A stretch of 64,000 nucleotides of DNA from a virus. The notes under the pieces were generated by a model. The model was given only the letters and a program-made list of their open reading frames with translations, ran no database searches and was not told the DNA's origin. Numbering within the stretch: the stretch's first letter is position 1; every line of letters begins with the position of its first letter. Both the position numbers and the translations under genes were made by a program. The DNA lies in the IMG/VR virus record IMGVR_UViG_3300037502_003876, positions 1 through 64,000 of that record, one strand, 5' to 3'. Shown piece by piece: positions 1 to 64,000 of the stretch.

Positions 1-1
1 G

Positions 2-304
2 GCCGCCGCCCACGAGGTCACCGGCCCCGGGTACACGCCCGGCTACGGCGGCTCCGGCCGCAAGGCGCTCGCCAGCAAGACCGTCACCGCCGTCGCCGCG
101 TCGGACCGCGTGACCCTCGACGCCGCCGACCTGACCTGGACCGCGCTCGACGCGGGCACCGTCGCCTGGGTCGCCGTGCTGCTGGAGTCCGGGGGCAGCG
201 ACGCCACGAGCACGCTGGTCGCCGTGCTGTCCGTGCCGGCGACGACCACGGCCGGGGACGACTTCCCGGTGACGTGGCCGACCTCCGGGCTGTTCGTGCT
301 CTGA
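2..304 (+). CDS. C-terminal part of a virion-module protein (5' end outside the window)
   Basis: Open frame from the window edge, same frame as ORF 110..304. High third-position GC. Ends 26 nt before the next late gene. Confidence 0.4.
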   Translation, partial: AAAHEVTGPGYTPGYGGSGRKALASKTVTAVAASDRVTLDAADLTWTALDAGTVAWVAVLLESGGSDATSTLVAVLSVPATTTAGDDFPVTWPTSGLFVL

Positions 305-329
305 CCCTCGCCGCCGTCCGCCCGCCCCC

Positions 330-1109
330 ATGCCCACGCCCACGCCCGTCATCGTCGCCTGGACGGCCGGCAGCGCCACCACGTCGGCCGAGCCGGAGCC
401 CCGCTACCGGATCGGCGGCGTCGCGCTCCCGGCCACCACGCCCGCCACCGGCGGCGACCTGCTGCCGGTCTGCGACCCGTGGCTGAGCGAGGCGCTGCCG
501 TACTTCCAGCACTGCCTCAACCGCGCCCTCGCCCGCCAGCTCCGCGCCGCCCTCGCCGGGCAGAGCACCGGGGTCACCGCGTCCCGCGCCGCGTGCGTGG
601 AGACCGTGCCGGTGGACCCGGCCCACATCCTCTCGCCGCGCGCGCTCCGGCTGCCGTTGCTGGCCGGCTACCCGGTCAGCGCCACCTTCGCCGAGCGCAC
701 CCTGCACCACGAGCGCATGACCGCGCTCTACCGGCTGGACTACCTCCTGCCGACGCTCGCCCACGAGCAATCCACGCGCATCCTGCCCGCGCTGCAGGCG
801 GCGGCCGGCGTGCTGCTGCTGGCCATCCGCGCCGGCGCCTCGGCCAGCTACCAGGGCGGCCGCCGGGTCTGGGAGGAGAGCCAGGTGGAGCACGTCCGCG
901 CGGTCAGCGCCACCTTCGGCGCCTACGACCAGGGCGACCTCGCGCAGCGGCTCCCGGCGCTGAGCCTGACCGTGGAGGTCGGCCTGCGCTCCTTCGACGA
1001 CGAGGCGGCCGGGCTCCCGTTCTGGGGCGCCTCGCTCGCCGCCGTGCTCACCACCGACGAACCCGACGACGGGCTCACCGTCGCGCAAGCCGAGACCTCC
1101 CTGCCATGA
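330..1109 (+). CDS. Hypothetical late protein (head-tail joining or tail completion position)
   Basis: 259-aa ORF with good GC3, immediately upstream of the sheath gene cluster. ATGA overlap with the next gene. Confidence 0.55.
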   Translation: MPTPTPVIVAWTAGSATTSAEPEPRYRIGGVALPATTPATGGDLLPVCDPWLSEALPYFQHCLNRALARQLRAALAGQSTGVTASRAACVETVPVDPAHILSPRALRLPLLAGYPVSATFAERTLHHERMTALYRLDYLLPTLAHEQSTRILPALQAAAGVLLLAIRAGASASYQGGRRVWEESQVEHVRAVSATFGAYDQGDLAQRLPALSLTVEVGLRSFDDEAAGLPFWGASLAAVLTTDEPDDGLTVAQAETSLP

Positions 1110-1417
1110 CCCCTACCCCCACCGTGACCTGGGCGTTCCTCGCCGTCGACGGCGTGAACGTCCAGTGCCCGCGCGCCCTCGACAACGGCGTCGCCCGCGT
1201 CGTCGGCAAGCGCTTCGACCGGGAGACCGGCGCCTACGCGCTGTCGACGGAGCCGACCCGCTACGCCCTCCCCAAGCGGGAGGCCGCCGCGCTGCGCGGC
1301 TTCTTCGCCAAGGCCGTGCGCCTCGGCCACCTGCGCCCGGCCGACCGACTCACCGCCGAGACGTTCGGCGTTCCGCTCACCCCCCTTGCCCCCACCACCG
1401 GAGTGACCGATGGCTGA
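1106..1417 (+). CDS. Hypothetical late protein
   Basis: In-frame ATG at 1106 inside ORF 479..1417 overlaps the upstream stop (ATGA). The product MTPTPTVTWAFLAVDG... looks coding, unlike the Arg-rich upstream part of the ORF. Confidence 0.5.
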   Translation: MTPTPTVTWAFLAVDGVNVQCPRALDNGVARVVGKRFDRETGAYALSTEPTRYALPKREAAALRGFFAKAVRLGHLRPADRLTAETFGVPLTPLAPTTGVTDG

Positions 1418-2954
1418 CACGTTCTCCCTGGCCCTCACCGGGCTCGACGCCACCAACCCGATCCCGGGCATCTACGCCGAGGTCCGCTTCGCCCAGGGCC
1501 AGACCGGCGGCGACCTCGGCCCCCGGCGCGTCCTGATCCTGGCCCCCAAGACCAGCGCCGGCGTCATCACCGCGGACACCCAGGTGGTGCAGATCCAGGA
1601 CGAGGCCGACGCCATCACGCAGGCCGGCGCCGGGAGCCCGGCCCACCGGATGGCGCGCGCCTTCTTCGCCAACAACAAGTCCAGCGAGGTCTGGCTCCTC
1701 TGCCCGACCGCCGCCACCGGCTCGGCCGCCGTCGACAAGGTGACCATCACCAACACGGCCACCGCCAACGGCGTGCTCAGCGTGTGGACCTGCGGCGAGC
1801 AGATCGACGCGGCCATCACCACCGGCGACACGGCGACCGTCATCGGCGACGCCATCGCCCAGGCCATCAACAACCAGACCCACCTGCCGTTCACCGCGTC
1901 CAACGCCGCCGGCGTCGTCACCCTCACCGGCAAGATCGCCGGCACCGACCTCAACACGGTCCGGTTCCGCGCCAAGGTCACCGGCACCGGCATCGCCACC
2001 ACCGTCAGCCCGACCGCCGACACCGCCCTCGGCGCGTCCGGCGCGGGCGGCGCCGCTATCGGGGTCGGCACCATCAGCTACACCGCGGCGCTCGCCACCC
2101 TGCTCCCGCGCAAGTTCGACGTCCTGCTCGCCGGCTCCCAGGAGGCCACGCCGCTCGACGCGCTGCTGGACCAGGTGACGGTGCAGGCCGAGCCGAGCAC
2201 CGGCTTTCTCCAGAAGGTCTACGCCGGCGCCTGCCTCGCCCCGTCCGCCGCCGCCACCCTCGCCTCCGGCGCCTCGCTCAACCGCGCCCGCGCCGACCTC
2301 ATCAACGCCGAGGAGTGCCCGGTCGAGCACTACGTCCTGTGCGCCATCGTCGCCGGCCGGTACCTCGTGCACAACGCGAGCGACCCGTCGTACAGTTTCG
2401 ACGGGTACGGCACCCGGTCCGGCCAGGTCCTCCTCGGGCTCAGCCGCCCGTACAACGACAGCGCCCTGCCGACGGTCGCCGAGCAGAAGTCGATGCTCAA
2501 CCAGGGCGTCACCCCCATCGCCTACACCGACGGCGGCGCCCCCTACGTCGTCCGCGCCGTCACCACGCAGTGCAAGGCGGGGAGCAACTTCGACTACCGC
2601 GTGCGCGACGCCCACATCGTGACCGTGGCGGACCGCTTCACCTCGGACCTCAAGGCGAAGATCGCCGCCGCCCCCTGGACCAAGGTCACCCGCGATCCCG
2701 TCGGCGCCCGCCCCGAGCCCGGCCCGGCGTTCGCCACCCCGCGCCGCATGAAGGCGCTGATCGAGCAGCTCGTCAGCGACTACGCCAGCGCCGGCTGGCT
2801 CGACCCGGCCAAGGTCCAGGCCACCCTCGACGGCATCGTCGTCGGCCAGGACCCGCTCGTGCCCTCGCGCCTCAACACGAGCATCCCGCTCTACAGCGCC
2901 ATCCTGCTCCACCAACACGCGCTGCTGGTCAAGGAGAGCAGCGCCGCCACCTGA
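1410..2954 (+). CDS. Contractile tail sheath protein
   Basis: 514 aa, directly followed by a 126-aa tube-sized gene, a chaperone and the tape measure. N-terminus (IPGIYAEV...VLILAPKTSAG) is typical of Mu/P2-type sheath proteins. Confidence 0.8.
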   Translation: MADTFSLALTGLDATNPIPGIYAEVRFAQGQTGGDLGPRRVLILAPKTSAGVITADTQVVQIQDEADAITQAGAGSPAHRMARAFFANNKSSEVWLLCPTAATGSAAVDKVTITNTATANGVLSVWTCGEQIDAAITTGDTATVIGDAIAQAINNQTHLPFTASNAAGVVTLTGKIAGTDLNTVRFRAKVTGTGIATTVSPTADTALGASGAGGAAIGVGTISYTAALATLLPRKFDVLLAGSQEATPLDALLDQVTVQAEPSTGFLQKVYAGACLAPSAAATLASGASLNRARADLINAEECPVEHYVLCAIVAGRYLVHNASDPSYSFDGYGTRSGQVLLGLSRPYNDSALPTVAEQKSMLNQGVTPIAYTDGGAPYVVRAVTTQCKAGSNFDYRVRDAHIVTVADRFTSDLKAKIAAAPWTKVTRDPVGARPEPGPAFATPRRMKALIEQLVSDYASAGWLDPAKVQATLDGIVVGQDPLVPSRLNTSIPLYSAILLHQHALLVKESSAAT

Positions 2955-2969
2955 ACGGAGTGACTGCCC

Positions 2970-3350
2970 ATGTCTGCTCTCCAGATTTACGAGCGCGGCG
3001 CTCTCTTCGCCGACGGCCAGCTCCTGGTCGAGTGCCAGTCGATCACGGTGAACCTCGACCCGAAGCTCAACGAGATCAACACCATGCAGAAGGGGTTCGC
3101 CGGCGTGAGCCCCGGCAGCGAGATGTGCACCATCGACGTCGCCGAGGCGCTGCCCCGGATCGGCTTCGACTACGACGCGATCTCGGCCATGCAGGGCATC
3201 GACATCGTGGAGATGGTCCTGTTCGCCGGCGCGAAGAAGCTCAAGTTCAAGGGCTTCATCAACAAGGTGGGCCTCAACCTCGGCGCCGACCGCGCGGCCG
3301 AGTTCAGCTTCGGGCTGATCGCGGCGCCGGTCGAGACCTCGGACCTCTGA
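2970..3350 (+). CDS. Tail tube protein
   Basis: 126 aa. Conserved position between the sheath and chaperone genes. Confidence 0.7.
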   Translation: MSALQIYERGALFADGQLLVECQSITVNLDPKLNEINTMQKGFAGVSPGSEMCTIDVAEALPRIGFDYDAISAMQGIDIVEMVLFAGAKKLKFKGFINKVGLNLGADRAAEFSFGLIAAPVETSDL

Positions 3351-3961
3351 TGGCCAACCCGCCCCCGGGCCGCCGCGTCGGCGAGGTGATGGCGCGCATC
3401 ATCGACCGCGGCCGGCTCCCCCACGCCACCGTCGACTTCCCCCGCCTGGACGACCTCGGCCAGCCGGTCGCCCGCGTCTACCTCCGGCCGCTCACGCAGG
3501 CGGAGCTGGACGTGGCCCGCGCCAACGCCCGCGCCTACGTCCACCGCATCCTCGGCGACCCGAAGAACGGCGTCCCGTGGAAGCCGGAGGAACTGGAGGA
3601 CAACGCCACCGCCGCCGAGATCCTGGCCGTTGCCTGCCGCAACGCCGACGACCCGGCCCGGCCGTTCTTCGAGCACGGCGCCATGGAGACGCGCGAGTGC
3701 ACGACCGAGGAACTGGCGATCCTCTTCAACCACTACAACGTCATCCGCGAGCGGTCCTACCCGACCTTCCGCGAGATGACCGACGCCGAGGCCGCGGCCT
3801 GGCTCAAGGCGCTGGAGGAGGACGCCGAGTCCTTCCCTTTCTCCCTCACCTCGCGGTCGAGGCTGGAAGCGTTCTGCGTGTGGGCCGCGAGGTTCTCGGG
3901 CTCCCTGGCCCGCCAGCTACTTGGCACGACGTCGAGTTCCTCGCCTGCGTCGCCCTCCTGA
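3350..3961 (+). CDS. Tail assembly chaperone (a frame switch near the 3' end is possible, see findings)
   Basis: ATG at 3350 overlaps the tube stop. Position is between the tube and tape measure genes. The -1 frame becomes the coding-looking frame from about 3922 to 4011. Confidence 0.55.
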   Translation: MANPPPGRRVGEVMARIIDRGRLPHATVDFPRLDDLGQPVARVYLRPLTQAELDVARANARAYVHRILGDPKNGVPWKPEELEDNATAAEILAVACRNADDPARPFFEHGAMETRECTTEELAILFNHYNVIRERSYPTFREMTDAEAAAWLKALEEDAESFPFSLTSRSRLEAFCVWAARFSGSLARQLLGTTSSSSPASPS

Positions 3962-4014
3962 ACGTCGGCCTGCGCCAGCAGAAGCGCGCGGCCGCCACCC
4001 CCACCCGCTGAGCC

Positions 4015-6336
4015 ATGGCCACCGACGTCAAGGTCAACTTCCGCGTCACCGGCGCCGCTGACCTGCAGCGCGCCTTCTCCACGGTCACCGCGTCCGCCCA
4101 GCGCGGGGCCGCGGCCGCCGCCCGCGCCCAGACCACCGGCGCCACCCAGGCGTCCGCCGCCCGGAAGAAGGCCAACAGCGAGATGCTGTCCGACGCCGAG
4201 GCGCTGGCCAACGCGGAGATCGCGCTCATCCGCCGCGTCAACCGCGCCCGGACCGAGGCGGCCAAGGAGCAGGTCAAACTGCAGGCCGAGGCCCAGGCGC
4301 AGCTCGACCGCATGACCGCCGCCCAGGAGCGCGCCGCCCGCGCGAGCAACCGCCGCCGGGCCGCCGGCGAGATCGGGTCCGGCGCGGCGGCCGGGTTCAA
4401 GGCGGGGGCGGCCATCATCGGCGGCGCCGTCGGCATCAACGCGGCGTCCGCCCTGCGCGACCAGATGAGCCTGGAGGAGCGCGCCGCCCTGCTGCGCAAC
4501 GCCTCCGGCAAGAACCAGTCGCAGTTCGATTCCATCGCCCAGGCAAAGAAGATCAGCAACCTCACCGGCGTCTCCGCGTCGGAGGTCATGACCGGCTTTG
4601 AACAGCTCTCCGGCAAGGCCGGCGGCGGCGGCCTGGTCGAGTACACCAAGCAGTACGAGCAACTGGCCAAGGTCGCCCGCGGCGCCGGCGTCAGCATGGC
4701 CGACCTGGGCAACACCCTCGGCACGCTCTACAACCGCGGCGTCAAGGCGGACAGCGTGGTGAAGGTGGTCGAGGCGCTGGTCCAGCAAGGCAAGGACGGC
4801 GCCGTCGAGTTCAACCAGCTTGCCACCCTGCTCGACGCCAGCAGCGGCGCGCTGGGCAAGTTCAAGATGGGCGACGCCGACCGCATCATGACCGCCGGCG
4901 GACTGTCGCAGTTCGCCCGCACGTTCGGCAAGAAGTCCGCCGAGGAGTCCACCAACGCGGTGGAAGACCTGGCCCGCGACCTCGCCGGCAAGGCGGACGT
5001 CATCCAGAAGCTGACCGGCGGACAGCTCACCCGCGTCACCACCAAGGGCACGAAGACCGTGCGCATGGTCAACGGGCGCAAGGTCGAGACCGAGGTGGGC
5101 GGCGGCACCGTCGACCGCTACGCCGGCGGCGTGGAGGTCGGCACGGACACGACCCGGGCTCAACTCCGCGACATCAACACGCTCCTGCCGGACATCATCG
5201 AGGGCGTCGTCAAGAGCGGCAACGCCGGCAAGCTGATGGGCGAGGGCGGCATCTTCACCGGCAACGGCACGGCCATCGCCGGCCCGCTGCTGCAGGCGTT
5301 CACGAGCGGCATCAAGAAGAACGCCGAGGGCCGGTTCGAGCTGGCCAAGGAAGGCGACAAGGCGGACGTGACCGGGCGCGCCGCGGTCGAGGCCATGCTC
5401 AAGCAGTTCCAGGCGGCCGACGTCGCCGCCGGTACCAGTGAGAAGGCGTTCGCCGAGGTGATGAACTCCTCCAACGCCAAGCTCAACCAGCAGATCGAGA
5501 CCCTCAAGAACGAGATCGGCACCAAGCTCGGCCCCGTCGCCCAGAAGGCCATCGAGAACCCGAAGACCGCCATGGCCGCGATCCTCGCTGGCGGCACCGC
5601 GCTCGGCGTGGCCAACGTCGGGATCGGCAAGCTGGGCGGGGCCATGCTCGACAAGATCTTCCCCAAGGCCGTCGGCAGCATGACCGTCACCGCGGCCACC
5701 GTCGTCGTCGGTGGCCCGGGTGCGGTCGCCGCCGGCGCCGCTGCGTCGACGTCCAGCGCCGCCACGACCGCGGCCGGTTCGGTCGGGACCGCGGGCAAGG
5801 CCGGGGCGCTGGCCACGCTCGGCGCCGTCGGCGCCGTGGCCGCCAACGTCTATGGGCTCTACAAGGTCGGGGAGCAGGCGTCCGCGGACACGGGCGCCAT
5901 CGCCCGCGGCGACGCCGGGCACGCGCTGGCCGCGAAGATCGCCGGCGGCGGTGGCACGGAGGCCGACCGCGACCGAGCCGGCGTCCTCGCCAAGCAGGCC
6001 GAGATGATGCAAGGCGGATTCTTCGGGCGCATGGCCGGCAGCGCGCTGGCCATGGGCGACCAGATGAAGCAAGAGGGCGTCAGCCTGGCCAGCCTCGGCA
6101 AGATGATGGCGCTGCCGTTCTCCATGGTCGGCGGCGCCGTGAAGTCCGGCGACGCGGAGGCGCAGTCCGCGCAGAAGTCCGTGGGCGAGGAACTCAAGGC
6201 GGCGCTCTCCGGGCAGCCGCTCAAGCTCGACCCGGGCGCCAGCATCCAGATCGCCAACCCGGACGCCATCGCCGCGCCCATCGCGGAAGCCGTCCGGGCG
6301 GCCAGTCTGCAGGGCCCCAAGGCGCAGACGGAGTGA
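4015..6336 (+). CDS. Tail tape measure protein
   Basis: 773 aa, Ala/Gly/Lys-rich with coiled-coil character and a hydrophobic Gly/Ala-rich segment. Canonical position. Confidence 0.85.
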   Translation: MATDVKVNFRVTGAADLQRAFSTVTASAQRGAAAAARAQTTGATQASAARKKANSEMLSDAEALANAEIALIRRVNRARTEAAKEQVKLQAEAQAQLDRMTAAQERAARASNRRRAAGEIGSGAAAGFKAGAAIIGGAVGINAASALRDQMSLEERAALLRNASGKNQSQFDSIAQAKKISNLTGVSASEVMTGFEQLSGKAGGGGLVEYTKQYEQLAKVARGAGVSMADLGNTLGTLYNRGVKADSVVKVVEALVQQGKDGAVEFNQLATLLDASSGALGKFKMGDADRIMTAGGLSQFARTFGKKSAEESTNAVEDLARDLAGKADVIQKLTGGQLTRVTTKGTKTVRMVNGRKVETEVGGGTVDRYAGGVEVGTDTTRAQLRDINTLLPDIIEGVVKSGNAGKLMGEGGIFTGNGTAIAGPLLQAFTSGIKKNAEGRFELAKEGDKADVTGRAAVEAMLKQFQAADVAAGTSEKAFAEVMNSSNAKLNQQIETLKNEIGTKLGPVAQKAIENPKTAMAAILAGGTALGVANVGIGKLGGAMLDKIFPKAVGSMTVTAATVVVGGPGAVAAGAAASTSSAATTAAGSVGTAGKAGALATLGAVGAVAANVYGLYKVGEQASADTGAIARGDAGHALAAKIAGGGGTEADRDRAGVLAKQAEMMQGGFFGRMAGSALAMGDQMKQEGVSLASLGKMMALPFSMVGGAVKSGDAEAQSAQKSVGEELKAALSGQPLKLDPGASIQIANPDAIAAPIAEAVRAASLQGPKAQTE

Positions 6337-6339
6337 GCC

Positions 6340-7275
6340 ATGCCCATCGACCCGAACACCCGGCGCAGCGACCTGGACGTGCTGTCCACCACGGACCTCG
6401 CCCGGTGGCGCGACGTGGCGTTCGTCTGCGGGCCGGTCTCGATCTCGTTTGACCAGCAGCACGCCGTCCACACCTACCCGGACCGGGACGCCGGCTACGT
6501 GGAGAGCACCGGGCGCAACCCGGCGACGTTCACGTTCACGGCCATCTTCCGCCGGGGCGTGGTCGGCCCGGGCGGCGGACGCGAGGCGTTCCCGGGCGAG
6601 TGGCTACGGTTCCAGGCGGCGTGCGCGGACCGCACCGCCGGCGACCTCGTGCACCCGCTCCTCGGCACCGTCAAGGCCAAGTGCCAGCGGTGCTCCACCT
6701 CCGTCGACCCGAACCGCCGCGACGGCGTGGACGTGGACGTGTCGTTCATCGAGGCGACCGACCGCGACGACGAGCTGGCGGCGCTCCTCGGGCAGATCTC
6801 CCCGCTCGGCTCCTGCTACGACGGCGCCCGCGCGTTCGACGGCGCCTACGCCGCGGTCCAGCCGGAGCCGCCCCCGCTGCCGGAGAGCCTGCGTCCGTCG
6901 CTGCTGGACAGCATCAAGCAGCTCTCCGGCGCGCTCGCCCAGGCCCGCCTCGGCGTGGGCAACGTCATCGCCCAAATCGACGGCATGGCCAGCGCCATCA
7001 ACGACCTTAGCGACCAGATCGCCGCGCTCGACGACCCGAAGAACTACCGCGCCCTCGACGCGCTGGAGCGCACGTTCGCCGCGCTGCTCCGGCTCGGCCA
7101 GGAGGTCAAGAAGCGCGCCCGCCCGTTCCGGCAGGTGACGCTGCTGCGCGAGATGAGCCTGCCGGAGATCAGCAGCCAGTACGGCACCCCGCTGCAGGAC
7201 CTCTTCCGGCTGAACCCGCTCATTGCCACCCGGGACACGATGCCGCCCGGGTCCATCGTCTTCGTCCACGTCTGA
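6340..7275 (+). CDS. DNA circulation protein (Mu gpN-like) with a LysM-like C-terminus
   Basis: N-terminal pattern WRDVAF...HTYPDRDAGYVESTGRNPATFTFTAIF matches the Mu N family. C-terminus ISSQYGTPLQDLFRLNP is LysM-like. Position is right after the tape measure. Confidence 0.7.
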   Translation: MPIDPNTRRSDLDVLSTTDLARWRDVAFVCGPVSISFDQQHAVHTYPDRDAGYVESTGRNPATFTFTAIFRRGVVGPGGGREAFPGEWLRFQAACADRTAGDLVHPLLGTVKAKCQRCSTSVDPNRRDGVDVDVSFIEATDRDDELAALLGQISPLGSCYDGARAFDGAYAAVQPEPPPLPESLRPSLLDSIKQLSGALAQARLGVGNVIAQIDGMASAINDLSDQIAALDDPKNYRALDALERTFAALLRLGQEVKKRARPFRQVTLLREMSLPEISSQYGTPLQDLFRLNPLIATRDTMPPGSIVFVHV

Positions 7276-7293
7276 CCCGCGCCGCCAGCCGCC

Positions 7294-8679
7294 ATGCCCA
7301 CGAACCCGGACCTTGACCGGCTGGTGCTCCTCGCGGAGACCGGCGACGCGTTCGACCTGTGGACCGAGTGCACCATCGAGGACTCGTTCCTCGACCCGTG
7401 CCAGACCATGCGCCTGCGGGTCGGCGTGGACGAGACGCGGTTCGGGCTGGTCAACCGGCTGCGCAAGGGGAGCCAGTTCCAGGTGCAGGTGAACGGCGCC
7501 CCGCAGCTCTCCGGGTTCATCGACGCGGTGAGCATCGACAGCAGCCACAGCGGGACCAGCGTGGAGGTCACGGGCCGGGACATCCTCAGCCCGGTGGTGG
7601 ACAGCCACGTCGACCGCAAACTGGCCGTGCCCAAGGGGGTCACCCTGCGCGGCCTGGCGCGGCTGGTCTTCCAGGAGCAGTTCGCCCTGCCGGTCATCTT
7701 CGGCCGCGGGCTGGCGGACCTCGCCGACTCGGACGCCGCGGCCATCGCCGCCCGCAACCAGGCCGTCGGCAAGCCGGTCGCCGCCCGGCCCCGCGCCAAG
7801 CGCAAGCGCCCGACCGACCCGATGAAGGACGTGCGCCCCCGGCCGAACGAGGGCGGGTACCAGTACTTCAGCCGGTTCGCGCACCGGGTCGGCTACCACG
7901 CGTGGGCGCAGCCGGACGGGCAAGGGGTCATCCTCGGCGCGCCCTGCTACGACCAGGACGCCATCGGGGAGCTGGTCAACCTGCGCGGCGGCTACGGCGC
8001 CGGCAACACCATCGAGCGGTCCAGCATCCGCAGCGACAACACGGCCGTCCCGTCCCACGTCTACGTCTACGGCAAGTCGAGCAAGCCGGGCGACAAGTCC
8101 ACCATCCTCGGCTACGCGGTCAACGAGTCCGCGCCGTTCTTCAAGCCGTTCTACGTCACCGACGAGGAGAGCGACGACAAGGACCACGCCGACGCCTATG
8201 CCCGGTTCCTGCTGGGCAAGGCGCTGCGCACCGCCAGCGTCTACCAGGTGACCGTGCGCGGGTTCAGCGACCCGAAGACCGGCGCCATCTACAACGTCGA
8301 CACCGTGCTCAACGTCACCGACGAGGTGTGCGGCGTCGACGGGCCGATGTGGGTGGAGCGCCGGGTGTTCCGCAAGAGCCGCGGCGGCACCTTCACCGAC
8401 CTCACGCTCATCCCGGCCGACAGCCTCCTGCTGGACTACTACGCCAGCGACTCGCTCCCGCCGTTCGAGAAGCCGGCCGTCGCGCTCGCCAAGGTGCAGG
8501 CCAAGCCGCCGGTGAGCCGGCGCGAGTACACCGGCGTCGACTTCGCCACCATCGCGCTCTGGGGCGCCGCCGGCGCCATCGAGAAAGAGGCGTCGGAGCA
8601 GTACGCCTCCACCTCGGCCGCGCCGCTCACGTCCGGCAGCGGCACCAGCAACCTCAACCCGAACACCCCCGGCGCCTGA
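7294..8679 (+). CDS. Baseplate hub protein (Mu gp44 / P2 gpD-like)
   Basis: 461 aa. Gene order is N-like, hub, spike, W-like, J-like. Confidence 0.65.
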   Translation: MPTNPDLDRLVLLAETGDAFDLWTECTIEDSFLDPCQTMRLRVGVDETRFGLVNRLRKGSQFQVQVNGAPQLSGFIDAVSIDSSHSGTSVEVTGRDILSPVVDSHVDRKLAVPKGVTLRGLARLVFQEQFALPVIFGRGLADLADSDAAAIAARNQAVGKPVAARPRAKRKRPTDPMKDVRPRPNEGGYQYFSRFAHRVGYHAWAQPDGQGVILGAPCYDQDAIGELVNLRGGYGAGNTIERSSIRSDNTAVPSHVYVYGKSSKPGDKSTILGYAVNESAPFFKPFYVTDEESDDKDHADAYARFLLGKALRTASVYQVTVRGFSDPKTGAIYNVDTVLNVTDEVCGVDGPMWVERRVFRKSRGGTFTDLTLIPADSLLLDYYASDSLPPFEKPAVALAKVQAKPPVSRREYTGVDFATIALWGAAGAIEKEASEQYASTSAAPLTSGSGTSNLNPNTPGA

Positions 8680-8688
8680 CCCCACGCG

Positions 8689-9372
8689 ATGCCCGCCCTC
8701 CAGTACAGCACCACCTTCGGCGCCACCTACGGCAGCACCGCGTCCGGCGGCGCCTCCACGCTGGTCACCACCTCGCTCCGCGACGGCGACGACGAGGAGG
8801 GGCAAACCGGCCACGACGCGGAGGTCTGGGGGGTTGCCCCGGTGGTCTACGTGCCGGACGACCCGACCGACGCCGGGGCGTGCCAGTCGCTCACCACGCT
8901 GCTCGGCGGCGTGCCGGTCTGCCTCGGCACCCGCGACCTGCGCGCGGTCCACGCCATCCCGGCCCTCGGCCGCGGCGACGCCGCGTTCGTCTGCCCCACC
9001 GGCCGGGGCGGGCTCATCGTCCAGAAGGACGGCAGCCTCACGCTGCTGCAGCGCGGCACCGGCGGGCGCAAGGACGCGCTCCTGTCGATTGAGGCCGACG
9101 GGTCGCTGGTCATCACCACGCCCCACGGGCAGATCGTGCTGGACGCGGACGGCTTCCGGGTGATCGGGCCGAACGGCGAGGCGCTGGGCCTCGGGGGCAA
9201 CGACTTCACGGTGACCGCAACCACCGTCGCCCTCGCCGGCTCCACCGTCGCCCTCGGCGCCGGCGCCAGCGTCCCGCTTGCCGCGGCGCCCCTGACCCCG
9301 GCGGCCACCGGCGGCGGCCCCGGGTTCTACAGCGTGGTGCCGGTCAAGAACCTCTTCGTCGTGCCCGGGTGA
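8689..9372 (+). CDS. Baseplate spike / assembly protein V-like (Mu gp45-like)
   Basis: 227 aa. Called from position and from the Gly-rich beta-type C-terminal half. Confidence 0.55.
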   Translation: MPALQYSTTFGATYGSTASGGASTLVTTSLRDGDDEEGQTGHDAEVWGVAPVVYVPDDPTDAGACQSLTTLLGGVPVCLGTRDLRAVHAIPALGRGDAAFVCPTGRGGLIVQKDGSLTLLQRGTGGRKDALLSIEADGSLVITTPHGQIVLDADGFRVIGPNGEALGLGGNDFTVTATTVALAGSTVALGAGASVPLAAAPLTPAATGGGPGFYSVVPVKNLFVVPG

Positions 9373-9378
9373 CCCGCC

Positions 9379-9711
9379 ATGAGCCTGTGCCAACTCCCGA
9401 GCCTCACCCTCCCGGGTCTGCCGTCGATCAGCCTGGCGCTCCCCATCCCGCGCATCCCGATCCCGCGGCTCCCCTCCCTCGGTCTGCCCGGGCTCAACCT
9501 CCCGTCGATCCCGATCCCGGGCCTGCCGTCGATCAGCCTGGCGCTGCCCATCCCCCGGCTCCCGCTGCCCCGGCTCCCGTCGCTCACGCTGCCCGGGCTC
9601 AACCTGCCTGCGATCCCGTTCCCGTCGCTGCCGTCGCTGAGCCTCGCGCTCCCGATCCCGCGCATCCCCCTCCCGCGCCTGCCCAGGTGCCCGCTCGACG
9701 TGGTGACCTGA
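9379..9711 (+). CDS. Leu/Pro-rich tandem-repeat protein in the baseplate module
   Basis: Fits exactly between the flanking genes (stop 9372, next ATG 9713). High GC3 in this frame. Contains about three 35-aa (105-bp) repeats: LPSISLALPIPRIPIPRLPSLGLPGLNLPSIPIPG. Confidence 0.6.
   Translation: MSLCQLPSLTLPGLPSISLALPIPRIPIPRLPSLGLPGLNLPSIPIPGLPSISLALPIPRLPLPRLPSLTLPGLNLPAIPFPSLPSLSLALPIPRIPLPRLPRCPLDVVT
9412..9690 (+). repeat. About 105-bp tandem repeat (roughly 2.7 copies) inside CDS 9379..9711
   Basis: ccgtcgatcagcctggcgct(c/g)cccatccc... recurs at about 9421 and 9526, with a degenerate copy at about 9631. Confidence 0.7.
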
Positions 9712-9712
9712 C

Positions 9713-10189
9713 ATGACCTTCGGCACAGGATACGCCGGCCTGTCCGGCTTCGGCCTCGGCACGCCCACCGGCCTGCCGTCCCCGGGCGCCGCCTACCTGC
9801 GCAGCGCCGACCTGACGCCGGCCCGCGCGCTGGACCTCGCCGCCAGGGACTACGCCGTCGACGACGACACGACCGCCAGTCCCCACGGCGCGTGGGACGG
9901 GCTGGCCCAGAACGTCGTGCTCCGGCTGACCACGCGCCGTGGCCGGCTCCCCTACGCGCCCACCTTTGGCAACGCGTTCCTCACCCTCACCCGCGCCCCG
10001 GCCAGCCTGGTGGACGCCGCCTCCCGCGCGGCCACCGACGCGCTGGCCGACCTGATCGCCGCCGGCGAGGTCGCCATCGTCCGCGTCACCGCCGACCGTA
10101 GCCAGGGGCTGGCGGTCATGGCCGTGACCTGGCGCGACCTCCGCACCCAGACCGAACGCACCACGCGCAGCGTCGCGCCCGGAGCCTGA
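9713..10189 (+). CDS. Baseplate wedge protein, GPW/gp25-like (Mu gp46-like)
   Basis: 158 aa. Motif RGRLPYAPTFGNAFLTL. Position is before the J-like gene. Confidence 0.65.
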   Translation: MTFGTGYAGLSGFGLGTPTGLPSPGAAYLRSADLTPARALDLAARDYAVDDDTTASPHGAWDGLAQNVVLRLTTRRGRLPYAPTFGNAFLTLTRAPASLVDAASRAATDALADLIAAGEVAIVRVTADRSQGLAVMAVTWRDLRTQTERTTRSVAPGA

Positions 10190-10193
10190 CCGC

Positions 10194-11717
10194 ATGGCCA
10201 CCACCACCACCGACACCCCGACGCGCGAGGCGCTGGTCGAGCGGGCGCTGCAGTTCTTCCGGCGCGGGCTCATCAGCCGCGGCGTCCCGGCCAGCAGCGC
10301 CACCGCCGCCACGGCCAAGGGCACCGACCGCTGGCTCACCGTCCAGGCGTGGGCGCAGGGACTGGAGGTCGTCTACGGCAACGCGCTCGCGCTGCAGGAC
10401 GCGACGATGCCGGACACCGCCGTCGGCGACGACCTCGACCGGCTCGCCGCCCTCTACGGGCTCACCCGCTCCGCCGGCGCCGGCGCCCAGGGCGACGTCA
10501 CCGTGACCTGCACCGGCACCGTGACCTACCCGGCCGGGCAGGAACTGACGAGCGACCGGACCGGGCTGCGCTACCGGGTCGTCGCCGCGGCCAGCGCGAC
10601 CACCGGCGACCCGGTGGCCGTCGTCGGCATCGACGTGGGCGCCGCCACCAACCTGGCCGCGGGCGAGGTGCTGACCTGGACCAACCCGCCCTTCGGGTCC
10701 GGCCCCACGGTGACCGTCGCCTCCGGCGGGCTCACCGACGGGACCGACGCGGACACCGACGACCGGCTCCGGCAGCGCCTCCTGAAGTTGCTGCGCGAGC
10801 CGCAGAACGGCGGGTCGTGGGCCCACTACCGGCAGTGGGCCGAGGACGCCAGCGCCGCCGTCGAGAACGCCTACGTCTACCCGGCGCTGCAGGGCCCGGG
10901 CACCGTGCACCTCGCGTACACCGTGGCCGGCACCGACGCCAACCGCTACAGCCGCACCGGCACCGCCGCCCTCACGCTGGTCGTGGCCAGCGCGGTCGTG
11001 GCCGAGCAGCCGGAGTTCGCGGACGTGACCGTGACGACGGTGGCCCACCAGGACCTGGACCTCGCGTTCAAGCTCCTGCTGCCGGAGCCGCTGAGCGCCG
11101 GCGGCCCGGGCGGCGGCTGGATCGACGCGAGCGCCGACCGGTGGGCCCGCGCCCGCACCGGCGCCGGCGACGTGGACGGCGTGCCCACGGTGACCACCGT
11201 GACCAGCAGCACCACGTTCGTCGTGGACACCTACAACCAGCCGCTCGACGGCACCACCGTCGCGTTCTTCTCGTCGACGGACCTGGCCCTGCTCACCGCC
11301 GTCGTCGACGGGGACGGCACCGGCTCGGCCGGCGCCTGGACGGTGACGCTCGACCGGGCGCTCCCGACGGTCAGCGTGGGGGACTACGTGATGCCGGCGT
11401 GCGAGCAGGGCGCCGCCTACGCCACCACCTTCCAGGCGGCCGTCGCCGCGCTCGCCCCCGGCGAGAAGACCACCGTGGCCGACGTGCTGCCGCGCGCCTA
11501 CCGCCACCCGAAGAGCACCGAGGGGTTCCCGTCGGCCGTGACCACCACGCAGTTGGTCCGGCTGCAGACGGAGCACCCGGAGATCACCAACGCCACGTTC
11601 TTCGCGGACGGCGGCAGCGTCGGCGTCACGCTCCCGCTGGAGCCGGACGCGGCCAGCGCGGTGACCGACCCGCCCAACGTGTTCCGCGTCCACCACCTCG
11701 GCTTCTACCCGGAATGA
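10194..11717 (+). CDS. Baseplate J-like protein (Mu gp47-like)
   Basis: 507 aa. LYGLTRSAGAGAQGDVTVTCTG... is typical of the baseplate J family. Gene order supports the call. Confidence 0.75.
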   Translation: MATTTTDTPTREALVERALQFFRRGLISRGVPASSATAATAKGTDRWLTVQAWAQGLEVVYGNALALQDATMPDTAVGDDLDRLAALYGLTRSAGAGAQGDVTVTCTGTVTYPAGQELTSDRTGLRYRVVAAASATTGDPVAVVGIDVGAATNLAAGEVLTWTNPPFGSGPTVTVASGGLTDGTDADTDDRLRQRLLKLLREPQNGGSWAHYRQWAEDASAAVENAYVYPALQGPGTVHLAYTVAGTDANRYSRTGTAALTLVVASAVVAEQPEFADVTVTTVAHQDLDLAFKLLLPEPLSAGGPGGGWIDASADRWARARTGAGDVDGVPTVTTVTSSTTFVVDTYNQPLDGTTVAFFSSTDLALLTAVVDGDGTGSAGAWTVTLDRALPTVSVGDYVMPACEQGAAYATTFQAAVAALAPGEKTTVADVLPRAYRHPKSTEGFPSAVTTTQLVRLQTEHPEITNATFFADGGSVGVTLPLEPDAASAVTDPPNVFRVHHLGFYPE

Positions 11718-11728
11718 GACCCTGACCG

Positions 11729-12217
11729 ATGACCACCCCGCTCGCCCCCGACACGCCGGACCTGGACACGTTCGGCGGCACGTTCGTCAACGCGGACCCC
11801 GTGGTGGACCCGGAGACGGACATGGACGCCGCCTACCAGAACCGCCTCACCGCGCAGGTGGTCATGCTGTCCCACGCCGCCCCGCGGGCGTGGGCCCGGT
11901 GCACCGTGTCCGGCGGCGTCGTCACCGTGGCGGACCACGACGCGGTGTGGGGCACCGGCGGCGGCGTGGCGCCGACGGCCACCTACGTCGGCCCGGGCGA
12001 GTACACGGTGGCCTGGGCCGCCTCCTACGACGACCTGCAGGCGACGCCGGAGAGCCACGCGGTCTCGCTCCGGTGCGTCCAGGCCAGCGCCTTCCGGGCG
12101 GCCGCCGCCCGCATCGTCAACGCCCGCCTCGCCGACGCGGTGACCGCCGAGGTGACCGCCTACGACGCGGCCGGCGCGGCGGCCGAGGTGGACCAGTTCA
12201 CGGTCACGGTGTGGTGA
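11729..12217 (+). CDS. Hypothetical baseplate/tail protein
   Basis: 162-aa ORF with good GC3, tightly packed between the J-like and gp48-like genes. Confidence 0.45.
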   Translation: MTTPLAPDTPDLDTFGGTFVNADPVVDPETDMDAAYQNRLTAQVVMLSHAAPRAWARCTVSGGVVTVADHDAVWGTGGGVAPTATYVGPGEYTVAWAASYDDLQATPESHAVSLRCVQASAFRAAAARIVNARLADAVTAEVTAYDAAGAAAEVDQFTVTVW

Positions 12218-12220
12218 GCC

Positions 12221-13027
12221 ATGGCGTCCTTCACCTGGAAGGCGCCGTGGCCGCGCCGGTTCGGCGGGGGCGCCCACCGCCCCGTCGCCACGATGCTCGA
12301 CGTGGTGCGCGCCGCCCGCCCGGACCTGCTGGCGTCGACCGGCGACGGGAGCGAGGTGGACCTGGAGAACCGGGTCATGGCCCGGATGCTCGTCACCGGG
12401 CTACGCGCCACCGCCCGCCGGGTCGCCCAGCGTGACCCGCGCAAGCTCAGCGACGCCGCCCGGCTGGTCGCCTACCCGGACGGCACGCAGGCCACCCGCA
12501 GCCCCATCCAGCGGTGGGAGCGCATCCTCGGGCTGACCCCCGCCCGCGGCGCCAGCCCCCGCGAGCGCCGCGCCGCCATCCTCGGCGCGCTCGTCAGCAC
12601 CACCAGCGCCCGGCGCGCGTCGGTCGAGGAGGCCATGGCCGGGGTGTTCGGCGCCTGGTACGTCGGCCTCGGCGAGAACGACGTGGCGGACGTGGACTAC
12701 CCGGGCCGGTCCCCGGCCGGGACCGTCGCGGCCTACTGGCCCACGGCCCAGGCGCCGCTGCCGGACACGCTCCACGACGCGTCGTACCCGGGCCGCTACA
12801 GCGCGACCTACCCGTGGCGGTCGGACCTGTGCCACATCGCGGTGCTGTTCCAGCCGCCGGCCAGCGCCGACCCGGCGCGCGTCGCCACCCTCCGCGGCAA
12901 GGCGCTGCAGGTGCTCGACGACATGCTCCCGGCGTGGATGAGCGCCACCGTCTCGCAGCTCGCCCCGGGCCAGTCCGGTGGCGGGTTCGTCCTCGGCGTC
13001 TCCTACCTCGGCCTCACGGCCCTCTGA
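12221..13027 (+). CDS. Tail protein, Mu gp48 / YmfQ (DUF2313)-like
   Basis: Motif IQRWERILGL...SPRERRAAILGAL resembles the gp48/YmfQ family. Position is after the J-like gene. Confidence 0.55.
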   Translation: MASFTWKAPWPRRFGGGAHRPVATMLDVVRAARPDLLASTGDGSEVDLENRVMARMLVTGLRATARRVAQRDPRKLSDAARLVAYPDGTQATRSPIQRWERILGLTPARGASPRERRAAILGALVSTTSARRASVEEAMAGVFGAWYVGLGENDVADVDYPGRSPAGTVAAYWPTAQAPLPDTLHDASYPGRYSATYPWRSDLCHIAVLFQPPASADPARVATLRGKALQVLDDMLPAWMSATVSQLAPGQSGGGFVLGVSYLGLTAL

Positions 13028-13037
13028 CCGCACCCCC

Positions 13038-13781
13038 ATGCCCTCACCTGCCAAGGTCTTCTCCACGCCCAAGAGCGACGGCCAGCTCCTCACCGCCGCC
13101 GAGATCAACGCCATCGACGACGGCCAGGCGGACCGCATCGGCGCCAGCGGGTCGAGCACGCTGACCGCGGCCAGCGGCATCGTCCTGGCCACGTTCGACT
13201 TCGACATCGGCGGTGGCACCACCGGGAAGTTCAAGCCGGACGCCGACAAGACGTACTTCACCGGCAGCGGGTGGCCCAACTTCAACGGCGCCCGGTCGCT
13301 GACCAGCCACGTCCCGCCGTGCCACCTGCACTACGACAAGAGCGTGGCGCCGGTCGCCTTCGCGGAGAACACCGCGGAGAAGGTCCAGCAGGTGGACAAC
13401 ACCGGCCCGCCCTCGCTCAACTTCTGGGTCACGCTCCCGGTCGGCGCCGTCGTCGCCAGCGTCACCGTCGCGGTCAAGAAGGCGGCCGGCGCCGGCGCGC
13501 TCCCGGGCACGATGCCCACCGTCGCGCTCTACCGGCACAACCTCGCCTCGGACGCCGTGACCACGGTCATCAGCGCGGCCACCGACGCGAGCGGCACGCT
13601 GGGCGCCTACCAGACCTACCACGACGTCACGGCCACCGCCGGCCTCGGGCACACGGTCGCCGAGGGGTTCAACTACTTCGTCACCGTCACCGGCGACAGC
13701 AACAGCACCAGCGCGGCCAACGGCGTGTACCTCTACCGGCCCCGCTTCTCGCTCACGCTCGCCACCCTGCGGCAGATCTGA
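13038..13781 (+). CDS. Tail fibre-like protein
   Basis: ATG at 13038 inside ORF 12978..13781, just after the upstream stop. N-terminus LTAAEINAIDDGQ is fibre-like. Confidence 0.45.
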   Translation: MPSPAKVFSTPKSDGQLLTAAEINAIDDGQADRIGASGSSTLTAASGIVLATFDFDIGGGTTGKFKPDADKTYFTGSGWPNFNGARSLTSHVPPCHLHYDKSVAPVAFAENTAEKVQQVDNTGPPSLNFWVTLPVGAVVASVTVAVKKAAGAGALPGTMPTVALYRHNLASDAVTTVISAATDASGTLGAYQTYHDVTATAGLGHTVAEGFNYFVTVTGDSNSTSAANGVYLYRPRFSLTLATLRQI

Positions 13782-13783
13782 CC

Positions 13784-15472
13784 ATGGCCGTCACCGCCCT
13801 CGCACTGACCCCGGAGATCGTGGCCCCCGGGCAGGAGGTCACCGTCGCGCCGGTCGGCGCCCGGACGCCCGGCACGGAGCTGCGCTACTACCTGCTCTCC
13901 GCGCCGCCGTCGTCCGCGCTCGACACGCTGGCCACCTACGAGGACGACGGCAAGGCGCTGGCCAGCATCCGGCTCCGCGTCAAGGACAACGGCCAGGGCG
14001 CCTTCACGCCGGACGTGCCGGGCCAGTACAAGGTCGTCGTCCGCGAGGTGACCCTCTACCGGTTCGTGCCGTCCTACGGCGGCGAGGTGCCGGCCCCCGG
14101 CGACCCGCGCTCGGCCGACAACGAGGAGGCGTCCTTCACGGTCGACGGCGCCACCACGCCGCAGGCCACTGACGTCCCGGCCGGCGGCGCCACGCTCTGG
14201 GCCCACGACACGCTGACGCGCGCCGTCGGCTTCGGGCAGGACACGGCCACGCTCGCCGTCAAGGTCTACGGCACCCGCGTGCCGGACGTGCCGTACCTCA
14301 CGGACACCGTGACCCTCACCCCGGGGCCAACGGCGCCGGCGAGGAGCGCCGTGTACGACGCGGACGTGGCCGCCGTGCTCGACGAGATCCGGGGCATCAC
14401 CAGCAACGGCCACCAGCAGCTCGCGCTCCACGCCGGGCTGGTCTACGAGCTGGTCTTCGCGTTCAACGAGCACATCGGGCTCGACACGTTCAAGACCCAC
14501 ACGACCGAGGCCGACGTCGCCACCGACGCGCTGTCCGATACCGCGGACGTGGCCGTGTCCGTCGCCGCCATCAAGACGCGGCTCGACGACATCGTGGCCA
14601 AGTACAACGCCCACCGGGTCCGGCTCAACGACATCGTGGCCCCGTTCGGCGGGCTGCACACGTCCGCCGACGTGACCAACGTGATGACCGCCCAGGCGTG
14701 CACGACGGAGGCCGAGGCCATCGCCTACGCCGGGCACGTCTTCGAGGTGCTGCAGGCCCACGGCATGAACGGCGTCGCCCACAACACGACCCCGGCGCAG
14801 CGCGTGGTGGACGGCTACTTCGGGTGGATGGCGGAGCCGCCGAGGTCGCTCGCCGAGGTCGCCGCCCTGGTCAACGGCACCAGCACCTCGCGCTGGGCCT
14901 ACGCCGGGCTGACCGGGCTCTACGAGGGGCACCGCCGGCGCGGCGCCGTCAAGATGCACGCCACCGTCGACAGCCTCGCCCCGGACACGGTGAACGCCGT
15001 GCGCTACCTGGACGACTCGCTCCCGAGCCTCATCGGCACGGCGAACGCGCTGGCCGACGCGCTCAACCGCCACGTCCAGAACCTGGACGCGAGCGGGACA
15101 GCGGCCACGACGCCCTACCACTTCACCGACGCGGACCGGTCCCGGCTGGTGCGCACCCGGGCGAGCGACGTGCGCAGCCTGGCCATCCTGGTGGAAGAGC
15201 TGTGGGTGTGCCTGGAGTCGCACCTGTGGAGCGCCGGCCCGCCCACCGGCTACGTCGCGGCCACCACCGCCGGCCAGCGCGGGCAGCACCCGGACCGCGG
15301 CTGGGGCTACTACGCGCTGCTCGGGCACCCGTCCGGCGCCGTGCGGCCGATGCTGATGATCCGGCTGGCGCGGGCGTTCGACCGGGCGCTCCGCAGCGAG
15401 ACGGCGACGTCGGAAGCCGTGGCCCTCGGCTACCTCGCCACGATGATGCGCCGGCTCGGCGGCTTCACCTGA
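13784..15472 (+). CDS. Hypothetical structural protein (fibre/host-recognition region)
   Basis: ATG at 13784 in the frame of ORF 13271..15472, 3 nt after the upstream stop. 562 aa. The upstream part of the ORF is Arg-rich junk. Confidence 0.5.
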   Translation: MAVTALALTPEIVAPGQEVTVAPVGARTPGTELRYYLLSAPPSSALDTLATYEDDGKALASIRLRVKDNGQGAFTPDVPGQYKVVVREVTLYRFVPSYGGEVPAPGDPRSADNEEASFTVDGATTPQATDVPAGGATLWAHDTLTRAVGFGQDTATLAVKVYGTRVPDVPYLTDTVTLTPGPTAPARSAVYDADVAAVLDEIRGITSNGHQQLALHAGLVYELVFAFNEHIGLDTFKTHTTEADVATDALSDTADVAVSVAAIKTRLDDIVAKYNAHRVRLNDIVAPFGGLHTSADVTNVMTAQACTTEAEAIAYAGHVFEVLQAHGMNGVAHNTTPAQRVVDGYFGWMAEPPRSLAEVAALVNGTSTSRWAYAGLTGLYEGHRRRGAVKMHATVDSLAPDTVNAVRYLDDSLPSLIGTANALADALNRHVQNLDASGTAATTPYHFTDADRSRLVRTRASDVRSLAILVEELWVCLESHLWSAGPPTGYVAATTAGQRGQHPDRGWGYYALLGHPSGAVRPMLMIRLARAFDRALRSETATSEAVALGYLATMMRRLGGFT

Positions 15473-15496
15473 GACCCCACGCACCAAGGGAACCGC

Positions 15497-16627
15497 ATGG
15501 CCTCTGCCCTGTTCAAGCTCAGCAGCAACGACGGCGCCTCGTACCTGTCCGCGGGCACCGCGTTCGCCGACGGCAACGCGCTCGCCTACGTCGCCTCCGG
15601 CACCTACAGCATCCGGGCCGCGCTCGACTCCACGGCCGGCGTCGCGTCGGTCGCCTGGACCCTCACCAGCGCGGACGACGCCCACATCGACGCGCTCCCG
15701 GCGGTCACCACCCACGGCGACAAGACGTGCACGTTCAGCGTGCCGCGCACCGGCGGCGCGTGGCTCCTGCAGTGCAAGGTCAACGGCGGCGTCAACCCGG
15801 CCACCGGCGCCGCGGACCCGGCGCTCACCCGGGCGCTCGCCGTCAAGGTGCTCAACGCCGCGGGCCTGCAGGAGATCGCCGTCGGGGAGACCACGGAGGC
15901 CGGCGCCTACGGGTGGACCCAGGCGGTCAACGACGGCCAGCGGGCCCACACCGGGGCGCAGGCCGTCGGCGTCGAGAGCATCGACCTCGGCGCGCTCGAC
16001 TCGGCGGTGATCACGCTGACCGCGGACCAGGCGGACCACACCGCGCTGGTCTTCACAGGCGCCCCGGTGGATGACCCGGTGATCTCGTTGCCGGCGACCG
16101 CCGGGCTGTCCTGGATCGTGGTCAACGCGACCACGGACGGCGCCCGGCTGTTCGCGGTCAAGGCGGCCGGGGGGAGCCGGCTCGTCTACCTGCTGCCGGG
16201 CCAGCAGCGCACGGTCTACGTGCGGGGAGGGGAGGCTTACGCCCCGGACGAGAAGGCGCTGGTGGGCGAGGTCACCGTCAGCCTCATCCGGGGCAGCACC
16301 GGCACCACCGACACCAGCACGATGCGCCTCCCGCCGGGCACGCGCCTGACGCGCCACTCGGTCCTCGGCGTGGTCGCCGTCGTCGGCGGCACCAGCGCGC
16401 TCACCGCCGGCACCAGCGCGGGCGGCACCCAGGTCCAGACCTCGCAGACCGCACCCGCCGTCGGCGCCGTGCTGGGGGACGCCAGCGGGCACTGGGGCTC
16501 GGACCTGTCCGCCACCGGCAGCGCCTACTACAGCGCGGGGCAGCAGCTCTCCCTGCGCAACACGGTCACCGGCTCGGCCACCACCGCGGGCAGCGTCCGG
16601 GTCGTCGTCGAGGGGTGCCTGCTGTGA
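15497..16627 (+). CDS. Tail fibre-like protein
   Basis: 376-aa ORF, Gly/Ala/Thr-rich beta-type sequence, in the fibre region. Confidence 0.5.
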   Translation: MASALFKLSSNDGASYLSAGTAFADGNALAYVASGTYSIRAALDSTAGVASVAWTLTSADDAHIDALPAVTTHGDKTCTFSVPRTGGAWLLQCKVNGGVNPATGAADPALTRALAVKVLNAAGLQEIAVGETTEAGAYGWTQAVNDGQRAHTGAQAVGVESIDLGALDSAVITLTADQADHTALVFTGAPVDDPVISLPATAGLSWIVVNATTDGARLFAVKAAGGSRLVYLLPGQQRTVYVRGGEAYAPDEKALVGEVTVSLIRGSTGTTDTSTMRLPPGTRLTRHSVLGVVAVVGGTSALTAGTSAGGTQVQTSQTAPAVGAVLGDASGHWGSDLSATGSAYYSAGQQLSLRNTVTGSATTAGSVRVVVEGCLL

Positions 16628-17409
16628 GCCACAACCTGCTGCTCGCGGCCCCCCGCCGGACGACCTCCGGCCTGCCGCAGCCGGCCTCCGTCGTCGTGCG
16701 CCTGGAGGCGCAGGCGGACCGGCTGTGGACCGACTCCACGCTCGCCACCCCGGTCAGCGCCGACGGCGACCCGGCCGGGGCGTGGCGGGACACGGCCGGC
16801 GCCACACAGATCTGGGCCGAGTCCGGCACGCGGCGCCCGGCCTGGCGCACGTCGGCCATGCAGGGCGGGCGTGCGTGCGTGGAGTTCACGCAGGCGGACG
16901 CCGACCGGCTGGCCCCGCTGACCACGGTGCCGACGCACAGCGGCGCGCGGTCGATGCTGGTCGAGTTCGAGCTGACGACGGCGCTGACCGGCGGCCAGTA
17001 CAGTTACCTGTTCGCGAGCGGCGACGGCGTGAGCGACGGCGGCATCGTGTGGCTGTTCAACGGGGGCGGCGGCCAGTCGTTCAGCGTGCGCTCCACCGGC
17101 ACCGGCACCACCGTCGGTTGCGGCGGCACGAGCGGCGCCGGGCTGCCGGCGAGCGGGACGCGGTGCCTGTTCGCGTGGTCCTTCGACGGCGTGGACGCGG
17201 GCGCCACCGGCTCCTACACGATGCGCGTCAACGGCGTCGACCAGACCCTCGCCGCGTCCTTCTCCACGTCGATTGTGACGTGGGGCGTGGGCGCCGACCC
17301 GAGCCTCGTCTTCCCCTACGCGACGCCGATGCGCCTGCGCCGGCTGCTCGTGTGGAACGTCGCGCTCACGGCCGGGGAGCTGGCCGCGGCGGAAGCGTAC
17401 TGCACCTGA
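16615..17409 (+). CDS. LamG/concanavalin-like jelly-roll domain protein (paralog 1)
   Basis: GTG start overlaps the upstream 3' end. ...YSYLFASGDG...MRVNGVDQTL...LLVWNVALTAGELAAAEAY resembles LamG-type lectin-fold domains. Confidence 0.5.
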   Translation: MPAVSHNLLLAAPRRTTSGLPQPASVVVRLEAQADRLWTDSTLATPVSADGDPAGAWRDTAGATQIWAESGTRRPAWRTSAMQGGRACVEFTQADADRLAPLTTVPTHSGARSMLVEFELTTALTGGQYSYLFASGDGVSDGGIVWLFNGGGGQSFSVRSTGTGTTVGCGGTSGAGLPASGTRCLFAWSFDGVDAGATGSYTMRVNGVDQTLAASFSTSIVTWGVGADPSLVFPYATPMRLRRLLVWNVALTAGELAAAEAYCT

Positions 17410-17449
17410 CCCGACGACGACCCGACCGACCCGACGGAGAGCGACCACG

Positions 17450-18238
17450 ATGATCGGCCTTGGACTCGGACTCACGCTTCAGCGGCGCGGCGCCAGCGCC
17501 CCCGCCTGGACGCCGGACACGCCCGGCACGCCGGCCTGGTGGCACGAGGTCGCCCTCGGGCGCATCTGGCAGGACACCGCCGGCACCGTGGCGGCCACCA
17601 CCGCCGGGCACCCGGTGGCGCGGATCGACGCGCGGCAGGGCACGAACTTCACGCAGGGCACGGGGTCGTTGCAGCCGTACCTCACCCCGCTCGGCAACGG
17701 GTGGGCGGTGCGGTCGGACGACATCGACGACAACCTCGGCTCCTCGGCCACGTTCGCCGCCGGGGCGAAGACGCTGGCCACGATCTTCGAGATCTTCAGC
17801 GCGCCGACCTCCACCGGCAGCGAGACGATCCTCCGGCTCGGCGCCACGCCGCAGCAGATCCTCGTCCGACACTCCGGCCTGTCCGCCTCCTCGGCCAAGG
17901 GCTGGCACGTCGCGGTGGATCGCACCTCGACCACGGCCGCGTGCATCCAGGGCAGCACCGGCGCCGCCCTGCTGGCCAACGGCGTACACACGCTGGTGGT
18001 GCGCTACACCGGCGGGGGCACCGCCGTCGCCGCGGCCTACCGCATCTGGCTCGACGGCGTGGAGGTCACCGCGGCGCTGGGCGGCAACGTCGCTGCCTCC
18101 GGCAACACCCGCTGGCTCGCCACGTCGGTCCCGTCCGAGGTGGCCAACGCCGCCGTGCGCGAGTCCATCGTCTGGACCTCCGCGCTGTCGCCGGCCGACT
18201 GCGCCGCCGCCGCCGCCTACCTGGAGGCCAAGCGGTGA
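17450..18238 (+). CDS. LamG/concanavalin-like jelly-roll domain protein (paralog 2)
   Basis: ...HTLVVRYTGGG...YRIWLDGVEV...ESIVWTSALSPADCAAAAAYL has the same organisation as 16615..17409. Confidence 0.5.
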   Translation: MIGLGLGLTLQRRGASAPAWTPDTPGTPAWWHEVALGRIWQDTAGTVAATTAGHPVARIDARQGTNFTQGTGSLQPYLTPLGNGWAVRSDDIDDNLGSSATFAAGAKTLATIFEIFSAPTSTGSETILRLGATPQQILVRHSGLSASSAKGWHVAVDRTSTTAACIQGSTGAALLANGVHTLVVRYTGGGTAVAAAYRIWLDGVEVTAALGGNVAASGNTRWLATSVPSEVANAAVRESIVWTSALSPADCAAAAAYLEAKR

Positions 18239-18777
18239 GCCTCTGGCGCCGCACGCTCCTCACGCTCCACGCCGCCCTCACCCGCACGCTCACAGGAGTC
18301 ACGCCCATGTCCTTTGTCCCGTCGTCCAGCGTCATCTTCGCCGCCCCGCCCGCCGTCGCCGCCTCGCTCCAGGCGTACCTCGTGGCGACCCTCGTGCGCC
18401 TCAACGGGGACGTGGAGCAGGTCGCCCTCACGCAGCGCCTCGGACCCGACGGCGGGGACTACAACGCCCCCGCCTACTACGCCGGCGCCATGACGCTCTC
18501 GGAGGCCGAGATCGTGCTCATCCGCGACGAGTTCCGCGCGGGCGGCGCGCTCTACGACGCGGGCGCCCGGGCCCGCCGGCAACTCTTCCCGCCGACGGAG
18601 GTAGCCGCCCCGGCCGTCGTCGCCGGCAAGCTCACCGTCGACGTGATCGAGGAGCTACCCATCCCGGCCGGCGTCGACTGGTCCGTCACCCGCGTGGGCA
18701 AGGACGCGTTCTTCGCGGAACTCGGCCTCCCGGGCGCGCCGCTCGTCGTCCTCGACCCGCCCGAGCAGAACCTCTGA
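18235..18777 (+). CDS. Hypothetical protein
   Basis: GTG at 18235 overlaps the upstream stop (GTGA) and GC3 is high from there. An alternative start is ATG 18307, preceded by aggag. Confidence 0.45.
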   Translation: MSLWRRTLLTLHAALTRTLTGVTPMSFVPSSSVIFAAPPAVAASLQAYLVATLVRLNGDVEQVALTQRLGPDGGDYNAPAYYAGAMTLSEAEIVLIRDEFRAGGALYDAGARARRQLFPPTEVAAPAVVAGKLTVDVIEELPIPAGVDWSVTRVGKDAFFAELGLPGAPLVVLDPPEQNL

Positions 18778-18778
18778 C

Positions 18779-19426
18779 ATGAACGCCGACGCCCTCATGG
18801 CCGCGCTCACCGCGGCCCGGGGGGAGGGCGAGCGGCTGGCCATCCTCGGCGCGCAGGTCGTGGAACTCACCCGCGAGGTGGACACGCAGCGCGCGGAGCT
18901 GGACACGCTCACGGCCAACGCCAGCGAGTCACGAGTGGAGCGCACCCGGTACCGGGACCAGCTCACGTCGCTCGCCGACATGATGCTCGCGCTGGGCGAG
19001 CGCGTGGGCAAGGTCGAGCGCGGCCTGTCCAGCATCTCCCGGCTCTACGAGCAGCAGGAGGAGATGGCCCGGCTGCGCCACGGCGAGGTGCTGCACGCGC
19101 TCGGCATCGCCGCCCGGGACAGCGCCGCCAAGGGCACCGCGCTCGCCGTCACCTCGGACACGCTCGCCACGACCGCCGACCGCGTGGCGGCCACCGAGTC
19201 CGGGCTGGTGCGGGTCACGCGCATGGTCGGCATCAGCGGGACGGTGGTGGCCGTGGTGCACCTCGTCCTCAACTTCATCGCGCAGAACATCGTCTGGAGA
19301 GTCGACCGCCATGCCACCCGAAGCCCAAGCCCTCCTGTCCTGGCTGCAAGCGCACCCGCTGCAAGCGGCCCTCGCCCTCCTGTGCCTGGTGACCCTGGCG
19401 CTGGCCAACGTGACGTTGACCCCTGA
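18779..19426 (+). CDS. Coiled-coil protein with a C-terminal hydrophobic segment
   Basis: 215-aa ORF. Heptad-like N-terminal 150 aa, then VVAVVHLVLNFIA. The last 116 nt or so overlap the next gene and lose codon bias. Confidence 0.45.
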   Translation: MNADALMAALTAARGEGERLAILGAQVVELTREVDTQRAELDTLTANASESRVERTRYRDQLTSLADMMLALGERVGKVERGLSSISRLYEQQEEMARLRHGEVLHALGIAARDSAAKGTALAVTSDTLATTADRVAATESGLVRVTRMVGISGTVVAVVHLVLNFIAQNIVWRVDRHATRSPSPPVLAASAPAASGPRPPVPGDPGAGQRDVDP

Positions 19427-19622
19427 GCAGGCCGCGGCCAGCCCGCGCTACGCGAGCGCCGTCGTCTTCGCGCAGAAGGTGGCGCCGGTCCTGCGCGGCA
19501 TCGCCAAGCCGCTCGCCGGGATCTTCCTCCCGCGGTACGCCGTGGAGGTGGTGACCGCGCTGTTCCCGCCGAAGGACAGCGCCGCCGGCCCTGCCTCCAC
19601 CCCGCCCGGGGGTGCGCCGTGA
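19311..19622 (+). CDS. Small membrane protein (holin-like, tentative)
   Basis: 103 aa. Hydrophobic stretches (AALALLCLVTLALANV; PLAGIFLP). Good GC3 from the ATG. Confidence 0.45.
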   Translation: MPPEAQALLSWLQAHPLQAALALLCLVTLALANVTLTPEQAAASPRYASAVVFAQKVAPVLRGIAKPLAGIFLPRYAVEVVTALFPPKDSAAGPASTPPGGAP

Positions 19623-20053
19623 GCGCGGCCGACGTGCTCGGCGCGCTCGACCGCGTGCCGTTCGCCGCGTGGCTCGCGGTGGGCACGGCGCTCTCCTGCG
19701 CCAGCCTCCCTCCGGCCGCTCCGTCCGGGGACGTGGTGCGTGACCTGCGGGCGGCCGTCGCCCACGCGGAGGCCGGGCTGCCGCTGGCCCGGCTCGGCTG
19801 CCAGGCCATCCACCACGACGACGAGCGGGCCGCGTGCCTCGCCGTCGCCGCCCGGGTGGAGGCCGCCCTCGGCCCCGCCCGCGACGCGCTCGCCCGGGCC
19901 GACGCGTGCGCCGGGCAGGACGACGAACCGGCGTGCGTGGCGCTCGCCGTGGACGGCGCCAACGTCCTGCTCCGCGCGCTCCAGGGGCAACCGCTCCTGC
20001 CGGCCGCCTCCTCGACCCCGGCCCCCAGCGCCAGCGCCAGCCATGGCCCCTGA
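19619..20053 (+). CDS. Secreted or lipoprotein-like Cys-rich protein
   Basis: GTG start overlaps the upstream stop (GTGA). N-terminal hydrophobic segment ends in ...TALSCAS. Confidence 0.4.
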   Translation: MSAADVLGALDRVPFAAWLAVGTALSCASLPPAAPSGDVVRDLRAAVAHAEAGLPLARLGCQAIHHDDERAACLAVAARVEAALGPARDALARADACAGQDDEPACVALAVDGANVLLRALQGQPLLPAASSTPAPSASASHGP

Positions 20054-20228
20054 CGTGGCGGCCCGCGTGGCGGCGCTCGCCGTGGAGGTGTTCGAGGACG
20101 AGCACCCGCTGACCGCCGCCATGCGCCAGCGCCTCACCGACCGCATCACCGCCCGGCTCATGGTGGAGCCGGCGCCTGTCGTCTGGAGCCCGGAGGCTCC
20201 GACCCTCACCGACCCGAGGAGCCTGTGA
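20043..20228 (+). CDS. Hypothetical small protein
   Basis: In-frame ATG at the end of ORF 19740..20228. 61 aa. Tight packing. Confidence 0.35.
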   Translation: MAPDVAARVAALAVEVFEDEHPLTAAMRQRLTDRITARLMVEPAPVVWSPEAPTLTDPRSL

Positions 20229-20229
20229 C

Positions 20230-20646
20230 ATGGCCACTGCATTCCGACTGAGCACCGCCCTGCGCAACGCCGGGCTGGACGCGATCTTCACCAGCGCGCA
20301 GAACAGCGGCAAACTTCGAATTTATGACGGCACCCAGCCCGCCGGACCGGACACCGCCATCACCACGCAGACGCTCCTCGTGGAGCTGACGCTGAACGCC
20401 ACCGCGTGGGCGGCTGCCTCCTCCGGCAGCAAGCTGGCCAACGCCATCACCGGGGCGGCGGCCGTCGCCTCGGGGACCGCGACGTGGTTCCGCATCACCA
20501 ACGCCGCCGGCTCCACCGCCTACGCGGACGGCACCGTCGGCGCCACCGGCAGCACGAGCAACCTGGAGTTGCCCACCGCCACCATCACGGCCGGCGTCAC
20601 GGTCAACGTGACCAGCCTCACCCTCACCATCCCGTCCTCCTACTGA
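20230..20646 (+). CDS. Hypothetical protein (Thr/Ala-rich beta protein)
   Basis: 138-aa ORF that starts 2 nt after the upstream stop. Good GC3. Confidence 0.55.
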   Translation: MATAFRLSTALRNAGLDAIFTSAQNSGKLRIYDGTQPAGPDTAITTQTLLVELTLNATAWAAASSGSKLANAITGAAAVASGTATWFRITNAAGSTAYADGTVGATGSTSNLELPTATITAGVTVNVTSLTLTIPSSY

Positions 20647-20656
20647 GAGCCCACCC

Positions 20657-20860
20657 ATGACCATCACCCTGAGCGGCGGCCCCCACGGGGGCGAGGAGCA
20701 CACGTTCCCGGGCGACGCGCCGGGCACCACGCTGGACCTGCCGAGCGCGCGCGCCGGACGGGTCGAGCGGTACGAACTGCGCGAGGCCGTGGACGCCTAC
20801 GGCGAGCCTGTCGACGGCGAGCGCATGGCCATCTTCGTCGGCACGGTGCGGGTGCCCTGA
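20657..20860 (+). CDS. Hypothetical small protein
   Basis: 67-aa ORF, tightly packed. Confidence 0.45.
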   Translation: MTITLSGGPHGGEEHTFPGDAPGTTLDLPSARAGRVERYELREAVDAYGEPVDGERMAIFVGTVRVP

Positions 20861-20862
20861 CC

Positions 20863-21153
20863 ATGCCGGCCGGGACCACGACCGTCGACTTCGGCGCGCA
20901 CCCGGGGGCGACCGACGCCAGCGTCACCGTCACCGGGCAGACGGCCATCGCGTCCGGGTCGCTCGTGGAGGCGTGGCTGATGCCCACCTCCGCGACGGCG
21001 GACCACTCGACCGACGAGCACCTGATCGACGGCCCCCTCGTCATGGCCTGCGACCTGGTGGCGGGCACCGGCTTCACCATCCGCGCGCAGGCCCGCAACC
21101 CGGGCGCGCTCACCGGCACCTGGCGCGTCGGCTGGGTGTGGCACACGCCCTGA
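20863..21153 (+). CDS. Hypothetical protein
   Basis: 96-aa ORF, tightly packed. Confidence 0.45.
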   Translation: MPAGTTTVDFGAHPGATDASVTVTGQTAIASGSLVEAWLMPTSATADHSTDEHLIDGPLVMACDLVAGTGFTIRAQARNPGALTGTWRVGWVWHTP

Positions 21154-21261
21154 CCTGACCCCGGCGCCGCCTCCCCGACGAGGCCGCGCCGTCCCCCTCT
21201 CTCCCTGACCTGACAGCCGCCCGGCGCCCGTGCGTCGAGACCGCGGCGCGGAGCGCATTCC

Positions 21262-22725
21262 ATGGCCATCGAAGTCAAGAGCGGTTCGTCGTCCAACGTG
21301 ATGGACGTGGACGCCGACAAGCAGGCGAAGGTCGTCCTCAACAGCGACATGAGCAAGGCCGGGTACGCCCTGCTCGCGTGCCGCAACGACGAGGGCGTCC
21401 TCACCGGCGCCACGTACAACAAGAACCCGGAGGCGGACGCGGACTACCGGCTGCGCGTGGCCACGGAGAAGATCGACTTTCACGAGCCGTTTTCCGGCGC
21501 TGCCCTCAACTCGTCGCAGTGGTCCTCCACCGTCACCACCTTCGCCACGGCCGTCAGCGGCGCCTACCTGCGGCTCAACTCCGCGGCCAGCGCGGCGGCC
21601 AACGGCGTGGCGCGTGTCACGTCCTACCGGACGTTCAGCGTGTTCCAGCCGTTCCCGCTGTACCTGGACTTCCCGATCCAGATCAACGCGGCCAGCGTCG
21701 GCATTGCGAACACGGTCTGGGAGGTGGGCCTGTTCTTCGCCACGGGCACGACGGCGCCGACGGACGGGGTGTTCGTCCGGATGAACGCAGCCGGCGAACT
21801 CCGGCTGGTGTGCTCGTTCGGCGGATCGGAGACGACCTCCGCGACCATCAACTACAACGCGCTGATCGACGGCGTGAACCAACTGCTCGACGTCAACGTC
21901 GACCGACACATCGTCCTCGGCATCACCGCTCACGACATCGAACTGTGGATCGACGACGTGCTGGTGGCGGAGCTGGAGCAGCCGGCCGGCATCCCGTCCT
22001 TCGCGCAGTCGCAGGCGCTGCCGATCAGTTACCGGATCTACAACGGCGCCGTGGCCCCCGCCTCGGCCACCACGCTGCTGGTGGGCCCGGTGACTGTCAG
22101 CACGTCCGGCATCGCCAACGGGCAGACGTACCCGGACGCGATGGCGCTGAGCGGGTTCGGCGCCTACCAGGGACAGAGCGGCGGCACGCTGGGGCAGACG
22201 CTCAACTGGACCAACTCGACCGAGCCGGTCAACGCCACGCTCTCGAACACGGCCGCCGGCTACACGACGCTCGGCGGGCAATGGTCATTCGCCGCGCCGG
22301 CCGGGGCGGTGACGGACTTCCTGCTGTTCGGGTACACGGTGCCGGCTGCTGCCGCCGGGTCGTTCAACCGCACCCTGCTCGTGAAGGGCGTGCGCATCGA
22401 CGCGGTGAACGTCGGCGCCGCGGTCGCTACCACGGCCACGGTGCTGCAATGGGCGGTGAGCGTCGGGGCCACGGCGGCGTCGCTGGCCACGACCGAGAGC
22501 GCCACGGCGAAGGCGCACCGGCGCGTGGCGCTCGGCGTCCAGTCCTGGATCGTCGGCGCCGCCATCGGAGCGCCGGCCGAGTCGATCTGGCTGGACTGCT
22601 CCCAGGCGCCGCTGATGGCCGAGCCGGGCACCATCATCGGCATCATCGTGCGCGTCCCCATCGGCACGGCCACCGCGTCGCAGGTGATCCGCGGGACGTG
22701 CGCGATCATCGGCCACTACGTCTGA
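21262..22725 (+). CDS. Hypothetical large beta-rich protein (virion-associated or host-recognition candidate)
   Basis: 487-aa ORF preceded by a 108-nt spacer carrying a duplicated ccctgacctgac 12-mer. Confidence 0.55.
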   Translation: MAIEVKSGSSSNVMDVDADKQAKVVLNSDMSKAGYALLACRNDEGVLTGATYNKNPEADADYRLRVATEKIDFHEPFSGAALNSSQWSSTVTTFATAVSGAYLRLNSAASAAANGVARVTSYRTFSVFQPFPLYLDFPIQINAASVGIANTVWEVGLFFATGTTAPTDGVFVRMNAAGELRLVCSFGGSETTSATINYNALIDGVNQLLDVNVDRHIVLGITAHDIELWIDDVLVAELEQPAGIPSFAQSQALPISYRIYNGAVAPASATTLLVGPVTVSTSGIANGQTYPDAMALSGFGAYQGQSGGTLGQTLNWTNSTEPVNATLSNTAAGYTTLGGQWSFAAPAGAVTDFLLFGYTVPAAAAGSFNRTLLVKGVRIDAVNVGAAVATTATVLQWAVSVGATAASLATTESATAKAHRRVALGVQSWIVGAAIGAPAESIWLDCSQAPLMAEPGTIIGIIVRVPIGTATASQVIRGTCAIIGHYV

Positions 22726-22742
22726 CCCGCGCGCCCTGACCC

Positions 22743-23900
22743 ATGAGCCTCCTTCTCGCGCTAGAGACCCCGGCCACGCTGGACGGCACGGCCTCCGGGT
22801 CGGTGCCGGTCGGCGCGGTCGCCGTCGGCACGCTGACGCTGGCCGCCGTCGTCGTGGCCGGCGTGGCGGTCGGCGCCACGTCCGCCGGCACGCTGTCCCT
22901 CTCGGGCACGGCGGCCGGGTCGGTCGTCGTCGGCGCCACGTCCGCCGGTGGCCTGTCGCTCGCCGGGGCGGCGGTCGGCGGGGTGCCCGTCGGCGGCGCG
23001 TCGTCCGGCGGGCTGAGCCTGTCCGGCGCGGCGTCCGGCGGCGTGGCCGTGGGCGCCTCCTCCACGGGGACGCTGACGCTGGCCGGCGTCGGGGCGTGCG
23101 GCGTGGCCGTCGGCTGCGCGGCGCCCGCGTCGATGACCCTGGCCGGGGTCGGGGTCGGGGGCGTGCCGGTCGGCGCGTCCGCCCCCGCGGCGATGGCCAT
23201 GGCGGGCACGGCCTCCGGCGCCGTCGTCGTCGGGGCCACCACGCCCGGCACGCTGACGCTCGCCGGGGCGGCCTCCGGGTCGCTCCCGGTCGGGGCCACC
23301 AGCGCCGCCACCCTGAGCCTGACCGGCGTCGCCGTGTGCGCCGTGCCGGTCGGCGCGTCGGCCGCCGGTGACCTCACGCTGGCCGGCGCCTGCACCGGCG
23401 GCGTCCCCGTCGGCTGCGAGGCGACCGGCGCCTACGCGCTCCCGTTCCCGGTGGGCGCCCGCACGGCGGCCACCACCGTCCGCACCCGCACCCTGTCCGC
23501 GGCCGTGGTCACCACGACCGCCACGCTCACCACCCGCACCCGCACGGAGGCACGCGCCGTGTCTGCCACCTACGTCAAGCGCGTCGACGACACCCTGCCC
23601 ACCTTCGGCGCGACGCTCACGCTCAACGGCGCCGCCTACGACCTCAACGACCCGCTCAACGGGGTCGCGTCGGCCGAGCTGCGCTACCGGCTCCGCGGCG
23701 CCTCCACCTGGACCACCCGCGCGGTGACCGTGCACCCGACCACCACCGGGCTCGTGACCTACACCTGGCAGGCCGGGGAGCCGGCCGAGGCGGGCGTGTA
23801 CGAGTACGTCGTCACGCTGACCTACGTGAGCGCGGACCGGCTCTCGTTCCCGAACGGGGACGGGTACGCGACCTTCACCGTGACGGCGGGGTCGTCGTGA
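22743..23900 (+). CDS. Repeat protein: about ten tandem 20-aa Gly/Ala/Val repeats plus an Ig-like C-terminal domain
   Basis: GTLTLAAVVVAGVAVGATSA / GTLSLSGTAAGSVVVGATSA / GGLSLAGAAVGGVPVGGASS and so on, with a 60-nt period. The C-terminal ~130 aa is non-repetitive beta sequence. Confidence 0.65.
   Translation: MSLLLALETPATLDGTASGSVPVGAVAVGTLTLAAVVVAGVAVGATSAGTLSLSGTAAGSVVVGATSAGGLSLAGAAVGGVPVGGASSGGLSLSGAASGGVAVGASSTGTLTLAGVGACGVAVGCAAPASMTLAGVGVGGVPVGASAPAAMAMAGTASGAVVVGATTPGTLTLAGAASGSLPVGATSAATLSLTGVAVCAVPVGASAAGDLTLAGACTGGVPVGCEATGAYALPFPVGARTAATTVRTRTLSAAVVTTTATLTTRTRTEARAVSATYVKRVDDTLPTFGATLTLNGAAYDLNDPLNGVASAELRYRLRGASTWTTRAVTVHPTTTGLVTYTWQAGEPAEAGVYEYVVTLTYVSADRLSFPNGDGYATFTVTAGSS
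22800..23430 (+). repeat. 60-bp tandem repeat array (about 10 copies, in frame) within CDS 22743..23900
   Basis: Periodic ...ggcacgctgac/tc(g/c)ctg(g/t)c(c/g)gg... The antisense ORF track also shows periodic translation. Confidence 0.7.
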
Positions 23901-24079
23901 CGCTGAGCAACGCCCGGGACCGGGAGATGGCCATGATCGTGTGGGTCATCGTCGCCGGGGTGCTGCTGTGGCTCGGCTCCTGCGGGCTGGCGGCGACGCG
24001 CGTGCCGGAGGGCGACGAGTCGGACGACCCGGCGAGCGCGGCCAGCACGCACGCGGCGGCGTGGTGGCGGGCGCGGTGA
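23897..24079 (+). CDS. Small single-pass membrane protein
   Basis: GTG overlaps the upstream stop. Transmembrane segment MIVWVIVAGVLLWLGSCGLAA. Confidence 0.4.
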   Translation: MTLSNARDREMAMIVWVIVAGVLLWLGSCGLAATRVPEGDESDDPASAASTHAAAWWRAR

Positions 24080-24164
24080 CCCCTCGCCCGGCTGCTTTAC
24101 ATCTTCACGGACCGAGCGCCCGGTGGCGCCCGGTCGTCTCCTGTCCGTTCACCAAGGAGCCAGC

Positions 24165-24986
24165 ATGGCGACTGTTCACAAGTCCACCGTATCCGTCGGT
24201 CCCGTCACCACCACGCCGACCGACACCCGGCAGAACCTCACCGTCAACGGCTGGCGCCTGTGCGTCTTCTCGACGGACACCGGCGAGCCGCGCATCCGTG
24301 ACCTCGACCTGGCCGAGCGGCTTGGGTACAAGAAGACTCACAACATCCGCGACCTGATCGAGCGGCTCGTCGCAGAGGGCAAATTGTCCGGCGTTCAAAC
24401 GTTCCGCACCGTGCGGAACGTTGCCCGGCAGGGGCGCGGCGAGGTCAAGATCGAAGGTCTTGAGTACTGGCTCACGGAAGCGCAGGCCCTCAAGGTCGTC
24501 GCCAAGAGTGGGACCGACATCGCCGACACGATCCTCGACGAGATGATCGAGGTGTTCCGCCTGGCCATCCGCGGGCTCCTGTCGCCGGAGCGCGCCGGCT
24601 CGGCCGACGACCGGCTGGCCCGGTTCCTCCTGGCCGAGCGGCAGAACATCGCGCGGTTCCTGGACGACGATCTCATCTTCGAGGTGTGCCGGATCTACGG
24701 GTACGGGCACCACCCGGGCAACCCGCCCCCGCAGTTCTTCCGCATGGTGGCCGAGCGGTTCTACGCGCTCCTCTTCGGCAAGGAGGTGCACGACGAGATG
24801 CGCCGGTGCGCAGGCCAGCGGAAGTACTACCAGTTCCTCACCGACAACGCGCAGCGCATGGCCCAGCGTGACCTCGACATCCTGCTGACGCTGGCCCGCC
24901 AGTGCTTCAGCCCGGACGAGTTCTGGATGCGCGTGGAAGCCCACTTCAAGGAGCAGCCTCTCCAGGGCTCGTTGCTCCTGTCCTGA
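24165..24986 (+). CDS. DNA-binding or antirepressor-like protein (tentative) on a lower-GC island
   Basis: ATG at 24165 preceded by aaggag. Locally lower GC. ...DLAERLGYKKTHNIRDLIERL... resembles phage antirepressor/Bro-type proteins. Weak call. Confidence 0.4.
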   Translation: MATVHKSTVSVGPVTTTPTDTRQNLTVNGWRLCVFSTDTGEPRIRDLDLAERLGYKKTHNIRDLIERLVAEGKLSGVQTFRTVRNVARQGRGEVKIEGLEYWLTEAQALKVVAKSGTDIADTILDEMIEVFRLAIRGLLSPERAGSADDRLARFLLAERQNIARFLDDDLIFEVCRIYGYGHHPGNPPPQFFRMVAERFYALLFGKEVHDEMRRCAGQRKYYQFLTDNAQRMAQRDLDILLTLARQCFSPDEFWMRVEAHFKEQPLQGSLLLS

Positions 24987-25010
24987 CACGGCGCGCAAGG
25001 TGGCCATTCA

Positions 25011-25078
25011 CAACGATGATCGTTGCAGTTGCCCACGGCCCATGGGCGAGCCGAGAGCAGTTGCAACCATCATGGTTG
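25011..25078. promoter_or_regulatory. Pair of 15-bp palindromes forming a 22-bp imperfect inverted repeat
   Basis: caacgatgatcgttg (25011-25025) and caaccatcatggttg (25064-25078), each abutting gcagttgc (25025-32 and 25057-64). Confidence 0.5.
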
Positions 25079-25310
25079 TAACTGGTCCCGACGCGGAAGC
25101 CGACGACGAGACACCTGCGCCCGGCGAGGCAGATTGACGCCATGCCAAGGACCGTCGCCATCCTCACCCACAAGACCATCCACCTGTGTCATCAAGGCGG
25201 TTGCTGAAGACGGCAAGCCGCACGAGATGCTGGCCGTCCACCTCGACTCGCTGCCGCTCCCGCTGGCGAAGGCGAACTGACCCCTGCGCCCGGTGAGGCA
25301 GAGTGACGCC

Positions 25311-25538
25311 ATGACCACCCGCGCCCAGCGCATCCAGAAGCGCCGCCGTAGCCGTCTCCGGTCCGTCGCCCGGACGCTTCACCGCCGGCTCTACCAGGAC
25401 GACTCCGCCATCGCGCTGCCCATGCTGGCGGACGCGGCGCCCACGTCTCCGCCGGGACACCTGCGTGGTGGCCGGGAGACCAGAGGTACTGACGCCATGC
25501 CTGATGACAAGCCTGCTGTCCTCACGGAGACCCCATGA
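25311..25538 (+). CDS. Hypothetical basic small protein
   Basis: ATG lies 33 nt downstream of a TGACCCC promoter-like motif. ATGA overlap with the next gene. Confidence 0.4.
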   Translation: MTTRAQRIQKRRRSRLRSVARTLHRRLYQDDSAIALPMLADAAPTSPPGHLRGGRETRGTDAMPDDKPAVLTETP

Positions 25539-26146
25539 CCGGAGCCTATTTCCTCGACTCTCTCCAGCGCCGTGAGCACGCCGTCGCCCTGGCGCTCCAC
25601 GCGGTCCGCGGCGTCCTCGGGCGCGACGTGGGCGACCCCGTGCACGAGGAGGTGACCGAAGGCCGGCGCCGCGAGTGGGAGGCGGCGCTGCGGGCGGGCG
25701 CCGCGTGGGCCGTGGCGATGAAGGCCGGCTACCACTCCTGCGGCGACCTCGTGGCGTGGATGCTCCACCGCCTCGGGTGCCGGGACGAGGCGCTGGTCAA
25801 CCGCACCGACGACGGTGGCCTGCGGGCGTGGCAGCCGGGCCGGAACCTGACGAACATCGCCGGCAGCCGGTACTACGCGGCGCACACGACGGCGGACGTG
25901 CCGCAGCCGGGGGACGTGCTGTTCCTGCTGAAGAACGGCGGCCACCTCGGCGTGCTGATCGAGTGGGACGGCGCCGCGGGCGTGGCCATCACCGCGGACT
26001 ACGGCCAGCCCTACGGCCGGCGGCGGTCGCGGCGGATCGGGCGGCGCGACGGGCGCTGGACGCTCGACGGGTCGACGCTCCACGGGTGGCTGGACCTGGA
26101 CGCGGTGCCGCTGGACGGGCCGCTCGACCTGACGGGGGTGGCGTGA
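25535..26146 (+). CDS. NlpC/P60- or CHAP-like cysteine peptidase (endolysin candidate)
   Basis: Cys motif GYHSCGDLVAWML followed by PGDVLFLLKNGGHLGVLIE (His), the order typical of papain-fold cell-wall amidases. Confidence 0.5.
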   Translation: MTGAYFLDSLQRREHAVALALHAVRGVLGRDVGDPVHEEVTEGRRREWEAALRAGAAWAVAMKAGYHSCGDLVAWMLHRLGCRDEALVNRTDDGGLRAWQPGRNLTNIAGSRYYAAHTTADVPQPGDVLFLLKNGGHLGVLIEWDGAAGVAITADYGQPYGRRRSRRIGRRDGRWTLDGSTLHGWLDLDAVPLDGPLDLTGVA

Positions 26147-26388
26147 TGGCCGCTCCGGGTGGGCTGCCGGTCCCGCACCGGCTCGTGGACGCCTGCGCCC
26201 GGGCGTGGCTGGCGCTGCTGTGCGAGGCGAGGCGGGACTACCGCTGGCACACGTCGGACGTGCGCACGGCGCGGCCGCCGACGATGGGGCTGGCGCTGGC
26301 GAAGGAGCTGCTCCGGCGGGGTGAGGAGGCGGTGCGCCCGCTCCACCTGGACGCGGTGCTGGACGCGCACGAGGCCGAGCATGGCTGA
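26146..26388 (+). CDS. Hypothetical protein
   Basis: ATG overlaps the upstream stop (TGATG). 80 aa. Confidence 0.4.
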   Translation: MAAPGGLPVPHRLVDACARAWLALLCEARRDYRWHTSDVRTARPPTMGLALAKELLRRGEEAVRPLHLDAVLDAHEAEHG

Positions 26389-26935
26389 CCCCAACGCTAT
26401 GACATTCGAGTGCGACTGCGGCGGTACCGTCGAGCGGTTCGCCCGGGCCGGGCGCGTGTACACGATCCACTGGACGGGGCTGCGCTACGAGGTGCCCGAT
26501 AACCTTGCGCTGCTAGCGTGCCGCGTGTGCGGGGACCTGTGGACGGACGGCGCCGACCTGGAGGAGTTGGAGCAACTGGCCCGGGTCGCGTGGATCGAGC
26601 AGGTCACGGCCCTGGTCCGGGCAGAGCGCGGGCGCGCAGAGAACGCCCTGGCGGACGCGTGGGAGGCCACGGCCGCGCTACTGCCGGCGCTGTGGGACGC
26701 GGGCATCCGGGCCGAGTTTAGCGTGTCAGCGCACTCAACGGGCGGGGCCGTGGTCGTGCTGCGATCCGCCCGCAGGCACGTCCCTCGCAAGGTGGTGCTC
26801 TGGATCATGGGGTCCACGGTGGTCGCGTCGATGCTCTGCCAGGATGCGCACGTCACCGCGGACGCGCCGGTGGAGGACACGGCCCCGCTGCTGGCCAAGG
26901 TGCGCGCGTTCCTACAGGGAGACGAACATGGCTGA
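26381..26935 (+). CDS. Zinc-finger protein (YgiT/MqsA-type finger at the N-terminus, tentative)
   Basis: FECDCGG...(29 aa)...CRVCGD pattern. ATGGCTGA overlap with the upstream stop. Confidence 0.45.
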   Translation: MADPNAMTFECDCGGTVERFARAGRVYTIHWTGLRYEVPDNLALLACRVCGDLWTDGADLEELEQLARVAWIEQVTALVRAERGRAENALADAWEATAALLPALWDAGIRAEFSVSAHSTGGAVVVLRSARRHVPRKVVLWIMGSTVVASMLCQDAHVTADAPVEDTAPLLAKVRAFLQGDEHG

Positions 26936-27113
26936 CCCCGACGCCTGCGCGCCGCAGCCCTACACGCGCCTCGTGCTGTCGCTGATGGTCTACGAGGCGG
27001 CGCTCCACAACGACTGCGGCGACCCTCTCGACCTGGACTGCGACTGGCCCTCGCCGCCGGGCTACGAGTGCGGCCCACGGTGGTTGCCGCGGAGGATCTA
27101 CGATGACGCTTGA
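26928..27113 (+). CDS. Hypothetical small protein
   Basis: In-frame ATG in the same ATGGCTGA overlap context as 26381. Confidence 0.35.
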   Translation: MADPDACAPQPYTRLVLSLMVYEAALHNDCGDPLDLDCDWPSPPGYECGPRWLPRRIYDDA

Positions 27114-27870
27114 CCCCTCGATCCGGGCCCGGTGGATCGCCGACAACAAGCCGCTGGAAGGCGCCATCCCGTGGCCGTACCTGTGCACCAGCCGCGTGTT
27201 CACCTTCGCCCACGGCGTCACCGCCACGACCCGCGCGCAGGCCCACGGCTACCGGTGGGTACGGCGCGGGACCACCGACCCGGCGACGCCCGCCGAGGTG
27301 GATGCCGCGTGGGACGCGCTCATGCTGGCGCCGGCCGAGGTGCGGGAGCGCATCGCGCAGCTCGGGGCAGGGGAGGCGCGCCGGCATGTGCAGATCGAGC
27401 TACCGCCGGCCGAGGTGGAGCGCGCGACGCTGACCCGCTACGACGCGACGGCGGCGGACCTGCTCCGGCGCTACCCGGCGCTGTCGTCCTGGCCGGTGGA
27501 GGTGCAGACCGTGTGCATGTCGATTGCGTGGGCGGCCGGCTCGGCGTCGCCGTACCCGCGCATGTACGCGGCGCTCCACCGGCACGACTGGCGCACGGCG
27601 CGGGCCGAGTGCCTGCTGCGTGTGGTCCGGGCGGACGGCACGCGCAACAAGGGGCTGGTGGCGCGCAACGACTGGCACCTGCGCCTGTTCGACCGGCTCC
27701 TCGCGCGGGAGGAGGCGGACGCCCCGACCCTGCCCCCGGCCCCGGACGCGCCGCCGTCGGACACGGAGCCGATGACCGACGCCATGCGGAGCGAGGTGCT
27801 GGGGCTGGTGGCGGCCACGCTCGACCAGTCCGCCCGCGACGCGCTCGCCGAAGGGTACCGGCGCCGGTAG
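27103..27870 (+). CDS. Lysozyme-like (GH24-type) protein, endolysin candidate
   Basis: PLEGAIPWPYLCTSRVFTFAHGVT resembles the E...Y.D..G..T.G.G core of phage lysozymes. Later ALHRHDWRTARAE...RNKGLVARNDWHLRLF also fits. Confidence 0.5.
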   Translation: MTLDPSIRARWIADNKPLEGAIPWPYLCTSRVFTFAHGVTATTRAQAHGYRWVRRGTTDPATPAEVDAAWDALMLAPAEVRERIAQLGAGEARRHVQIELPPAEVERATLTRYDATAADLLRRYPALSSWPVEVQTVCMSIAWAAGSASPYPRMYAALHRHDWRTARAECLLRVVRADGTRNKGLVARNDWHLRLFDRLLAREEADAPTLPPAPDAPPSDTEPMTDAMRSEVLGLVAATLDQSARDALAEGYRRR

Positions 27871-27896
27871 CCCTGACCTACAACCTCTGTTCCGTG

Positions 27897-27940
27897 CCAC
27901 GGCCCGTGGGGATTCGTCCTCGCGGGCCGCTGGTCTTTTG
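27897..27940 (+). terminator. Intrinsic terminator
   Basis: Stem ccacggcccg / cgggccg(c)tgg followed by tcttttg. Confidence 0.6.
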
Positions 27941-27982
27941 TGCGCCCGGTGACCCCTCGCCACGGCGGGCGAGGATGGCGGG

Positions 27983-28612
27983 ATGAACCCCATCCCCCTG
28001 CGCCACGGACGGCGCATCTACGCCTACGCCTGCGGCCGGTGCCACACGCCCGGCGACAAGGGCGCCGAGTGCTGGACCTACGACCCGGCGGACCGCGACG
28101 CAGCGCAGCGCCGCTGGGCGGACCTCAGCCGGCACAGCGCCGAGCGGTGCTGCCGCTGCTCGGCCTGCGGCGAGGTGCTGCCCGAGGGCCGGCGGTGCGG
28201 CGACTGCCCCGCGTGCGAGGCGAAGCGCCGCGCGCTCGTGGAGGAGCACCGGGCCGCCGCGCATCGCCTGGACGTGTGCATCGCCGAGGCGCGCGGGGCC
28301 CGGAGCGGGGAGGCGGCGCTGCGGCTACGCGAGGCCATCACCCGGTACGCGACGGACTACCGCGACGACTACGAGGAGGAGGGCGACTGGCCGGAGACGC
28401 TGGCCTTCGACCTGTGGCGGGACGCGAGCGGCGGCGGTCACCCGGCCCTCGACGCGTTCGCCGCGCTGGCCCGGGAGGCGGGCGGGTGGTGGTGCCGGCG
28501 CCGCGGGGAGCACGACCCGGCGTTCTTCCCCACCAGCGAATGGCTGGCGATGGTCGCCGCGGAGTCTCGTGGACCGGACCCCTCGGCCGGTGGTGGCAAG
28601 GTGACGGGATGA
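27983..28612 (+). CDS. Cys-rich (multi-CxxC) hypothetical protein
   Basis: ATG lies 33 nt after the TGACCCC motif. CGRC, CCRCSAC, CGDCPAC. Confidence 0.5.
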   Translation: MNPIPLRHGRRIYAYACGRCHTPGDKGAECWTYDPADRDAAQRRWADLSRHSAERCCRCSACGEVLPEGRRCGDCPACEAKRRALVEEHRAAAHRLDVCIAEARGARSGEAALRLREAITRYATDYRDDYEEEGDWPETLAFDLWRDASGGGHPALDAFAALAREAGGWWCRRRGEHDPAFFPTSEWLAMVAAESRGPDPSAGGGKVTG

Positions 28613-28869
28613 GCGCATACGAAGATCTCGTCAAGCGGCTGGCGGCGGCCTTGGTTTCATGGTCGACCGAGACAATCCAGGAACACACGACCGCCGGCCT
28701 TTCCAGCCATGAGGCAAACGGCGTCATGATCGACGTGGCGTCAACGTTCCTCGCATCCGTCCTGGCGAACGCCAACGTCAGCAGCGCCTCCGCGGCCATA
28801 CTCCATGAGAGACTGGCCGAGATGTACCGGACCGGTCGGGGCCCGGAGCCGGAAGAGGTGACATGGTGA
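28609..28869 (+). CDS. Hypothetical protein (locally lower GC)
   Basis: ATGA overlap with the upstream stop. 86 aa. Confidence 0.45.
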   Translation: MSAYEDLVKRLAAALVSWSTETIQEHTTAGLSSHEANGVMIDVASTFLASVLANANVSSASAAILHERLAEMYRTGRGPEPEEVTW

Positions 28870-29750
28870 CCGGCGAGCTCCACTACCTCGACCTGCTGCG
28901 CAACGCGCTCACCCGCGGCACGCTGCGCGAGACCCGGGCCGTGCTGCGCAGCACCGGCGAGCGCGTGCGGGCGTACACGCTGTGGGCGCCGGACCCGCTG
29001 CGCTTCGACCTGGCGCGCGGCTTCCCGGCGGTGACCACCAAGCGGCTCGCGTGGCGCAGCGTGGTGGCCGAGTTGCTGTGGTTCCTCTCCGGGTCGACGG
29101 ACGAGCGCGAACTGCGTGCGATGGGCGCCACCATCTGGCAGGCGTGGGCGGACCCGGAGACCGGCGAGGTGGGGCCGTCCTACGGGCACAACTGGCGCCG
29201 CTTCGGCGGGCACACGGACCAGGTTGCCGCGCTGGTCGAGGGCATCCGGGCGACGGTGCGCGACCCGGGCGCCAGCGTCGGGCGGAGGCTGATGCTGACG
29301 GCGCTGGACCCGGCCACCGTGCACGAGGCGGCGCTCTACCCGTGCCACCCGCTGGCGCAGTGGGACGTGCACGACGGGCAGCTGTCCTGTGCGTTCTACC
29401 AGCGCAGCGCCGACCTGTTCCTCGGGACGCCGTTCAACGTCGCGTCCTACGCGCTGCTGACGCACCTGCTGGCGGCCGTGTGCGGGCTGACGCCGGGGAC
29501 GCTGACGATGCACCTGGGCAACGCCCACGTCTACGAGAACCACGCGGACCTGGTGCGGGAGCAGCTACGCCGCTGGCCGAGGCCGTCGCCCCGGCTGAAC
29601 CTGCCCGCGCCGCTGGACTTCCAGCGCCCCCACGAGCACGCCCGGGTGCCGGTCTTCTGCGGGCCGGAGGGGCTGCCGCTGACGGTGGCGGACCTCGGGC
29701 TACTGGACTACGACCCACACCCGGCGCTCGCGGGTGAGGTGGCGGTGTGA
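28863..29750 (+). CDS. thyA: Thymidylate synthase family protein (ThyA-type)
   Basis: FPAVTTKRLAWRSVVAELLWFLSG, catalytic YPCH, YQRSADLFLGTPFNVASYALL, C-terminal DYDPHPALAGEVAV. Confidence 0.85.
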   Translation: MVTGELHYLDLLRNALTRGTLRETRAVLRSTGERVRAYTLWAPDPLRFDLARGFPAVTTKRLAWRSVVAELLWFLSGSTDERELRAMGATIWQAWADPETGEVGPSYGHNWRRFGGHTDQVAALVEGIRATVRDPGASVGRRLMLTALDPATVHEAALYPCHPLAQWDVHDGQLSCAFYQRSADLFLGTPFNVASYALLTHLLAAVCGLTPGTLTMHLGNAHVYENHADLVREQLRRWPRPSPRLNLPAPLDFQRPHEHARVPVFCGPEGLPLTVADLGLLDYDPHPALAGEVAV

Positions 29751-29815
29751 AGGTCGGCCGCCTCGCTCGACGCCCCCGACCCTGACCCCTCGCCCGCGTC
29801 CCGCAGGATGGGGCC

Positions 29816-30109
29816 ATGCGCCGACGACGCCAGCCGTTGCCCCCGCCGCCCCGGGTCGAGATGCCGCCCCCGCCCCGACCGTCCGCGGACCTGACCGTGG
29901 CGCTGTGCTGGGCGCTCCCGCCGGACGTGGCGCCGCGTCAGGCAGAGCACGCCCTCGACCTGGCGGTGATGCGCGGCCACGTCTCGTGGTGGGCGTGGCA
30001 GGGGGAGCGCGTCGTGGCCCACACGCGCCGGGTGCGGGCGACGCTGGCCGCGCTGTGCCCGACGCTCGGGCAGCCCGTAGCCCTGGCCGTCGACGAGCGG
30101 ACCCCCTGA
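29816..30109 (+). CDS. Hypothetical protein
   Basis: ATG lies 33 nt after the TGACCCC motif. 97 aa. Confidence 0.4.
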   Translation: MRRRRQPLPPPPRVEMPPPPRPSADLTVALCWALPPDVAPRQAEHALDLAVMRGHVSWWAWQGERVVAHTRRVRATLAALCPTLGQPVALAVDERTP

Positions 30110-30139
30110 CCCCCTGACCGGCGGTGGCACCGTGGGGAC

Positions 30140-30649
30140 ATGAAGCTCCACGCGATCCTCGCCCTCTCCCGCGACGGCGCCCTCGGCGACACCCGCACCC
30201 CGTCCGGGCTGCCCTGGCCCCGGCTCGGCCTCGACCTACAGCGGTTCCGCCGGCTGACCGAGGGCCGCGTCGTGCTGATGGGTCGGCGCACCCACGACAC
30301 GCTACCGCCGCGGGGTCTGCCGGGGAGGCGGCTCGTGGTGCTGACGCGGCACCTGGACGCCACGGGCCGGGTGGGAGCGCCATGCGCGTGGGTGCGGAGC
30401 GTGGAGGACGCGCTGGCCGCCTACCCGGGCGAGGAGGTGGTCGTGCTGGCCGGCGGCGCCGAGGTCTACCGGGCGCTGCTGTGGCGATGCTCGCGCATCT
30501 ACCTGACCACGGTGGAGGCGGACTACCCGGAAGCGGACGTGCGGCTGGACCCGGGCGAGGTGACGTGGCGGCGCACCTGCCTCAGCCGGGAGCGGCACCC
30601 GCCCGAGGACGGGACGCCGGTGGCGGTGACCTTCAGCGAGTGGGTGTGA
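30140..30649 (+). CDS. folA: Dihydrofolate reductase
   Basis: ILALSRDGALGD...LPWPRL..DLQRFRRLTEGRVVLMGRRTHDTLP...VLAGGAEVY. Confidence 0.85.
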   Translation: MKLHAILALSRDGALGDTRTPSGLPWPRLGLDLQRFRRLTEGRVVLMGRRTHDTLPPRGLPGRRLVVLTRHLDATGRVGAPCAWVRSVEDALAAYPGEEVVVLAGGAEVYRALLWRCSRIYLTTVEADYPEADVRLDPGEVTWRRTCLSRERHPPEDGTPVAVTFSEWV

Positions 30650-30675
30650 CCGCGGGCCGGCGCTCACCGAAGTCC

Positions 30676-30704
30676 TTGACCAAAGTCCCTTCGACCGTCA
30701 GTAT
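30676..30704 (+). promoter_or_regulatory. Sigma70-like promoter (TTGACC-N17-CAGTAT)
   Basis: ttgacc at 30676-81 and cagtat at 30699-704, in a lower-GC noncoding stretch. Confidence 0.45.
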
Positions 30705-30710
30705 GCGACT

Positions 30711-31015
30711 TGAGTGGAGACGCCTACTGACGCTGAAAGAAACTTCACGTTTCTGGAACTTCGGTGAGCAGACCAGGTCGGGCAACGGGTGTGATGACCC
30801 GCGATCCGGCCTTCCCTGAATCGGACCAGCGATCCCTTCGGTGGCCTCCGCAGGTAGACGGCTGCGCGGAGGCGTGCTACCTTGCGTTCAACACACCAGC
30901 CCCGCTTGCTTCGGCAGCGCATACGGGCTGGTCTTCTCCGATACCCCTGGCGCCTGGCGCCGTCTCATCCCCGCACCCCACGCCCTCGGCTCACCCCGGG
31001 GGCGTGGTCTTTTGT
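30711..31015 (+). ncRNA. Candidate ~300-nt noncoding RNA (promoter-to-terminator unit with no credible ORF)
   Basis: Promoter at 30676-30704 and terminator at 30978-31015. Internal hairpins gcctccgc...gcggaggc and gcttgcTTCGgcagc. The ORFs crossing it have poor codon bias. Confidence 0.3.
30978..31015 (+). terminator. Intrinsic terminator
   Basis: ccacgccc...gggcgtgg stem followed by tcttttgt. Confidence 0.6.
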
Positions 31016-31090
31016 CCGGTCGTGCGTCTCAGCCCCGCCAGCAGGCCCACAGGTCGAGGAGGCGCACGGGCGGGGGTGGCTGGCGGTAGC

Positions 31091-31348
31091 TCATCGGCGC
31101 CTCCGCACGACGGCCCGGTACCGCACGGTACGGCGCTCGCCCTCGTCGTGGGTGGCCTCGATCCGCCAGCCGGCCGCGCGCATCCGGTCGAGGTAGCGGT
31201 ACAACCCCGCCCGGGAGGCGCCGGAGGCCGCGCGCATCTCGTCCAGGGTGAGGCCCTGGCGAGGCGCCTCCACCAGCGCCAGGGCGAGGCGGAGGAGCGG
31301 CTCCGTGCTCGCCTGCTGCGAGAGGACACGGACCCGGCGCGCGGTCAC
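31091..31348 (-). CDS. Winged-helix DNA-binding protein (tentative)
   Basis: GTG at 31348 overlaps the upstream stop (GTGA). ...GLTLDEMRAASGASRAGLYRYLDRMRAAGW... Confidence 0.4.
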   Translation of the reverse strand: MTARRVRVLSQQASTEPLLRLALALVEAPRQGLTLDEMRAASGASRAGLYRYLDRMRAAGWRIEATHDEGERRTVRYRAVVRRRR

Positions 31349-31920
31349 AGCCCGGGCACCCCGCGCGAGGCGAGCCACCGGCGGGCGTCGGCCGCAGCGA
31401 TGGCGCCGTCGGTCGCGTCCAGCTCGCCGGCCCGGGCGAGCCGGCGGACGCTGTTCGGGTCGATGCCGGCCAGCGCTGCCACCTGCGCCACCGTCACCGG
31501 CCGGCCGGTCTCCACGGCCTCCCGGCCGAGGGCCGCGGTCAGGACCAGGGCGAGGCGGTCGGGGAGGCTGGACGGGTCGAGGTCGGACACGTTGACCTCC
31601 CCGGCCAGCCACGCGGTCAGCAGCGCCGGGAGCGGGCCGCTGGGCGGGTCGAGCGGGCTGGCCAGCAGCGGCACCAGCTCGACGGCGTAGGACTCCACGG
31701 CGTCGTCCAGGTCACCCTCGCCGCGGGCGTACCGGGCGAGGTCGGCGGCGGTGAGGCCGATGCCCGTGTCGCCGTGGGGGCCGGTGACGTGGACGGTCAG
31801 GCCGGGGGACAGCGGGAGGGCGAGGCGGGCGACGTGGTGCGCGAGCGCCGCGGACAGGTCGCGGGCGAGGGCGCTGGGGTCGATGTCGGTGAGGCGGAGG
31901 GTGGTCGGGGGTCGCGTCAT
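31345..31920 (-). CDS. Hypothetical protein with a C-terminal HTH (excisionase/MerR-like)
   Basis: ATG at 31920 in ORF 31345..32136. C-terminus VTVAQVAALAGIDPNSVRRLARAGEL. Confidence 0.5.
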   Translation of the reverse strand: MTRPPTTLRLTDIDPSALARDLSAALAHHVARLALPLSPGLTVHVTGPHGDTGIGLTAADLARYARGEGDLDDAVESYAVELVPLLASPLDPPSGPLPALLTAWLAGEVNVSDLDPSSLPDRLALVLTAALGREAVETGRPVTVAQVAALAGIDPNSVRRLARAGELDATDGAIAAADARRWLASRGVPGL

Positions 31921-31996
31921 AGCGCCTCTAGCCCCGAGGCGCCGTGAGGCACCAGCGGGGCAGGGGAGGCGGTGGCGGTGGCGGTGGCGGGCGGGG

Positions 31997-32257
31997 TCAG
32001 AGCGGCGAGGTCTCGTGCCAGACCGGCTCGCCGCCGGTGTCCTCCACCCACCACGTCTCGCCGTGGACCTGGACCTCGGCCAGCACCTCGCGGCCGGCGG
32101 CGCCGTCCTGGGTCCAGGCGCGCACGAGGACGCCACCCGCGTCAGTGACCTCGCGGACCAGCGCGGAGTCGGAGGCGAGGAGGCGGCCGAGGTACGCGGC
32201 GTCCTCCTCGATGGCGTCGGTCCAGTCGGTGGTGGCGAGGGTGTCGAGGTCGGTCAT
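31997..32257 (-). CDS. Hypothetical acidic small protein
   Basis: ATG preceded by the conserved leader GGAAGGACACGACCCC. 86 aa. Confidence 0.5.
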   Translation of the reverse strand: MTDLDTLATTDWTDAIEEDAAYLGRLLASDSALVREVTDAGGVLVRAWTQDGAAGREVLAEVQVHGETWWVEDTGGEPVWHETSPL

Positions 32258-32358
32258 GGGGTCGTGTCCTTCCGCCGGGGTGGTAGGGCCCGGCACGCCG
32301 TCGAGCCCGGGGCCCTGGTTCTCCAGGACCTCCCGGGCGGGAGCGCGAGCGGGCGGGG

Positions 32359-32859
32359 TCAGCGGACGAGGAGCGGGTGCGGCGCGTACGTCGGGCCGCC
32401 GGTCCAGCCGGGAAGCGCCTCGCACCAGGCCAGCGCGCTCACGGCCTCCTCGCCGGCGAGGACGACCTCGGTGGCGTCGCCGTGGATCAGGTCCACCAGC
32501 CCGGCCGGGCAATCCTCGGCGTCGCGGGCGGCGGTCCACCAGTCCTCGGGGCCGTTCTCCTCGTCGACGGCGAAGGTGACGGCCACCTCGGACAGCCACC
32601 AGACGTTGCCGTCCTTGGCGCCGCGCTCTTCCAGCACGTAGGCCTGGAGCCCGGGGCGGCCCTGCGCCCACGCGCCCACGGTCATCACCTCGCACCCGTA
32701 GGCGCCCGACTCCTCGGCGTTGTCCATCGCCTCGGCCGCGGTCTCGCCGCCCACGCTGGTCTCGCCGGTGCTGGTGCCGTTGAGGACGATGCACAGGGTC
32801 TCGTTGTCGATGCTGTCCACGTCGCGGGACTGGAGGCACTTGATCTCGGTGGTGGTCAT
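32359..32859 (-). CDS. Hypothetical acidic protein
   Basis: ATG (MTTTEIK...) preceded by the conserved leader AGAAAGACACGACCC. Confidence 0.5.
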   Translation of the reverse strand: MTTTEIKCLQSRDVDSIDNETLCIVLNGTSTGETSVGGETAAEAMDNAEESGAYGCEVMTVGAWAQGRPGLQAYVLEERGAKDGNVWWLSEVAVTFAVDEENGPEDWWTAARDAEDCPAGLVDLIHGDATEVVLAGEEAVSALAWCEALPGWTGGPTYAPHPLLVR

Positions 32860-32958
32860 GGGTCGTGTCTTTCTGCCGGAGCGGTGGGCCGGCACGGGCT
32901 TGAGCCCGGGGTCTCGGTTTGCCGAGACCTCCCGGGCGGGAGCGGGGTCAGGTGCGGG

Positions 32959-33252
32959 TCAGAGGACGGGGCACCCGTACTCGGCGCGCTCGCTGTCGGA
33001 GAGACCCAGCCAGGCGTCGCCGATGCGAGCCGCGGCGGCCTCGATGGCGTCGGCCTCGGCGCCATCGTCCTGAACGGAGAGGCCGTGGAGGCGGGTCTCG
33101 CGGGTGGTCTCGACCTCGACCTCGTAGCCGGCGGCGGTGAGCCGATCTGCGAGGTAGCGGCCCCAGGCGGTCACCGCGGCGAGGAGGGCGGGGCCGGTGA
33201 GGTCGGAGTAGGTGGAGGCGTGAGCGGGGACGGAGAGGGTGATGGTCGTCAT
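32959..33252 (-). CDS. Hypothetical small protein
   Basis: ATG (MTTITLS...) preceded by the conserved leader. A sigma70-like promoter lies upstream at 33299-33327. Confidence 0.5.
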   Translation of the reverse strand: MTTITLSVPAHASTYSDLTGPALLAAVTAWGRYLADRLTAAGYEVEVETTRETRLHGLSVQDDGAEADAIEAAAARIGDAWLGLSDSERAEYGCPVL

Positions 33253-33298
33253 GGTCGTGTCTTTCTCGGCGGGGGTGGTGTGTCCCGCCGTTGATCTA

Positions 33299-33327
33299 GT
33301 TGTAGGTCGCTTAGTCCGTTGTGTCAA
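33299..33327 (-). promoter_or_regulatory. Sigma70-like promoter (TTGACA-N17-TACAAC)
   Basis: Reverse complement of tgtcaa (33322-27) and gttgta (33299-304). Shares GTCCGTTGACA with the 34074 copy. Confidence 0.45.
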
Positions 33328-33451
33328 CGGACAATCAGCCGGGTCAGTTCTTTTCTTCGAGGGCCGCCCGAGGGGTTCGGCCCGGTGAGCGCCGCGAGCC
33401 CCGGTCCGGCGCGGTGGCGCTGGAGTCCGGGGCGGGTGGGGCAGGGCGCGG

Positions 33452-34006
33452 TCAGAGCCAGGGGCGGGTCGGGGACGCGATGGCCGCGGCCCGGTCCGCC
33501 GGGCTCATCTTGCTCACGGCCGCCCGCCACTCGGCCATCGCCCAGAACCGGTCACGCTGGGCCTGCGCCGCCTTGTGGTCGGCGCCGGTCTTGCGGACAT
33601 AGCAGGACTCCCGGACCACCTCGATCCACCCCTCGGACGCGGGGAGCCGGAGGCCCGTGGACTCGTACAGCTCGACCTCGCCCAGCAGCGAGTGGAAGGA
33701 GCGGGCCACCCGGACATCCAGTTTCCCGTCGAACGCCTTGACGGTGCGGACATCACGGACGCTGAGGGCGGTGCCCAGACCGTTGGCGTTGGAGGCCAGC
33801 GTCGCGGCCATGGTGCTCCGGGCGCGGCGTTCCGCGCGGGTGGCGTCCAGCCCCCACCCGAGGGCGCGGCTGGCGCAGTCGCGGCCGTAGTGCACCACCT
33901 CGCCGTCCTGGTTCTCCAGGGCCACGGAGCACTTGAGCTTGCGCTTGCCGCAGCAGTCGCAGGTGGTCACGGAGTCGTCGATGCCGAGAAAGGTGAGTTT
34001 GGTCAT
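33452..34006 (-). CDS. Hypothetical protein with an N-terminal CxCC zinc-knuckle-like motif
   Basis: 184-aa ORF with the conserved leader. The strong promoter at 34052-34079 lies upstream. Confidence 0.55.
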   Translation of the reverse strand: MTKLTFLGIDDSVTTCDCCGKRKLKCSVALENQDGEVVHYGRDCASRALGWGLDATRAERRARSTMAATLASNANGLGTALSVRDVRTVKAFDGKLDVRVARSFHSLLGEVELYESTGLRLPASEGWIEVVRESCYVRKTGADHKAAQAQRDRFWAMAEWRAAVSKMSPADRAAAIASPTRPWL

Positions 34007-34051
34007 GGTCGTGTCCTTCCGCCGGGGTGGTAGGGCCCGGCTACAGGACTC

Positions 34052-34079
34052 ATAATAATACGGGCGCCCGTATTGTCAA
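34052..34079 (-). promoter_or_regulatory. Near-consensus sigma70 promoter with a 16-bp perfect palindrome as spacer
   Basis: Minus strand reads TTGACA-ATACGGGCGCCCGTAT-TATTAT. The palindrome is at 34058-34073. Confidence 0.6.
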
Positions 34080-34123
34080 CGGACAATCGCACGGGGCTGT
34101 GTCGATTGTCCGGGCGGGTGGGC

Positions 34124-34390
34124 TCAGCCCCGCGGTTTGCCCTTGGTCCAGCCTCGCTTGGGGGGCGGGGTGGCGGCGGCCTCCCGGGCGGCGGCCAGCG
34201 CCACGGCGGCGCTCTCCCCGGCCAGCAGCGCCCGGGTAGCGGCCAGCGCCGCCAGCACGGCCCCGGCCTGGGTGGTGGCGCCGAGCCGGGTGGCCAGCGC
34301 CGCCAGCTCCTCGCGCTCCTCCTCCGTCAGCCGGAGGGTCAGCCGGCCGCGGGTGCGGCTGGCGTCCTCGCTCGAGTAGTCTCGTGTCAT
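34124..34390 (-). CDS. Ribbon-helix-helix-like small protein
   Basis: GRLTLRLTEEEREELAALA is typical of RHH/CopG-MobC-like N-termini. ATGA overlap with the upstream gene. Confidence 0.45.
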   Translation of the reverse strand: MTRDYSSEDASRTRGRLTLRLTEEEREELAALATRLGATTQAGAVLAALAATRALLAGESAAVALAAAREAAATPPPKRGWTKGKPRG

Positions 34391-34659
34391 GGTCGCCCCC
34401 GCAGTTGATCCACGGCCGTCATGTCCGCGAGTGCGAGCTTGAGCGAGTGGAGGCCGTCGACCGAATCGATGGCCACTCCGCCGGACCATGCATACCAGTC
34501 GCCCCCGGGGTACACCTGCGCCACCACGTCCACGCCTCGGCCGGTGAATCGAAATCCGGCCAGCCCGGTGCCTGTGGCGGCTACCGGCTCCACGCTGAGC
34601 GCGAGAATCCTCGCCATCACCGCAGCCTGTCCGGTCACATATCCAATAGGGTCTTTCAT
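34387..34659 (-). CDS. Hypothetical small protein
   Basis: 90-aa ORF translationally coupled to 34124..34390. Confidence 0.45.
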   Translation of the reverse strand: MKDPIGYVTGQAAVMARILALSVEPVAATGTGLAGFRFTGRGVDVVAQVYPGGDWYAWSGGVAIDSVDGLHSLKLALADMTAVDQLRGRP

Positions 34660-34739
34660 GGTCCGTGTCCTCCAGCGCCGCGAGCCCCGGTCCGGCGCGG
34701 TGGCGCTGGAGTCCGGGGCGGGGTGGTGGGCCGGCGAGG

Positions 34740-35084
34740 TCAGGCGGCGACGTCGGCGATCTTGGCGTTCTTGACGGCCTGCACGGCCGCCGCGTCGTCC
34801 AGGCCGGCCAGCGCCACGCCGGCCTCGTTGACGCTGTAGGTCAGGCCGTAGCGACCGCCGAGGGCGAGGAAGCCAAGCCGGTGCGCCTCGAACACGACGT
34901 GCTTGGCGCGCACCTTGCCGGGGTTGATGCTCAGCCAGGCGCCCTTGGGGCCATGCGCCTTGTGCCAGATCAGAACCCAGTCCGCCTTGTACCTCCGCTC
35001 GGTCATGAACCGCACGAGCTGGACGATGTGGCGGGGGAGGACGTGCTTGTTGTCGTAGTCGCCCTGGGGGTGGTGGATGAGCAT
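34740..35084 (-). CDS. Hypothetical protein
   Basis: 114-aa ORF with the conserved leader. The strong promoter at 35130-35157 lies upstream. Confidence 0.55.
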   Translation of the reverse strand: MLIHHPQGDYDNKHVLPRHIVQLVRFMTERRYKADWVLIWHKAHGPKGAWLSINPGKVRAKHVVFEAHRLGFLALGGRYGLTYSVNEAGVALAGLDDAAAVQAVKNAKIADVAA

Positions 35085-35129
35085 GGTCGTGTCCTTCCGC
35101 CGGGGTGGTGTGTCCCGGCTACAGGACTC

Positions 35130-35157
35130 ATACTAATACGGGCGCCCGTATTGTCAA
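35130..35157 (-). promoter_or_regulatory. Second copy of the palindrome-spacer promoter
   Basis: Minus strand reads TTGACA-ATACGGGCGCCCGTAT-TAGTAT. The palindrome is at 35136-35151. Confidence 0.6.
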
Positions 35158-35255
35158 CAACAAATCGACACGGTGCCGGCGACGAATCGTCCGCGGCCTA
35201 TCGTCCACACGGGGGCGTCCTGGCGGGCATGTGCCTGAAATCGTGGCACTTCCGC

Positions 35256-35290
35256 GGCGTCCCCAGCGGGATTCGAACCCCCTACATGTC
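35256..35290 (-). other. tRNA 3'-end-like sequence (T-arm plus acceptor), candidate attP/att core
   Basis: Minus strand reads GGGGGTTCGAATCCCGCTGGGGACGCC. It sits 50 nt downstream of the int stop. ATCCCGCTGG is repeated at 35318-35328. Confidence 0.5.
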
Positions 35291-35339
35291 ACCCTACCGC
35301 AGCGATCCGGCCCATGTCCAGCGGGATCAGCCCCGTTCG

Positions 35340-36539
35340 CTAGGCCACGTCGTTCGCCGGTAGACACGACTCGTGGACGATGCCGAGGGGCGGGAACACC
35401 TCCCCGAACGCCTCCGCCAGCGCCTCCGCGTCGCGCACGTAGCCGGCCGTCGTGGCGAAGTCCTTGTGCCCGGCCGCCGCCTGGATCTTCAGCGGGTCGT
35501 CGCCGCGGACCGCGCGCCAGGTGATGCCGGTCGCCCGGAGGTCGTGCCAGGTGATGCGCTTGCGGGTACGGTCGCCCGCCTCCACGAACAGTTCCTCGCG
35601 CTGGACGCCGGCCCACCGGAGGTACTGCCGGAGCCGGTCCGCCAGGTCCTCGGCCGGCGGCATCGCCACCACCGGGCCGGACGCGCTGGCGCCGCCGGCC
35701 TCCTCGCGCATCTGGCGCAGCAGCGGCAGCAGCGCCTCCTCGATCCGGTAGCGACGCGCGGCCTTGCCCTTGGTGTGGCGCACGGCGCCGATCTCGCGGT
35801 ACCGGTCCGTCGCCTGGTGGATGTGCACGATGCCCCGGTCGAGGTCGAGCGCGTCCCAGCGCAGCGCCTCCAGTTCCCCGGCGCGGCAGTAGAGGTACAC
35901 GCTCAGCGCGATGAGCCGGCGCCACCGCAGCGGCACCTGACGGCAGCGCATCACCGCCTCGACCTCGGACGGCCAGAGGAAGACCTTGACCTTGGCGGCG
36001 CCCTTGTCCGGCGGCGCCACGCCGTCGGCCGCGTCGGTGGCGCGCACGCGGAGCGCCGGGTCCTTGCTGTGGCAGGCGTCGCCCATGGCCTTGCTCACGA
36101 GTCCCCAGATGTTCCGCGCCGTCTTCCAGCTCAGGGCGCCCGACTGCACCCGCTCGTCCAGGTGCGCCACGAACCGCTCCAGGTCGAGCCGGCGGATCTC
36201 GTGCATCGGCAGCGCGCCGAGGTGCGGCCAGACGTGGACGCGCAGCCGGCTCTCGTCGTCCTTGCCGCCGACCAGCCCGCGCCGTCGCCGGGCGTCGAGC
36301 CACCGGATCGACCACTGCTGGAACGAGTCCTCCGGTAGCCGTGGGGCCGGCTCATCCCCGCGGATCACCAGACCGGCGGCGATCTGCTCGGCGAGGAAGG
36401 CGGCGTAGGTCTTGGCCCGGGCCAGCGTGGTCACGCTCGCCGGGCACGGGACGGTCTTGCGGCGGCCGTCCGGGAGCGTCACACGGGCGTAGAACTTCCC
36501 GTGCTGCTCGTAGGCGGAGCCGGTCTTGGTGCGGGTCAT
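35340..36539 (-). CDS. int: Tyrosine recombinase / phage integrase
   Basis: 399 aa. ...YCRAGELEALRW..., HDLRATGITW, AAGHKDFATTAGYV (R..HxxR..Y catalytic pattern). Confidence 0.9.
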   Translation of the reverse strand: MTRTKTGSAYEQHGKFYARVTLPDGRRKTVPCPASVTTLARAKTYAAFLAEQIAAGLVIRGDEPAPRLPEDSFQQWSIRWLDARRRRGLVGGKDDESRLRVHVWPHLGALPMHEIRRLDLERFVAHLDERVQSGALSWKTARNIWGLVSKAMGDACHSKDPALRVRATDAADGVAPPDKGAAKVKVFLWPSEVEAVMRCRQVPLRWRRLIALSVYLYCRAGELEALRWDALDLDRGIVHIHQATDRYREIGAVRHTKGKAARRYRIEEALLPLLRQMREEAGGASASGPVVAMPPAEDLADRLRQYLRWAGVQREELFVEAGDRTRKRITWHDLRATGITWRAVRGDDPLKIQAAAGHKDFATTAGYVRDAEALAEAFGEVFPPLGIVHESCLPANDVA

Positions 36540-36858
36540 GGGTCCATCCTTCGGGTAGGTCAGCGGCCGTGAACGGTCTCTCTTCCTCCACGGCCCGGGG
36601 GCGGTTGTCCAGCGCAGCGCGACGCGCGCGCACCTCGGCCCGGGCGGCGAGGTAGGCCACGACGTCCGCGCGGCGCGCGAGCCGGAGCTTGCCCTCGTGG
36701 ACCACGGGCCACGCCCCTCGCCGGCACAGGGCCAGGTAGGCGTCCGGCGGCAGACCGACCACGGCCTCCACGGTGCGCTGGTGCACGTACTCGGGCGGCG
36801 GTGCCACCACGGTCAGCGCCTCGCGCGGGATGCTCAGGGTCACGGTGTCGTCCGCCAT
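36352..36858 (-). CDS. xis: Excisionase-like HTH protein whose reading frame runs 187 nt into int
   Basis: ATG at 36858 is 34 nt from the TGACCCC motif. HQRTVEAVVGLPPDAYLALCRRGAWPVVHEGKLRLARRADVVAYL is Xis/HTH_17-like. No stop codon occurs before 36352. Confidence 0.5.
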   Translation of the reverse strand: MADDTVTLSIPREALTVVAPPPEYVHQRTVEAVVGLPPDAYLALCRRGAWPVVHEGKLRLARRADVVAYLAARAEVRARRAALDNRPRAVEEERPFTAADLPEGWTHDPHQDRLRLRAAREVLRPCDAPGRPPQDRPVPGERDHAGPGQDLRRLPRRADRRRSGDPRG

Positions 36859-36959
36859 GCACGCCACCCTGCCGGAGTCCGGCGAGGGGTCAGCGTGGCA
36901 GCGGGCAGCGTGGGCGCATCAGCCGGGAGGGACGGTGGCGCGCACCCGGACCTGACCGC

Positions 36960-37787
36960 TCAGGTGTAGGCGCCCGCGTCGGGCATCCACGCGGCGAGCC
37001 GGTGGTAGAGGCTCGGGTAGTAGTGCCGCAGCCACGCGGCGCCGCCCCATCGGCTGTGGCCGCCGGGCACCCACCACGACTTGCGCAGCCGCCACGGCTC
37101 GCGCCCGTGGGCCAGCGCGAGGCACCGGTAGACCGGCAGCACCGGGATGGTGCGCGTCAGCAGGTAGGCCATCACGTCCAGCCCGGTCCAGTCCGCGAGC
37201 GGCGTGCTGACCCACTGGCCCTCGGCGCGGTACGGGTGCGCCTTGCGGTAGAGCGTGCCGTGGGCGGCGCGGCTCGCCCGGCGCCCGGCGCTCTCTTCCT
37301 GGCGCAGCCCGAGCATCACACCGTCGTAGCGGGCGCCGTGGCGCTCCACCACGTCGTAGAAGCACGCGCGGCTCAGCCCGGCCGCCCGGCTGTGCAGGTC
37401 GTCGCCCGCGCCGAGCGTGGCGGCGTTCTCGGCCATCCACGCCCGCGGGCTCACCGGCGGGCGCAGCACGGTGAGGTCCAGTCCCCAGGCGGTCGCCAGC
37501 CCGGCGAGGTAGTCCTCCTCGCCCGGGTAATCGAGGTCGTCCTTCTCGCTGGCCACGGGGAGCCGGTGCCCGAGGTCCACGCACGCCAGGTGCACGAGCG
37601 CGGTGGAGTCCTTGCCGCCGGACCACATGACGCACCACGACGGCGCCGCCGCCAGCGCGTCCGCGACGCGGCGCCGGGCCAGGTCCACGCGGCGCTGGTG
37701 GTCACGCTGCCGGGCGTGGAGGCGGCAGGTGGCCACCCAGGACCGCCACAGCCGTTCGTCCTCGGGGCGCAGGATGGGCTCGCTCAT
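36960..37787 (-). CDS. PAPS reductase / CysH-like adenine-nucleotide alpha-hydrolase
   Basis: PP-loop VMWSGGKDSTALVHL. ...GVMLGLRQEES..R.. Last gene of the long early operon. Confidence 0.75.
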   Translation of the reverse strand: MSEPILRPEDERLWRSWVATCRLHARQRDHQRRVDLARRRVADALAAAPSWCVMWSGGKDSTALVHLACVDLGHRLPVASEKDDLDYPGEEDYLAGLATAWGLDLTVLRPPVSPRAWMAENAATLGAGDDLHSRAAGLSRACFYDVVERHGARYDGVMLGLRQEESAGRRASRAAHGTLYRKAHPYRAEGQWVSTPLADWTGLDVMAYLLTRTIPVLPVYRCLALAHGREPWRLRKSWWVPGGHSRWGGAAWLRHYYPSLYHRLAAWMPDAGAYT

Positions 37788-37824
37788 GGGCCCACGGTGC
37801 CACGCCCCGGCGACGGGTCCGCCG

Positions 37825-38202
37825 TCAGCCCGCGGCGCGGCGCAGGAACCAGCCGCCGTTGCCGCGCTTCCACCGGGCAAAGCCGGCCCGCTCGTGGGCC
37901 ACCCGCGAGGCCGGGTTGTCGTCCGCGACGAAGGCGACCAGCGGGCGGTCCCGGTAGTGCTCGTACACCGCCGCCAGCAGCCCGCGTCCACGGGCCGCCG
38001 GGTCGATGTAGATCGGGCCGAGGCGCCACCCCCACCGGGTCTCGTGCGGGGTCACGAACCCGACCACGCGGCCGTCCACGACGAGCGCCACGCGGTGGTC
38101 TCCGCGGCGGGCGCGGCCGCGGGTGAACCAGCAGGCGTTGGCGTCGTCGATGAGGTGGGGCGGAATGAGCGTATCCTCCACGAGCGTCACAGGAGATCCC
38201 AT
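37825..38202 (-). CDS. GNAT-family N-acetyltransferase (small)
   Basis: RGRGLLAAVYEHY (acetyl-CoA motif A-like) and ...DNPASRVAHERAGFAR. Overlaps the upstream 3' end by 16 nt. Confidence 0.6.
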   Translation of the reverse strand: MGSPVTLVEDTLIPPHLIDDANACWFTRGRARRGDHRVALVVDGRVVGFVTPHETRWGWRLGPIYIDPAARGRGLLAAVYEHYRDRPLVAFVADDNPASRVAHERAGFARWKRGNGGWFLRRAAG

Positions 38203-39260
38203 AGCCGCTCCTTGAGCCGGTTGCGCTTGGGCTGGGACACCGGCACGGCGTTCTCCCAGTCGTTGAGGAGGATCTGCTTGACCTGCTGGCGGCACGTCTC
38301 CTCGTCCACACGCTGCCCGGCGAAGCGTTGCCGGAACCGGCCCACGCGGTCCAGCGGCGTCGTGTCGAGGAGGTAGTCCCGGTAGGCGCGCCAGGTCGGG
38401 AAGGTGGGCGGCAGGTCGGTCGCCTCGAACACGCCGGACTCGTCGTAGTAGAGCGCGGCGGCGTGGGGGCCGCCGATGCGGCGGACGAGGGCGTCGTAGG
38501 TGTCCGGCTCGAACTCTTGCAGGTCCGCCAGGCACCGGAACGACTTCTCGTGGATGAGGTTCGACACGCGCATCTTGCGGTCGACGGCGCCGTACTTGGC
38601 GAACATCCGGTCGTAGTGCCGGTTGTACGGGAGGGCGTGGTCGGCGATGTACTTCCACACGTCGCCCGTGGTCCAGTCGAACAGCGGGTAGCACCGGAAC
38701 GAGTGCGGGTTGTCGGTGGCGGTGGACCAGCGCCAGCCGTGGCAGCCGGCCCGCTTGGTGACGGAGCGGAACCGGTTGAACGACTCCCGGGACCGCAGCC
38801 CGACCAGGTGCGCGGTGGGCTCCCGGTCCTGCGCCTCGATCCAGGGGAAGAACTCGTAGAACCGGTCCGGGTACGGGCCGTCGACGCGGTGGATGGCGAG
38901 CGGGTGCTTGGGGCGCATCCACGGCTGACCCTCGCCCCACGCGTGGAGCCAGTAGTCCCGGTGACTGGTGGCGTTGGTCATGCGCACCGGCACCTGGTAC
39001 CAGGCCGGGTCGACGCGCGGGTCGGCCATCCACTCGGCGATCACGTCGATGGTGGCCTGGTACTCGGCCTCCTGGTCGAGAAAGAACAGGCCGACGCGCC
39101 GGCCCCGGCGGGCGGCCTCCTCCACGGCGAGGTGCCGCAGCACGGTGGAGTCCTTGCCGCCGCTGACGCTGACGACCACGCGGGGGAACCGGTCGAAGAC
39201 CTGCGCGACGCGCTCCCGGGCGGCGTCCAGCACGGTGCGGTCCGTGTAGGCGACCTTCAC
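38187..39260 (-). CDS. IbrA-like PAPS reductase with a C-terminal DUF3440-type extension
   Basis: GTG at 39260 (VKVAYTDRT...). PP-loop VVSVSGGKDSTVLRHL. Long C-terminal domain ...NLIHEKSFRCLADLQEFEPDTY... as in IbrA-type proteins. Confidence 0.7.
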   Translation of the reverse strand: MKVAYTDRTVLDAARERVAQVFDRFPRVVVSVSGGKDSTVLRHLAVEEAARRGRRVGLFFLDQEAEYQATIDVIAEWMADPRVDPAWYQVPVRMTNATSHRDYWLHAWGEGQPWMRPKHPLAIHRVDGPYPDRFYEFFPWIEAQDREPTAHLVGLRSRESFNRFRSVTKRAGCHGWRWSTATDNPHSFRCYPLFDWTTGDVWKYIADHALPYNRHYDRMFAKYGAVDRKMRVSNLIHEKSFRCLADLQEFEPDTYDALVRRIGGPHAAALYYDESGVFEATDLPPTFPTWRAYRDYLLDTTPLDRVGRFRQRFAGQRVDEETCRQQVKQILLNDWENAVPVSQPKRNRLKERLWDLL

Positions 39261-40042
39261 GCGGCCACCTCCGCGCAGGGCCGGAACGTGTCGGCGATGT
39301 GGTTGGTCAGGTGGGCGAGGCGCCGCAGCCGGTCGGTCAGGTACCGGTCCACGCCGAGGTCGGTGCGCACCACGTCCACGCGCTCCCGGCGCCACAGGTC
39401 GGCCGGGGCCGGGACGGCGCGCCCGGGCACGCGGGCCTGGGCCCACGCGCCGAGGCGGCGCAGCAGCGCGTGCTCGGTGTGCTCCTCCTCGAACGCCCGC
39501 GCCTTCTCCTCGGCGTAGGCGGCGCGCGTCGCGTCGTCCACCGGCAGCACGGTCTCGCGCAGGTCGATACGCCAGGCGTCCGGCGCGGTGATGACGCCGT
39601 GGCCCCAGCGGGCCAGCGCCTCCGGGCGGAAGGGGTCCGCCGGGCGCTTGCCGTCCAGCGCCGCCTTGTGGTGGCTCTCGGCGAGGTAGCTGTAGGTGTA
39701 GCCGTCGTAGGCGGCGCCGACCGCGCCGAAGGCGAACCACGCGCGCCACGGCTCGGCCACGAACAGCCACCGGTCCACCACGATGCGCTGCGCCGTCGTG
39801 GGCCGGAGCAGCACGGCGCCGGCCTCGGTCCGGTTGCCCGGGGTGATCATCTTGCTGAGGCCCACGAGGATGACCGTGCGGTGGGCGCGCAGGTCCGCGG
39901 TGGTGATGGGCCACGCGGCGTGGTGGCACCCCGGGAGGGTGCGCGGGGCCGGGTACCCCTTGGCCGTGACGCACAACGCACCCTCGCCGTGGGGCAGGGT
40001 GAGCGCCGCCGGGTCGCGGTGCAGGTAGATGCGCGGGGTCAT
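39257..40042 (-). CDS. Hypothetical protein (operon member, unknown fold)
   Basis: ATG at 40042 overlaps the upstream stop (ATGA), and its own stop overlaps the IbrA-like start. 261 aa. Confidence 0.5.
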   Translation of the reverse strand: MTPRIYLHRDPAALTLPHGEGALCVTAKGYPAPRTLPGCHHAAWPITTADLRAHRTVILVGLSKMITPGNRTEAGAVLLRPTTAQRIVVDRWLFVAEPWRAWFAFGAVGAAYDGYTYSYLAESHHKAALDGKRPADPFRPEALARWGHGVITAPDAWRIDLRETVLPVDDATRAAYAEEKARAFEEEHTEHALLRRLGAWAQARVPGRAVPAPADLWRRERVDVVRTDLGVDRYLTDRLRRLAHLTNHIADTFRPCAEVAA

Positions 40043-41460
40043 TCGGCCGCCTCCCCGCCCTCGTCGTCGGTGACCTCCCACGCGCGCTCGTACCGCTCGC
40101 CGGCCAGCAGCCGGGCGGCGCCGACCATCTGCCGGAGCCGCAGCGACTCCTCCACGCTCATACCGAGGGCGGCGGCGACGCGCTCGTCGTCCCACCCCTC
40201 GGCCATCATGCCGCGCATCAGGCTGGCCATGAGGTCGACCTGGTGCTTGCCGCGGGCGCGGTTGTGCCGGACCGTGGACGCCATGCGGTCCGCGCGGGAG
40301 GACGCGATCACGCTGGCCGGGAGGTAGGCGCGGCCGAGCCGGGTGGCGGCCGTCGTGCGCCGGTGAAAGCCGTCCACCACGGTCCAGTCCCCGCGCTCCG
40401 GCACCACGACGATGGGCATGGTGATGCCGTCGGCGCGCATCGACTGCTCCAGCAGGTCCAGTTCCGGGGACGCCACACGGTTGGGGTTGTAGTCGTTGGC
40501 GTGGACGCGGGCGGCCGGGAGCAACTGCGGGGACGCCGCCGGGTCGCCGTGGGTCACGTCCGCGACGAGCGCGCCGAGGGCCCGCTGGACGGCGTTGTAG
40601 GCGGCGACGCGCTCCTCGGCCGGGAGGCCGGCCAGCGCCACCAGCGCGGCGGTCACCGCGCCCACGTCCGCCGGGGCCGGGGCCGGCGTGGGGGGCGCGG
40701 GCTGCGCCGACAGCGGAGGCGGTGCGTCCTCGTCCTCGTCGCCCACGGTCAGGCTCAGCTGTTCCTGCGGGGTGGGGCGGGCGGGCGGGGGCAGGAGCGG
40801 GGCGCCGCCGGTGCGGGGGCGGTAGCCCTTCTTCTCGACCCAGGCCGCGGTGCGGGCCAGCCGGGTGGGGTTGAGTTCCGTGCCGGCGTAGTGGCACCCG
40901 AAGATGTGCGCCAGCCGGCTCGTCATGCCGAGCCCCGTGCACGGGTCCACCACGAGCGACCCGCGGGGCAGGCCGAGCCCGGCGAAGGCCGTGTGAGACA
41001 TCGGTTGCCCGTGGAGCCCGCTCGGGTCCGTGGTCAGCGGCCGCGGGCCGTAGTGCACCAGCAGGTTGGGGAGCTTCTGGCTGCTGTAGCGGACCTCGTA
41101 CCGGCGCTGCTCCGGCCAGCGCCACGCGGCGCCCGCGCGGGCCACCGCCTCGAAGAACCACCGGTTGCGGTCGGCGTGGATGCTCATCTCCACGAGGACG
41201 TGCTCCGGGTCGGCGGCGAGGCAGCACGCCACCCACGCATCCATCAGCCGGTCAAAGCCGGCGGCCGGCGGGGTGAGCCGGGCGTGGCGCCGCCAGTACT
41301 TCTCGTTCCCCGGATCCCAGGGCGGATCGCTGTAGACCAGCCAGGCGCGGCGGCCGGCCAGCGTGGCGCGGAAGGTGTCGAGGCCCTGTGGGCTGGTGAG
41401 GTCGGCGCAGGCGAGCGCCTGCGTCAGCCCTTCCGGGCCGTCCCAGATCGTGCTACTCAT
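40039..41460 (-). CDS. Fusion of a beta-class N6/N4 DNA amino-methyltransferase and a ParB/IbrB-like domain
   Basis: Motif IV LVYSDPPWDP precedes motif I VVDPCTGLGMTS. After a Pro/Ala linker comes ...NDYNPNRV...IVVVPERGDWTVVDGFHRR...VRHNRARGKH (ParB/Srx fold, IbrB-type). Confidence 0.7.
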   Translation of the reverse strand: MSSTIWDGPEGLTQALACADLTSPQGLDTFRATLAGRRAWLVYSDPPWDPGNEKYWRRHARLTPPAAGFDRLMDAWVACCLAADPEHVLVEMSIHADRNRWFFEAVARAGAAWRWPEQRRYEVRYSSQKLPNLLVHYGPRPLTTDPSGLHGQPMSHTAFAGLGLPRGSLVVDPCTGLGMTSRLAHIFGCHYAGTELNPTRLARTAAWVEKKGYRPRTGGAPLLPPPARPTPQEQLSLTVGDEDEDAPPPLSAQPAPPTPAPAPADVGAVTAALVALAGLPAEERVAAYNAVQRALGALVADVTHGDPAASPQLLPAARVHANDYNPNRVASPELDLLEQSMRADGITMPIVVVPERGDWTVVDGFHRRTTAATRLGRAYLPASVIASSRADRMASTVRHNRARGKHQVDLMASLMRGMMAEGWDDERVAAALGMSVEESLRLRQMVGAARLLAGERYERAWEVTDDEGGEAAE

Positions 41461-41539
41461 GGTGTGCTACCTCGTTCTAGCGAGTGTGGCCACGGGGTCG
41501 GGACGTTGGAAGCGTCGCCGGCCCCATTGAATTTCCAGC

Positions 41540-42277
41540 CTACGCGCCGCCGCCCGCCGGGTCAAGCGGCGCCGCCGCCAGCGCCTCGCTTGCCCGGTGC
41601 CAGTAGGGCGGCCGCAGGGTGCAGCGCCGGAGCGTGTAGGAGCCGGGGGCGTAGAGCCGGGCGGCCTCGGCGCCGTCCTGCACCGGGAGGCTCCGCTGGG
41701 GGCGCCCCTGCCAGACCAGCGCCCGGTCCTCGGCCGGCTCGATCTCGACGGACGCCACGCTCCCGAGCCCGGCGCGGCCGAGGTACGGGATGCGGGCGAG
41801 GAGGAGCCGGAGCCGGTCCGGGTCGCCGCGCAGGTGGGTGTCGAGGCAGGGGGTGTGGAGGACGGCGCGCGGGATGTTGAGGGACTTGTACGGGCCGCCG
41901 CTGGTGATGACCTTGCCCGGGAGGCGGTAGTGGTCCACGTCGGCCCGCTTGCGCCACAGCCGGACGCCCTCCACCGCGCCGACGTCCGGCGGGGGCGCCG
42001 CCCACGAGCACGCCCACAGCGCGTGGCCGCCGACGGTGACCTGCTCCAGCGGAAGGGGCAGGTGCGGCGGCGGACCGCGGTACCCGGCGAACACGTCCGC
42101 CGGCAGCTCGCCGGTGACGTGGGCCACGGCGAGCCAGGACAGCGACCCGTCCAGGTGCAACCCGTCCGGGCTCCACGCCACCGGCTGGCGGAACCACAGC
42201 CGGACGCGCAGCGGCTCCACGCGCCGGGGCGAGAGGAGGTCCGCCATGCGGTCGAGCCAGGGCCACGCCGGAGCCAT
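41540..42277 (-). CDS. RAMP protein, Cas5/Csf3-like (tentative)
   Basis: N-terminus ...SPDGLHLDGSLSWLAVAH, internal ITSGGPYKSLNIP, Gly-rich loop PYLGRAGLGSVASVEIEP. ATGA-coupled to the upstream gene. Confidence 0.45.
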   Translation of the reverse strand: MAPAWPWLDRMADLLSPRRVEPLRVRLWFRQPVAWSPDGLHLDGSLSWLAVAHVTGELPADVFAGYRGPPPHLPLPLEQVTVGGHALWACSWAAPPPDVGAVEGVRLWRKRADVDHYRLPGKVITSGGPYKSLNIPRAVLHTPCLDTHLRGDPDRLRLLLARIPYLGRAGLGSVASVEIEPAEDRALVWQGRPQRSLPVQDGAEAARLYAPGSYTLRRCTLRPPYWHRASEALAAAPLDPAGGGA

Positions 42278-43830
42278 CAGAACAGGCCCTCCTGGTCCGC
42301 TGGCGGAACGGGCGGCGCGGCCTGGGCGGCGCCCTTCTTCGGGCGGCTGCGCTTCGCCTCGGCCCGGGCGCCCTCGCTGCTGCCGCGGTCGAGCACGGCC
42401 GCCGGCTCGCGGCCCCCAGCCAGCACCCAGGCGCGCATGGCGTCCCGGTGCTGGTCGACGTGGGCGAGGTAGACGGACGGGTCCGGGAGGGGGGCGGCGC
42501 CGGCAGCGGGGCGCCACCCGTCCGTGACGAACGCCCCGAAGGCGGAGGACGTGCGGGCGCCGGTCAGCCCCCCGGCCGCCATCAGCGCGAGCCCGTCGGC
42601 GAGGCACGCGGCCGTGACCGGGGACGGGGCGAACGGGGTGCGCCACTGGACCGTGTGGACGAACTGCGCGCCGCGCACGATGACCTCGGTCTGCATCAGC
42701 ATCTGCACGCCGTCGGCGCCGTCGAGTTCCCGGTGGGCGTGCCGTGTGCTCTGCCGTGTGGTCACCAGCGTGTCCGCCGGGGCGAGCCGGGCGGCGAGGT
42801 CCGCGACGCTCTCGCCGGGCCGGGCCAGGGTCGGGTGCACCAGCCAGGCGTTCTCGCGGCAGACCAGCGTGAGGTCCGCCACGGCGAGGCACCCGGCGGC
42901 CGGGCCCTGCCCGGGGAGCGACCCGGCCACGAGGTCGAGGGGCGGGCAGAGGCGGCGCATGGCGCGGCGCGCGGACGGCACCACGTCGAGCGTGTCGGCG
43001 CCGGCCTCGATGCTGCCGCCGGCGAGGAGCGCGTGGGCGACGCCGGGCGGGATCTCCTCCGGGGCCAGGCCGAGGAGGGCGAGGTAGCGCAGGGCGAGGA
43101 CGTCGCGGAGCTGGCCGCGGAAGGCGTTGCCGGCGACGAACGGCACCAGCGACCGCCGCCCGGTGAGCGGGTCCACGGCGGGCTCGCGGCGCACCTGGTT
43201 GACGTTGCCGCTCTTCGTGTCGGCGCCGTGGGCCAGCGGCGACGCCAGCGTGAGCACGGCCGCGTGGTGGGGCACGGCCACCGCCCGGCCCGGGTCCGGC
43301 AGCACGGCGGGCGAGCCGTGGTGGAGGGCCACCGGCTGCGCGGCGAGGTCCGCCCAGAGTTGCTCGTCCTCGTCCGGGTCGGCGGCGCGCGCCGTGGCGA
43401 AGGTGGCGAACAGGTCCACGCCGTCCGACCGCAGCGCGTCGCGCACGGCGTCCAGGCCCATCGGGGGCGAGGCGAGCAGCCGGTGCCAGTCGATGACCTC
43501 GCGCCGCGCCGGGAAGAAGACCGCCAGCGGCCGCAGCCCGTCCGGCCCGGGCACGCCCATCGGGTCCACGCTGAAGCGGTCGCACAGGTCGCCGAAGAAC
43601 TGCGCCGTGCTGCTGGCGCCGAGCGCGAGCGGCAGCAGGCAGTTCCCGAGTTCCACCGGCAGGTTGCGCAGCCGGTGCTCGCCGATGCGGTCCTTGTCCA
43701 CGGCGCGGACCAGCGAGCGCAGCAGGTAGCCGAGGCACCGCCGGGTGGCGGCCAGGCCGGAGGCGTCGATGCGGACCAGCCGGGTCCACGGGGTCGGGTC
43801 GGTGTGGGTCGTCGGGGTCGGGTCGTTCAT
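42277..43830 (-). CDS. Cas7-family RAMP (Csf2/Csm3-like) with a ~170-aa helical N-terminal extension (possible Cas11-like fusion)
   Basis: LTLASPLAHGADTKSGNVNQVRRE...LVPFVAGNAFRGQLRD; ALLAGGSIE; LDLVAGSL. Start ATG 43830 overlaps the upstream stop. Confidence 0.55.
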   Translation of the reverse strand: MNDPTPTTHTDPTPWTRLVRIDASGLAATRRCLGYLLRSLVRAVDKDRIGEHRLRNLPVELGNCLLPLALGASSTAQFFGDLCDRFSVDPMGVPGPDGLRPLAVFFPARREVIDWHRLLASPPMGLDAVRDALRSDGVDLFATFATARAADPDEDEQLWADLAAQPVALHHGSPAVLPDPGRAVAVPHHAAVLTLASPLAHGADTKSGNVNQVRREPAVDPLTGRRSLVPFVAGNAFRGQLRDVLALRYLALLGLAPEEIPPGVAHALLAGGSIEAGADTLDVVPSARRAMRRLCPPLDLVAGSLPGQGPAAGCLAVADLTLVCRENAWLVHPTLARPGESVADLAARLAPADTLVTTRQSTRHAHRELDGADGVQMLMQTEVIVRGAQFVHTVQWRTPFAPSPVTAACLADGLALMAAGGLTGARTSSAFGAFVTDGWRPAAGAAPLPDPSVYLAHVDQHRDAMRAWVLAGGREPAAVLDRGSSEGARAEAKRSRPKKGAAQAAPPVPPADQEGLF

Positions 43831-44666
43831 ACGGGGAAGATCTCCACGAAGAGGGTCCACCACGGCGCCCGCAGGTGGTCGCGGGTCGTGGCCAGGTCGT
43901 TCATCCACCGGGACCGTAGCCGGAGCGGGCACCGGGTCGGCGCCATGCCGGCCAGCAGCGCCGCGCGGATCTCGCTCGCGTACACGCCGGCCGCCCGCGC
44001 CTCGGCCACGAGCGGCGCCAGCGTGTCCCGGAGCCGGGTCCACCGGGGCACGTCGACGAGGATCGGGTCGCCGTCGTCGACCTGGAGCGGGTAGCGGTCG
44101 GCGTCGAAGGCGACGCGGGCGTAGAGGCCGACGTGCTTGGCTTGCAGGCGGACGAGGGGTTCCTGCCCGGCGGGCACCGCGGCGCCGGGCCACCAGGCGC
44201 GCTGGGCGTGGGACTCGCCGCCCTTGTCGATGCCCATCCACCCCCAGCCGGCGACGAACGGCGGGGCGGGCGGGCGCAGCAGCGCGCCGAGCGGGTCCGG
44301 GCGTCGCCACGGGGAGTCGGCGCCGCCGAGCCCGGGGAGGGGCCGCGTGCCCACGAAGAAGACGCCGCGGCCGGGGGCGGCGAACCACAGCGTCGCCCGC
44401 AGCGGGATCGACCGGCAGACGAACAGGCACGCGGCGCACACCCGGTCGCCGCCGTGGCCCCATGCGCGGTGGGCGTTCAGCACCGTGAGAAAGTTATCGC
44501 TGATGGCGTCCGCCAGCCGCCACGCCGCCGGCGCCCCGCACCCGGCGCACGCCCCGGCCGGCCCCCGCTGCGGGAAGATCGGGCGCCCCACGCTGTCGCG
44601 CACGTCGTCCTCGGGCCACCCGGTCGGGTGCCGGGCCGCCGCCCACACCAGGTGACTAGCGTGCAT
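43827..44666 (-). CDS. Zinc-knuckle protein in the Cas8-like/Csf1 position (tentative)
   Basis: CAGCG...(36 aa)...CAAC four-Cys pattern near the N-terminus. 279 aa. Located between the Cas6-like and Cas7-like genes. Confidence 0.4.
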   Translation of the reverse strand: MHASHLVWAAARHPTGWPEDDVRDSVGRPIFPQRGPAGACAGCGAPAAWRLADAISDNFLTVLNAHRAWGHGGDRVCAACLFVCRSIPLRATLWFAAPGRGVFFVGTRPLPGLGGADSPWRRPDPLGALLRPPAPPFVAGWGWMGIDKGGESHAQRAWWPGAAVPAGQEPLVRLQAKHVGLYARVAFDADRYPLQVDDGDPILVDVPRWTRLRDTLAPLVAEARAAGVYASEIRAALLAGMAPTRCPLRLRSRWMNDLATTRDHLRAPWWTLFVEIFPV

Positions 44667-45666
44667 CGGGCCGCTCCAGGCGCAGGCACGAGACCTCCTC
44701 CAGTTCCACCCGGCCGAAGCCGAGCGACACCCGGCCGCCGAGCCCGATGCGCTCCGCGCACCGGAGCAGCCACAGCCCGAGCGCGTCGGTCTCGACCACG
44801 ACCCGGCCGCGCCACCCGGCGAGGAATCCGCCCGGCTCGTCGCTGAACCGCGAGGACCGCTGGCGCACGGTCTCCGTGTGGTGCTCGACCATCCGCAGGC
44901 GCACGCACCCCTCCACGCCCTGGCGGCGCAGGGACAGCCGCTCGCGGAGCCCGCCGGTCAGCGCGCCCACGAGCGATGGGCCGGTCGGGTGCGGGTAGGT
45001 GGTCTTGTCCTGGACGCTGTTGCGGACGCACACCGGGGTGTGGGCGAGGAGGCGCACCCGGTAGAGGCCGGGCGCGGAGAACTCCGGGGTGTACGGGACC
45101 GAGCACGCGCCGAAGGTGGCGCGCACCTCGCCCCGGCCGAACCAGTGGCCGCGCCAGGACCGGCCCTGCCACTGGAGCGCCAGGGCGCGGTCGCGGTGGA
45201 GCACGGACCATCCGGAGGGGGTCGGGGTGAGCAGGAGCGCGAAGGTGGGGACGAGCGTGTTGTGGTCCTGCCCGAAGGCGCCGGTGAGCAGGGCGTGCAC
45301 GGCGCGCGTGTCCGCCAGCGCCACGCCGCCCGCCGGGCACGGGTCGAGGGCGAGCGGCAGCAGTCCGCCCGGGAGCGTGTCCGGGTAGGAGGCAAGGTCG
45401 TGTTCGGGGACGGGGCCCTGGTAGGGCGGCTTGACGGTGACCAGCGTGGGCACGCCGCCGCGGTGGCCGATGACCATGCGGACGGAGAGCGGCTTGGGGC
45501 TGCGGAGGAGCTGGTCGCCGTCCGGGTAGGAGCGGACGACGTGGGCGCGGCGCAGCAGGTCGTCGAGCTGGTCCCGGGCCTCGGCCTCCGTCAGCCGGGC
45601 GGCGAAGCGGGCGCGGTACTGGTCGACGGCGTGCTGGCTGATGGCGACGCGGAAGAGTTCGGTCAT
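44656..45666 (-). CDS. Cas6-like RAMP protein with an extra ~90-aa N-terminal domain
   Basis: C-terminus GFLAGWRGRVVVETDALGLWLLRCAERIGLGGRVSLGFGRVELE matches the Cas6 GhGxxxxxGhG glycine-rich loop. ATGA-coupled to dcd. Confidence 0.5.
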   Translation of the reverse strand: MTELFRVAISQHAVDQYRARFAARLTEAEARDQLDDLLRRAHVVRSYPDGDQLLRSPKPLSVRMVIGHRGGVPTLVTVKPPYQGPVPEHDLASYPDTLPGGLLPLALDPCPAGGVALADTRAVHALLTGAFGQDHNTLVPTFALLLTPTPSGWSVLHRDRALALQWQGRSWRGHWFGRGEVRATFGACSVPYTPEFSAPGLYRVRLLAHTPVCVRNSVQDKTTYPHPTGPSLVGALTGGLRERLSLRRQGVEGCVRLRMVEHHTETVRQRSSRFSDEPGGFLAGWRGRVVVETDALGLWLLRCAERIGLGGRVSLGFGRVELEEVSCLRLERPDAR

Positions 45667-46220
45667 ACGTGCCTCGTGCGGTGGAGGTGGCTGCGGCTCG
45701 GCTGCGGGCCGTCGGCCTCGTTGGCGTCGGCGTAGTGGCCGCGGCGGTCGTAGGGCTCGACGGCGCCGGTGACCTCGTGGAACACGGCCTGGCAGACGGG
45801 CCACCCGGGCGGGACACGCAGGTGCGTCAGCACGGAGATCTCCAGGGTGATCTGCCCACCGAAGCCCGGCTCGACGTGGCCGGCGGTGCGGTGGACCTCC
45901 AGGCTCTTGCGGCCGGGGCTGCTCTTGCCGTCGACGCGGACGACGTGCGCCGGGGCGTAGATGCGCTCGATGGTGGCACCGAGGTAGAAGCGCCCGGGCT
46001 CCAGCAGGAAGGCGCCGGTGCTGTCCAGCGGCACCGGATCGAAGTGGTACTCACACGGCTCACGCACGTCGAGGATGCTGTAGCCGGGGCCCAGGAGCAG
46101 CAGCCTCGGGTGCAGGTGGAGGGTGACGCCGGCCTGGTCGATCTGGTCGTCGTCGCAGGGGGCGATGGTGATGACGCCACGGCGCATGGCGTCGCGGAGG
46201 GCAGGGCCGGTGAGGATCAT
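45663..46220 (-). CDS. dcd: dCTP deaminase (dUTPase superfamily)
   Basis: VDGKSSPGRKSLEVHRTAGHVEPGFGGQITLEI. Confidence 0.85.
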   Translation of the reverse strand: MILTGPALRDAMRRGVITIAPCDDDQIDQAGVTLHLHPRLLLLGPGYSILDVREPCEYHFDPVPLDSTGAFLLEPGRFYLGATIERIYAPAHVVRVDGKSSPGRKSLEVHRTAGHVEPGFGGQITLEISVLTHLRVPPGWPVCQAVFHEVTGAVEPYDRRGHYADANEADGPQPSRSHLHRTRHV

Positions 46221-46636
46221 GCGCCCACCTTGCCCGCGTGGGCGGAGGGGTCACCGGCGCGCATCCACCACCGCTCGCCGTGGTCGTAGCGGAAGGTGAC
46301 CCGCTCCGTGTCCAGCAGCGCCAGCAGCCGGGCCACGACGTCCGGGCGGGGCAGGGCGAGCCGGGCGGTGAGGTCGCCGAGCGTGCGGGGCGTGTCGAGC
46401 GCGGCCAGCACCGGGCAGCCGGGGGCGGACGGCACGGCGGCCAGGCGGGGCCAGACCGGGGCCGGGGCGCTCTGCGGGCGGACGCCCCAGCGGTAGGCGA
46501 GGAGGGTGCCGTCGCGGGCGGTCACCCACGCGTAGGTGTCCGCGTGGAGCGTGTGGGCGGCGTCGCGGGCGGCGCTCAGGTCCGGGTAGGCGCCGAGGAC
46601 GGTGCCGGCGCGGTCGAGGACGAGATGGGAACTCAT
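46217..46636 (-). CDS. Hypothetical protein with a winged-helix-like C-terminus
   Basis: 139 aa. ATG is 33 nt from the TGACCCC motif. ...RTLGDLTARLALPRPDVVARLLALLDTERV... Confidence 0.45.
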   Translation of the reverse strand: MSSHLVLDRAGTVLGAYPDLSAARDAAHTLHADTYAWVTARDGTLLAYRWGVRPQSAPAPVWPRLAAVPSAPGCPVLAALDTPRTLGDLTARLALPRPDVVARLLALLDTERVTFRYDHGERWWMRAGDPSAHAGKVGA

Positions 46637-47328
46637 GGCGCCACCCTGCCAGCAGCCGCGGAGGGGTCAGCGCGCAGCCGGGCGCGGCGAGCGCGGACCC
46701 GCTCGTTGACGCGGAGGCGGTTGCACTCGGTGCACCGACGCGGAGGCGAGCGCAGGCCCGGGGGTACGACGAGCGCGCAGCCGCAGCCGACGCAGGTGCG
46801 CGGGGGGCGCGGCTCCTTTGTGCGCGCCTCCCGGACCCGCGGCACGGTGCCGTGGGCCAGGTGCTCGTGGATGCGGCCGAGGAACAGGGAGACGGCGGCC
46901 TCGGTCTCCCCCAGAGCCTCGGCGATCTCGCGGGCCGAGTAGCCGGCCAGGTGCGCGGAGAAGATGGCGCGCCCGCGCTCGTGCAACGCCTCGTGCATGC
47001 GCTGCGCCTGGGCCAGCGACAGCGTGCGGATCTCGCTGCGGCCGTCGTCGGACGGGTCCGGCTCGGCCAGCAGGTCCACGCCGCGCGTGACGCCGACGGG
47101 GCCGCGGGTCCACAGGCTACGGACGCCGTGGAGGGCGGCGATGCGGTAGACCTTGGGCGTGGGGCAGATGTTCCGCGCGGCGACCCCGGACACCTCGGCC
47201 AGGATGAACGCAACAAGCTCGTCCTCCGCGTCGGAGGCGGGGCGCATCGACCCGCGGAGCGCGCGGCGCGCGGCCTTGCGGGCGAAGGGGATCTTGACCC
47301 TGGACCATGGATCGATGCCGTCGGCCAT
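46633..47328 (-). CDS. Sigma-70/ECF-like factor with a C-terminal zinc ribbon (tentative)
   Basis: DAEDELVAFILAEV is region-2-like. ERGRAIFSAHLAGYSAREIAEALGETEAAVSLFLGRIHEHL is region-4 HTH-like. CVGCGC...CTEC at the end. Confidence 0.5.
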   Translation of the reverse strand: MADGIDPWSRVKIPFARKAARRALRGSMRPASDAEDELVAFILAEVSGVAARNICPTPKVYRIAALHGVRSLWTRGPVGVTRGVDLLAEPDPSDDGRSEIRTLSLAQAQRMHEALHERGRAIFSAHLAGYSAREIAEALGETEAAVSLFLGRIHEHLAHGTVPRVREARTKEPRPPRTCVGCGCALVVPPGLRSPPRRCTECNRLRVNERVRARRARLRADPSAAAGRVAP

Positions 47329-47332
47329 GGCG

Positions 47333-47827
47333 CTACTCTGCCGGCGTCGGGCGAGGGGTCCGCCGGCCACGTCCGCCGACCAGCGCGCCGGTGCGCAGCG
47401 CCCAGCCGACGGCGAGCCCGCAGGCGTCGCGCTCGTGGGCGTTGCTGCGGGCGGGGAGGTCGAGCAGGCGGCCGAGCGCGGCCTTGACCTGGGCGTCGGT
47501 GGGGGAGCGCAGCCCGGTGACCGCCACGCGCCAGGACTCCGGCGGCATGTCCTGGACCGTGTGCCGCCCCTCGGACGCGGCCGACGCGAGGCCCACGAGC
47601 AGGCCGGCCTGGTAGGCGGTGTCGAGCAGGGCGGCGCCGCGGGCGTGCTCGTGGACGTAGCCGGAGGGCCGCTCGACCAGGACGGCCGCCAGGTCGGTGG
47701 CCGTGAACATCGGCGTCACGTCGATGGCCTTGCCGGCGCTGTGCCAGGAAGGGCGCTCGCCCGGCAGGATCTCCACGAGGCACCAGCCGTGCTCCTTGGG
47801 TCCGGGGTCAATGGCGAAGATCAGCAT
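47333..47827 (-). CDS. RuvC-like Holliday junction resolvase
   Basis: MLIFAIDPGPKEHGW (first Asp motif) and ...SNAHERDACGLAV (H..D motif). Confidence 0.6.
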   Translation of the reverse strand: MLIFAIDPGPKEHGWCLVEILPGERPSWHSAGKAIDVTPMFTATDLAAVLVERPSGYVHEHARGAALLDTAYQAGLLVGLASAASEGRHTVQDMPPESWRVAVTGLRSPTDAQVKAALGRLLDLPARSNAHERDACGLAVGWALRTGALVGGRGRRTPRPTPAE

Positions 47828-47832
47828 ACCGC

Positions 47833-48255
47833 TCACCCTGCCTGCGTGCGGCGAGGGGTCGGGCCCATGGCCTCGCCGACGGTGGCGCCGATGCGGTCCA
47901 CCCACACGGCCCGCTCCGCGCGCGGGCAGAAGGCGTACCCGCGGATCTGGCCGAGGAGGCGGTTGGCGAGGTCGGCGCGCTCGTGGAGCCGGCGGGCCTC
48001 GGCCGGGTCCGGCGCGAGCGGGGTGCCGCCGCCGCGCTGGCCCTGGGCGTTGGCCTCGTCGACCAGCGCGCCGAGGGACCGCAGCACCTCCGTCGGGACG
48101 GCATCCGGGCGGAGGGCGGCGAGGGCGTCCACCACCACGGTCAGCGCGTCGTCGACGGCGCGCAGCGCGTCGCGGTGCTCGACGGTGCGGACGGCCCACA
48201 CGTCGCGGGGCGGGGGCGTGGCTGGGGCGAGGTGGAGGCGGGACAGCGTGCGCAT
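47833..48255 (-). CDS. Hypothetical protein
   Basis: ATG at 48255 is 34 nt from the TGACCCC motif. 140 aa. Confidence 0.45.
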   Translation of the reverse strand: MRTLSRLHLAPATPPPRDVWAVRTVEHRDALRAVDDALTVVVDALAALRPDAVPTEVLRSLGALVDEANAQGQRGGGTPLAPDPAEARRLHERADLANRLLGQIRGYAFCPRAERAVWVDRIGATVGEAMGPTPRRTQAG

Positions 48256-48286
48256 GGCCCCGAGGATGCGCGCGCTGGGCGAGGGG

Positions 48287-48598
48287 TCAGGTGTCCGCGC
48301 TTGTCGCTGCCTCGCGGAGGGCGCTGATGATGCCGAACCCGGCGCCGCGTGGGAGGATTTTGGCAAAGACCTTCACCTCGCTCGGGTCTTCTGTGACGAC
48401 CTCGAAGTCTGCGACGCTGACGATGTAAGAAATATCAGAATGCTTGCCGCTCACCTCGCCGAGGTAGACGCATTGCCCCTCCGATGTCTGGATTAGCCTC
48501 CAGTCCTCCTCGGTCGCAGGGAATGTCGCAGTAAGAGGGGCGCTGCGCCAGAAATCCAGTCGCCACTTGATGACGCGAGTCGGAGCGTTCGCTTCCAT
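48287..48598 (-). CDS. Hypothetical protein on a lower-GC island (moron candidate)
   Basis: 103 aa. Own AAAGGAG ribosome-binding site. Visibly lower local GC than the flanks. Confidence 0.5.
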   Translation of the reverse strand: MEANAPTRVIKWRLDFWRSAPLTATFPATEEDWRLIQTSEGQCVYLGEVSGKHSDISYIVSVADFEVVTEDPSEVKVFAKILPRGAGFGIISALREAATSADT

Positions 48599-48681
48599 GT
48601 TCGTTCTCCTTTCAACGCCCTCAGCCCCCAGGCCCCGGTTTGCCGGGACGGTGGGGGCGTGTCAGCGAGTGGGGTGCGCCG

Positions 48682-49161
48682 TCAGAACGGCATCCCCTCC
48701 TCGGCCTCGTCGGCCATGCTGCCGCGGCCGGTGGGGTTGGTCGGGCGGCGCGGCGCCTTCTTCTCGGCCAGCCGCCGGCTCCACCCTCGGGCCCGCGCGG
48801 CGTCCTTGCGCACATACTGGCTCCGCGGCTTGCCGTTGTTTGCCGTCTCGTTGTTCTTGTCGGCCTCGCGCGCCTTCCACTCCAGGAAGTCCGCCAGGTT
48901 GTTCAGGTACTCGGGCGTCGTGTCGCTGTACTTGGCCCCGACGAAGGACGGGCCGCTCCACCGCGGTGGATCGCGGCGGATCTCCGGGTTGCCCCACTGG
49001 CTGTCGAGGTCGTCGTCGGGGGCCACGAGCAAGTCCATGCGTGGGGGCGTGGGGCTGGCCGGGAGGTCCGGGTGGTCGGCGCGGACGGCGGACTCCAGGG
49101 CGTCGAGCTGGGAGCGGAGGGCGGCGACGGTGGCGAGGAGCGAGGCTGGGTCGGATGGCAT
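48682..49161 (-). CDS. Hypothetical protein ending in an SSB-tip-like acidic tail (...DEAEEGMPF)
   Basis: ATG at 49161 in ORF 48682..49239. 159 aa. Confidence 0.5.
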   Translation of the reverse strand: MPSDPASLLATVAALRSQLDALESAVRADHPDLPASPTPPRMDLLVAPDDDLDSQWGNPEIRRDPPRWSGPSFVGAKYSDTTPEYLNNLADFLEWKAREADKNNETANNGKPRSQYVRKDAARARGWSRRLAEKKAPRRPTNPTGRGSMADEAEEGMPF

Positions 49162-49261
49162 GCGTGAGCGGTACGGACGCGCGGCGCCGGAGCCGGCAGA
49201 CGTGCCGGGCGGGCGTTGCGTGTCCCGGCACTCTGCCACCGGCAGGCGAGGGGTCCGGCGG

Positions 49262-50029
49262 TCAGCCGGTCAGGTCGAGCGCCATCTGCGTCGGGGCGGC
49301 GGCGTGGCCGAGCTGCGCGGCAGCGAACGCGCGAGCGAACCCGCGCGGGGTGAGGCTGCGGAGGTACTTGGTCCGGGCGCTGGTGCCGCCGAGGGACTGG
49401 AGCCACGAGCCCTGCGACGACGTGGCGACGGGCGGGACGGGGCGCCGCTCCGGCAGACGGAACGCGCCCCACAGGAGCGTGCGCTTGGTGTAGGCGCCGA
49501 CGTCGCGCACGAGGTCCACGTCCTCCGGGGAGAACGGACCGCCGGGGCCGCGGCGCCGGAGCGCGTCGAGGCGGCCGAGGGTGGCGTCGGTCGGGTCGGT
49601 CCAGCCGGCGTACTCCCACGGGTCGAAGGCGAGCGACGGCGGGCCGAGGGACGGCGCGAGGGTGGCGATGCGGCCGACGGGGTTCTCCAGGGCCCAGAAG
49701 TCCGGCCGCAGGAAGTCGACGCACCGGAGCACCTGCCGGACCAGGTGCACGCTGGCCGCGGTGCGGCCGTCGGCGTCCTTGGCCGCCCAGTGCTGCGCCC
49801 CGGACACGGCGAAGTCGGTGCACGGCGGGGCGGCCAGCAGGCCGTCGACGGTATCGAAGCGTTGCAGCACGTCGTCCAGCAGCGACGCGGCGGACCAGGT
49901 GGCGAGGTCGTCGCCGTGCTGAAGGTCCGCCTGGACGACGTTCCACCCGGCCTCCTCGAACGGCTGGCACCAGTGCCCCGACGCGTCGAACAGGCTGAGC
50001 AGCGTGCGGGGTCGCTCCCACACGGTCAC
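49262..50029 (-). CDS. DNA (cytosine-5)-methyltransferase-like protein
   Basis: LSLFDASGH (motif I-like), LLAAPPCTDFAVSG (PC motif IV), FWALENPVG (ENV motif VI). GTG start overlaps the upstream stop. Confidence 0.65.
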   Translation of the reverse strand: MTVWERPRTLLSLFDASGHWCQPFEEAGWNVVQADLQHGDDLATWSAASLLDDVLQRFDTVDGLLAAPPCTDFAVSGAQHWAAKDADGRTAASVHLVRQVLRCVDFLRPDFWALENPVGRIATLAPSLGPPSLAFDPWEYAGWTDPTDATLGRLDALRRRGPGGPFSPEDVDLVRDVGAYTKRTLLWGAFRLPERRPVPPVATSSQGSWLQSLGGTSARTKYLRSLTPRGFARAFAAAQLGHAAAPTQMALDLTG

Positions 50030-50109
50030 GCCTCGCCGTCGTCAGCACCGGCGAGCGCCAGCGCCATCAGCAGCAGGCCCAGCAGCATCTCGGCGACGGC
50101 CTGCGTCAC
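50026..50109 (-). CDS. 27-aa hydrophobic peptide (tentative)
   Basis: GTGA overlaps at both ends link it to the flanking genes. VTQAVAEMLLGLLLMALALAGADDGEA. Confidence 0.25.
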   Translation of the reverse strand: MTQAVAEMLLGLLLMALALAGADDGEA

Positions 50110-50735
50110 GGCACGCCTCGCGGGGACGGGGCGCTGCGGAGCGCCCGGCGGGTGAGGTCGAGCCACCCGCAGGCGTGGCGGCGTCGGCAGTAGACCAGCG
50201 GTCCGTCGTGCCCGAGGCGTCCGCCGCACCGGGGGCAGACGGCGGCGTCGGCCGCGGCGGTGGGCGTGCTGCCAACGGGGGGCGGGCCGTGGCCGTGGTT
50301 GTGGCCATGGTCGAGGCAGTACCAGGACCGGGGCGTGGCGGTCGGTGCTGTGCATCCGGGGTGCGTGCACACGGGCGGCAGGTGGGCCGGGCGCATCCCG
50401 GGGCGGACCTGGGCGCGGGTGGCGCGCTTGGCGTCGGCCTGGCGGGCGGCCCGGGCGGCGGTGCTGGCGGCGCGGCAGGTGGGGCAGAGGCGGGCCTGGC
50501 GCTTGGTGCCGTAGCGGGTGGGCGGCATCGGGGCGCCGCACGCGCACAACCGGGGCGGCGGCTCCTCGGCGGCGAGGCGGGCCACGCGCTCGTGCACGGC
50601 GGCCGTGAGGTCGGCGCCGGAGCGGATGGCGCGGAGGTCCACGGCGCTGACCCCGAGGCGTTCCCGCACGCCCTTCCACGTCAGCAGGTAGGCCCACCGG
50701 CGGACGGCGAGGAGCTGGTCGGTGGACAGCCTCAC
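50106..50735 (-). CDS. HTH plus zinc-ribbon protein, paralog 3 of the tandem family
   Basis: C-terminus CPRCGGRLGHDGPLVYCRRRHACGWLDLT. ATGA-coupled. Confidence 0.5.
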   Translation of the reverse strand: MRLSTDQLLAVRRWAYLLTWKGVRERLGVSAVDLRAIRSGADLTAAVHERVARLAAEEPPPRLCACGAPMPPTRYGTKRQARLCPTCRAASTAARAARQADAKRATRAQVRPGMRPAHLPPVCTHPGCTAPTATPRSWYCLDHGHNHGHGPPPVGSTPTAAADAAVCPRCGGRLGHDGPLVYCRRRHACGWLDLTRRALRSAPSPRGVP

Positions 50736-51328
50736 GACGCCGCCTCCTCGCCGTCGGCGTCCGGCTCGTCGGCGTCCCGGCGCGGGTCGCGGTCCCGCTG
50801 CGTGGTCAGGTGGAGCCAGCCGCAGCCGGCGCGGTCGCGGCAGTAGACCAGCGGCCCGTCGTGGGCGAGCGCCCCGGCGCAGTCCGGGCAGAGGGAGGCG
50901 GCGGCCCGGCGGGTGGCTGGCGGGGCGGACGGCGCGGGGACGGCGGCCGGGCCGAACAGCCGGACCACGACGGCGCGCTGGACGAGGCCCCCGGCCAGCG
51001 CCCGGTCGAGGGTGGCGCGGGCGACGCCGGTGGACCGGGAGAGCGCCCGGACGCTCCCGGCCCGGACGGCGCGGGCGCGCAGGTCAGCGCGCTCCTCGGC
51101 GGACAGCGGACGGCCGCCAGGGGCGCGGGCGCGGCAGCCGCAGTGGCGGACCTCCCCGTGGCGCAGGGCGTTGGCCCCGACCACGAGGGCGGCGCCGCAC
51201 GCGCACCGGACGCGCCATTGACGGGTGGACCGGCGCCGGTCGCCGGGGACGGTGGACGGCGGCGCCTCACCGACCACGGTGAGCGCGGCGAAGCGGGCGC
51301 CGACGGGGCACAGGAGACGGGCTCTCAT
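50732..51328 (-). CDS. HTH plus zinc-ribbon protein, paralog 2
   Basis: C-terminus CPDCAGALAHDGPLVYCRDRAGCGWLHLTTQRDRDP. ATG is 33 nt from the TGACCCC-type motif. Confidence 0.5.
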   Translation of the reverse strand: MRARLLCPVGARFAALTVVGEAPPSTVPGDRRRSTRQWRVRCACGAALVVGANALRHGEVRHCGCRARAPGGRPLSAEERADLRARAVRAGSVRALSRSTGVARATLDRALAGGLVQRAVVVRLFGPAAVPAPSAPPATRRAAASLCPDCAGALAHDGPLVYCRDRAGCGWLHLTTQRDRDPRRDADEPDADGEEAAS

Positions 51329-51798
51329 GGCTCCACCTCACCACGCCCGGGCGAGGGGTCGTCCGGGTCGTCGTCGTCGTCGGGCCTGTCCGTGTGGCGG
51401 GCCGGGTCGCGGTCGCGCTGCGTGAGGAGCTGCATCCAGTGGCAGCGGCCGATGGCGCGCATCCGGCAGTACACCAGCGCCTCGTCGTGGGCGAGCGTGC
51501 TGCCGCAGTCCGGGCAGCACTCCTCGGCCACCCGGCGCGCGGCCTCCCGCGTGGCCTCGGCCACGGCGACGCGGCGCACGGCCGACGGGGGACGGCGCTG
51601 GCGCGGCGCCGCCGGGGGTGGTGGTGGGCGCAGCGCGCGGGCGGCCTCGCGGGCGGCGGCCCGCTTCGCCGTGCGCCGGGCGACCTGCGCGACGAGCCGG
51701 CACTGCTGGTTGCAGTACCGCTGGCGCTCCGTGTAGTCCCGCGAGCGGAACACGAACGGCCGCCCGCAGGCGGGGTTGCCGCACCGGCCCTCGCTCAT
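51325..51798 (-). CDS. Zinc-ribbon protein, paralog 1
   Basis: C-terminus CPDCGSTLAHDEALVYCRMRAIGRCHWMQLLTQRDRDP. N-terminus CGNPACG...CNQQC. Confidence 0.5.
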   Translation of the reverse strand: MSEGRCGNPACGRPFVFRSRDYTERQRYCNQQCRLVAQVARRTAKRAAAREAARALRPPPPPAAPRQRRPPSAVRRVAVAEATREAARRVAEECCPDCGSTLAHDEALVYCRMRAIGRCHWMQLLTQRDRDPARHTDRPDDDDDPDDPSPGRGEVEP

Positions 51799-52238
51799 GG
51801 GTCGCCCCCGAGGAGCGAGAGCTGTTCCCCGCGGCCGGCGCGCTCGCGTTCCAGGATGGCGTTGGCCTCGTCGAGCGCGCGCTGGATGTGATCGAGGTGC
51901 GGAGGCAGGCGGCCGAAGAGCGCCCGGTAGGCGTTGGACCAGTGGTTGGCGATCATGGCCGTTTCCAGGCGGTACCGCTCCAGGCGCGCCACCTCCGCCT
52001 GGACGGCGGCGAACCGCTCCGGGTCGCGCGCGGCGATGGCGGTGCGGCACTCCTCGATGTGCGCCAGGGACCGCTGCTCGGCCTCGGCCATGCGCCGCCG
52101 GAAGTCCTCGGCGTGGTCGGCGTGCGTGTCCTTCGGCGCGGCGGTCTGCACCAGCCCGGCGTGGGCGAGGAGCGGCGCCCTGGCGGCGGCGCGCTTCTGC
52201 GCGGCGGCCTGGCGTTGCTCGGGCGTCCAGTGGCTCAC
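51795..52238 (-). CDS. Hypothetical helical protein
   Basis: GTG at 52238 overlaps the upstream stop. 147 aa. Confidence 0.45.
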   Translation of the reverse strand: MSHWTPEQRQAAAQKRAAARAPLLAHAGLVQTAAPKDTHADHAEDFRRRMAEAEQRSLAHIEECRTAIAARDPERFAAVQAEVARLERYRLETAMIANHWSNAYRALFGRLPPHLDHIQRALDEANAILERERAGRGEQLSLLGGDP

Positions 52239-52474
52239 GGCGTCCTCCGCATCTTCCGCAGCACGGCGGCGAGGCGCCGCTGCCGGACGGCACGCGAGGG
52301 CACCACCGGCACGCCCCTGCGCTCCAGGGCGTCGGCCAGGTCGCACTCGGCGTCCGCGTCCTCCGGGGGTACCAGCCCCGGGTCGCAGTCGACGGGCCGG
52401 CCGAGGTGGGCGTGGTAGGCGGCCAGTTCGTCCAGCGAGCCGGCGGCGTGGGCGGCGAGGGCGCGGGCGATCAT
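52235..52474 (-). CDS. Hypothetical small protein
   Basis: ATGA overlap with the upstream stop. 79 aa. Confidence 0.4.
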   Translation of the reverse strand: MIARALAAHAAGSLDELAAYHAHLGRPVDCDPGLVPPEDADAECDLADALERRGVPVVPSRAVRQRRLAAVLRKMRRTP

Positions 52475-52755
52475 GCGGCCACCCCGTGCTTCTTCGCCAG
52501 GGCGACGCGCTGCGCCTCCTCGCTCTCCAGCCGGTCCGCCACGGCCCGCAGCCGGGCGACGACGGTGGCCACGGGGAGGCCGCGGGACGCCCGGACGATG
52601 CCCCAGCACAGGGCGCGGCCGAGGGCGCTGGACCTCTCGGCCGGCGTGGCGCGAGGGTCGGTGTCGGCGTAGAGGGCGAGGTCTTCGACGTTGCGGGTCA
52701 GGAGGTCCGCGAGGCGGCGGACCAGCTCGTTCTCGTTCTGGCTGTAGGTGGTCAT
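52471..52755 (-). CDS. Hypothetical small protein
   Basis: ATGA overlap with the upstream stop. 94 aa. Confidence 0.45.
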   Translation of the reverse strand: MTTYSQNENELVRRLADLLTRNVEDLALYADTDPRATPAERSSALGRALCWGIVRASRGLPVATVVARLRAVADRLESEEAQRVALAKKHGVAA

Positions 52756-52988
52756 CGGTAGAGGCTCCCGGGGTAGGTCGGGGTGGTGGTCTCCGCGTCG
52801 AGCGCGGTCACGGGGTCGGGCACGTCGGTCCACATCGCGGCCCACTCGGCGCGCATCTGGGCGGCGCGCTGCGGGTCGATGACGTGGACGCCGCTGTCGG
52901 CGGGCTCGCCGTCGAGGTCGTCCAGGTCGGGGGCAGGGGAGGGCAGGGTGTCGCGGGGGTCGGGCGGGGGCGGGATGCAGGGGCGCAT
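52752..52988 (-). CDS. Hypothetical Pro/Asp-rich small protein
   Basis: 78-aa ORF preceded by the conserved leader GAGGAGACACGACCC. Confidence 0.4.
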   Translation of the reverse strand: MRPCIPPPPDPRDTLPSPAPDLDDLDGEPADSGVHVIDPQRAAQMRAEWAAMWTDVPDPVTALDAETTTPTYPGSLYR

Positions 52989-53075
52989 GGGTCGTGTCTC
53001 CTCGGGCCGGTGGTGTCGTCGGCCTCGTGCTGCCGTCCTCGCGTGGGAGAGCGGCAGCCCGCGGCGGGCGAGGGC

Positions 53076-53489
53076 TCAGTCGCGTCCGTCCGCGTACATG
53101 CCGATCTCGGCGGTGCGGTCCGGCGTGGAGACGATGGCGCGGGCGTAGGCCCACGCACGCTCCTCGGCAGGGCGCACCGGGCCGCTCGGGAACCCGAGCA
53201 GCAGTCGCTTGGCACACGCCCGGATCACGTCGGCGCGGACGTGATGGAGGCCGTGAACGCGGTAATCCAGGTCGTGATCCAACTCCTGGACCAGATCCTC
53301 GCACCGCACGCGCCGGTCCTCGGGAGGGAGGTAGCCGACATGCCCGGGAGCGCTGATGGGTGCACCGCCTCCCCACGCCGGTTTGGTGATGATGCGCGAC
53401 GCGGACACCGTGCCTGGTGGGTAGGGGCGCTTGGGTGGCACGTCAGCAGCGAGTGCGTCGAGGGCTTCAATCATGGTCGGGGATTCCAT
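53076..53489 (-). CDS. Hypothetical protein
   Basis: 137-aa ORF preceded by the conserved leader AGGAGACACGACCCC. Confidence 0.45.
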   Translation of the reverse strand: MESPTMIEALDALAADVPPKRPYPPGTVSASRIITKPAWGGGAPISAPGHVGYLPPEDRRVRCEDLVQELDHDLDYRVHGLHHVRADVIRACAKRLLLGFPSGPVRPAEERAWAYARAIVSTPDRTAEIGMYADGRD

Positions 53490-53588
53490 GGGGTCGTGTC
53501 TCCTGGGGTGGTCTCGGGCAGAGTCGTCGGCCCGGCGCTGCCCCCGAGGCGAGGGCAGGGCGAGGCCACCGACGCGGGTGGCGGGTGG

Positions 53589-53867
53589 TCAGAACGGGAT
53601 GTCCTGGTAGTTCTCCAGGTCAGCCGGCGTCGTGTCCGGGTGGTTGCGCAGCCACTCGGTCTGCCGGGCCATCTCGGCGGCCTCCTGCGCGGCGGCCATG
53701 GCGCGGAGGTCGACGTAGGTGCCGGTGGCCCGGTCGTAGTGGCGCCCGCGCTGGGCCTCGCGCCAGCACAGGAAACAGACGGCGGCCGTGTCCTCGGGGC
53801 CGATGGCGATGTGGCGGTGCGGCTTGCGGTCCTTGTCGCAGAACTCGCAGGTGATGGTGGTGCTCAC
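53589..53867 (-). CDS. Zinc-finger protein ending in an SSB-tip-like ...NYQDIPF
   Basis: GTG overlaps the upstream stop. CEFC...CFLC. Confidence 0.45.
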   Translation of the reverse strand: MSTTITCEFCDKDRKPHRHIAIGPEDTAAVCFLCWREAQRGRHYDRATGTYVDLRAMAAAQEAAEMARQTEWLRNHPDTTPADLENYQDIPF

Positions 53868-54052
53868 CACGCACCTCCGTCGTCCTCGCGGAGCATCCGG
53901 GCGATGCAGCCGCGGCACATCGACCACCGGGAGGTGATCGGGACGGGGGCGCCGCAGGAGCAGCGCATCCCGATGACGCGGCCGTCGTCGTCGCGGTCGG
54001 GGCAACAGCCGGGCTCGTGGCCGCAGCAGGGGAAGTCTTCGCAGCGTGGCAT
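53864..54052 (-). CDS. Cys-rich small protein
   Basis: 62 aa with 10 Cys. Preceded by the conserved leader AAGGAGACACGACC. Confidence 0.45.
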   Translation of the reverse strand: MPRCEDFPCCGHEPGCCPDRDDDGRVIGMRCSCGAPVPITSRWSMCRGCIARMLREDDGGAW

Positions 54053-54133
54053 GGTCGTGTCTCCTTCAGGTGGTCAGGTCGGCGGGTCCGGCGAGGCGCG
54101 TGGCGTCGCGGGACCGGCGGGCCCGCCCGCCCG

Positions 54134-54394
54134 TCACGGGGCGTCGATGGGCTCGTCCAGGTCGCTGTCGGGTCGGTCGTTCTCGCCGTGGTCGCGGTAG
54201 CCGTGGCGCTCCGTGGACCAGCAGCGGTCGCAGTAGCGGCCCGCGTAGATGCGGTAGGAGTAGCGGGCCTCACCCTGCCCCGGCGTGCCGCAGCGGGTGC
54301 AGCGGGTGCGGTTCTCCCAGTCGCACTCGTGGCAGAGGGAGAAGCCGTAGCGGTCCGTGGTGAGGACGTGGCCGTGGGTGGTACAGCGGTCCAT
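54134..54394 (-). CDS. Cys-rich zinc-binding small protein
   Basis: ATGA overlap with the upstream stop. CHEC...CTRC...CDRC. Confidence 0.45.
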   Translation of the reverse strand: MDRCTTHGHVLTTDRYGFSLCHECDWENRTRCTRCGTPGQGEARYSYRIYAGRYCDRCWSTERHGYRDHGENDRPDSDLDEPIDAP

Positions 54395-54729
54395 CACGCC
54401 ACCGCCTTCGCCAGCGGGGCCGGGGCCGCGGAGCCGTACCGGAGGGCCGCCTCGCAGGCGTGGAGGCCCGCCCGCAGACCGGCGAGGGTGTGGCGGTCGG
54501 GGGTGCTGTCGGTGCTCCACCGCGCCACCTCGGCGACGGCGACCACCGCGCGGCGCCAGGGGCCGTAAGCGAGGAGGCGGGCGGCCGGGTCGCCCGTGCG
54601 CTCGTGCTCGTCGGCGTAGAGGCCCAGCTCGTTGACGGCCGCGTAGGCGGTCTCCGTGAGCGCGGTGAGCAGGTCGCGCTCGGCGGGGGTTGGGGTCCAG
54701 ATCGGGAGGAGGTCGTCGTCGCTGTGCAT
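54394..54729 (-). CDS. Hypothetical protein, first gene of the leftward early operon
   Basis: ATG at 54729 has CATAGT 7-12 nt upstream and TTGCAT 17 nt further. The codons upstream of 54729 lose GC3 bias. Confidence 0.45.
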   Translation of the reverse strand: MHSDDDLLPIWTPTPAERDLLTALTETAYAAVNELGLYADEHERTGDPAARLLAYGPWRRAVVAVAEVARWSTDSTPDRHTLAGLRAGLHACEAALRYGSAAPAPLAKAVA

Positions 54730-54844
54730 GAGAAGACTATGCGCCCACTCATGAATCAATGCAAGGACTCATTCATGCATCGGTGCAAGTTAGGTGGGAC
54801 AATGTGCGCTTGCACGGGTAGGCAAGGTGGGCGACCCTGGCCCC
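54730..54844. promoter_or_regulatory. Divergent promoter/operator region (lower GC)
   Basis: Inverted repeats catgaat/attcatg (54750-56 / 54771-77) and gtgcaag/cttgcac (54783-89 / 54809-15). TTGCAT-N17-CATAGT reads leftward. Confidence 0.5.
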
Positions 54845-55411
54845 ATGACACAGGCCCCCTACTCGCCCCCGCCCGCGCCTCCCCCTGCGCCCGCCGCGTC
54901 CTCGACCGGGAACACCCTCGGCGTCCTCCTGATGGTCGCGTCGTGCGTGTTCCTGGCCTACAAGGGATGGGAGGCACTACAGCCCGCGCCCGCACCGGTA
55001 CCCTCGCCGGATGACGTGTCGAAGTGGTGGCGCGAGTTCGACGCCGAGCCACACCTGGGGAACGCGCCCATCGTCGAGCGGTACAAGGCCATCGACCAGC
55101 GACTGCTGGCGCACCCGACGCCGGACGCCACGCTCGTGGCCCGCGAGCGAAACGGCGAGGAACTACGCTACCGCGCGGCGATGGTACTGAACCCGGAGAC
55201 CCGCGCCATCGGCTACCAGAAGCGCACGGTTCATCCCAGCGCGGACCCGATCAAGTGCGCGCTCTGGGCATCGACGTGGAAGAACAGTGCGGCCGACTCC
55301 CTGCGCGCGTTCGGCTTCAAGAATATCGTCTGCGGCGGCGGCGACACCTGGCCGCTCTTACCACCCGGACCCGGTGCGCATGAGCGACGCGCGCACCTCG
55401 TAAGCCCGTAG
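54845..55411 (+). CDS. Membrane-anchored protein (lysogenic-conversion or exclusion candidate)
   Basis: ATG at 54845. Pro-rich N-terminus, then transmembrane segment LGVLLMVASCVFLAY. Its 3' end converges on and overlaps the ImmA-like gene. Confidence 0.5.
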   Translation: MTQAPYSPPPAPPPAPAASSTGNTLGVLLMVASCVFLAYKGWEALQPAPAPVPSPDDVSKWWREFDAEPHLGNAPIVERYKAIDQRLLAHPTPDATLVARERNGEELRYRAAMVLNPETRAIGYQKRTVHPSADPIKCALWASTWKNSAADSLRAFGFKNIVCGGGDTWPLLPPGPGAHERRAHLVSP

Positions 55412-55828
55412 CGACACCTCGCTGGGCAAGAGCACGTCCCTGTAGATCTCGACGATTTCCTGTGGGTGGGTGTCGCGCAGTAGTCCGACCAGGCCCATTC
55501 GGCCGAGGCAGACCGCGCGGCCGAGCTGGTCGGCGCAGCATTCACAGTGAGGCATCCGGTAGCCCGCCTCGATCATGACGACGTGGCCGCACTCGTGGGC
55601 GAGTACGCTCGTGATGCGGGGGTCGCTCCCGGCGAATCGCACCTGCACCGTGCGCGACTCGACCAGCGTGCGGCCGTCCTCCGGGCCGGCGCCGAGGAGC
55701 GGTTGCACGTCCCAGCCGAGGGCCAGCAGGACGGCGAACGGGTTGCGCTGGTCCATGCCGTCCAGGCCGACGCGGGCCAGGACCGACTCGACCAGCGCAT
55801 CGTGGTCGGAGAGGTGGCGCATCCACAT
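55358..55828 (-). CDS. ImmA/IrrE-family zinc metallopeptidase
   Basis: HEXXH as VLAHECGHVV. The start overlaps the repressor stop (TGATG). Confidence 0.65.
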   Translation of the reverse strand: MWMRHLSDHDALVESVLARVGLDGMDQRNPFAVLLALGWDVQPLLGAGPEDGRTLVESRTVQVRFAGSDPRITSVLAHECGHVVMIEAGYRMPHCECCADQLGRAVCLGRMGLVGLLRDTHPQEIVEIYRDVLLPSEVSLRAYEVRASLMRTGSGW

Positions 55829-56535
55829 CAACGGCGGCTCGCCCCCGACTTCGGCCGTGGCGACCTGGGGCCAGGAGGCGCATCGCCGCCGCGCACGTCC
55901 TCGTTCCACCGGACGGCCTCGGCCTTGTGGCGCTCGTAGGTGGCGAGCTGCGCGCGCAGTTCGTTGTTCTCCTCGATCACGCGCTTGAAGCAGGCATTGT
56001 GCAGGTCTTTCGGTTCCACCGGCTGGCCGCGCTCGCGGTACTTGGCGGCCGTGTCCAGCAGGCGGCGTACGTAGTCCGTAGGGTCCAGCCCACGCATGAA
56101 CGGCGCCCCGACCATGAGGGCGTCCTCGACCAGCGTACCGTCCGCGTAGTCATGGCGCCCCTTGTCCATGCAGGACTGGACCATCTTCCTGGCAGCGATG
56201 CGCTCTGCCGTCGGAACCCTCACGTCGGAGATGGGCGCGGGGACGGTCTGCGACACAGGCGCGGCGGGCGGCGCGGGCTTGACGATGGGCGACGGTGCGC
56301 CCGGCTTGCGGCCCAAAACCTCGAGCACGTCCATCCCCAGAATGGCCGCTACCTTGAGGGCAAGGTCGGAGCTGGCGCCAGAGCCACCCGAGAGGAAGCG
56401 GCTGACGAACGACTGGCTGACGCCGAGGGCAACAGCGACATCGCTCGCGTTGCCGTTGAACCGCTCGTTCTGGGTCTTCCTTACGAGTTCACGCAGCCGG
56501 TCGTTCTCTTGCTCGGTCAGGGATTTCTTGGCCAT
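55828..56535 (-). CDS. XRE/CI-type phage repressor
   Basis: HTH NASDVAVALGVSQSFVSRFLSG. Divergent from the cro-like gene and followed by the ImmA-like peptidase. Confidence 0.7.
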   Translation of the reverse strand: MAKKSLTEQENDRLRELVRKTQNERFNGNASDVAVALGVSQSFVSRFLSGGSGASSDLALKVAAILGMDVLEVLGRKPGAPSPIVKPAPPAAPVSQTVPAPISDVRVPTAERIAARKMVQSCMDKGRHDYADGTLVEDALMVGAPFMRGLDPTDYVRRLLDTAAKYRERGQPVEPKDLHNACFKRVIEENNELRAQLATYERHKAEAVRWNEDVRGGDAPPGPRSPRPKSGASRR

Positions 56536-56618
56536 CGAGACCACTATGCAGCAACTCAACTTTACTCGACTAAAGAAGTGACTTGCGCATACCTTGACTC
56601 TGTGCATAATGCTCATGC
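56536..56618. promoter_or_regulatory. Immunity-switch intergenic region with divergent promoters
   Basis: Lowest-GC spacer in the window. TGCATAAT (56603-10) is 8 nt before the cro-like ATG. The reverse complement of cactatgca (TGCATAGTG, 56542-50) is 7 nt before the repressor ATG. Confidence 0.6.
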
Positions 56619-56900
56619 ATGGCCAAGACTGGTAGCGCGTTGCTCTCCGCCAAAGCTCGTGAGCTAGGCGGACAGGTGCGGGTGGCGGAGGCGACAGGCG
56701 TAAGCCAGTCGCTCATCAGCCGGATCATCAACGAAGGGGTCCAGCCCACGCTGGACACGGCGTTCTCCTTCCAGGAGGCGCTGGGTATCCCCCTGGACGC
56801 ATGGCGCCGTCGTGGGCGCAAGCGGGCGTCTGGTGGGCCGAGGCGCCCGACGGTTCCCTCGCCGCAGTCGGGCGGTGAGGAGGAGAGGCAGGCGTCGTGA
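56619..56900 (+). CDS. Cro-like XRE HTH protein
   Basis: RVAEATGVSQSLISRIINEG. Divergent from the repressor. Confidence 0.65.
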   Translation: MAKTGSALLSAKARELGGQVRVAEATGVSQSLISRIINEGVQPTLDTAFSFQEALGIPLDAWRRRGRKRASGGPRRPTVPSPQSGGEEERQAS

Positions 56901-57400
56901 TGGGCGCGGCCGTTGCTGTGCGTCGGGTGCATGTCCCGGAGCCTAGGCAATCGGGCGTGGTCGCGGCAGTGTACGACCGAGCGATTTCGTGCACCCTCGC
57001 CGCGGCGCTCGATGCGTCCGGGGTAAGCCTGGCCGCGCTGGCGGACGCGGCCGGCGTGAGCAAGAGCCGGGTGGCGCAGTGGGCGGACCCCACCCACGAG
57101 GCCGAGCCGAACCTGTCGCACCTGCGCCGGATGCCGCGGTCGGTGCGCCGGGCGGTCGGGCTGGCGCTGGTGGAGAGCGCCGACGCGGACACGCCCCCGA
57201 CGCCGGAGGCGCGGTGGGTCGGGGTGGCGCTCTCGCTGACCGCGCGGGTGGCCGGGCTGACGGCGCGGCTGGAGACGGCCCGGGCGGGTGGGCCGCTGGC
57301 GCGGGAGGATGCGGTCGCGCTCCTGCGGGAGCTGGCAGCCGTGCGCGAGGAGGTCGCGCGCCTGGAGGCCGGGGTGCGCGCGAGCGGGGGCCAGCGTTGA
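56897..57400 (+). CDS. HTH regulator (cII-like position)
   Basis: VSLAALADAAGVSKSRVAQWADP. Start overlaps the cro-like stop. Confidence 0.5.
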   Translation: MMGAAVAVRRVHVPEPRQSGVVAAVYDRAISCTLAAALDASGVSLAALADAAGVSKSRVAQWADPTHEAEPNLSHLRRMPRSVRRAVGLALVESADADTPPTPEARWVGVALSLTARVAGLTARLETARAGGPLAREDAVALLRELAAVREEVARLEAGVRASGGQR

Positions 57401-57648
57401 CCGCGCTCCCCGTCGTCCACCGACGCCCCGAGGCCGACTGCCGCCACTGCGGCAAGGCGGAGGGCGACTCCTGCCCCGCGTGTGGCGGCGTCAACGCCGT
57501 CGCCGGGGCCGACAAAAAGCGACGCGCTCGGATAGCTCCCGAGCGCGCCAGGACCGAGGGATCCGCCCCCGGTTCTAGCACAACGCCCGCGCCGGTCGAG
57601 TCCGCGCCGCGTGGGGATGCACAGCGGACCGAGGAGATCCACCCATGA
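57397..57648 (+). CDS. Zinc-ribbon small protein (TTG start, tentative)
   Basis: TTGA overlap with the upstream stop. CRHC...CPAC. High GC3. ATGA overlap with the next gene. Confidence 0.4.
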   Translation: MTALPVVHRRPEADCRHCGKAEGDSCPACGGVNAVAGADKKRRARIAPERARTEGSAPGSSTTPAPVESAPRGDAQRTEEIHP

Positions 57649-58805
57649 CTACCGCCAAGAAGATCAGCGTCAGCAACGAGACCATCACCCCCACCGTCGG
57701 CATGGTCCTCGTGCCCAGGGCGAACAAGCCTGGCAACCACAAGCCGTGCCGCGTCGTGGGCGTCGGCGAGACCATCGGCATCCGCGTGGAGCGCGCGTCC
57801 GGCGTCGTCACGATGGCGTTCGGGACGATGAACAAGAAGTACCGCCGCGCCACGGAGGAGGAGGCCGACGGGTTCAACGCCGCGCTGTCGCACCGCGAGG
57901 TGGAAGACGCCAAGCCGGCGCTGTCCGCCAACCCGTCGGCTCCGCGCCCGACCGTCGCCCACGAGCCCGCCGTGAACGATGGGCCGACGTCAACGCCGGG
58001 GCTGGCCAAGATCGACGCCGCGGAAGTCCTCTCCCTCCACGAGACGATCCGCGCCCTCAGCGAGCGGCTGGACCGCGCGGAGCAGTCCAGGCGCGAGGAG
58101 ACCAAGGCGCTCCAGTCGTCCAACGCCATCGTCGCGGCTGCGCTCCAGAAGCTCAGCGAGCAGGTCACCGCGCCCGCGCTGAAGGCCGGGGATGCCGTGG
58201 ACCGGGCCAAGAAGGAGGAGCACAAGGCGAAGTTCCGCGGCCTGCTGCGCCAGTTCGTCGGCGAGAAGATGGAGGTCATCAACCTCAGCGACCCGAACCA
58301 GCGCCGCCGTGCCCTGTTCGCGGGGGACATCGAGAAGGCGTTCGTGGCCTGGATCAAGGAGGGCAACCGCCACCCGGAGGTGCCCTACTCCCACGCGGTC
58401 TTCTCGCTGCTTCTGGAGATCGAGACGGCCAAGGCGCGCGAGGGCCAGAAGATCAAGGGGCAGGAGAAGCAACTGACCCCGTGGGCCTGGAAGAACACGC
58501 GGCAGATGAGCCTCAACCTGGAGGAGAGGACGGACGGCCTGGCCGCGATGGCGGACGCGCTGTCGATCATCGCCCACGCCCGGGACCACGTTCGCAAGTG
58601 GAAGGGGCTCGACCTCACGCCGCACATCACCACGGTCGCGGAACTCATCAAGTCCAGAACCTTCACCAAGGCGGAACTGCTGCGGGCGATGGACGCGATG
58701 AACGCCGACCTCCACGGCAGTAACAAGGTCTGGCCACCAGAGCAGATCTTCACCACGCCGGCCCTGCGCTACCTCATCGGCAGCGGGATCGGAGGTGACC
58801 AGTGA
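57645..58805 (+). CDS. Hypothetical early protein (Lys/Glu-rich central coiled coil)
   Basis: 386-aa ORF, translationally coupled on both sides. Confidence 0.55.
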   Translation: MTTAKKISVSNETITPTVGMVLVPRANKPGNHKPCRVVGVGETIGIRVERASGVVTMAFGTMNKKYRRATEEEADGFNAALSHREVEDAKPALSANPSAPRPTVAHEPAVNDGPTSTPGLAKIDAAEVLSLHETIRALSERLDRAEQSRREETKALQSSNAIVAAALQKLSEQVTAPALKAGDAVDRAKKEEHKAKFRGLLRQFVGEKMEVINLSDPNQRRRALFAGDIEKAFVAWIKEGNRHPEVPYSHAVFSLLLEIETAKAREGQKIKGQEKQLTPWAWKNTRQMSLNLEERTDGLAAMADALSIIAHARDHVRKWKGLDLTPHITTVAELIKSRTFTKAELLRAMDAMNADLHGSNKVWPPEQIFTTPALRYLIGSGIGGDQ

Positions 58806-60067
58806 CCGCGTTCCCCGTGCACCCGATGGCGGCGCTGTTCCCGATGCTGTCAGAGGGCGACCTGCGCGCGCTCGCCGACGACATCCGGGAAAACGGCCAG
58901 CATGAGCCCGCGGTGATGTTCGACGGGCAGATCCTCGACGGCCGCAACCGGATCGCCGCGTGTGAACTGGCCGGGGTCGAGCCGCGCATCCGTACCCTCC
59001 CCGCGTGCCCGGACCCGCTGGCGTTCGTCCTCAGCGCCAACCTGCACCGCCGGCACCTCACGGAGAGCCAGCGCTCCGTGCTCGCCGCCAGGGTCAAGCC
59101 CATGCAGGCCGAGCAGGCGAGGGCCCGCATGATGGCTGGGGTCAGGGCCGGCGACCCTACCCCAAATTTGGGGGAGGGTGTCGTCAAGGGTGAATCGGCC
59201 GACCAGGTCGCCCAGATGTTCAACGTGGGTCGAGGCACCGTTGAGACCGCGGCGAAGTTGCTGCGGCAGGGCGTCCCGGAGCTGGTGACGGCGGTGGAGC
59301 GCGGGGAGGTGGCGGTCAGCGCGGCGGCCGCGGTCTCCACGCTCCCGGCCGAGGAACAGCGCGAGGTGGTGGCCGGGGGCAAGGACGCCATCAAGGCCAA
59401 GGCCAGGGAGATCCGCGAGGCCAAGCCGAAGCGCGAGGCCAGGCCCCCGGAGCAGCACCCGCTGACGGAGGCGATCCGCACCGCCCCCGACGCCGGGGCG
59501 CTGGACGCTGCGCTGACGGCGGCGGTCCGGGTGCCCGGTCTACCGGAGTCGGTCATCGACGCGAACGCGAGCGCGTACCAGGCCCGCAAGGCGGAACTGC
59601 GCGCGGCGCAGGAGCCCACGCCGCCGGCTCCACCAGCGCCAGCCCCGACGCCACCACCACCGGCCCCCGTCCAGCCGGACCTGTTCGAGACGGCGCCGGC
59701 CGCGGCGCCGGTCGTGACCGTGGTCCCCGTGGAGGCGGCCGAGGTGACGCGGCTGCGCGAGGAGAATGCTCGGCTGAAGGCCGAAGTGGACGCCTACCGC
59801 GCGTGGGCTGCCACGGTGAGCCAGCGCGCCGTGGCGCTCGCGCCGACCCTCAAGGGCGCGGCCAACCTGGACCGCATCCGGCGGCTCGTTGAACTGGCCG
59901 GCAGCCCCAGCGAAAACGAGGCGCGCAGCGCGGCCATGCTCGCCTGCCGGATGATCCGGGAGCAGGGCGTCAAGCTGCTCTCCAGTGACCCGTCGATTCT
60001 CGACGACATCCACGAGACCAACCGGCAGATGCTGGAGACGGCCCGGCGGATGGGGGTGGTGCTGTGA
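58802..60067 (+). CDS. ParB N-terminal-domain (ParB/Srx nuclease-like) protein
   Basis: HPMAALFPML...HEPAVMFDGQILDGRNRIAAC... followed by an HTH-like GRGTVETAAKLLRQG. Confidence 0.7.
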   Translation: MTAFPVHPMAALFPMLSEGDLRALADDIRENGQHEPAVMFDGQILDGRNRIAACELAGVEPRIRTLPACPDPLAFVLSANLHRRHLTESQRSVLAARVKPMQAEQARARMMAGVRAGDPTPNLGEGVVKGESADQVAQMFNVGRGTVETAAKLLRQGVPELVTAVERGEVAVSAAAAVSTLPAEEQREVVAGGKDAIKAKAREIREAKPKREARPPEQHPLTEAIRTAPDAGALDAALTAAVRVPGLPESVIDANASAYQARKAELRAAQEPTPPAPPAPAPTPPPPAPVQPDLFETAPAAAPVVTVVPVEAAEVTRLREENARLKAEVDAYRAWAATVSQRAVALAPTLKGAANLDRIRRLVELAGSPSENEARSAAMLACRMIREQGVKLLSSDPSILDDIHETNRQMLETARRMGVVL

Positions 60068-60717
60068 CCCCCGCGAACGACACCCTGCCGGCGCCGCGGA
60101 CGCTGGCCGCGCACTTCCACCTCGTGCTCTTGCAGAAGCGCATCCGGTCGTGCACGGCGTGCCCGCTCCACGAGCACCGTCAGCGGGCCGTGTTCTCCCG
60201 GGGCAACCACCACGCGGACGTGATGTTCGTCGGGGAGGCGCCGGGCGCCGACGAGGACCAGCAAGGACTGCCGTTCGTCGGGCCGTCGGGGGAGATGCTG
60301 GACCGGATGATCGGGGCCATGGGTCTGCGGCAGGAGGAGGTGTACATCGCCAACGTCTGCCGCTGCCGTCCGCCGGCCAACCGCCTGCCGACGCCGGAGG
60401 AGGTGGCCGCCTGCCTCCCCTACCTGCATGAGCAGATCGCGCTCGTGCAACCCCGCGTCCTCGTGGCCCTGGGGTCGACGGCGGCCAAGGCGCTCACGCA
60501 GTCCACCTCGGGCATCAAGGCCCTGCGCGGCACCTGGCAGGACTACCGGCGCGGGGAGACGGTGGTGCCGGTGATGCCGACCTATCACCCGGCCTTCCTC
60601 CTGCGGGAGACGTTGGCCGGTCGGGTCGGGGCGAAGCAGGACGCCTGGCGCGACCTTCAGGCAGTGCTGACCCTCCTCAACCGCCCGGTGCCCACGGCGA
60701 AGGAGGCGCGGTCATGA
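60064..60717 (+). CDS. Uracil-DNA glycosylase, family 4
   Basis: CTACPLHE...VMFVGEAPGADEDQQGLPFVGPSGEMLDRMI...PTYHPAFLLR. Confidence 0.85.
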   Translation: MTPANDTLPAPRTLAAHFHLVLLQKRIRSCTACPLHEHRQRAVFSRGNHHADVMFVGEAPGADEDQQGLPFVGPSGEMLDRMIGAMGLRQEEVYIANVCRCRPPANRLPTPEEVAACLPYLHEQIALVQPRVLVALGSTAAKALTQSTSGIKALRGTWQDYRRGETVVPVMPTYHPAFLLRETLAGRVGAKQDAWRDLQAVLTLLNRPVPTAKEARS

Positions 60718-61196
60718 GCGCCATCAACCGGCGCCGGTCCACGTCGCCCATCGACCGGCGGATCTCGCTGCGGGCGGTGGTCGTGGATCTCACCTTCGAG
60801 AAGTTGTCCGCCCTCGCGGACCTGTCGGCGGACCTGCCGCGGATGACGGCGGACGAGCTGGCGCGGCTGCGGGCGCTGGGGCGAGCGATGCGTCGGGAGC
60901 GGCTGGGGCACTACCGGCCGACGGCGCTGGCGGAGGAGGTGCGGCCGGTGGTCGACGCGGCGGCGCTGCTGGTGGAGAGCCTGTCGCACCTCGACAACGT
61001 GGCCGGCGTGGCGGACGCGCTGGCGGGGCTGACGGACGACCAGCCGATGGCGCTCGACGCCGAGGACCGGGCGACGCTCCGGGAGAGCGTGCGGGCGGTG
61101 GCCGCGTGCATCGACGCGCTCCTCGGGCTGGACGGCCCGCGCCTCGCCACCCTGCGCCGCGTGGTCGACGGCGCGCTGGACGACCCGCCGACCTGA
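60714..61196 (+). CDS. Hypothetical protein
   Basis: 160-aa ORF, ATGA-coupled to the UDG gene. Confidence 0.5.
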   Translation: MSAINRRRSTSPIDRRISLRAVVVDLTFEKLSALADLSADLPRMTADELARLRALGRAMRRERLGHYRPTALAEEVRPVVDAAALLVESLSHLDNVAGVADALAGLTDDQPMALDAEDRATLRESVRAVAACIDALLGLDGPRLATLRRVVDGALDDPPT

Positions 61197-61374
61197 CTGA
61201 CCTCCCCAGACGCGAACGGCGCTCACCCGGGGTGGGCAGCGCCGCTCGCGTCGGTGCGGGTACCAAACCGCACCTGTCGCCCACCCCGAGAGAGACACGA
61301 CCAGTGACCCGCAGAGCAAAGGCGACTTCCCCGATCCCTACCACGACCCGCACCCGGGTCAACCACGAGGTGCC

Positions 61375-62868
61375 GTGATGGCTGCTGACCGATACCAGAA
61401 AGTCTACGTGAAGCTCTGGCTCAGCGAGAGCTTCCGCGCCCTGTCAGACGCCGGGCGCCTCCTGTTCCTGTACCTGCTCACCTGCCCGAGCACCACGATG
61501 CTGACCGGGCTGGTGGCCATCTCCGTCGGGACCATCGCGGACCACCTGGGCCTGGCGCCGGACACGGTGCGCGGGGCGCTGGCGGAACTCGACGCGGAGG
61601 GCATGGCGGCGTTCGACCCGGCCGGCGTGGTGTGGCTCCCGAACGCGCTCGCGCACAACCCGCCGGCCAACCCGAGCGTCGTGAAGGGCTGGCGGCGTCA
61701 CTGGTCGGAGGTACCCAACTGCCCGCTCAAGGTGGCGGCCTACCAGGCGCTCCGGCTGTGGTGCGAGCGGAAGGGACTGGACTGGCTGGGGGCGTTCGAC
61801 ACGGCGTGCGCCCGGCCGGTCCTGAGTGCAGGCCGGGGCAGCGGACCCCAGAAACCCGCAGCGCGACATGGTGTGGCACACGGTGTCCCCCACCGTGTCG
61901 GGGACGGTGTGGCACACGGTGTCGGGGACCGTCCCCCCCACGGTGTGGCACACCAGTATCAGGAACAGGAGCAGTATCAGGAACAGAAGCGAGAGAGCGC
62001 GGCCGCGAGCGCCCGCGCCTCCGCGCGCCCTCGTGCGTATGCGTGCGAGAGCGCCCCGGCCACCTCGCCGTCCGCCCGGGTGCTGGCGGAGGTGGTCTCG
62101 ACGGAGCCGCCCCCATCCCGGACCCCACCGCTCCCGGTCCAGGTCGAGACCGCTGCGCCGTCGCACGCAACCGGCCCTCTCGCGTCGCCGGACGCCGGGC
62201 CGGAGTCTCAGCCCCCGCCGGCCGTCCGCGCGCCGTCTGTGCCCCGTCCTGAGCCCGTCGCCGCTCCGGCCGCGCCGGTAGCCCCGCTGGCCCCTCCCTC
62301 GCCGCCGCTGGCCCGGACGACCCCGGCACAGCTCCCGCTCGACGACGCGGACCCGGCCGACGCGCCGGCCGCCGTGGCGCTGCCGCGGGTCAGCGACCTG
62401 GACGAGCGCACCCCGGCCAACCGGGTGCTGCGCGCCTGGGGGGCCCGCTGCTACGCCGCCGCCCACCAGCCGCTCGCCACCGAGGCGCGGCGGCGCGTGG
62501 TGCGGGACCGGCTGCGGGTCTTCCCGGAGGCGGACCTGGTGCGCGCCATCGACGCGGCCATGCGCGACCCCTACGTCAACGGCCAGTCGGACCGCGCGCC
62601 GTCAGGCGGCCAGCGGGACATCGCCTGGCTGTTCGCCAAGGTCGAGCGGGTCGAGCGCTTCCTCGCCGCCCCGGCGCCGCCGCCCCCGCCCGCCCCGCTG
62701 CCGACGCGCCTGCCCCCGGCGCGCACCCCGCCCCCGCTGCCCCCCGGCGCGCCGGTCCTGACGCGCGAGGAGTTCGACGCCGGGGCCCTGCAAGCCCTGC
62801 CCCCGCCACGCCGCTACACGGTCGCCGAGCTGGAAGCGGCCGCCCACGGAGCCACCCATGCACGCTGA
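61375..62868 (+). CDS. Replication initiator / replisome-organiser-like protein containing the origin iterons
   Basis: N-terminal wHTH-like domain (...LVAISVGTIADHLGLAPDTVRGALAELDAEGM...). Internal iteron block. Immediately upstream of, and overlapping, dnaB. Confidence 0.55.
   Translation: MMAADRYQKVYVKLWLSESFRALSDAGRLLFLYLLTCPSTTMLTGLVAISVGTIADHLGLAPDTVRGALAELDAEGMAAFDPAGVVWLPNALAHNPPANPSVVKGWRRHWSEVPNCPLKVAAYQALRLWCERKGLDWLGAFDTACARPVLSAGRGSGPQKPAARHGVAHGVPHRVGDGVAHGVGDRPPHGVAHQYQEQEQYQEQKRESAAASARASARPRAYACESAPATSPSARVLAEVVSTEPPPSRTPPLPVQVETAAPSHATGPLASPDAGPESQPPPAVRAPSVPRPEPVAAPAAPVAPLAPPSPPLARTTPAQLPLDDADPADAPAAVALPRVSDLDERTPANRVLRAWGARCYAAAHQPLATEARRRVVRDRLRVFPEADLVRAIDAAMRDPYVNGQSDRAPSGGQRDIAWLFAKVERVERFLAAPAPPPPPAPLPTRLPPARTPPPLPPGAPVLTREEFDAGALQALPPPRRYTVAELEAAAHGATHAR
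61862..61990. repeat. Iteron cluster (candidate origin of replication) inside the initiator gene
   Basis: ggtgtggcacacggtgtc twice, plus cacggtgtggcacacc and caccgtgtcgggga variants, then cagtatcaggaacag twice. Confidence 0.65.
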
Positions 62869-64000
62869 ACGCTCGAACGTCCGTGAACTCCCCTCGCCGT
62901 CCCTGCCCCCGCACCACGCGGACGCGGAGGCCGCGCTGCTGGCCGCGCTGCTGGTCGGGGAGGTGACGCTGCTGGACCTGACCCCGCTGCGCGCCGAGCA
63001 CTTCTTCCTCGACGCCCACCGGCTCGTCTTCGAGGCCATCGCCGCGGTGGTCGCCGACGGCGCCGCCCCGGACTCCGTGGCGGTCCAGGCCCGCCTCCGG
63101 GACATGGACCGGCTGGCGGACGTGGGCGGGTCGAGCGCCATCGGCCGGCTCATGGACGCGGCCGCCGCCCTGGCCTCGCCGCCAGCCACGGTCCGGCTCG
63201 TGGTCGACGCGTGGGCCCGGCGCGAGGTGGGCCGGCTGGCGGCGCGCTGGGGCGCCGTCGCCCGTCGGCCGGGCAGCGACACCGGGGCGCTGATCGACCT
63301 GGTGCGGCGCGAGGCCGAGGCGCTGCAAGAGGCCCGGAGCCAGGCGGAGGCGAGCACGGACCTGGCCAGCGGCTACGCGGCCGACTTCCGCGAGATGCAG
63401 GACCACGCGAGCGGCGCCGTGTCGCCCGTGTCCACCGGGTACCCGACCGTCGACCGGGCGATGGAGGGCGGCTACTGGCCCGGGAAGCTGGTCATCGCCG
63501 GGGCCCGCCCGGGCTGCGGCAAGACGGCCACCGGCATCAGCGCCGCGCTCCGGTGCGCCGAGACGCCGGAGGACCGGGGCGGCGGCGCCGTGCTGTTCAT
63601 CAGCGCGGAGCTACCCGCCCGGGAGATCCGCCAGCGGCTCGTCTGCCACGAGGCGCGCGTGTCGATGGTCGACTACAAGACCGGCCGCCGCGAGGCCGAG
63701 GTGACGCCGTGGGTGGCCTACGTCGCCGGCCTCCCGATCTTCGTCGACGACGCGAGCCGGACCATCGAGGAGGTGCGCGCCAGCGTGCGCCGCCACCAGC
63801 GCAAGCTCGCCGCGCAGGGCAAGCGGCTGCGCATGGTGGTGATCGACTACTACCAGGAACTCGGCACGCTGACGAAGCACGAGCGCCGCATCGACATGCT
63901 CACGGAGGTGGCCGACGGCCTCAAGGCGATGCGCGCCGAGACGCCGGAGGCGACGATCCTGGTGCTGGCGCAGCTCCGGCGCAGCGAGGGCAAGAACCTC
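62858..64000 (+). CDS. dnaB: Replicative DNA helicase DnaB (3' end outside the window)
   Basis: Manual translation gives PPHHADAEAALLAALL..., Walker A GARPGCGKTA, ...MVVIDYYQEL..., ILVLAQLRR. Open to the window edge. Confidence 0.85.
   Translation, partial: MHAERSNVRELPSPSLPPHHADAEAALLAALLVGEVTLLDLTPLRAEHFFLDAHRLVFEAIAAVVADGAAPDSVAVQARLRDMDRLADVGGSSAIGRLMDAAAALASPPATVRLVVDAWARREVGRLAARWGAVARRPGSDTGALIDLVRREAEALQEARSQAEASTDLASGYAADFREMQDHASGAVSPVSTGYPTVDRAMEGGYWPGKLVIAGARPGCGKTATGISAALRCAETPEDRGGGAVLFISAELPAREIRQRLVCHEARVSMVDYKTGRREAEVTPWVAYVAGLPIFVDDASRTIEEVRASVRRHQRKLAAQGKRLRMVVIDYYQELGTLTKHERRIDMLTEVADGLKAMRAETPEATILVLAQLRRSEGKNL

What the first reader, a model, noticed from the sequence alone, without database searches (positions are those of the whole stretch)
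36960..41460. IbrA/IbrB-type (PAPS reductase plus ParB) module fused to a DNA amino-methyltransferase, with a GNAT and a second CysH-like enzyme, directly downstream of the Cas-like genes
Five tightly coupled genes follow the Cas5-like gene after a 79-nt gap. The first, 40039..41460, is a beta-class N6/N4 methyltransferase (DPPW, then DPCTGLG) fused through a Pro/Ala linker to a ParB/Srx domain with IbrB-like motifs (NDYNPN, DGFHRR, HNRARGKH). The second, 39257..40042, is an unknown 261-aa protein. The third, 38187..39260, is a PP-loop PAPS reductase with the long C-terminal extension typical of IbrA. The fourth, 37825..38202, is a 125-aa GNAT. The fifth, 36960..37787, is a second, shorter CysH-like PP-loop enzyme. 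Pairs of a PAPS-reductase-fold enzyme with a ParB-fold protein parallel DndC/DndB of DNA phosphorothioation, and comparative genomics has proposed that such pairs act on DNA. CysH-like genes are also the signature accessory of type IV-B loci. This locus combines a Cas effector, MTase-IbrB, IbrA, a GNAT and CysH in one phage operon that begins with dcd. I hypothesise a nucleic-acid modification pathway targeted by the effector complex, serving self-marking or anti-defence; that is inference, not observation.
Basis: partly seen in the sequence, partly recalled or inferred. Interest (0 to 1): 0.75.

Follow-up and report, generated by a model that had tools for sequence, protein, structure and literature searches.

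The report
Phage type IV-B Cas accessory enzyme module
Five real, tightly packed phage genes (a DNA methyltransferase fused to a ParB-like protein, a helicase-like protein without ATPase motifs, two ATP-using PP-loop enzymes and an acetyltransferase) recur beside a nuclease-less type IV-B CRISPR-Cas complex in many unrelated uncultured phages, which offers a testable lead to the unknown function of that Cas type.

Summary
All five minus-strand genes are real (GC3 0.92-0.99) and every domain call was confirmed, including the N-terminal beta-class DNA amino-methyltransferase (AF2 pLDDT 95; best fold match CcrM, E 4e-9).

The genes upstream are genuine type IV Csf1, Csf2 and Csf3. The 275-aa "second CysH" is the signature type IV-B CysH-like enzyme. 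In 23 of 23 non-redundant loci it lies next to Csf2/Csf3, including canonical actinobacterial plasmids.

The IbrB-X261-IbrA trio is a distinct subfamily. X261 always sits between IbrB and IbrA, and 12 of 13 loci with enough flank carry Csf genes. The small methyltransferase and the GNAT recur in the same clusters. Gene order is shuffled, GC ranges from 57 to 75%, and the flanking genes are not conserved. This argues for a functional link rather than inherited synteny.

X261 folds like a Snf2/SF2 ATPase but has no ATPase motifs. Neither PP-loop enzyme has an invariant cysteine, so Dnd-type phosphorothioation and sulfate reduction are unlikely.

The best reading is an ATP- and SAM-dependent nucleic-acid (probably DNA) modification module working with the Csf complex. 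The chemistry and the targeting are inferred. I found no published link between IbrA/IbrB and type IV-B.

The parts
40804..41460 (-). N-terminal domain (residues 1-219) of the 473-aa fusion protein. It is a small beta-class N6-adenine/N4-cytosine DNA methyltransferase with no separate target-recognition domain.
   Evidence: DPPW (motif IV) comes before DPCxGxGxTSR (motif I), and both are invariant in 21 homologs. 18 of 21 members hit PF01555. A family profile hits CcrM in the PDB at 3.5e-4. AF2 pLDDT is 94.9. Foldseek top hits are CcrM (4e-9), M.BceJIV, TTHA0409, M1.HpyAVI, MboIIA, RsrI and PvuII.
40561..40803 (-). Pro/Ala-rich linker (about residues 220-300) joining the methyltransferase domain to the IbrB domain.
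   Evidence: Translation. No family or phage match covers this stretch. In L077, L079 and L084 the two domains are adjacent separate genes.
40039..40560 (-). IbrB-type ParB/Srx domain (residues 301-473, plus the stop codon).
   Evidence: phrog_2159 at 6.2e-54. ParB_N at 4.9e-5, below Pfam's cut-off. tblastn finds 226 phage records, including an annotated IbrB at 43% identity. N-x-YNPN, DG-HR and RHN-ARG-H are invariant in 20 sequences.
39257..40042 (-). X261, a 261-aa protein of a rare family. It always lies between IbrB and IbrA. Its fold resembles Snf2/SF2 ATPase lobes, but it has no Walker A or Walker B motif.
   Evidence: No hit in four family libraries. Only 57 representatives exist among 1.84 billion proteins. 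AF2 pLDDT is 94.0. Foldseek against the PDB returns SRCAP (6.7e-4), SWR1, Mot1, CSB and ISW1. Against BFVD it returns an uncharacterised 297-aa phage protein (2e-5), then SNF2/SF2 helicases. The invariant residues include no GKT or DExx motif. Synteny is shown.
38187..39260 (-). IbrA-type PP-loop ATP pyrophosphatase: a PAPS-reductase fold plus a DUF3440 C-terminal domain.
   Evidence: PAPS_reduct 2.1e-18 and DUF3440 4.7e-6. phrog_2302 at 2.2e-88. 34% identity and E 7e-45 to an annotated IbrA. SGGKDS is invariant and there is no invariant Cys in 18 sequences.
37825..38202 (-). Minimal GNAT acyltransferase of 125 aa. A GTG at 38190 is an alternative start.
   Evidence: Acetyltransf_1 at 5e-7, 30.4 bits against a cut-off of 20.7. 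Orthologs lie in the same clusters in nine loci. The conserved core is shown.
36960..37787 (-). Type IV-B CysH-like PP-loop enzyme ('CasCysH'), 275 aa.
   Evidence: PAPS_reduct at 6.9e-10. More than 450 homologs. The only plasmid-database matches are Rhodococcus, Gordonia, Mycobacterium and Rhodovastum plasmids, and the two examined are canonical csf loci. It is 29% identical, E 8e-16, to the M. intracellulare plasmid protein. It lies next to Csf2/Csf3 in 23 of 23 non-redundant loci.
41540..42247 (-). Csf3 (type IV Cas5). Context: the effector genes upstream of the module.
   Evidence: PADLOC typeIV_Cas5 at 9e-29. The called gene in L002 carries PF27782 Csf3.
42277..43830 (-). Csf2 (type IV Cas7), 517 aa, with an N-terminal extension of about 190 aa.
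   Evidence: PADLOC typeIV_Cas7 at 2.1e-37 over residues 192-465. PDB 7jhy Csf2, from a type IV-B complex, at 6.3e-8.
43827..44648 (-). Csf1 (type IV large subunit).
   Evidence: PADLOC typeIV_Cas8/Csf1 at 7.6e-12.
44656..45666 (-). Cas6-like RAMP protein, 336 aa (weak match).
   Evidence: PADLOC Cas6 at 1.6e-5. Pfam CRISPR_Cas6 at 1.5e-3, below the cut-off. Orthologs occur in L004, L064, L068, L070 and L073.

Best explanation
The five genes are the accessory half of a phage-borne type IV-B CRISPR-Cas-like locus.

The last gene is the canonical IV-B CysH-like PP-loop ATPase. The other four form a recurrent add-on:
- a small DNA amino-methyltransferase without a target-recognition domain, here fused to IbrB;
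- IbrB, a ParB/Srx NTP-binding domain;
- X261, a Snf2-like fold without ATPase motifs;
- IbrA, a PP-loop adenylating enzyme with DUF3440;
- a GNAT.

Shown here: the domain identities, the conserved linkage to Csf genes, the MTase-IbrB 'Rosetta-stone' fusion, and the absence of catalytic cysteines.

Inferred: the proteins act together on nucleic acid, most likely double-stranded DNA. The ParB-type domain would engage DNA and enable its partner enzymes, namely the fused methyltransferase and IbrA. IbrA and CasCysH would use ATP to adenylate a group on the substrate so that a nucleophile other than sulfur can replace it. The GNAT would add or process an acyl or aminoacyl group. X261 would act as a nucleic-acid-binding adaptor. 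The nuclease-less Csf RNA-protein filament would supply targeting or a scaffold. The outcome would be self-marking, silencing or anti-defence for the temperate phage.
For: - Domain identities.
- The CysH-like family lies next to Csf2/Csf3 in 23 of 23 non-redundant loci, including canonical plasmids.
- IbrA/IbrB accompany Csf plus CysH in 14 of those 23 loci.
- X261 always lies between IbrB and IbrA, and 12 of 13 loci of at least 5 kb carry Csf genes.
- At least eight different gene orders keep the set contiguous. GC ranges from 57 to 75%. The flanking dcd, sigma, RuvC and integrase genes are not conserved.
- The MTase and IbrB are adjacent separate genes in L077, L079 and L084 and are fused here. 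The MTase also travels with IbrA-IbrB where there is no Csf (L095).
- PHROG and PADLOC methyltransferase families with a ParB N-domain match the IbrB region.
- Precedents for ParB-type partners of DNA-modifying enzymes: a phage ParB activates a T-dioxygenase on dsDNA (PMC13229309); DpdB works with DpdA and DndB with DndC (PMC12839542, PMC10853773).
- The type IV-B literature regards CysH-like as the key to an unknown, probably non-interference function (PMC8175902, bioRxiv 10.1101/780106).
Against: - No modification has been measured and no protein-protein contact has been tested.
- IbrA/IbrB occur in 223-226 GenBank phages in which tblastn finds no Csf2 or CysH-like gene.
- Csf plus CysH occur without IbrA/IbrB in 9 of 23 loci.
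- One X261 locus (L087) has no Csf within 10 kb.
- No CRISPR array or known RNA is present in the window, so nothing shows what would guide the complex.
- The substrate could be RNA rather than DNA.
- The only experimental description of IbrA/IbrB, as carried in the database annotation, is as co-activators of prophage gene expression.
Confidence: 0.55

Rival explanations
1. There are two or three independent modules that merely share an accessory-gene hot spot next to the integrase: Csf plus CysH as one system, and MTase plus IbrA/IbrB (plus GNAT) as a stand-alone phage DNA-modification or anti-restriction unit. They would have no physical or functional coupling.
For: - IbrA/IbrB pairs occur without Csf in 223-226 GenBank phages, often next to the terminase.
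- MTase-IbrA-IbrB sits next to a terminase without Csf in L095.
- Csf plus CysH occur alone in L007, L014, L064, L069, L073, L074 and on plasmids.
- L087 has IbrB-MT-X261-IbrA without Csf.
Against: - The X261-marked IbrA/IbrB clade is linked to Csf in 12 of 13 informative loci.
- A second IbrA clade (L004, L068, L094) is also linked to Csf.
- The genes stay contiguous and interleaved. CysH-like lies at the far end beyond IbrA in most loci but directly after Csf3 in others. This persists through many rearrangements and across different phage backbones.
Confidence: 0.25
2. IbrA/IbrB act as transcriptional co-activators of prophage genes, which is the name they carry from E. coli. Here they would regulate the lysogeny region or the Csf operon rather than chemically modify nucleic acid.
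For: Database annotation reads 'co-activator of prophage gene expression IbrA/IbrB'. The module lies in the lysogeny-proximal region beside the Xis-like ORF and the integrase. ParB-family proteins can act as DNA-binding regulators; this has been claimed for DndB (PMC10853773).
Against: The PP-loop motif SGGKDS is invariant in IbrA, and the ParB/Srx catalytic-type motifs are invariant in IbrB. This argues for enzymatic activity. Fusion to, and recurrent adjacency with, a DNA methyltransferase and a GNAT points to chemistry on a substrate.
Confidence: 0.1
3. The two PAPS-reductase-fold genes are auxiliary metabolic genes for assimilatory sulfate reduction, or they form a Dnd-like phosphorothioation system.
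For: Pfam PAPS_reduct hits and weak matches to CysH, CysD and DndC models.
Against: Scores lie far below the curated cut-offs: for example 15.6 against 154 bits for PAPS reductase and 27-32 against 290 for DndC. There is no invariant cysteine in either family. No strong DndA, DndD or DndE match appears among the cluster proteins. The CysH-like protein is strictly linked to Csf.
Confidence: 0.03

Closest known systems
Type IV-B CRISPR-Cas loci with the cysH-like accessory gene (actinobacterial plasmids; Mycobacterium sp. JS623 complex, PDB 7jhy)
   Same: Csf1, Csf2 and Csf3 are present, with a CysH-like PP-loop gene beside them. The window has no CRISPR array, adaptation genes, nuclease or helicase. 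The locus is carried by a mobile element.
   Different: - There is no separate cas11. Csf2 instead carries a 190-aa N-terminal extension.
- A Cas6-like gene is present.
- CysH-like lies co-directional at the far end of the operon, not divergent from it.
- Five extra enzyme or adaptor domains (MTase, IbrB, X261, IbrA, GNAT) are absent from the two plasmid loci examined.
- The carrier is a myovirus-type temperate phage.
Phage IbrA/IbrB pairs (PAPS-reductase-like plus ParB-like; phrog_2302 and phrog_2159)
   Same: The domain architecture and invariant motifs match: IbrA 34-43% and IbrB 40-45% identity to the E. coli, Flavobacterium and Streptococcus phage proteins compared, and IbrB about 31% to the Mycobacterium phage proteins.
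   Different: In this locus a third gene (X261) lies between the pair, IbrB is fused to a methyltransferase, and the set is embedded in a Csf locus. In isolated phages the two genes overlap directly and lie by the terminase or in the early region with no Cas genes.
ParB-domain DNA methyltransferase fusions of phages and plasmids (e.g. phrog_498, PADLOC MTase_II PDLC03229)
   Same: A ParB-type domain is combined with an amino-methyltransferase in one polypeptide.
   Different: Those profiles place the ParB domain at the N-terminus of a larger methyltransferase. Here a minimal 215-aa methyltransferase is N-terminal and an IbrB-type ParB/Srx domain is C-terminal. No other full-length fusion was found outside this phage lineage.
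ParB-type partners of DNA-modifying enzymes: DndB/DndC, DpdB/DpdA, ParB176/5mYOX176
   Same: A ParB-superfamily protein is encoded beside an enzyme that modifies DNA. In two of these cases the ParB-type protein is required for activity on dsDNA (PMC13229309, PMC12839542, PMC10853773).
   Different: The partner enzyme classes differ. IbrA lacks the cysteine dyad and Fe-S ligands of DndC. The activity of the pair in this locus is untested.

Membership tests
Type IV-B CRISPR-Cas | Core effector genes csf1, csf2 (Cas7) and csf3 (Cas5) | tested here: met
   PADLOC 7.6e-12, 2.1e-37 and 9e-29. Csf2 also matches PDB 7jhy Csf2 at 6.3e-8.
Type IV-B CRISPR-Cas | A cysH-like PP-loop accessory gene adjacent to the effector genes | tested here: met
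   The 275-aa protein matches IV-B plasmid CysH-like proteins at 27-34% identity. Its family lies next to Csf2/Csf3 in 23 of 23 loci.
Type IV-B CRISPR-Cas | A separate cas11 small-subunit gene between csf1 and csf2 | tested here: inconclusive
   There is no separate gene. Csf2 has a 190-aa N-terminal extension, but BLASTP against a plasmid cas11-position protein found nothing. The related locus L094 has a separate 176-aa gene at that position.
Type IV-B CRISPR-Cas | No CRISPR array, adaptation module, nuclease or helicase | tested here: met
   The 64-kb window has no array and no Rfam CRISPR repeat. No DinG or RecD hit appears among the cluster proteins.
Type IV-B CRISPR-Cas | No Cas6 (rare exceptions are reported) | tested here: not met
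   A 336-aa protein with a weak Cas6 C-terminal match is encoded directly upstream of csf1 (1.6e-5 in PADLOC; below Pfam's cut-off).
IbrA/IbrB pair | IbrA: PAPS-reductase PP-loop domain plus a DUF3440 C-terminal extension | tested here: met
   Pfam 2.1e-18 and 4.7e-6, both above their cut-offs. phrog_2302 at 2.2e-88. E 7e-45 to an annotated IbrA.
IbrA/IbrB pair | IbrB: ParB/Srx N-domain with NxYNPN, DGxHR and RHNxARGxH motifs | tested here: met
   phrog_2159 at 6.2e-54. The motifs are invariant in 20 sequences, including the E. coli-phage IbrB. Pfam ParB_N scores 23.7 bits, below the 26.3 cut-off.
IbrA/IbrB pair | The two genes are directly adjacent or overlapping | tested here: not met
   X261 lies between them here and in all 17 loci of this subfamily. 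In isolated phages the two genes overlap directly.
IbrA/IbrB pair | Activation of prophage gene expression (the original phenotype) | not testable with these tools
   Known only from annotation.
Beta-class N6-adenine/N4-cytosine DNA methyltransferase (PF01555) | Motif IV (D/S-P-P-Y/F/W) comes before SAM-binding motif I, in a Rossmann fold matching solved beta-class enzymes | tested here: met
   Invariant DPPW, then DPCxGxGxTSR. Foldseek: CcrM 4e-9, M.BceJIV, M1.HpyAVI, MboIIA, RsrI, PvuII. 18 of 21 members hit PF01555, although the window sequence itself does not.
Beta-class N6-adenine/N4-cytosine DNA methyltransferase (PF01555) | Methyl transfer to DNA at a defined sequence | not testable with these tools
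   The 215-aa domain has no evident target-recognition domain. Its specificity is unknown.
Dnd phosphorothioation (DndC/DndB) | DndC cysteine dyad and Fe-S ligands, with DndA, DndD and DndE partners | tested here: not met
   Neither IbrA nor CysH-like has an invariant Cys. DndC model scores are 27-32 bits against a 290-bit cut-off. DndA appears only as a marginal hit (E 0.04).
Assimilatory PAPS/APS reductase CysH | Scores above the equivalog cut-offs, and a conserved C-terminal catalytic cysteine | tested here: not met
   15.6 against 154 bits (275-aa protein) and 37.8 against 154 bits (IbrA) for NF002537. There is no invariant Cys.
Snf2/SF2 helicase (for X261) | Two RecA-like lobes with Walker A and Walker B (DExx) motifs | tested here: not met
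   The fold similarity is modest (TM 0.35-0.52; E 6.7e-4 and weaker). No GKT or DExx motif is among the conserved residues. No sequence hit to the PDB.
GNAT acyltransferase | Pfam GNAT domain above its cut-off, with an acyl-CoA-binding R/Q-x-x-G-x-G/A motif | tested here: met
   Acetyltransf_1 scores 30.4 bits against a 20.7 cut-off. The sequence RGRGLL is present, and the core is conserved in 10 orthologs.

The most novel reading that the evidence does not exclude
Type IV-B Csf complexes are not interference machines. They are RNA-scaffolded recruiters of a multi-enzyme nucleic-acid hypermodification pathway: a ParB-coupled methyltransferase, two PP-loop adenylating enzymes, a GNAT and a helicase-derived adaptor. 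Phages would use this pathway to write a new, non-sulfur, possibly site-directed mark on DNA or RNA. That would make it a programmable epigenetic writer derived from CRISPR-Cas.
Probability: 0.2. Interest if true: 0.9.

Novelty: new variant of a known kind. Interest (0 to 1): 0.7.

Why it matters
The function of type IV-B CRISPR-Cas systems and of their near-invariant CysH-like partner was still undescribed in the reviews and the 2025 classification I could read. The function of the widespread phage IbrA/IbrB pair is equally obscure.

In uncultured phages the two are repeatedly wired together with a DNA methyltransferase, a GNAT and a degenerate Snf2-like protein. The methyltransferase and IbrB are fused in this phage. 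This turns two unknowns into one testable hypothesis: an ATP- and SAM-dependent nucleic-acid modification pathway coupled to a Cas ribonucleoprotein.

It also supplies a compact operon of about 8.7 kb (44656..36960 on the minus strand) that could be synthesised and assayed. If the Csf complex directs the enzymes, this would be a natural RNA-guided modification system.

Tried and rejected
- Megablast of 12 kb of the locus against 50,697 GenBank phages found no match. tblastn with Csf2 and with the CysH-like protein against the same set also found nothing, so no cultured relative is available.
- Search for a CRISPR array or known RNA in the window (TRF, direct repeats, a k-mer chain scan, Rfam, tRNA) found none.
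- The 79-nt gap after csf3 folds no better than shuffled sequence (z -1.09).
- The promoter and terminator scan found nothing convincing inside the cluster. The one terminator-like site, inside the IbrA coding sequence, is taken as chance.
- Test of the Csf2 N-terminal extension as a fused Cas11: BLASTP against a plasmid cas11-position protein was negative. This stays open.
- Test of whether the 290-300-aa proteins upstream of IbrA in L004, L068 and L094 are X261 homologs: hhalign gave E 0.03 and phmmer gave no hit. Not established.
- A sequence profile of X261 against the PDB gave only chance-level L23 matches.
- The hits in Nocardia and other genomes (about 27% identity, no Csf nearby) were set aside as probable housekeeping CysH.
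- My iterated HMMs for IbrA and CysH-like merged, because both are PP-loop proteins. I separated the two families by length, position and single-pass phmmer scores.

Full report

The window is 74% GC. It has the layout of a temperate myovirus-type phage: tail sheath and baseplate genes on the plus strand, and an integrase plus an Xis-like ORF just downstream of the finding.

Their third-position GC is 0.92-0.99. They are packed as described: a 79-nt gap after the upstream gene, three start/stop overlaps, and one 37-nt gap. No convincing promoter or terminator lies inside the cluster. The same five genes, including the 475-aa fusion, are called in three independent metagenome assemblies of a 95-99% identical phage, so the fusion is not an assembly artefact.

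**2. What each gene is**

- *36960-37787 (275 aa):* a PAPS-reductase-fold PP-loop protein (Pfam 6.9e-10).
- *37825-38202 (125 aa):* a minimal GNAT, above Pfam's cut-off.
- *38187-39260 (357 aa):* IbrA-type. It has PAPS_reduct plus DUF3440 and matches phrog_2302 at 2.2e-88. It is 34% identical (E 7e-45) to an annotated E. coli-phage IbrA.
- *40039-41460, C-terminal third:* IbrB-type ParB/Srx. It matches phrog_2159 at 6.2e-54. The NxYNPN, DGxHR and RHNxARGxH motifs are invariant from E. coli, Streptococcus and Mycobacterium phages to this one.
- *40039-41460, N-terminal 219 residues:* these hit no family directly. Their 21 homologs are mostly stand-alone proteins of about 215 aa.
  - DPPW followed by DPCxGxGxTSR is invariant.
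  - 18 of 21 homologs hit PF01555.
  - The AF2 model (pLDDT 94.9) matches only beta-class N6A/N4C DNA methyltransferases: CcrM at 4e-9, then M.BceJIV, M1.HpyAVI, MboIIA, RsrI and PvuII.
The enzyme is minimal, with no evident target-recognition domain.
- *39257-40042 (X261):* no hit in four family libraries.
  - The family is rare, with 57 representatives among 1.84 billion proteins.
  - Its confident model (pLDDT 94.0) most resembles Snf2/SF2 ATPase lobes in both the PDB and a viral structure library. The scores are modest: E 6.7e-4 and weaker, TM 0.35-0.52.
  - None of the conserved residues forms a Walker A or Walker B motif.
  - I read it as a degenerate, non-ATPase helicase-like adaptor. 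This is fold-level evidence only.

**3. The neighbours**

The four genes upstream are a weak Cas6-like protein, Csf1, Csf2 and Csf3 (PADLOC 1.6e-5, 7.6e-12, 2.1e-37 and 9e-29). Csf2 also matches the Csf2 chain of the solved type IV-B complex 7jhy. The 64-kb window has no CRISPR array, no Rfam RNA and no tRNA.

**4. Which PP-loop enzyme is the type IV-B 'CysH'?**

It is the 275-aa protein.
- Its only matches in PLSDB are 24 plasmids, 23 of them from Rhodococcus, Gordonia and Mycobacterium. The two I opened are textbook IV-B loci, with csf1-cas11-csf2-csf3 divergent from a cysH-like gene. Identity to the M. intracellulare protein is 29%, E 8e-16.
- With profile searches over every locus fetched, a protein of this family lies next to Csf2 and/or Csf3 in 23 of 23 non-redundant loci. 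These range from 31% to 75% GC.
- It has no match in 50,697 GenBank phages.

**5. Is the rest of the module linked to Csf beyond this genome?**

Yes.
- IbrA with IbrB lies in the same cluster in 14 of those 23 loci.
- X261 was found in 17 non-redundant loci and sits immediately between IbrB and IbrA wherever the flanking sequence is held. Of the 13 loci with at least 5 kb of sequence, 12 carry Csf2 and/or Csf3.
- The small methyltransferase recurs in ten loci and the GNAT in nine, including one Csf-CysH locus that has no IbrA/IbrB (L070).
- Gene order is shuffled. CysH-like follows Csf3 directly in L066, L072, L007 and L014, and lies beyond IbrA in the window, L065, L071, L077, L085 and L086. 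The pair is ordered IbrA-IbrB in L004, L068 and L094 but IbrB-X261-IbrA elsewhere. Throughout, the set stays contiguous.
- The window's flanking genes (dcd, sigma factor, RuvC, integrase) are absent from the other loci. In the sister phage dcd is only 61% identical, against 95-99% for the cluster. dcd is therefore not part of the unit.
- In a neighbour-joining tree, the X261-linked IbrA sequences form one clade and the L004/L068 type forms another. Both are Csf-linked.
- This pattern is what selection for linkage would produce. Inherited synteny would not.

**6. Limits of the link**

- IbrA/IbrB pairs occur in 223-226 GenBank phages: Flavobacterium, Mycobacterium, Streptococcus, Arthrobacter, E. 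coli and others.
- In the four I inspected the two genes overlap directly, and they lie by the terminase or in the early region. tblastn finds no Csf2 in any GenBank phage.
- The methyltransferase also travels with IbrA-IbrB beside a terminase where there is no Csf (L095).
- One X261 locus (L087) has no Csf within 10 kb. It does have two CRISPR mini-arrays directly upstream of IbrB, and one repeat reaches Rfam's CRISPR-DR9 threshold.

The system is therefore modular. MTase plus IbrA/IbrB is one unit and Csf plus CysH-like is another. A particular IbrA/IbrB subfamily, marked by X261, is nearly always joined to the second unit.

**7. How it most likely works**

*Shown here:*
- the domain identities;
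- the linkage to Csf;
- the adjacency of separate MTase and IbrB genes in L077, L079 and L084 and their fusion in this phage, which is a Rosetta-stone argument for physical cooperation;
- the invariant PP-loop SGGKDS in both IbrA and CysH-like, with no invariant cysteine in either.

*From the literature:*
- PP-loop enzymes adenylate a substrate oxygen so that a nucleophile can replace it (PMC8175902, PMC10853773).
- ParB-family proteins can be obligatory partners of DNA-modifying enzymes. A phage ParB is needed for a T-dioxygenase to act on dsDNA (PMC13229309), and DpdB is needed for DpdA (PMC12839542).
- Type IV-B complexes lack nucleases. The one solved complex bound heterogeneous RNA (PMC8175902).

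*Inferred:*
- The IbrB domain brings the fused methyltransferase and IbrA onto DNA.
- IbrA and CasCysH carry out ATP-dependent, non-sulfur activation steps.
- The GNAT adds or processes an acyl or aminoacyl group.
- X261 binds nucleic acid.
- The Csf filament supplies targeting or a scaffold.

Dnd-type phosphorothioation and sulfate assimilation are unlikely. The catalytic cysteines are missing, scores lie far below the curated cut-offs, and no DndA, DndD or DndE partner was found.

**8. Comparison with what is known, and novelty**

The locus meets the core definition of type IV-B: Csf1-3, a CysH-like gene, and no array or nuclease. It departs in three ways. It has a Cas6-like gene. It has no separate cas11. 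It carries five extra domains that are absent from the two canonical plasmid loci examined.

Type IV-B in prophages, a few lytic phages and an archaeal virus is already published (bioRxiv 10.1101/780106, bioRxiv 10.1101/270033, PMC10848311). An N6-methyltransferase neighbour appears in a figure legend of the 2018 survey (10.1101/270033).

I found no paper that holds IV-B, CysH and ParB together. None of the papers returned by my searches on IbrA/IbrB, DUF3440, Csf2 and ParB, judged by title and abstract, links IbrA/IbrB to type IV systems. Subscription journals are not covered by this search.

I therefore rate this a new variant of a known kind. Interest is fairly high because it gives a concrete experimental handle on two long-standing unknowns.

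Noticed in passing
L087:7423-7962 (IMGVR_UViG_3300033156_000333): Two CRISPR mini-arrays lie directly upstream of IbrB-MT-MT2-X261-IbrA, in the one X261 locus that has no Csf genes within 10 kb. One has six 36-nt repeats spaced 71-73 nt. The other has two 37-nt hairpin repeats that reach Rfam's CRISPR-DR9 gathering score. PADLOC found no Cas protein among ten neighbouring ORFs.
   Followed up: partly
L065:18226-18892: Ten degenerate repeats of about 37 nt, spaced 53-77 nt, lie in a non-coding stretch about 7.4 kb downstream of the CysH-like gene. This may be a decayed CRISPR array.
   Followed up: partly
window 44656-45666 (-): A 336-aa protein with a weak Cas6 C-terminal match is encoded directly upstream of csf1. 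Type IV-B loci normally lack Cas6, and this window has no array for it to process. Orthologs occur in L004, L064, L068, L070 and L073.
   Followed up: partly
window 43261-43830 (-): Csf2 carries an N-terminal extension of about 190 aa that is conserved in the phage clade (tblastn alignments start at residues 14-35). No separate cas11 gene exists here, so this may be a Cas11-Csf2 fusion. BLASTP against a plasmid cas11-position protein was negative. The related locus L094 has a separate 176-aa gene at that position.
   Followed up: partly
window 45663-46220 (-) versus L002:1565-2116: There is a mosaic boundary at dcd. The sister phage's dcd is only 61% identical, while every gene from the Cas6-like gene to the integrase is 95-99% identical. 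The upstream sigma-factor gene of the window has no tblastn match there.
   Followed up: partly
window 49262-50029 (-): A second, unrelated DNA methyltransferase (phrog_757, 4.3e-46) is encoded about 8 kb upstream on the same strand.
   Followed up: no
window 58802-60067 (+): A second ParB-like protein (phrog_4715, 1.5e-21), separate from the IbrB domain, lies next to a DnaD-like loader at 61408-62868.
   Followed up: no
window 36560-36862 (-): A 100-aa ORF lies between the CysH-like gene and the integrase. From its position it may be an excisionase. It was not run against any family library.
   Followed up: no
window 25110-25144 and 25279-25313 (+): Two 35-nt copies, 91% identical and 169 nt apart, each ending in ATG, lie in the 24987-25534 intergenic region of the structural arm.
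   Followed up: no
L072:4806-5651 (= L088:3042-3887): A third PP-loop/PAPS-reductase-like gene (281 aa) lies about 2.5 kb upstream of Csf2 in this locus, in addition to CysH-like and IbrA.
   Followed up: no
L004:7423-8295, L094:5642-6544, L068 about 7420-8250: In the IbrA-IbrB-ordered loci, a 290-300-aa protein occupies the slot immediately upstream of IbrA. It shares a short DPF...AAYxxEK stretch with X261 (hhalign E 0.03) but has no significant sequence match to it. It may be a distant analogue.
   Followed up: partly
window 9410-9668 and 22822-23288 (+): In-frame tandem repeats lie inside structural-arm ORFs: 105 nt x 2.5 copies and 60 nt x about 5 copies. These are probably repetitive tail or fibre proteins.
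   Followed up: no

Follow-up and report, generated by a model that had tools for sequence, protein, structure and literature searches.

A phage-borne cassette resembling the array-less effector modules of subtype IV-B CRISPR-Cas systems

Four adjoining genes of a 64,000-nucleotide stretch of viral DNA (hereafter, the window) had been annotated from sequence motifs as a Cas effector module in a phage operon, which raises the questions of what kind of system they form and what a phage could do with Cas proteins and no CRISPR array. As a phage variant of a known system type, the locus gives clues to the function of subtype IV-B.

The four cas genes

Four open reading frames were confirmed, all on the minus strand: A (44656-45666, 336 aa), B (43827-44666, 279 aa), C (42277-43830, 517 aa), and D (41540-42277, 245 aa). 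Their GC content at third codon positions is 0.96-0.98, as expected for real genes in a window of 74% GC. The translational coupling claimed for them was borne out directly in the sequence by an ATGA overlap at the start of A (45663-45666), an 11-nt overlap of A and B (44656-44666, with ATG at 44666-64 and TAG at 44658-56), and an ATGA overlap of B and C (43827-43830). The junction at 42275-42279, listed in the initial annotation as a further ATGA, reads TGATG, a 1-nt stop/start overlap, which is a trivial correction. All of the motifs cited there were found: GLGGRVSLGFGRV, GFLAGWRGRVVVE, CAGC...CAAC, LTLASPLAHGADTKSGN, LVPFVAGNAFRGQLRD, ALLAGGS, LDLVAGS, LHLDGSL, and LGRAGLGSV.

Protein A, described as Cas6-like, belongs to the Cas6 family by both profile and structure. 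It was matched by the PADLOC Cas6 models (E 1.6e-5), and the top 29 Foldseek matches of its AlphaFold2 model (pLDDT 87, pTM 0.74) were all Cas6 endoribonucleases, including the type IV Cas6 6NJY, over 255-294 aligned columns (E ~1e-7 to 2e-5); the ranks just below were occupied by Cas6/Cas6e-type chains from Cascade entries. The family of A is large (445 clusters), and 50 of 63 members matched Pfam CRISPR_Cas6 (PF10040). Residues ~95-330 form a two-RRM Cas6 fold with a C-terminal G-rich loop, GLGGRVSLGFGRV, preceded at residues 1-80 by a small alpha/beta domain in place of the Zn-ribbon found in most relatives; His124 and His135 are nearly invariant in the family. In all 11 genomic contexts inspected, the Cas6-like gene lay in a cassette of this kind, next to csf genes; its dN/dS was 0.09. 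Neither the window nor its relatives yielded a cognate repeat or hairpin for it. The closest relative (L003, 67% identical) has no Cas6-like gene, so Cas6 is dispensable for at least some members.

The Csf1-like and Cas5/Csf3-like calls for B and D are both supported by profiles. Protein B corresponds to Csf1, the Cas8-like large subunit of type IV systems (PADLOC typeIV_Cas8 models Csf1_0_IV, E 8e-12, and Csf1, E 3.5e-4), and carries a CxxC...CxxC knuckle at C40-C43 and C77-C80. In 17 related loci, a homologue of B immediately precedes the Cas7 gene, and the dN/dS of the gene for B was 0.10-0.31. Protein D corresponds to Csf3, the type IV Cas5 (PADLOC typeIV_Cas5 Csf3_0_IV, E 1e-28; NCBIfam TIGR03116 cas5_csf3, E 4e-11, under the cutoff of that model); an identical product carries PF27782 Csf3 on record, and the dN/dS of the gene was 0.16-0.35.

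Protein C, assigned previously to the Cas7 group, contains a Csf2-type Cas7 domain at residues ~191-470 (42421-43260, minus strand) with the motifs AHGADxKxGN and PFxAGNAxRGQxRD. It was matched by PADLOC typeIV_Cas7 (E 2e-37) and phrog_22746 (E 6.5e-18), and its family profile matched the IV-B Csf2 of PDB 7JHY (E 4e-17). With the AlphaFold2 model of C, the top Foldseek matches were the IV-A and IV-B Csf2 chains of 7xg1, 7jhy, and 8rc3 (E ~1e-8). The domain is followed by a K/R/A-rich tail that ends in QEGLF (42277-42420 with the stop codon, minus strand) and is predicted to be disordered (pLDDT <50 at residues 478-516); a Q-x-x-L-F terminus was present in 12 of 25 C homologues. The N-terminal domain (residues 1-~190; 43261-43830, minus strand) is helical and confidently folded (pLDDT ~90), with a small beta insert at residues 92-113. 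It is conserved in all 25 homologues, with Y34, L35, R37, R52, E59, R84, W114, A141, F143, and A144 invariant. Its first ~170 residues had been annotated, with a question mark, as Cas11. The domain does sit at the Cas11 position, and an hhalign comparison with the type IV Cas11-like extensions of sister loci gave a weak signal (P 0.0024, probability 12%; reversed controls P ~0.2), but it matched no Cas11 profile or PDB sequence, and the beta insert is absent from those extensions in the profile alignment. It is thus a plausible, weakly indicated candidate for a divergent small subunit fused to Cas7.

Searches of profiles and structures, the course by which the annotation could have failed, therefore returned RAMP/Cas matches rather than an unrelated family, and at the PADLOC E values given above the likeness to Cas proteins goes far past what chance would give.

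Enzyme genes and the extent of the cassette

The cassette exceeds the four cas genes and spans 36960-45666, including five syntenic genes downstream. The first of these (40039-41460, minus strand) encodes a 473-aa fusion of a methyltransferase (MTase)-like N-terminal half and a ParB/Srx-type C-terminal half (Pfam ParB_N, E 5e-5); many loci encode the two halves separately next to csf genes, in some cases between cas7 and csf3. It is followed by g51 (39257-40042, minus strand), which encodes a conserved 261-aa protein that had no match in Pfam, NCBIfam, or PADLOC and has homologues at the same position in L019-L021, L024, L043, and L071-L073. The adjoining gene (38187-39260, minus strand) encodes a DndC/BrxP-like PP-loop protein of the PAPS-reductase family with a DUF3440 domain (Pfam PAPS_reduct, E 2e-18; DUF3440, E 5e-6; PADLOC DndC, E 1e-9), whose homologues occur in or beside the csf operons of 16 distinct related loci (19 with near-identical contigs). 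A 125-aa GNAT acetyltransferase (37825-38202, minus strand; Pfam Acetyltransf_1, E 5e-7) is syntenic in L019-L022, L024, L028, and L033. The last gene (36960-37787, minus strand) encodes a 275-aa CysH-like PP-loop protein (Pfam PAPS_reduct, E 7e-10) that is homologous to the product of the cysH-like gene of the Rhodococcus jostii pRHL2 IV-B locus (E 2e-12) and has homologues beside or inside the csf operons of ~36 distinct related loci (45 with near-identical contigs); this gene corresponds to the cysH-like marker gene of subtype IV-B. Both PAPS-reductase-like proteins keep the SGGKDS PP-loop, and their nearest relatives in defence systems are DndC and BrxP; weak matches to TilS and LarE-type proteins were also obtained.

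The cas genes and these five genes form a single co-directional overlapping operon. All of the cassette genes are under purifying selection, with dN/dS of 0.03-0.37 across the nine genes (0.12-0.17 for MTase-ParB and 0.03-0.12 for PAPS/DUF3440). The order Csf1-Cas7-Csf3-MTase/ParB-g51-PAPS/DUF3440-GNAT-CysH is identical in near-identical phages of other samples (L071 and L072) and is maintained down to ~40% identity (L019-L025). In a sister viral clade, cas7 and csf3 flank the enzyme genes, in the orders Cas7-CysH-Csf3, Cas7-PAPS/DUF3440-ParB-Csf3, and Cas7-CysH-MTase-GNAT-PAPS-ParB-Csf3. It is this synteny that points to a link between the enzymes and the Cas proteins.

Phage context and comparison with known type IV systems

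The carrier is a temperate contractile-tailed phage, as annotated: the window encodes a sheath, baseplate J, a GpP-like baseplate protein, and an integrase, and the terminase and portal genes sit just upstream of it. The gene content also suggests that the module belongs to an early operon. The reported absence of an array, adaptation gene, and DinG-type helicase from the 64 kb was upheld: the window contains no CRISPR-like array, an Rfam scan including the CRISPR-DR models returned no family, and no adaptation gene, helicase, nuclease effector, or other Cas protein was detected among the scanned window proteins. Arrays, adaptation genes, helicases, and nuclease effectors were likewise not found in ~70 related loci; across 68 of these, there was no array of at least three repeats, and repeat pairs 50-95 nt apart were few, isolated, and not array-like.

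We conclude that the cassette is very probably a subtype IV-B-like, array-less type IV effector module. Its nearest relatives with a solved structure or annotation belong to subtype IV-B, and the only relatives on plasmids are canonical IV-B loci, in which the gene order is the same and a cysH-like gene occurs. In line with the assignment made initially, the cassette agrees with the IV-B loci of R. jostii RHA1 pRHL2 and Mycobacterium sp. JS623 (7JHY) in the order Csf1, small-subunit position, Csf2/Cas7, Csf3/Cas5, in the nearby CysH-like genes, and in the lack of an array, adaptation module, helicase, and nuclease; these loci, too, reside on mobile elements of high-GC hosts, and the gene order also matches that of IV-B on a Natrinema plasmid. 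The family profile of C finds the 7JHY Csf2, whereas it took structural comparison to find the Csf2 chains of IV-A. In contrast to IV-B, there is no separate cas11 gene here, the identity of C to canonical Csf2 is only ~30%, the locus includes a Cas6-family gene and is carried by a tailed temperate phage rather than a plasmid, and the enzyme set is extended with MTase-ParB, g51, PAPS/DUF3440, and GNAT. The three departures from IV-B noted initially (a Cas6-like gene, no array or helicase, and a phage carrier) are all seen here, but two of them were known already: IV-B has been reported on prophages, and 12 published IV-B loci, rare variants compared here by description, keep a Cas6 (PMC7038947).

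Subtype IV-A (Csf1-Csf2-Csf3-Cas6/Csf5 with DinG and an array) shares the Cas6-family subunit and three Csf core proteins with the cassette, and its structures are among the best Foldseek matches for A and C; unlike IV-A, the window lacks DinG and an array and has a possible Cas11-like domain and CysH-like genes, which are absent from IV-A. The archaeal 'Fuxiviridae' also carry a virus-borne, atypical IV-B locus, with CysH adjoining Csf3, a mini-array of two repeats, and no reported Cas6 (PMC10848311), whereas the window has no such repeat. In the sister viral clade (IMG/VR; e.g., L013, L016 from Sulfuriferula, L033, and L042), profile matches indicate that true Cas11-Cas7 fusions exist. These array-less, phage-like loci share the in-frame N-terminal extension on Csf2 and the association with CysH, PAPS/DUF3440, and ParB; unlike that of C, their extension (~130 aa) is recognisable as type IV Cas11 (PADLOC E 2.8e-5; PDB 11fs 'Cas11c', E 0.003), and no Cas6-like gene was seen in the clade. 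Finally, two PP-loop proteins nearest to DndC/BrxP and a ParB/Srx protein in one operon recall the Dnd, BREX type 4, and Dpd modules, and agree with the pairing of DndC or BrxP with ParB/Srx-family DndB or DpdB (PMC12839542). Unlike in those modules, neither a cysteine desulfurase nor DndDE nor a restriction partner was detected, and the DndC likeness is weak, far under the NCBIfam cutoff, so that any modification is hypothetical.

Possible modes of action

On balance we lean towards a IV-B-like Csf cassette with recruited modification enzymes as the best overall explanation; that the Csf complex itself recruits the co-encoded enzymes is put forward more tentatively. The Cas proteins would assemble a Csf ribonucleoprotein filament in which the Cas6-family subunit holds the 3' end of a structured RNA, which it binds and probably cleaves, Csf3 forms the cap at the 5' end, Csf1 serves as the large subunit, and several copies of C polymerise along the RNA, with the N-terminal domain as a built-in 1:1 small subunit. 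A Csf2 filament and a Cas11 filament on RNA were observed in the JS623 IV-B complex (PMC7937560). With neither a nuclease nor a helicase encoded in the cassette, the complex would work by base-pairing to a nucleic acid or coating it, and since the phage has no array, the RNA would come from host CRISPR arrays or non-CRISPR transcripts. The complex might then recruit the PP-loop, ParB, MTase, and GNAT enzymes to chemically modify or mark the bound nucleic acid, as proposed earlier for CysH (PMC8175902, PMC7038947), and the phage could benefit through anti-restriction, competitor exclusion, or lysogeny control. Guide-directed targeting is unproven for any IV-B system, because the heterologously expressed JS623 complex bound heterogeneous RNAs (PMC7937560).

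That observation, from the sole IV-B complex studied, would also suit a Csf filament that coats RNAs of the phage or host regardless of sequence, e.g., to stabilise or sequester them or present them for RNA rather than DNA modification, and many PP-loop ATPases are RNA-modifying enzymes (compare the TilS and LarE-type matches). We consider this rather unlikely: the conserved Cas6-family subunit, in which two histidines are nearly invariant, implies a specific RNA substrate, and pairs of ParB/Srx and DndC-like proteins are typical of DNA-modification systems (PMC12839542). Alternatively, crRNAs from host arrays, processed by the phage's own Cas6, might block transcription or replication of competitor phages or plasmids by binding alone, with no chemical modification. 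Interference by IV-A is nuclease-independent (PMC12669027, PMC11519345), the cassette has every subunit of the ribonucleoprotein, Cas6 among them, under purifying selection, and the QxxLF tail, as a lead only, could tether the complex to the replication machinery; however, the DinG or RecD helicase present in all array-associated type IV subtypes (PMC7038947) is lacking, none of ~70 related loci has an array, and the role of the conserved enzymes is left unexplained; we consider this reading unlikely.

The same conserved and tightly embedded enzymes, flanked in the sister clade by cas7 and csf3, are unaccounted for if the Cas6-like protein and Csf filament were an anti-CRISPR sponge that traps host pre-crRNAs and crRNAs in inert complexes early in infection. 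A cassette without array, nuclease, or helicase, phage-borne among DNA-metabolism genes and equipped with a Cas6-family RNA-binding subunit yet no repeats on the phage to process, would fit such a role, which has been discussed for IV-B (PMC8175902, PMC7038947). It appears doubtful, however, as co-expressed I-E crRNAs were not loaded by the JS623 complex (PMC8175902), and a complex of this kind was judged an unlikely anti-CRISPR (PMC7038947), and most IV-B hosts have no other CRISPR system. The missing array, adaptation, and effector nuclease genes could finally suggest a decaying, non-functional CRISPR-Cas remnant carried passively by the phage; this is extremely improbable and already contradicted by the conservation data, as all of the genes are intact and translationally coupled, dN/dS is 0.03-0.37, and dozens of viral contigs, at 25-96% identity, repeat this architecture.

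The Csf module and its subtype

Both the ORF list and a GC3-based gene map of the window (GC content about 74%) contain the four consecutive minus-strand genes proposed in the initial annotation: a Cas6-family gene (protein A, 336 aa, 44656-45666), csf1 (protein B, 279 aa, 43827-44666), a Csf2-type cas7 fusion (protein C, 517 aa, 42277-43830), and csf3 (protein D, 245 aa, 41540-42277). Direct reading of the junctions agreed with the reported ATGA at 45663-66, the 11-nt overlap at 44656-66, and the ATGA at 43827-30, but the last junction, at 42275-79, is TGATG with a 1-nt overlap rather than ATGA. The peptide motifs quoted earlier were all found in the translated products.

Protein C matched the PADLOC typeIV_Cas7 profile over residues 192-465 (E 2e-37), its family profile from a 25-sequence alignment matched the IV-B Csf2 of PDB 7JHY (E 4e-17), and the best PDB matches of its AF2 model (pLDDT 79.7) in Foldseek are the Csf2 chains of IV-A and IV-B. 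Protein D matched PADLOC typeIV_Cas5 Csf3_0_IV (E 1e-28) and TIGR03116 (E 4e-11, under the curated cutoff), and PF27782 (Csf3) is on record for a product identical to it. Protein B, in which the CxxC...CxxC motif was found, matched typeIV_Cas8 Csf1_0_IV (E 8e-12) and gave no HD or Cas10 match of the IV-C-type large subunit. Protein A matched PADLOC Cas6 in its C-terminal half (E 1.6e-5). Pfam and NCBIfam name the four proteins alike, with scores under their cutoffs. For the Cas7-like and Cas6-like proteins, on whose recognition the initial annotation had staked its claim, RAMP/Cas matches were clearly obtained with PADLOC, Pfam, the 7JHY profile comparison, and AF2/Foldseek.

Subtype IV-B is defined by csf1, cas11, csf2, csf3, and a cysH-like gene, without an array or Cas6 (PMC8175902). 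The IV-B-like reading was supported by the presence of Csf1, a Csf2-type Cas7, Csf3, and a cysH-like gene without an array, a helicase, or an effector nuclease. The only plasmid relatives of protein C belong to canonical IV-B loci, namely those of Rhodococcus jostii RHA1 pRHL2 and of haloarchaeal plasmids, which have the gene order csf1-cas11-csf2-csf3 with a PAPS-reductase gene nearby. The CysH-like protein of the window (36960-37787), encoded 3.7 kb downstream in conserved synteny, matched Pfam PAPS_reduct (E 7e-10) and is homologous to the product of the pRHL2 IV-B cysH-like gene (E 2e-12).

The reported absence of an array from the 64 kb was confirmed by TRF, a repeat finder, and our own scans, all negative, and Rfam was blank. 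The same searches found no CRISPR array in 68 related loci, single repeats escaping such scans, and a repeat-pair scan of the window and these loci yielded a few isolated pairs, none array-like. The 39 window proteins compared with Pfam or PADLOC include no DinG, RecD, Cas10-HD, Cas1, or Cas2, as previously stated for the DinG helicase and adaptation genes, and no effector nuclease; the replicative DnaB is the sole helicase among the window proteins scanned. The gene map holds no unannotated ORF of at least 600 aa except a likely tape-measure protein.

All defining features of subtype IV-B were therefore found, except that a Cas6 is present and a separate cas11 is missing. Because PMC7038947 lists Cas6-bearing exceptions to the definition ("only 12 instances"), the presence of Cas6, in which the window departs from it, marks a variant of IV-B and not an exclusion from the subtype. 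IV-B loci are carried mostly by actinobacterial plasmids and sometimes by prophages (PMC7038947), and archaeal viruses carry atypical IV-B (PMC10848311). Cas6 and phage carriage, put forward earlier as differences from IV-B, are thus real and uncommon, but both had already been published (PMC7038947, PMC10848311). In the literature searched, we found no description of the divergent N-terminal domain fused to Cas7, of a Cas6-like family of this size associated with array-less cassettes, or of the extended, interleaved enzyme set accompanying IV-B. The IV-B features observed here suggest that the classification needs sub-variants.

The Cas6-family protein and the Cas7 fusion

When 1.84 billion representatives were searched with a profile, protein A proved to belong to a family of 445 clusters, and Pfam CRISPR_Cas6 matches 50 of its 63 aligned members. 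The top 29 PDB matches of the AF2 model (pLDDT 87, pTM 0.74) in Foldseek are all Cas6 endoribonucleases, including the type IV Cas6 6NJY, with 255-294 aligned columns spanning nearly the whole two-RRM fold (target-normalised TM-score 0.50-0.62). The modeled protein has the two tandem RRM/ferredoxin-like fold of Cas6 and its C-terminal glycine-rich loop (GLGGRVSLGFGRV), in which G308, G310, and G318 are invariant. The catalytic residues of Cas6 usually include a histidine in the N-terminal RRM. Two histidines, His124 (helix 117-131) and His135, are conserved in at least 90% of the 63 sequences (24% mean identity), which is suggestive of putative catalytic residues.

Homologues of protein A lie beside csf genes in ten loci (L004, L018, L022, L023, L025-L028, L069, and L070), before csf1 in some and after csf3 in others, and a Cas6-like gene is missing from L003, L019-L021, and L024. 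Array and repeat-pair scans detected no repeat array or mini-array near any family member, and no cognate RNA for protein A was found. That a large Cas6-like family accompanies array-less IV-B cassettes implies a specific RNA substrate other than a local CRISPR array. Most family members have an N-terminal Zn-ribbon (CxxC...CSxxCR), in place of which protein A of the window has a different small domain (residues 1-80, 45427-45666). A domain homologous to this N-terminus is encoded in L010 (6630-6896), where it immediately follows Csf3 within a single stop-to-stop ORF.

The N-terminal domain of protein C (~190 aa), common to every homologue in the 25-sequence alignment, has a confident AF2 fold, helical with a short beta insert. 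A separate cas11 gene is absent from the window, and this domain occupies the position between Csf1 and Csf2. The initial annotation had labeled it "Cas11?". In favor of the label are its position, its helical fold, and a weak but colinear hhalign match to the Cas11-like extensions of sister loci (P 0.0024, prob 12%; reversed controls P ~0.2). On the other side, PADLOC gave no Cas11 profile match at E<=1, the PDB gave no sequence match, and an HMM of the domain did not match the Cas11 of pRHL2 or Natrinema. Searching 5.8 billion proteins with a profile of the domain recovered only two fragments and no stand-alone homologue, and the full-length Foldseek list of protein C is saturated with Cas7 matches and therefore uninformative on this domain. 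Our best guess is that it is a Cas11-derived small-subunit domain.

In sister IMG/VR loci, Csf2 carries an in-frame N-terminal extension of ~130 aa that is recognisably type IV Cas11 (PADLOC E 2.8e-5; PDB 11fs "Cas11c" E 0.003); therefore, relatives do have Cas11 fused to Cas7 at precisely this position, and the small subunit can be a 1:1 fusion with Cas7. The extension is found on most viral IV-B-like Csf2 genes (L013-L017, L030, L033-L044, and L047-L065). Many of these loci have a cysH-like gene or a PAPS/DUF3440-ParB pair between cas7 and csf3. In the literature searched, we found neither the extension nor this arrangement described.

Two variations of protein C were observed in addition. 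A 528-aa ORF, P0025, present in L006 (10001-11587) and L007 (1479-3065), joins the N-terminal domain and the initial ~130 residues of Cas7 to a full Csf3. It occurs in two samples and may have arisen either by a genuine fusion/deletion or through misassembly; as a Cas7-Csf3 fusion it was set aside as a possible rearrangement that holds only half of Cas7. The last five codons of protein C (42280-42294) encode QEGLF after a disordered K/R/A-rich linker. A Q-x-x-L-F terminus is found in 12 of the 25 homologues (e.g., QRPLF, QKALF, QAELF), other relatives ending in a short I-D-F or G-A-L motif. At a C-terminus, QxxLF resembles the bacterial beta-sliding-clamp binding motif.

A larger cassette with modification-type enzymes

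The window proteins were compared by phmmer with six-frame ORFs of the 68 related loci. The order Csf1-Cas7-Csf3-(Cas6)-MTase/ParB-g51-PAPS/DUF3440-GNAT-CysH, in which g51 is a conserved 261-aa protein (39257-40042), recurs down to ~40% identity (L019-L025), and the Csf1-to-CysH order is the same in near-identical phages of other samples (L071, L072). In the sister clade with fused Cas11, the enzyme genes are interleaved with the cas genes, as cas7-cysH-csf3 in many loci, cas7-PAPS/DUF3440-parB-csf3 in L042 and L047, and cas7-cysH-MT-GNAT-PAPS-parB-csf3 in L033. The SGGKDS PP-loop is retained in both PAPS-like proteins, which among defence systems are closest to DndC and BrxP. All nine cassette genes are under purifying selection (dN/dS 0.03-0.37). 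Because of the syntenic enzyme genes and this selection, we placed the functional unit at 36960-45666, larger than the module noted at 41540-45666, with the cysH-like gene belonging to a conserved group of enzymes (DndC-like PAPS-reductase/DUF3440, ParB/Srx, MTase, GNAT).

In L071, the proteins encoded from Cas6 through to the integrase all share 95-99% identity with those of the window, whereas the product of the adjacent dCTP deaminase gene dcd (45663-46220; L071 1655-2209) shares only 61%, with a dN/dS of 0.82, a crude estimate. This step in identity places a recombination (mosaic) boundary exactly at the dcd/Cas6 junction.

The physical interleaving of the enzyme set with cas7 and cas5 in some lineages suggests that the cassette acts through nucleic-acid modification. 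The best-supported reading is a Csf RNP that would bring the co-encoded enzymes (PP-loop, ParB, MTase, and GNAT) to bound nucleic acid, with its RNA supplied in trans. The IV-B complex of JS623 is a double filament of Csf2 and Cas11 on heterogeneous RNA (PMC7937560). In a more far-reaching version of this mechanism, a Csf filament would be built on host or phage RNA processed by Cas6 and would deliver the DndC-like and CysH-like PP-loop enzymes, ParB/Srx-MTase, and GNAT to complementary DNA or RNA; the QxxLF tail might tether the complex to the replisome. In its full form, namely that a widespread, unclassified phage-borne IV-B branch, with its own Cas6-family subunit and small-subunit/Cas7 fusions, is an array-independent machine for RNA-directed nucleic-acid modification, we regard the proposal as rather unlikely.

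Alternatively, the Csf/Cas6 cassette could act as a crRNA sponge, silence by binding only with hijacked host guides, or form a non-guided RNA scaffold. A non-functional remnant of a CRISPR-Cas locus is excluded, the sole rival that the data exclude. Among the major CRISPR-Cas subtypes, IV-B is the last without a known function (PMC8175902), and it is still uncharacterised in the 2025 classification (PMC12669027). If true, the modification machine would be its first function and a new CRISPR-Cas effector logic, in which a mark is written rather than a target cut.

Phage context and rejected RNA candidates

The designation as a temperate myovirus was supported by the sheath, baseplate J, GpP-like baseplate protein, and tyrosine integrase genes; terminase, Mu-like portal, and protease genes lie just upstream of the window. 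A sigma-like factor is also encoded, along with ThyA, DHFR, dCTP deaminase, a UDG-family protein, a C5-MTase, a RuvC-like protein, and DnaB, and from the co-directional block of DNA-metabolism genes we infer an early operon. A tblastn search of 50,697 GenBank phages gave no relative of Cas7 and Csf3, leaving no annotated phage relative for comparison. The terminase, less than 40% identical to that of any phage with matches scattered across unrelated hosts, and tRNA genes, none of which were found in the window, were discarded as host clues; the putative label "actinophage" is supported only by a GC content of 74% and by the bias of published IV-B systems toward actinobacteria.

The thymidylate synthase, DHFR, dCTP deaminase, C5-cytosine methyltransferase-like, and UDG-superfamily genes (28863-30649, 45663-46220, 49262-50029, 60064-60717) form a pyrimidine-metabolism/modification set that may relate to DNA modification by the adjoining cassette. 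An apparent operon gap is filled by a 103-aa minus-strand ORF (48287-48598) with an ordinary-looking protein sequence, which fails the GC3 filter passed by all its neighbors and has no PADLOC match; recent acquisition of a gene of lower GC could account for this.

Several candidates for a guide RNA or Cas6 substrate were rejected. The predicted folding of the 79-nt gap separating csf3 from the MTase-ParB gene is no more stable than that of shuffled sequences (z -1.1). The single candidate array, an array-like match in L033, proved to be a coding tandem repeat of 60 nt, and in L006 and L013 the spacing of the two-copy repeats is too tight for CRISPR. A 5'-UTR hairpin present in three copies on the integrase side is better explained as part of a promoter/operator/leader cassette. 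The cassette (34004-34089 and 35082-35167, 86 nt, 91% identical; partial third copy 32260-32294) stands upstream of three minus-strand genes adjoining the integrase. It contains, in order, TTGACA, the palindrome ATACGGGCGCCCGTAT, TATTAT, a leader in which GCCGGG-N9-CCCGGC forms a hairpin, an RBS, and ATG, and has the look of a promoter/operator/leader repeated within the lysogeny-control region. Two 72-nt copies of a GC-rich nested hairpin element (75% identical; 32287-32358 and 32886-32957), located between small minus-strand genes, may be the "covarying hairpins" of the initial annotation. In-frame tandem repeats in structural-module genes, 60 nt x ~10 (22780-23385) and 105 nt x 3 (9394-9708), probably encode repeats of tail-fibre-like or baseplate-associated proteins.
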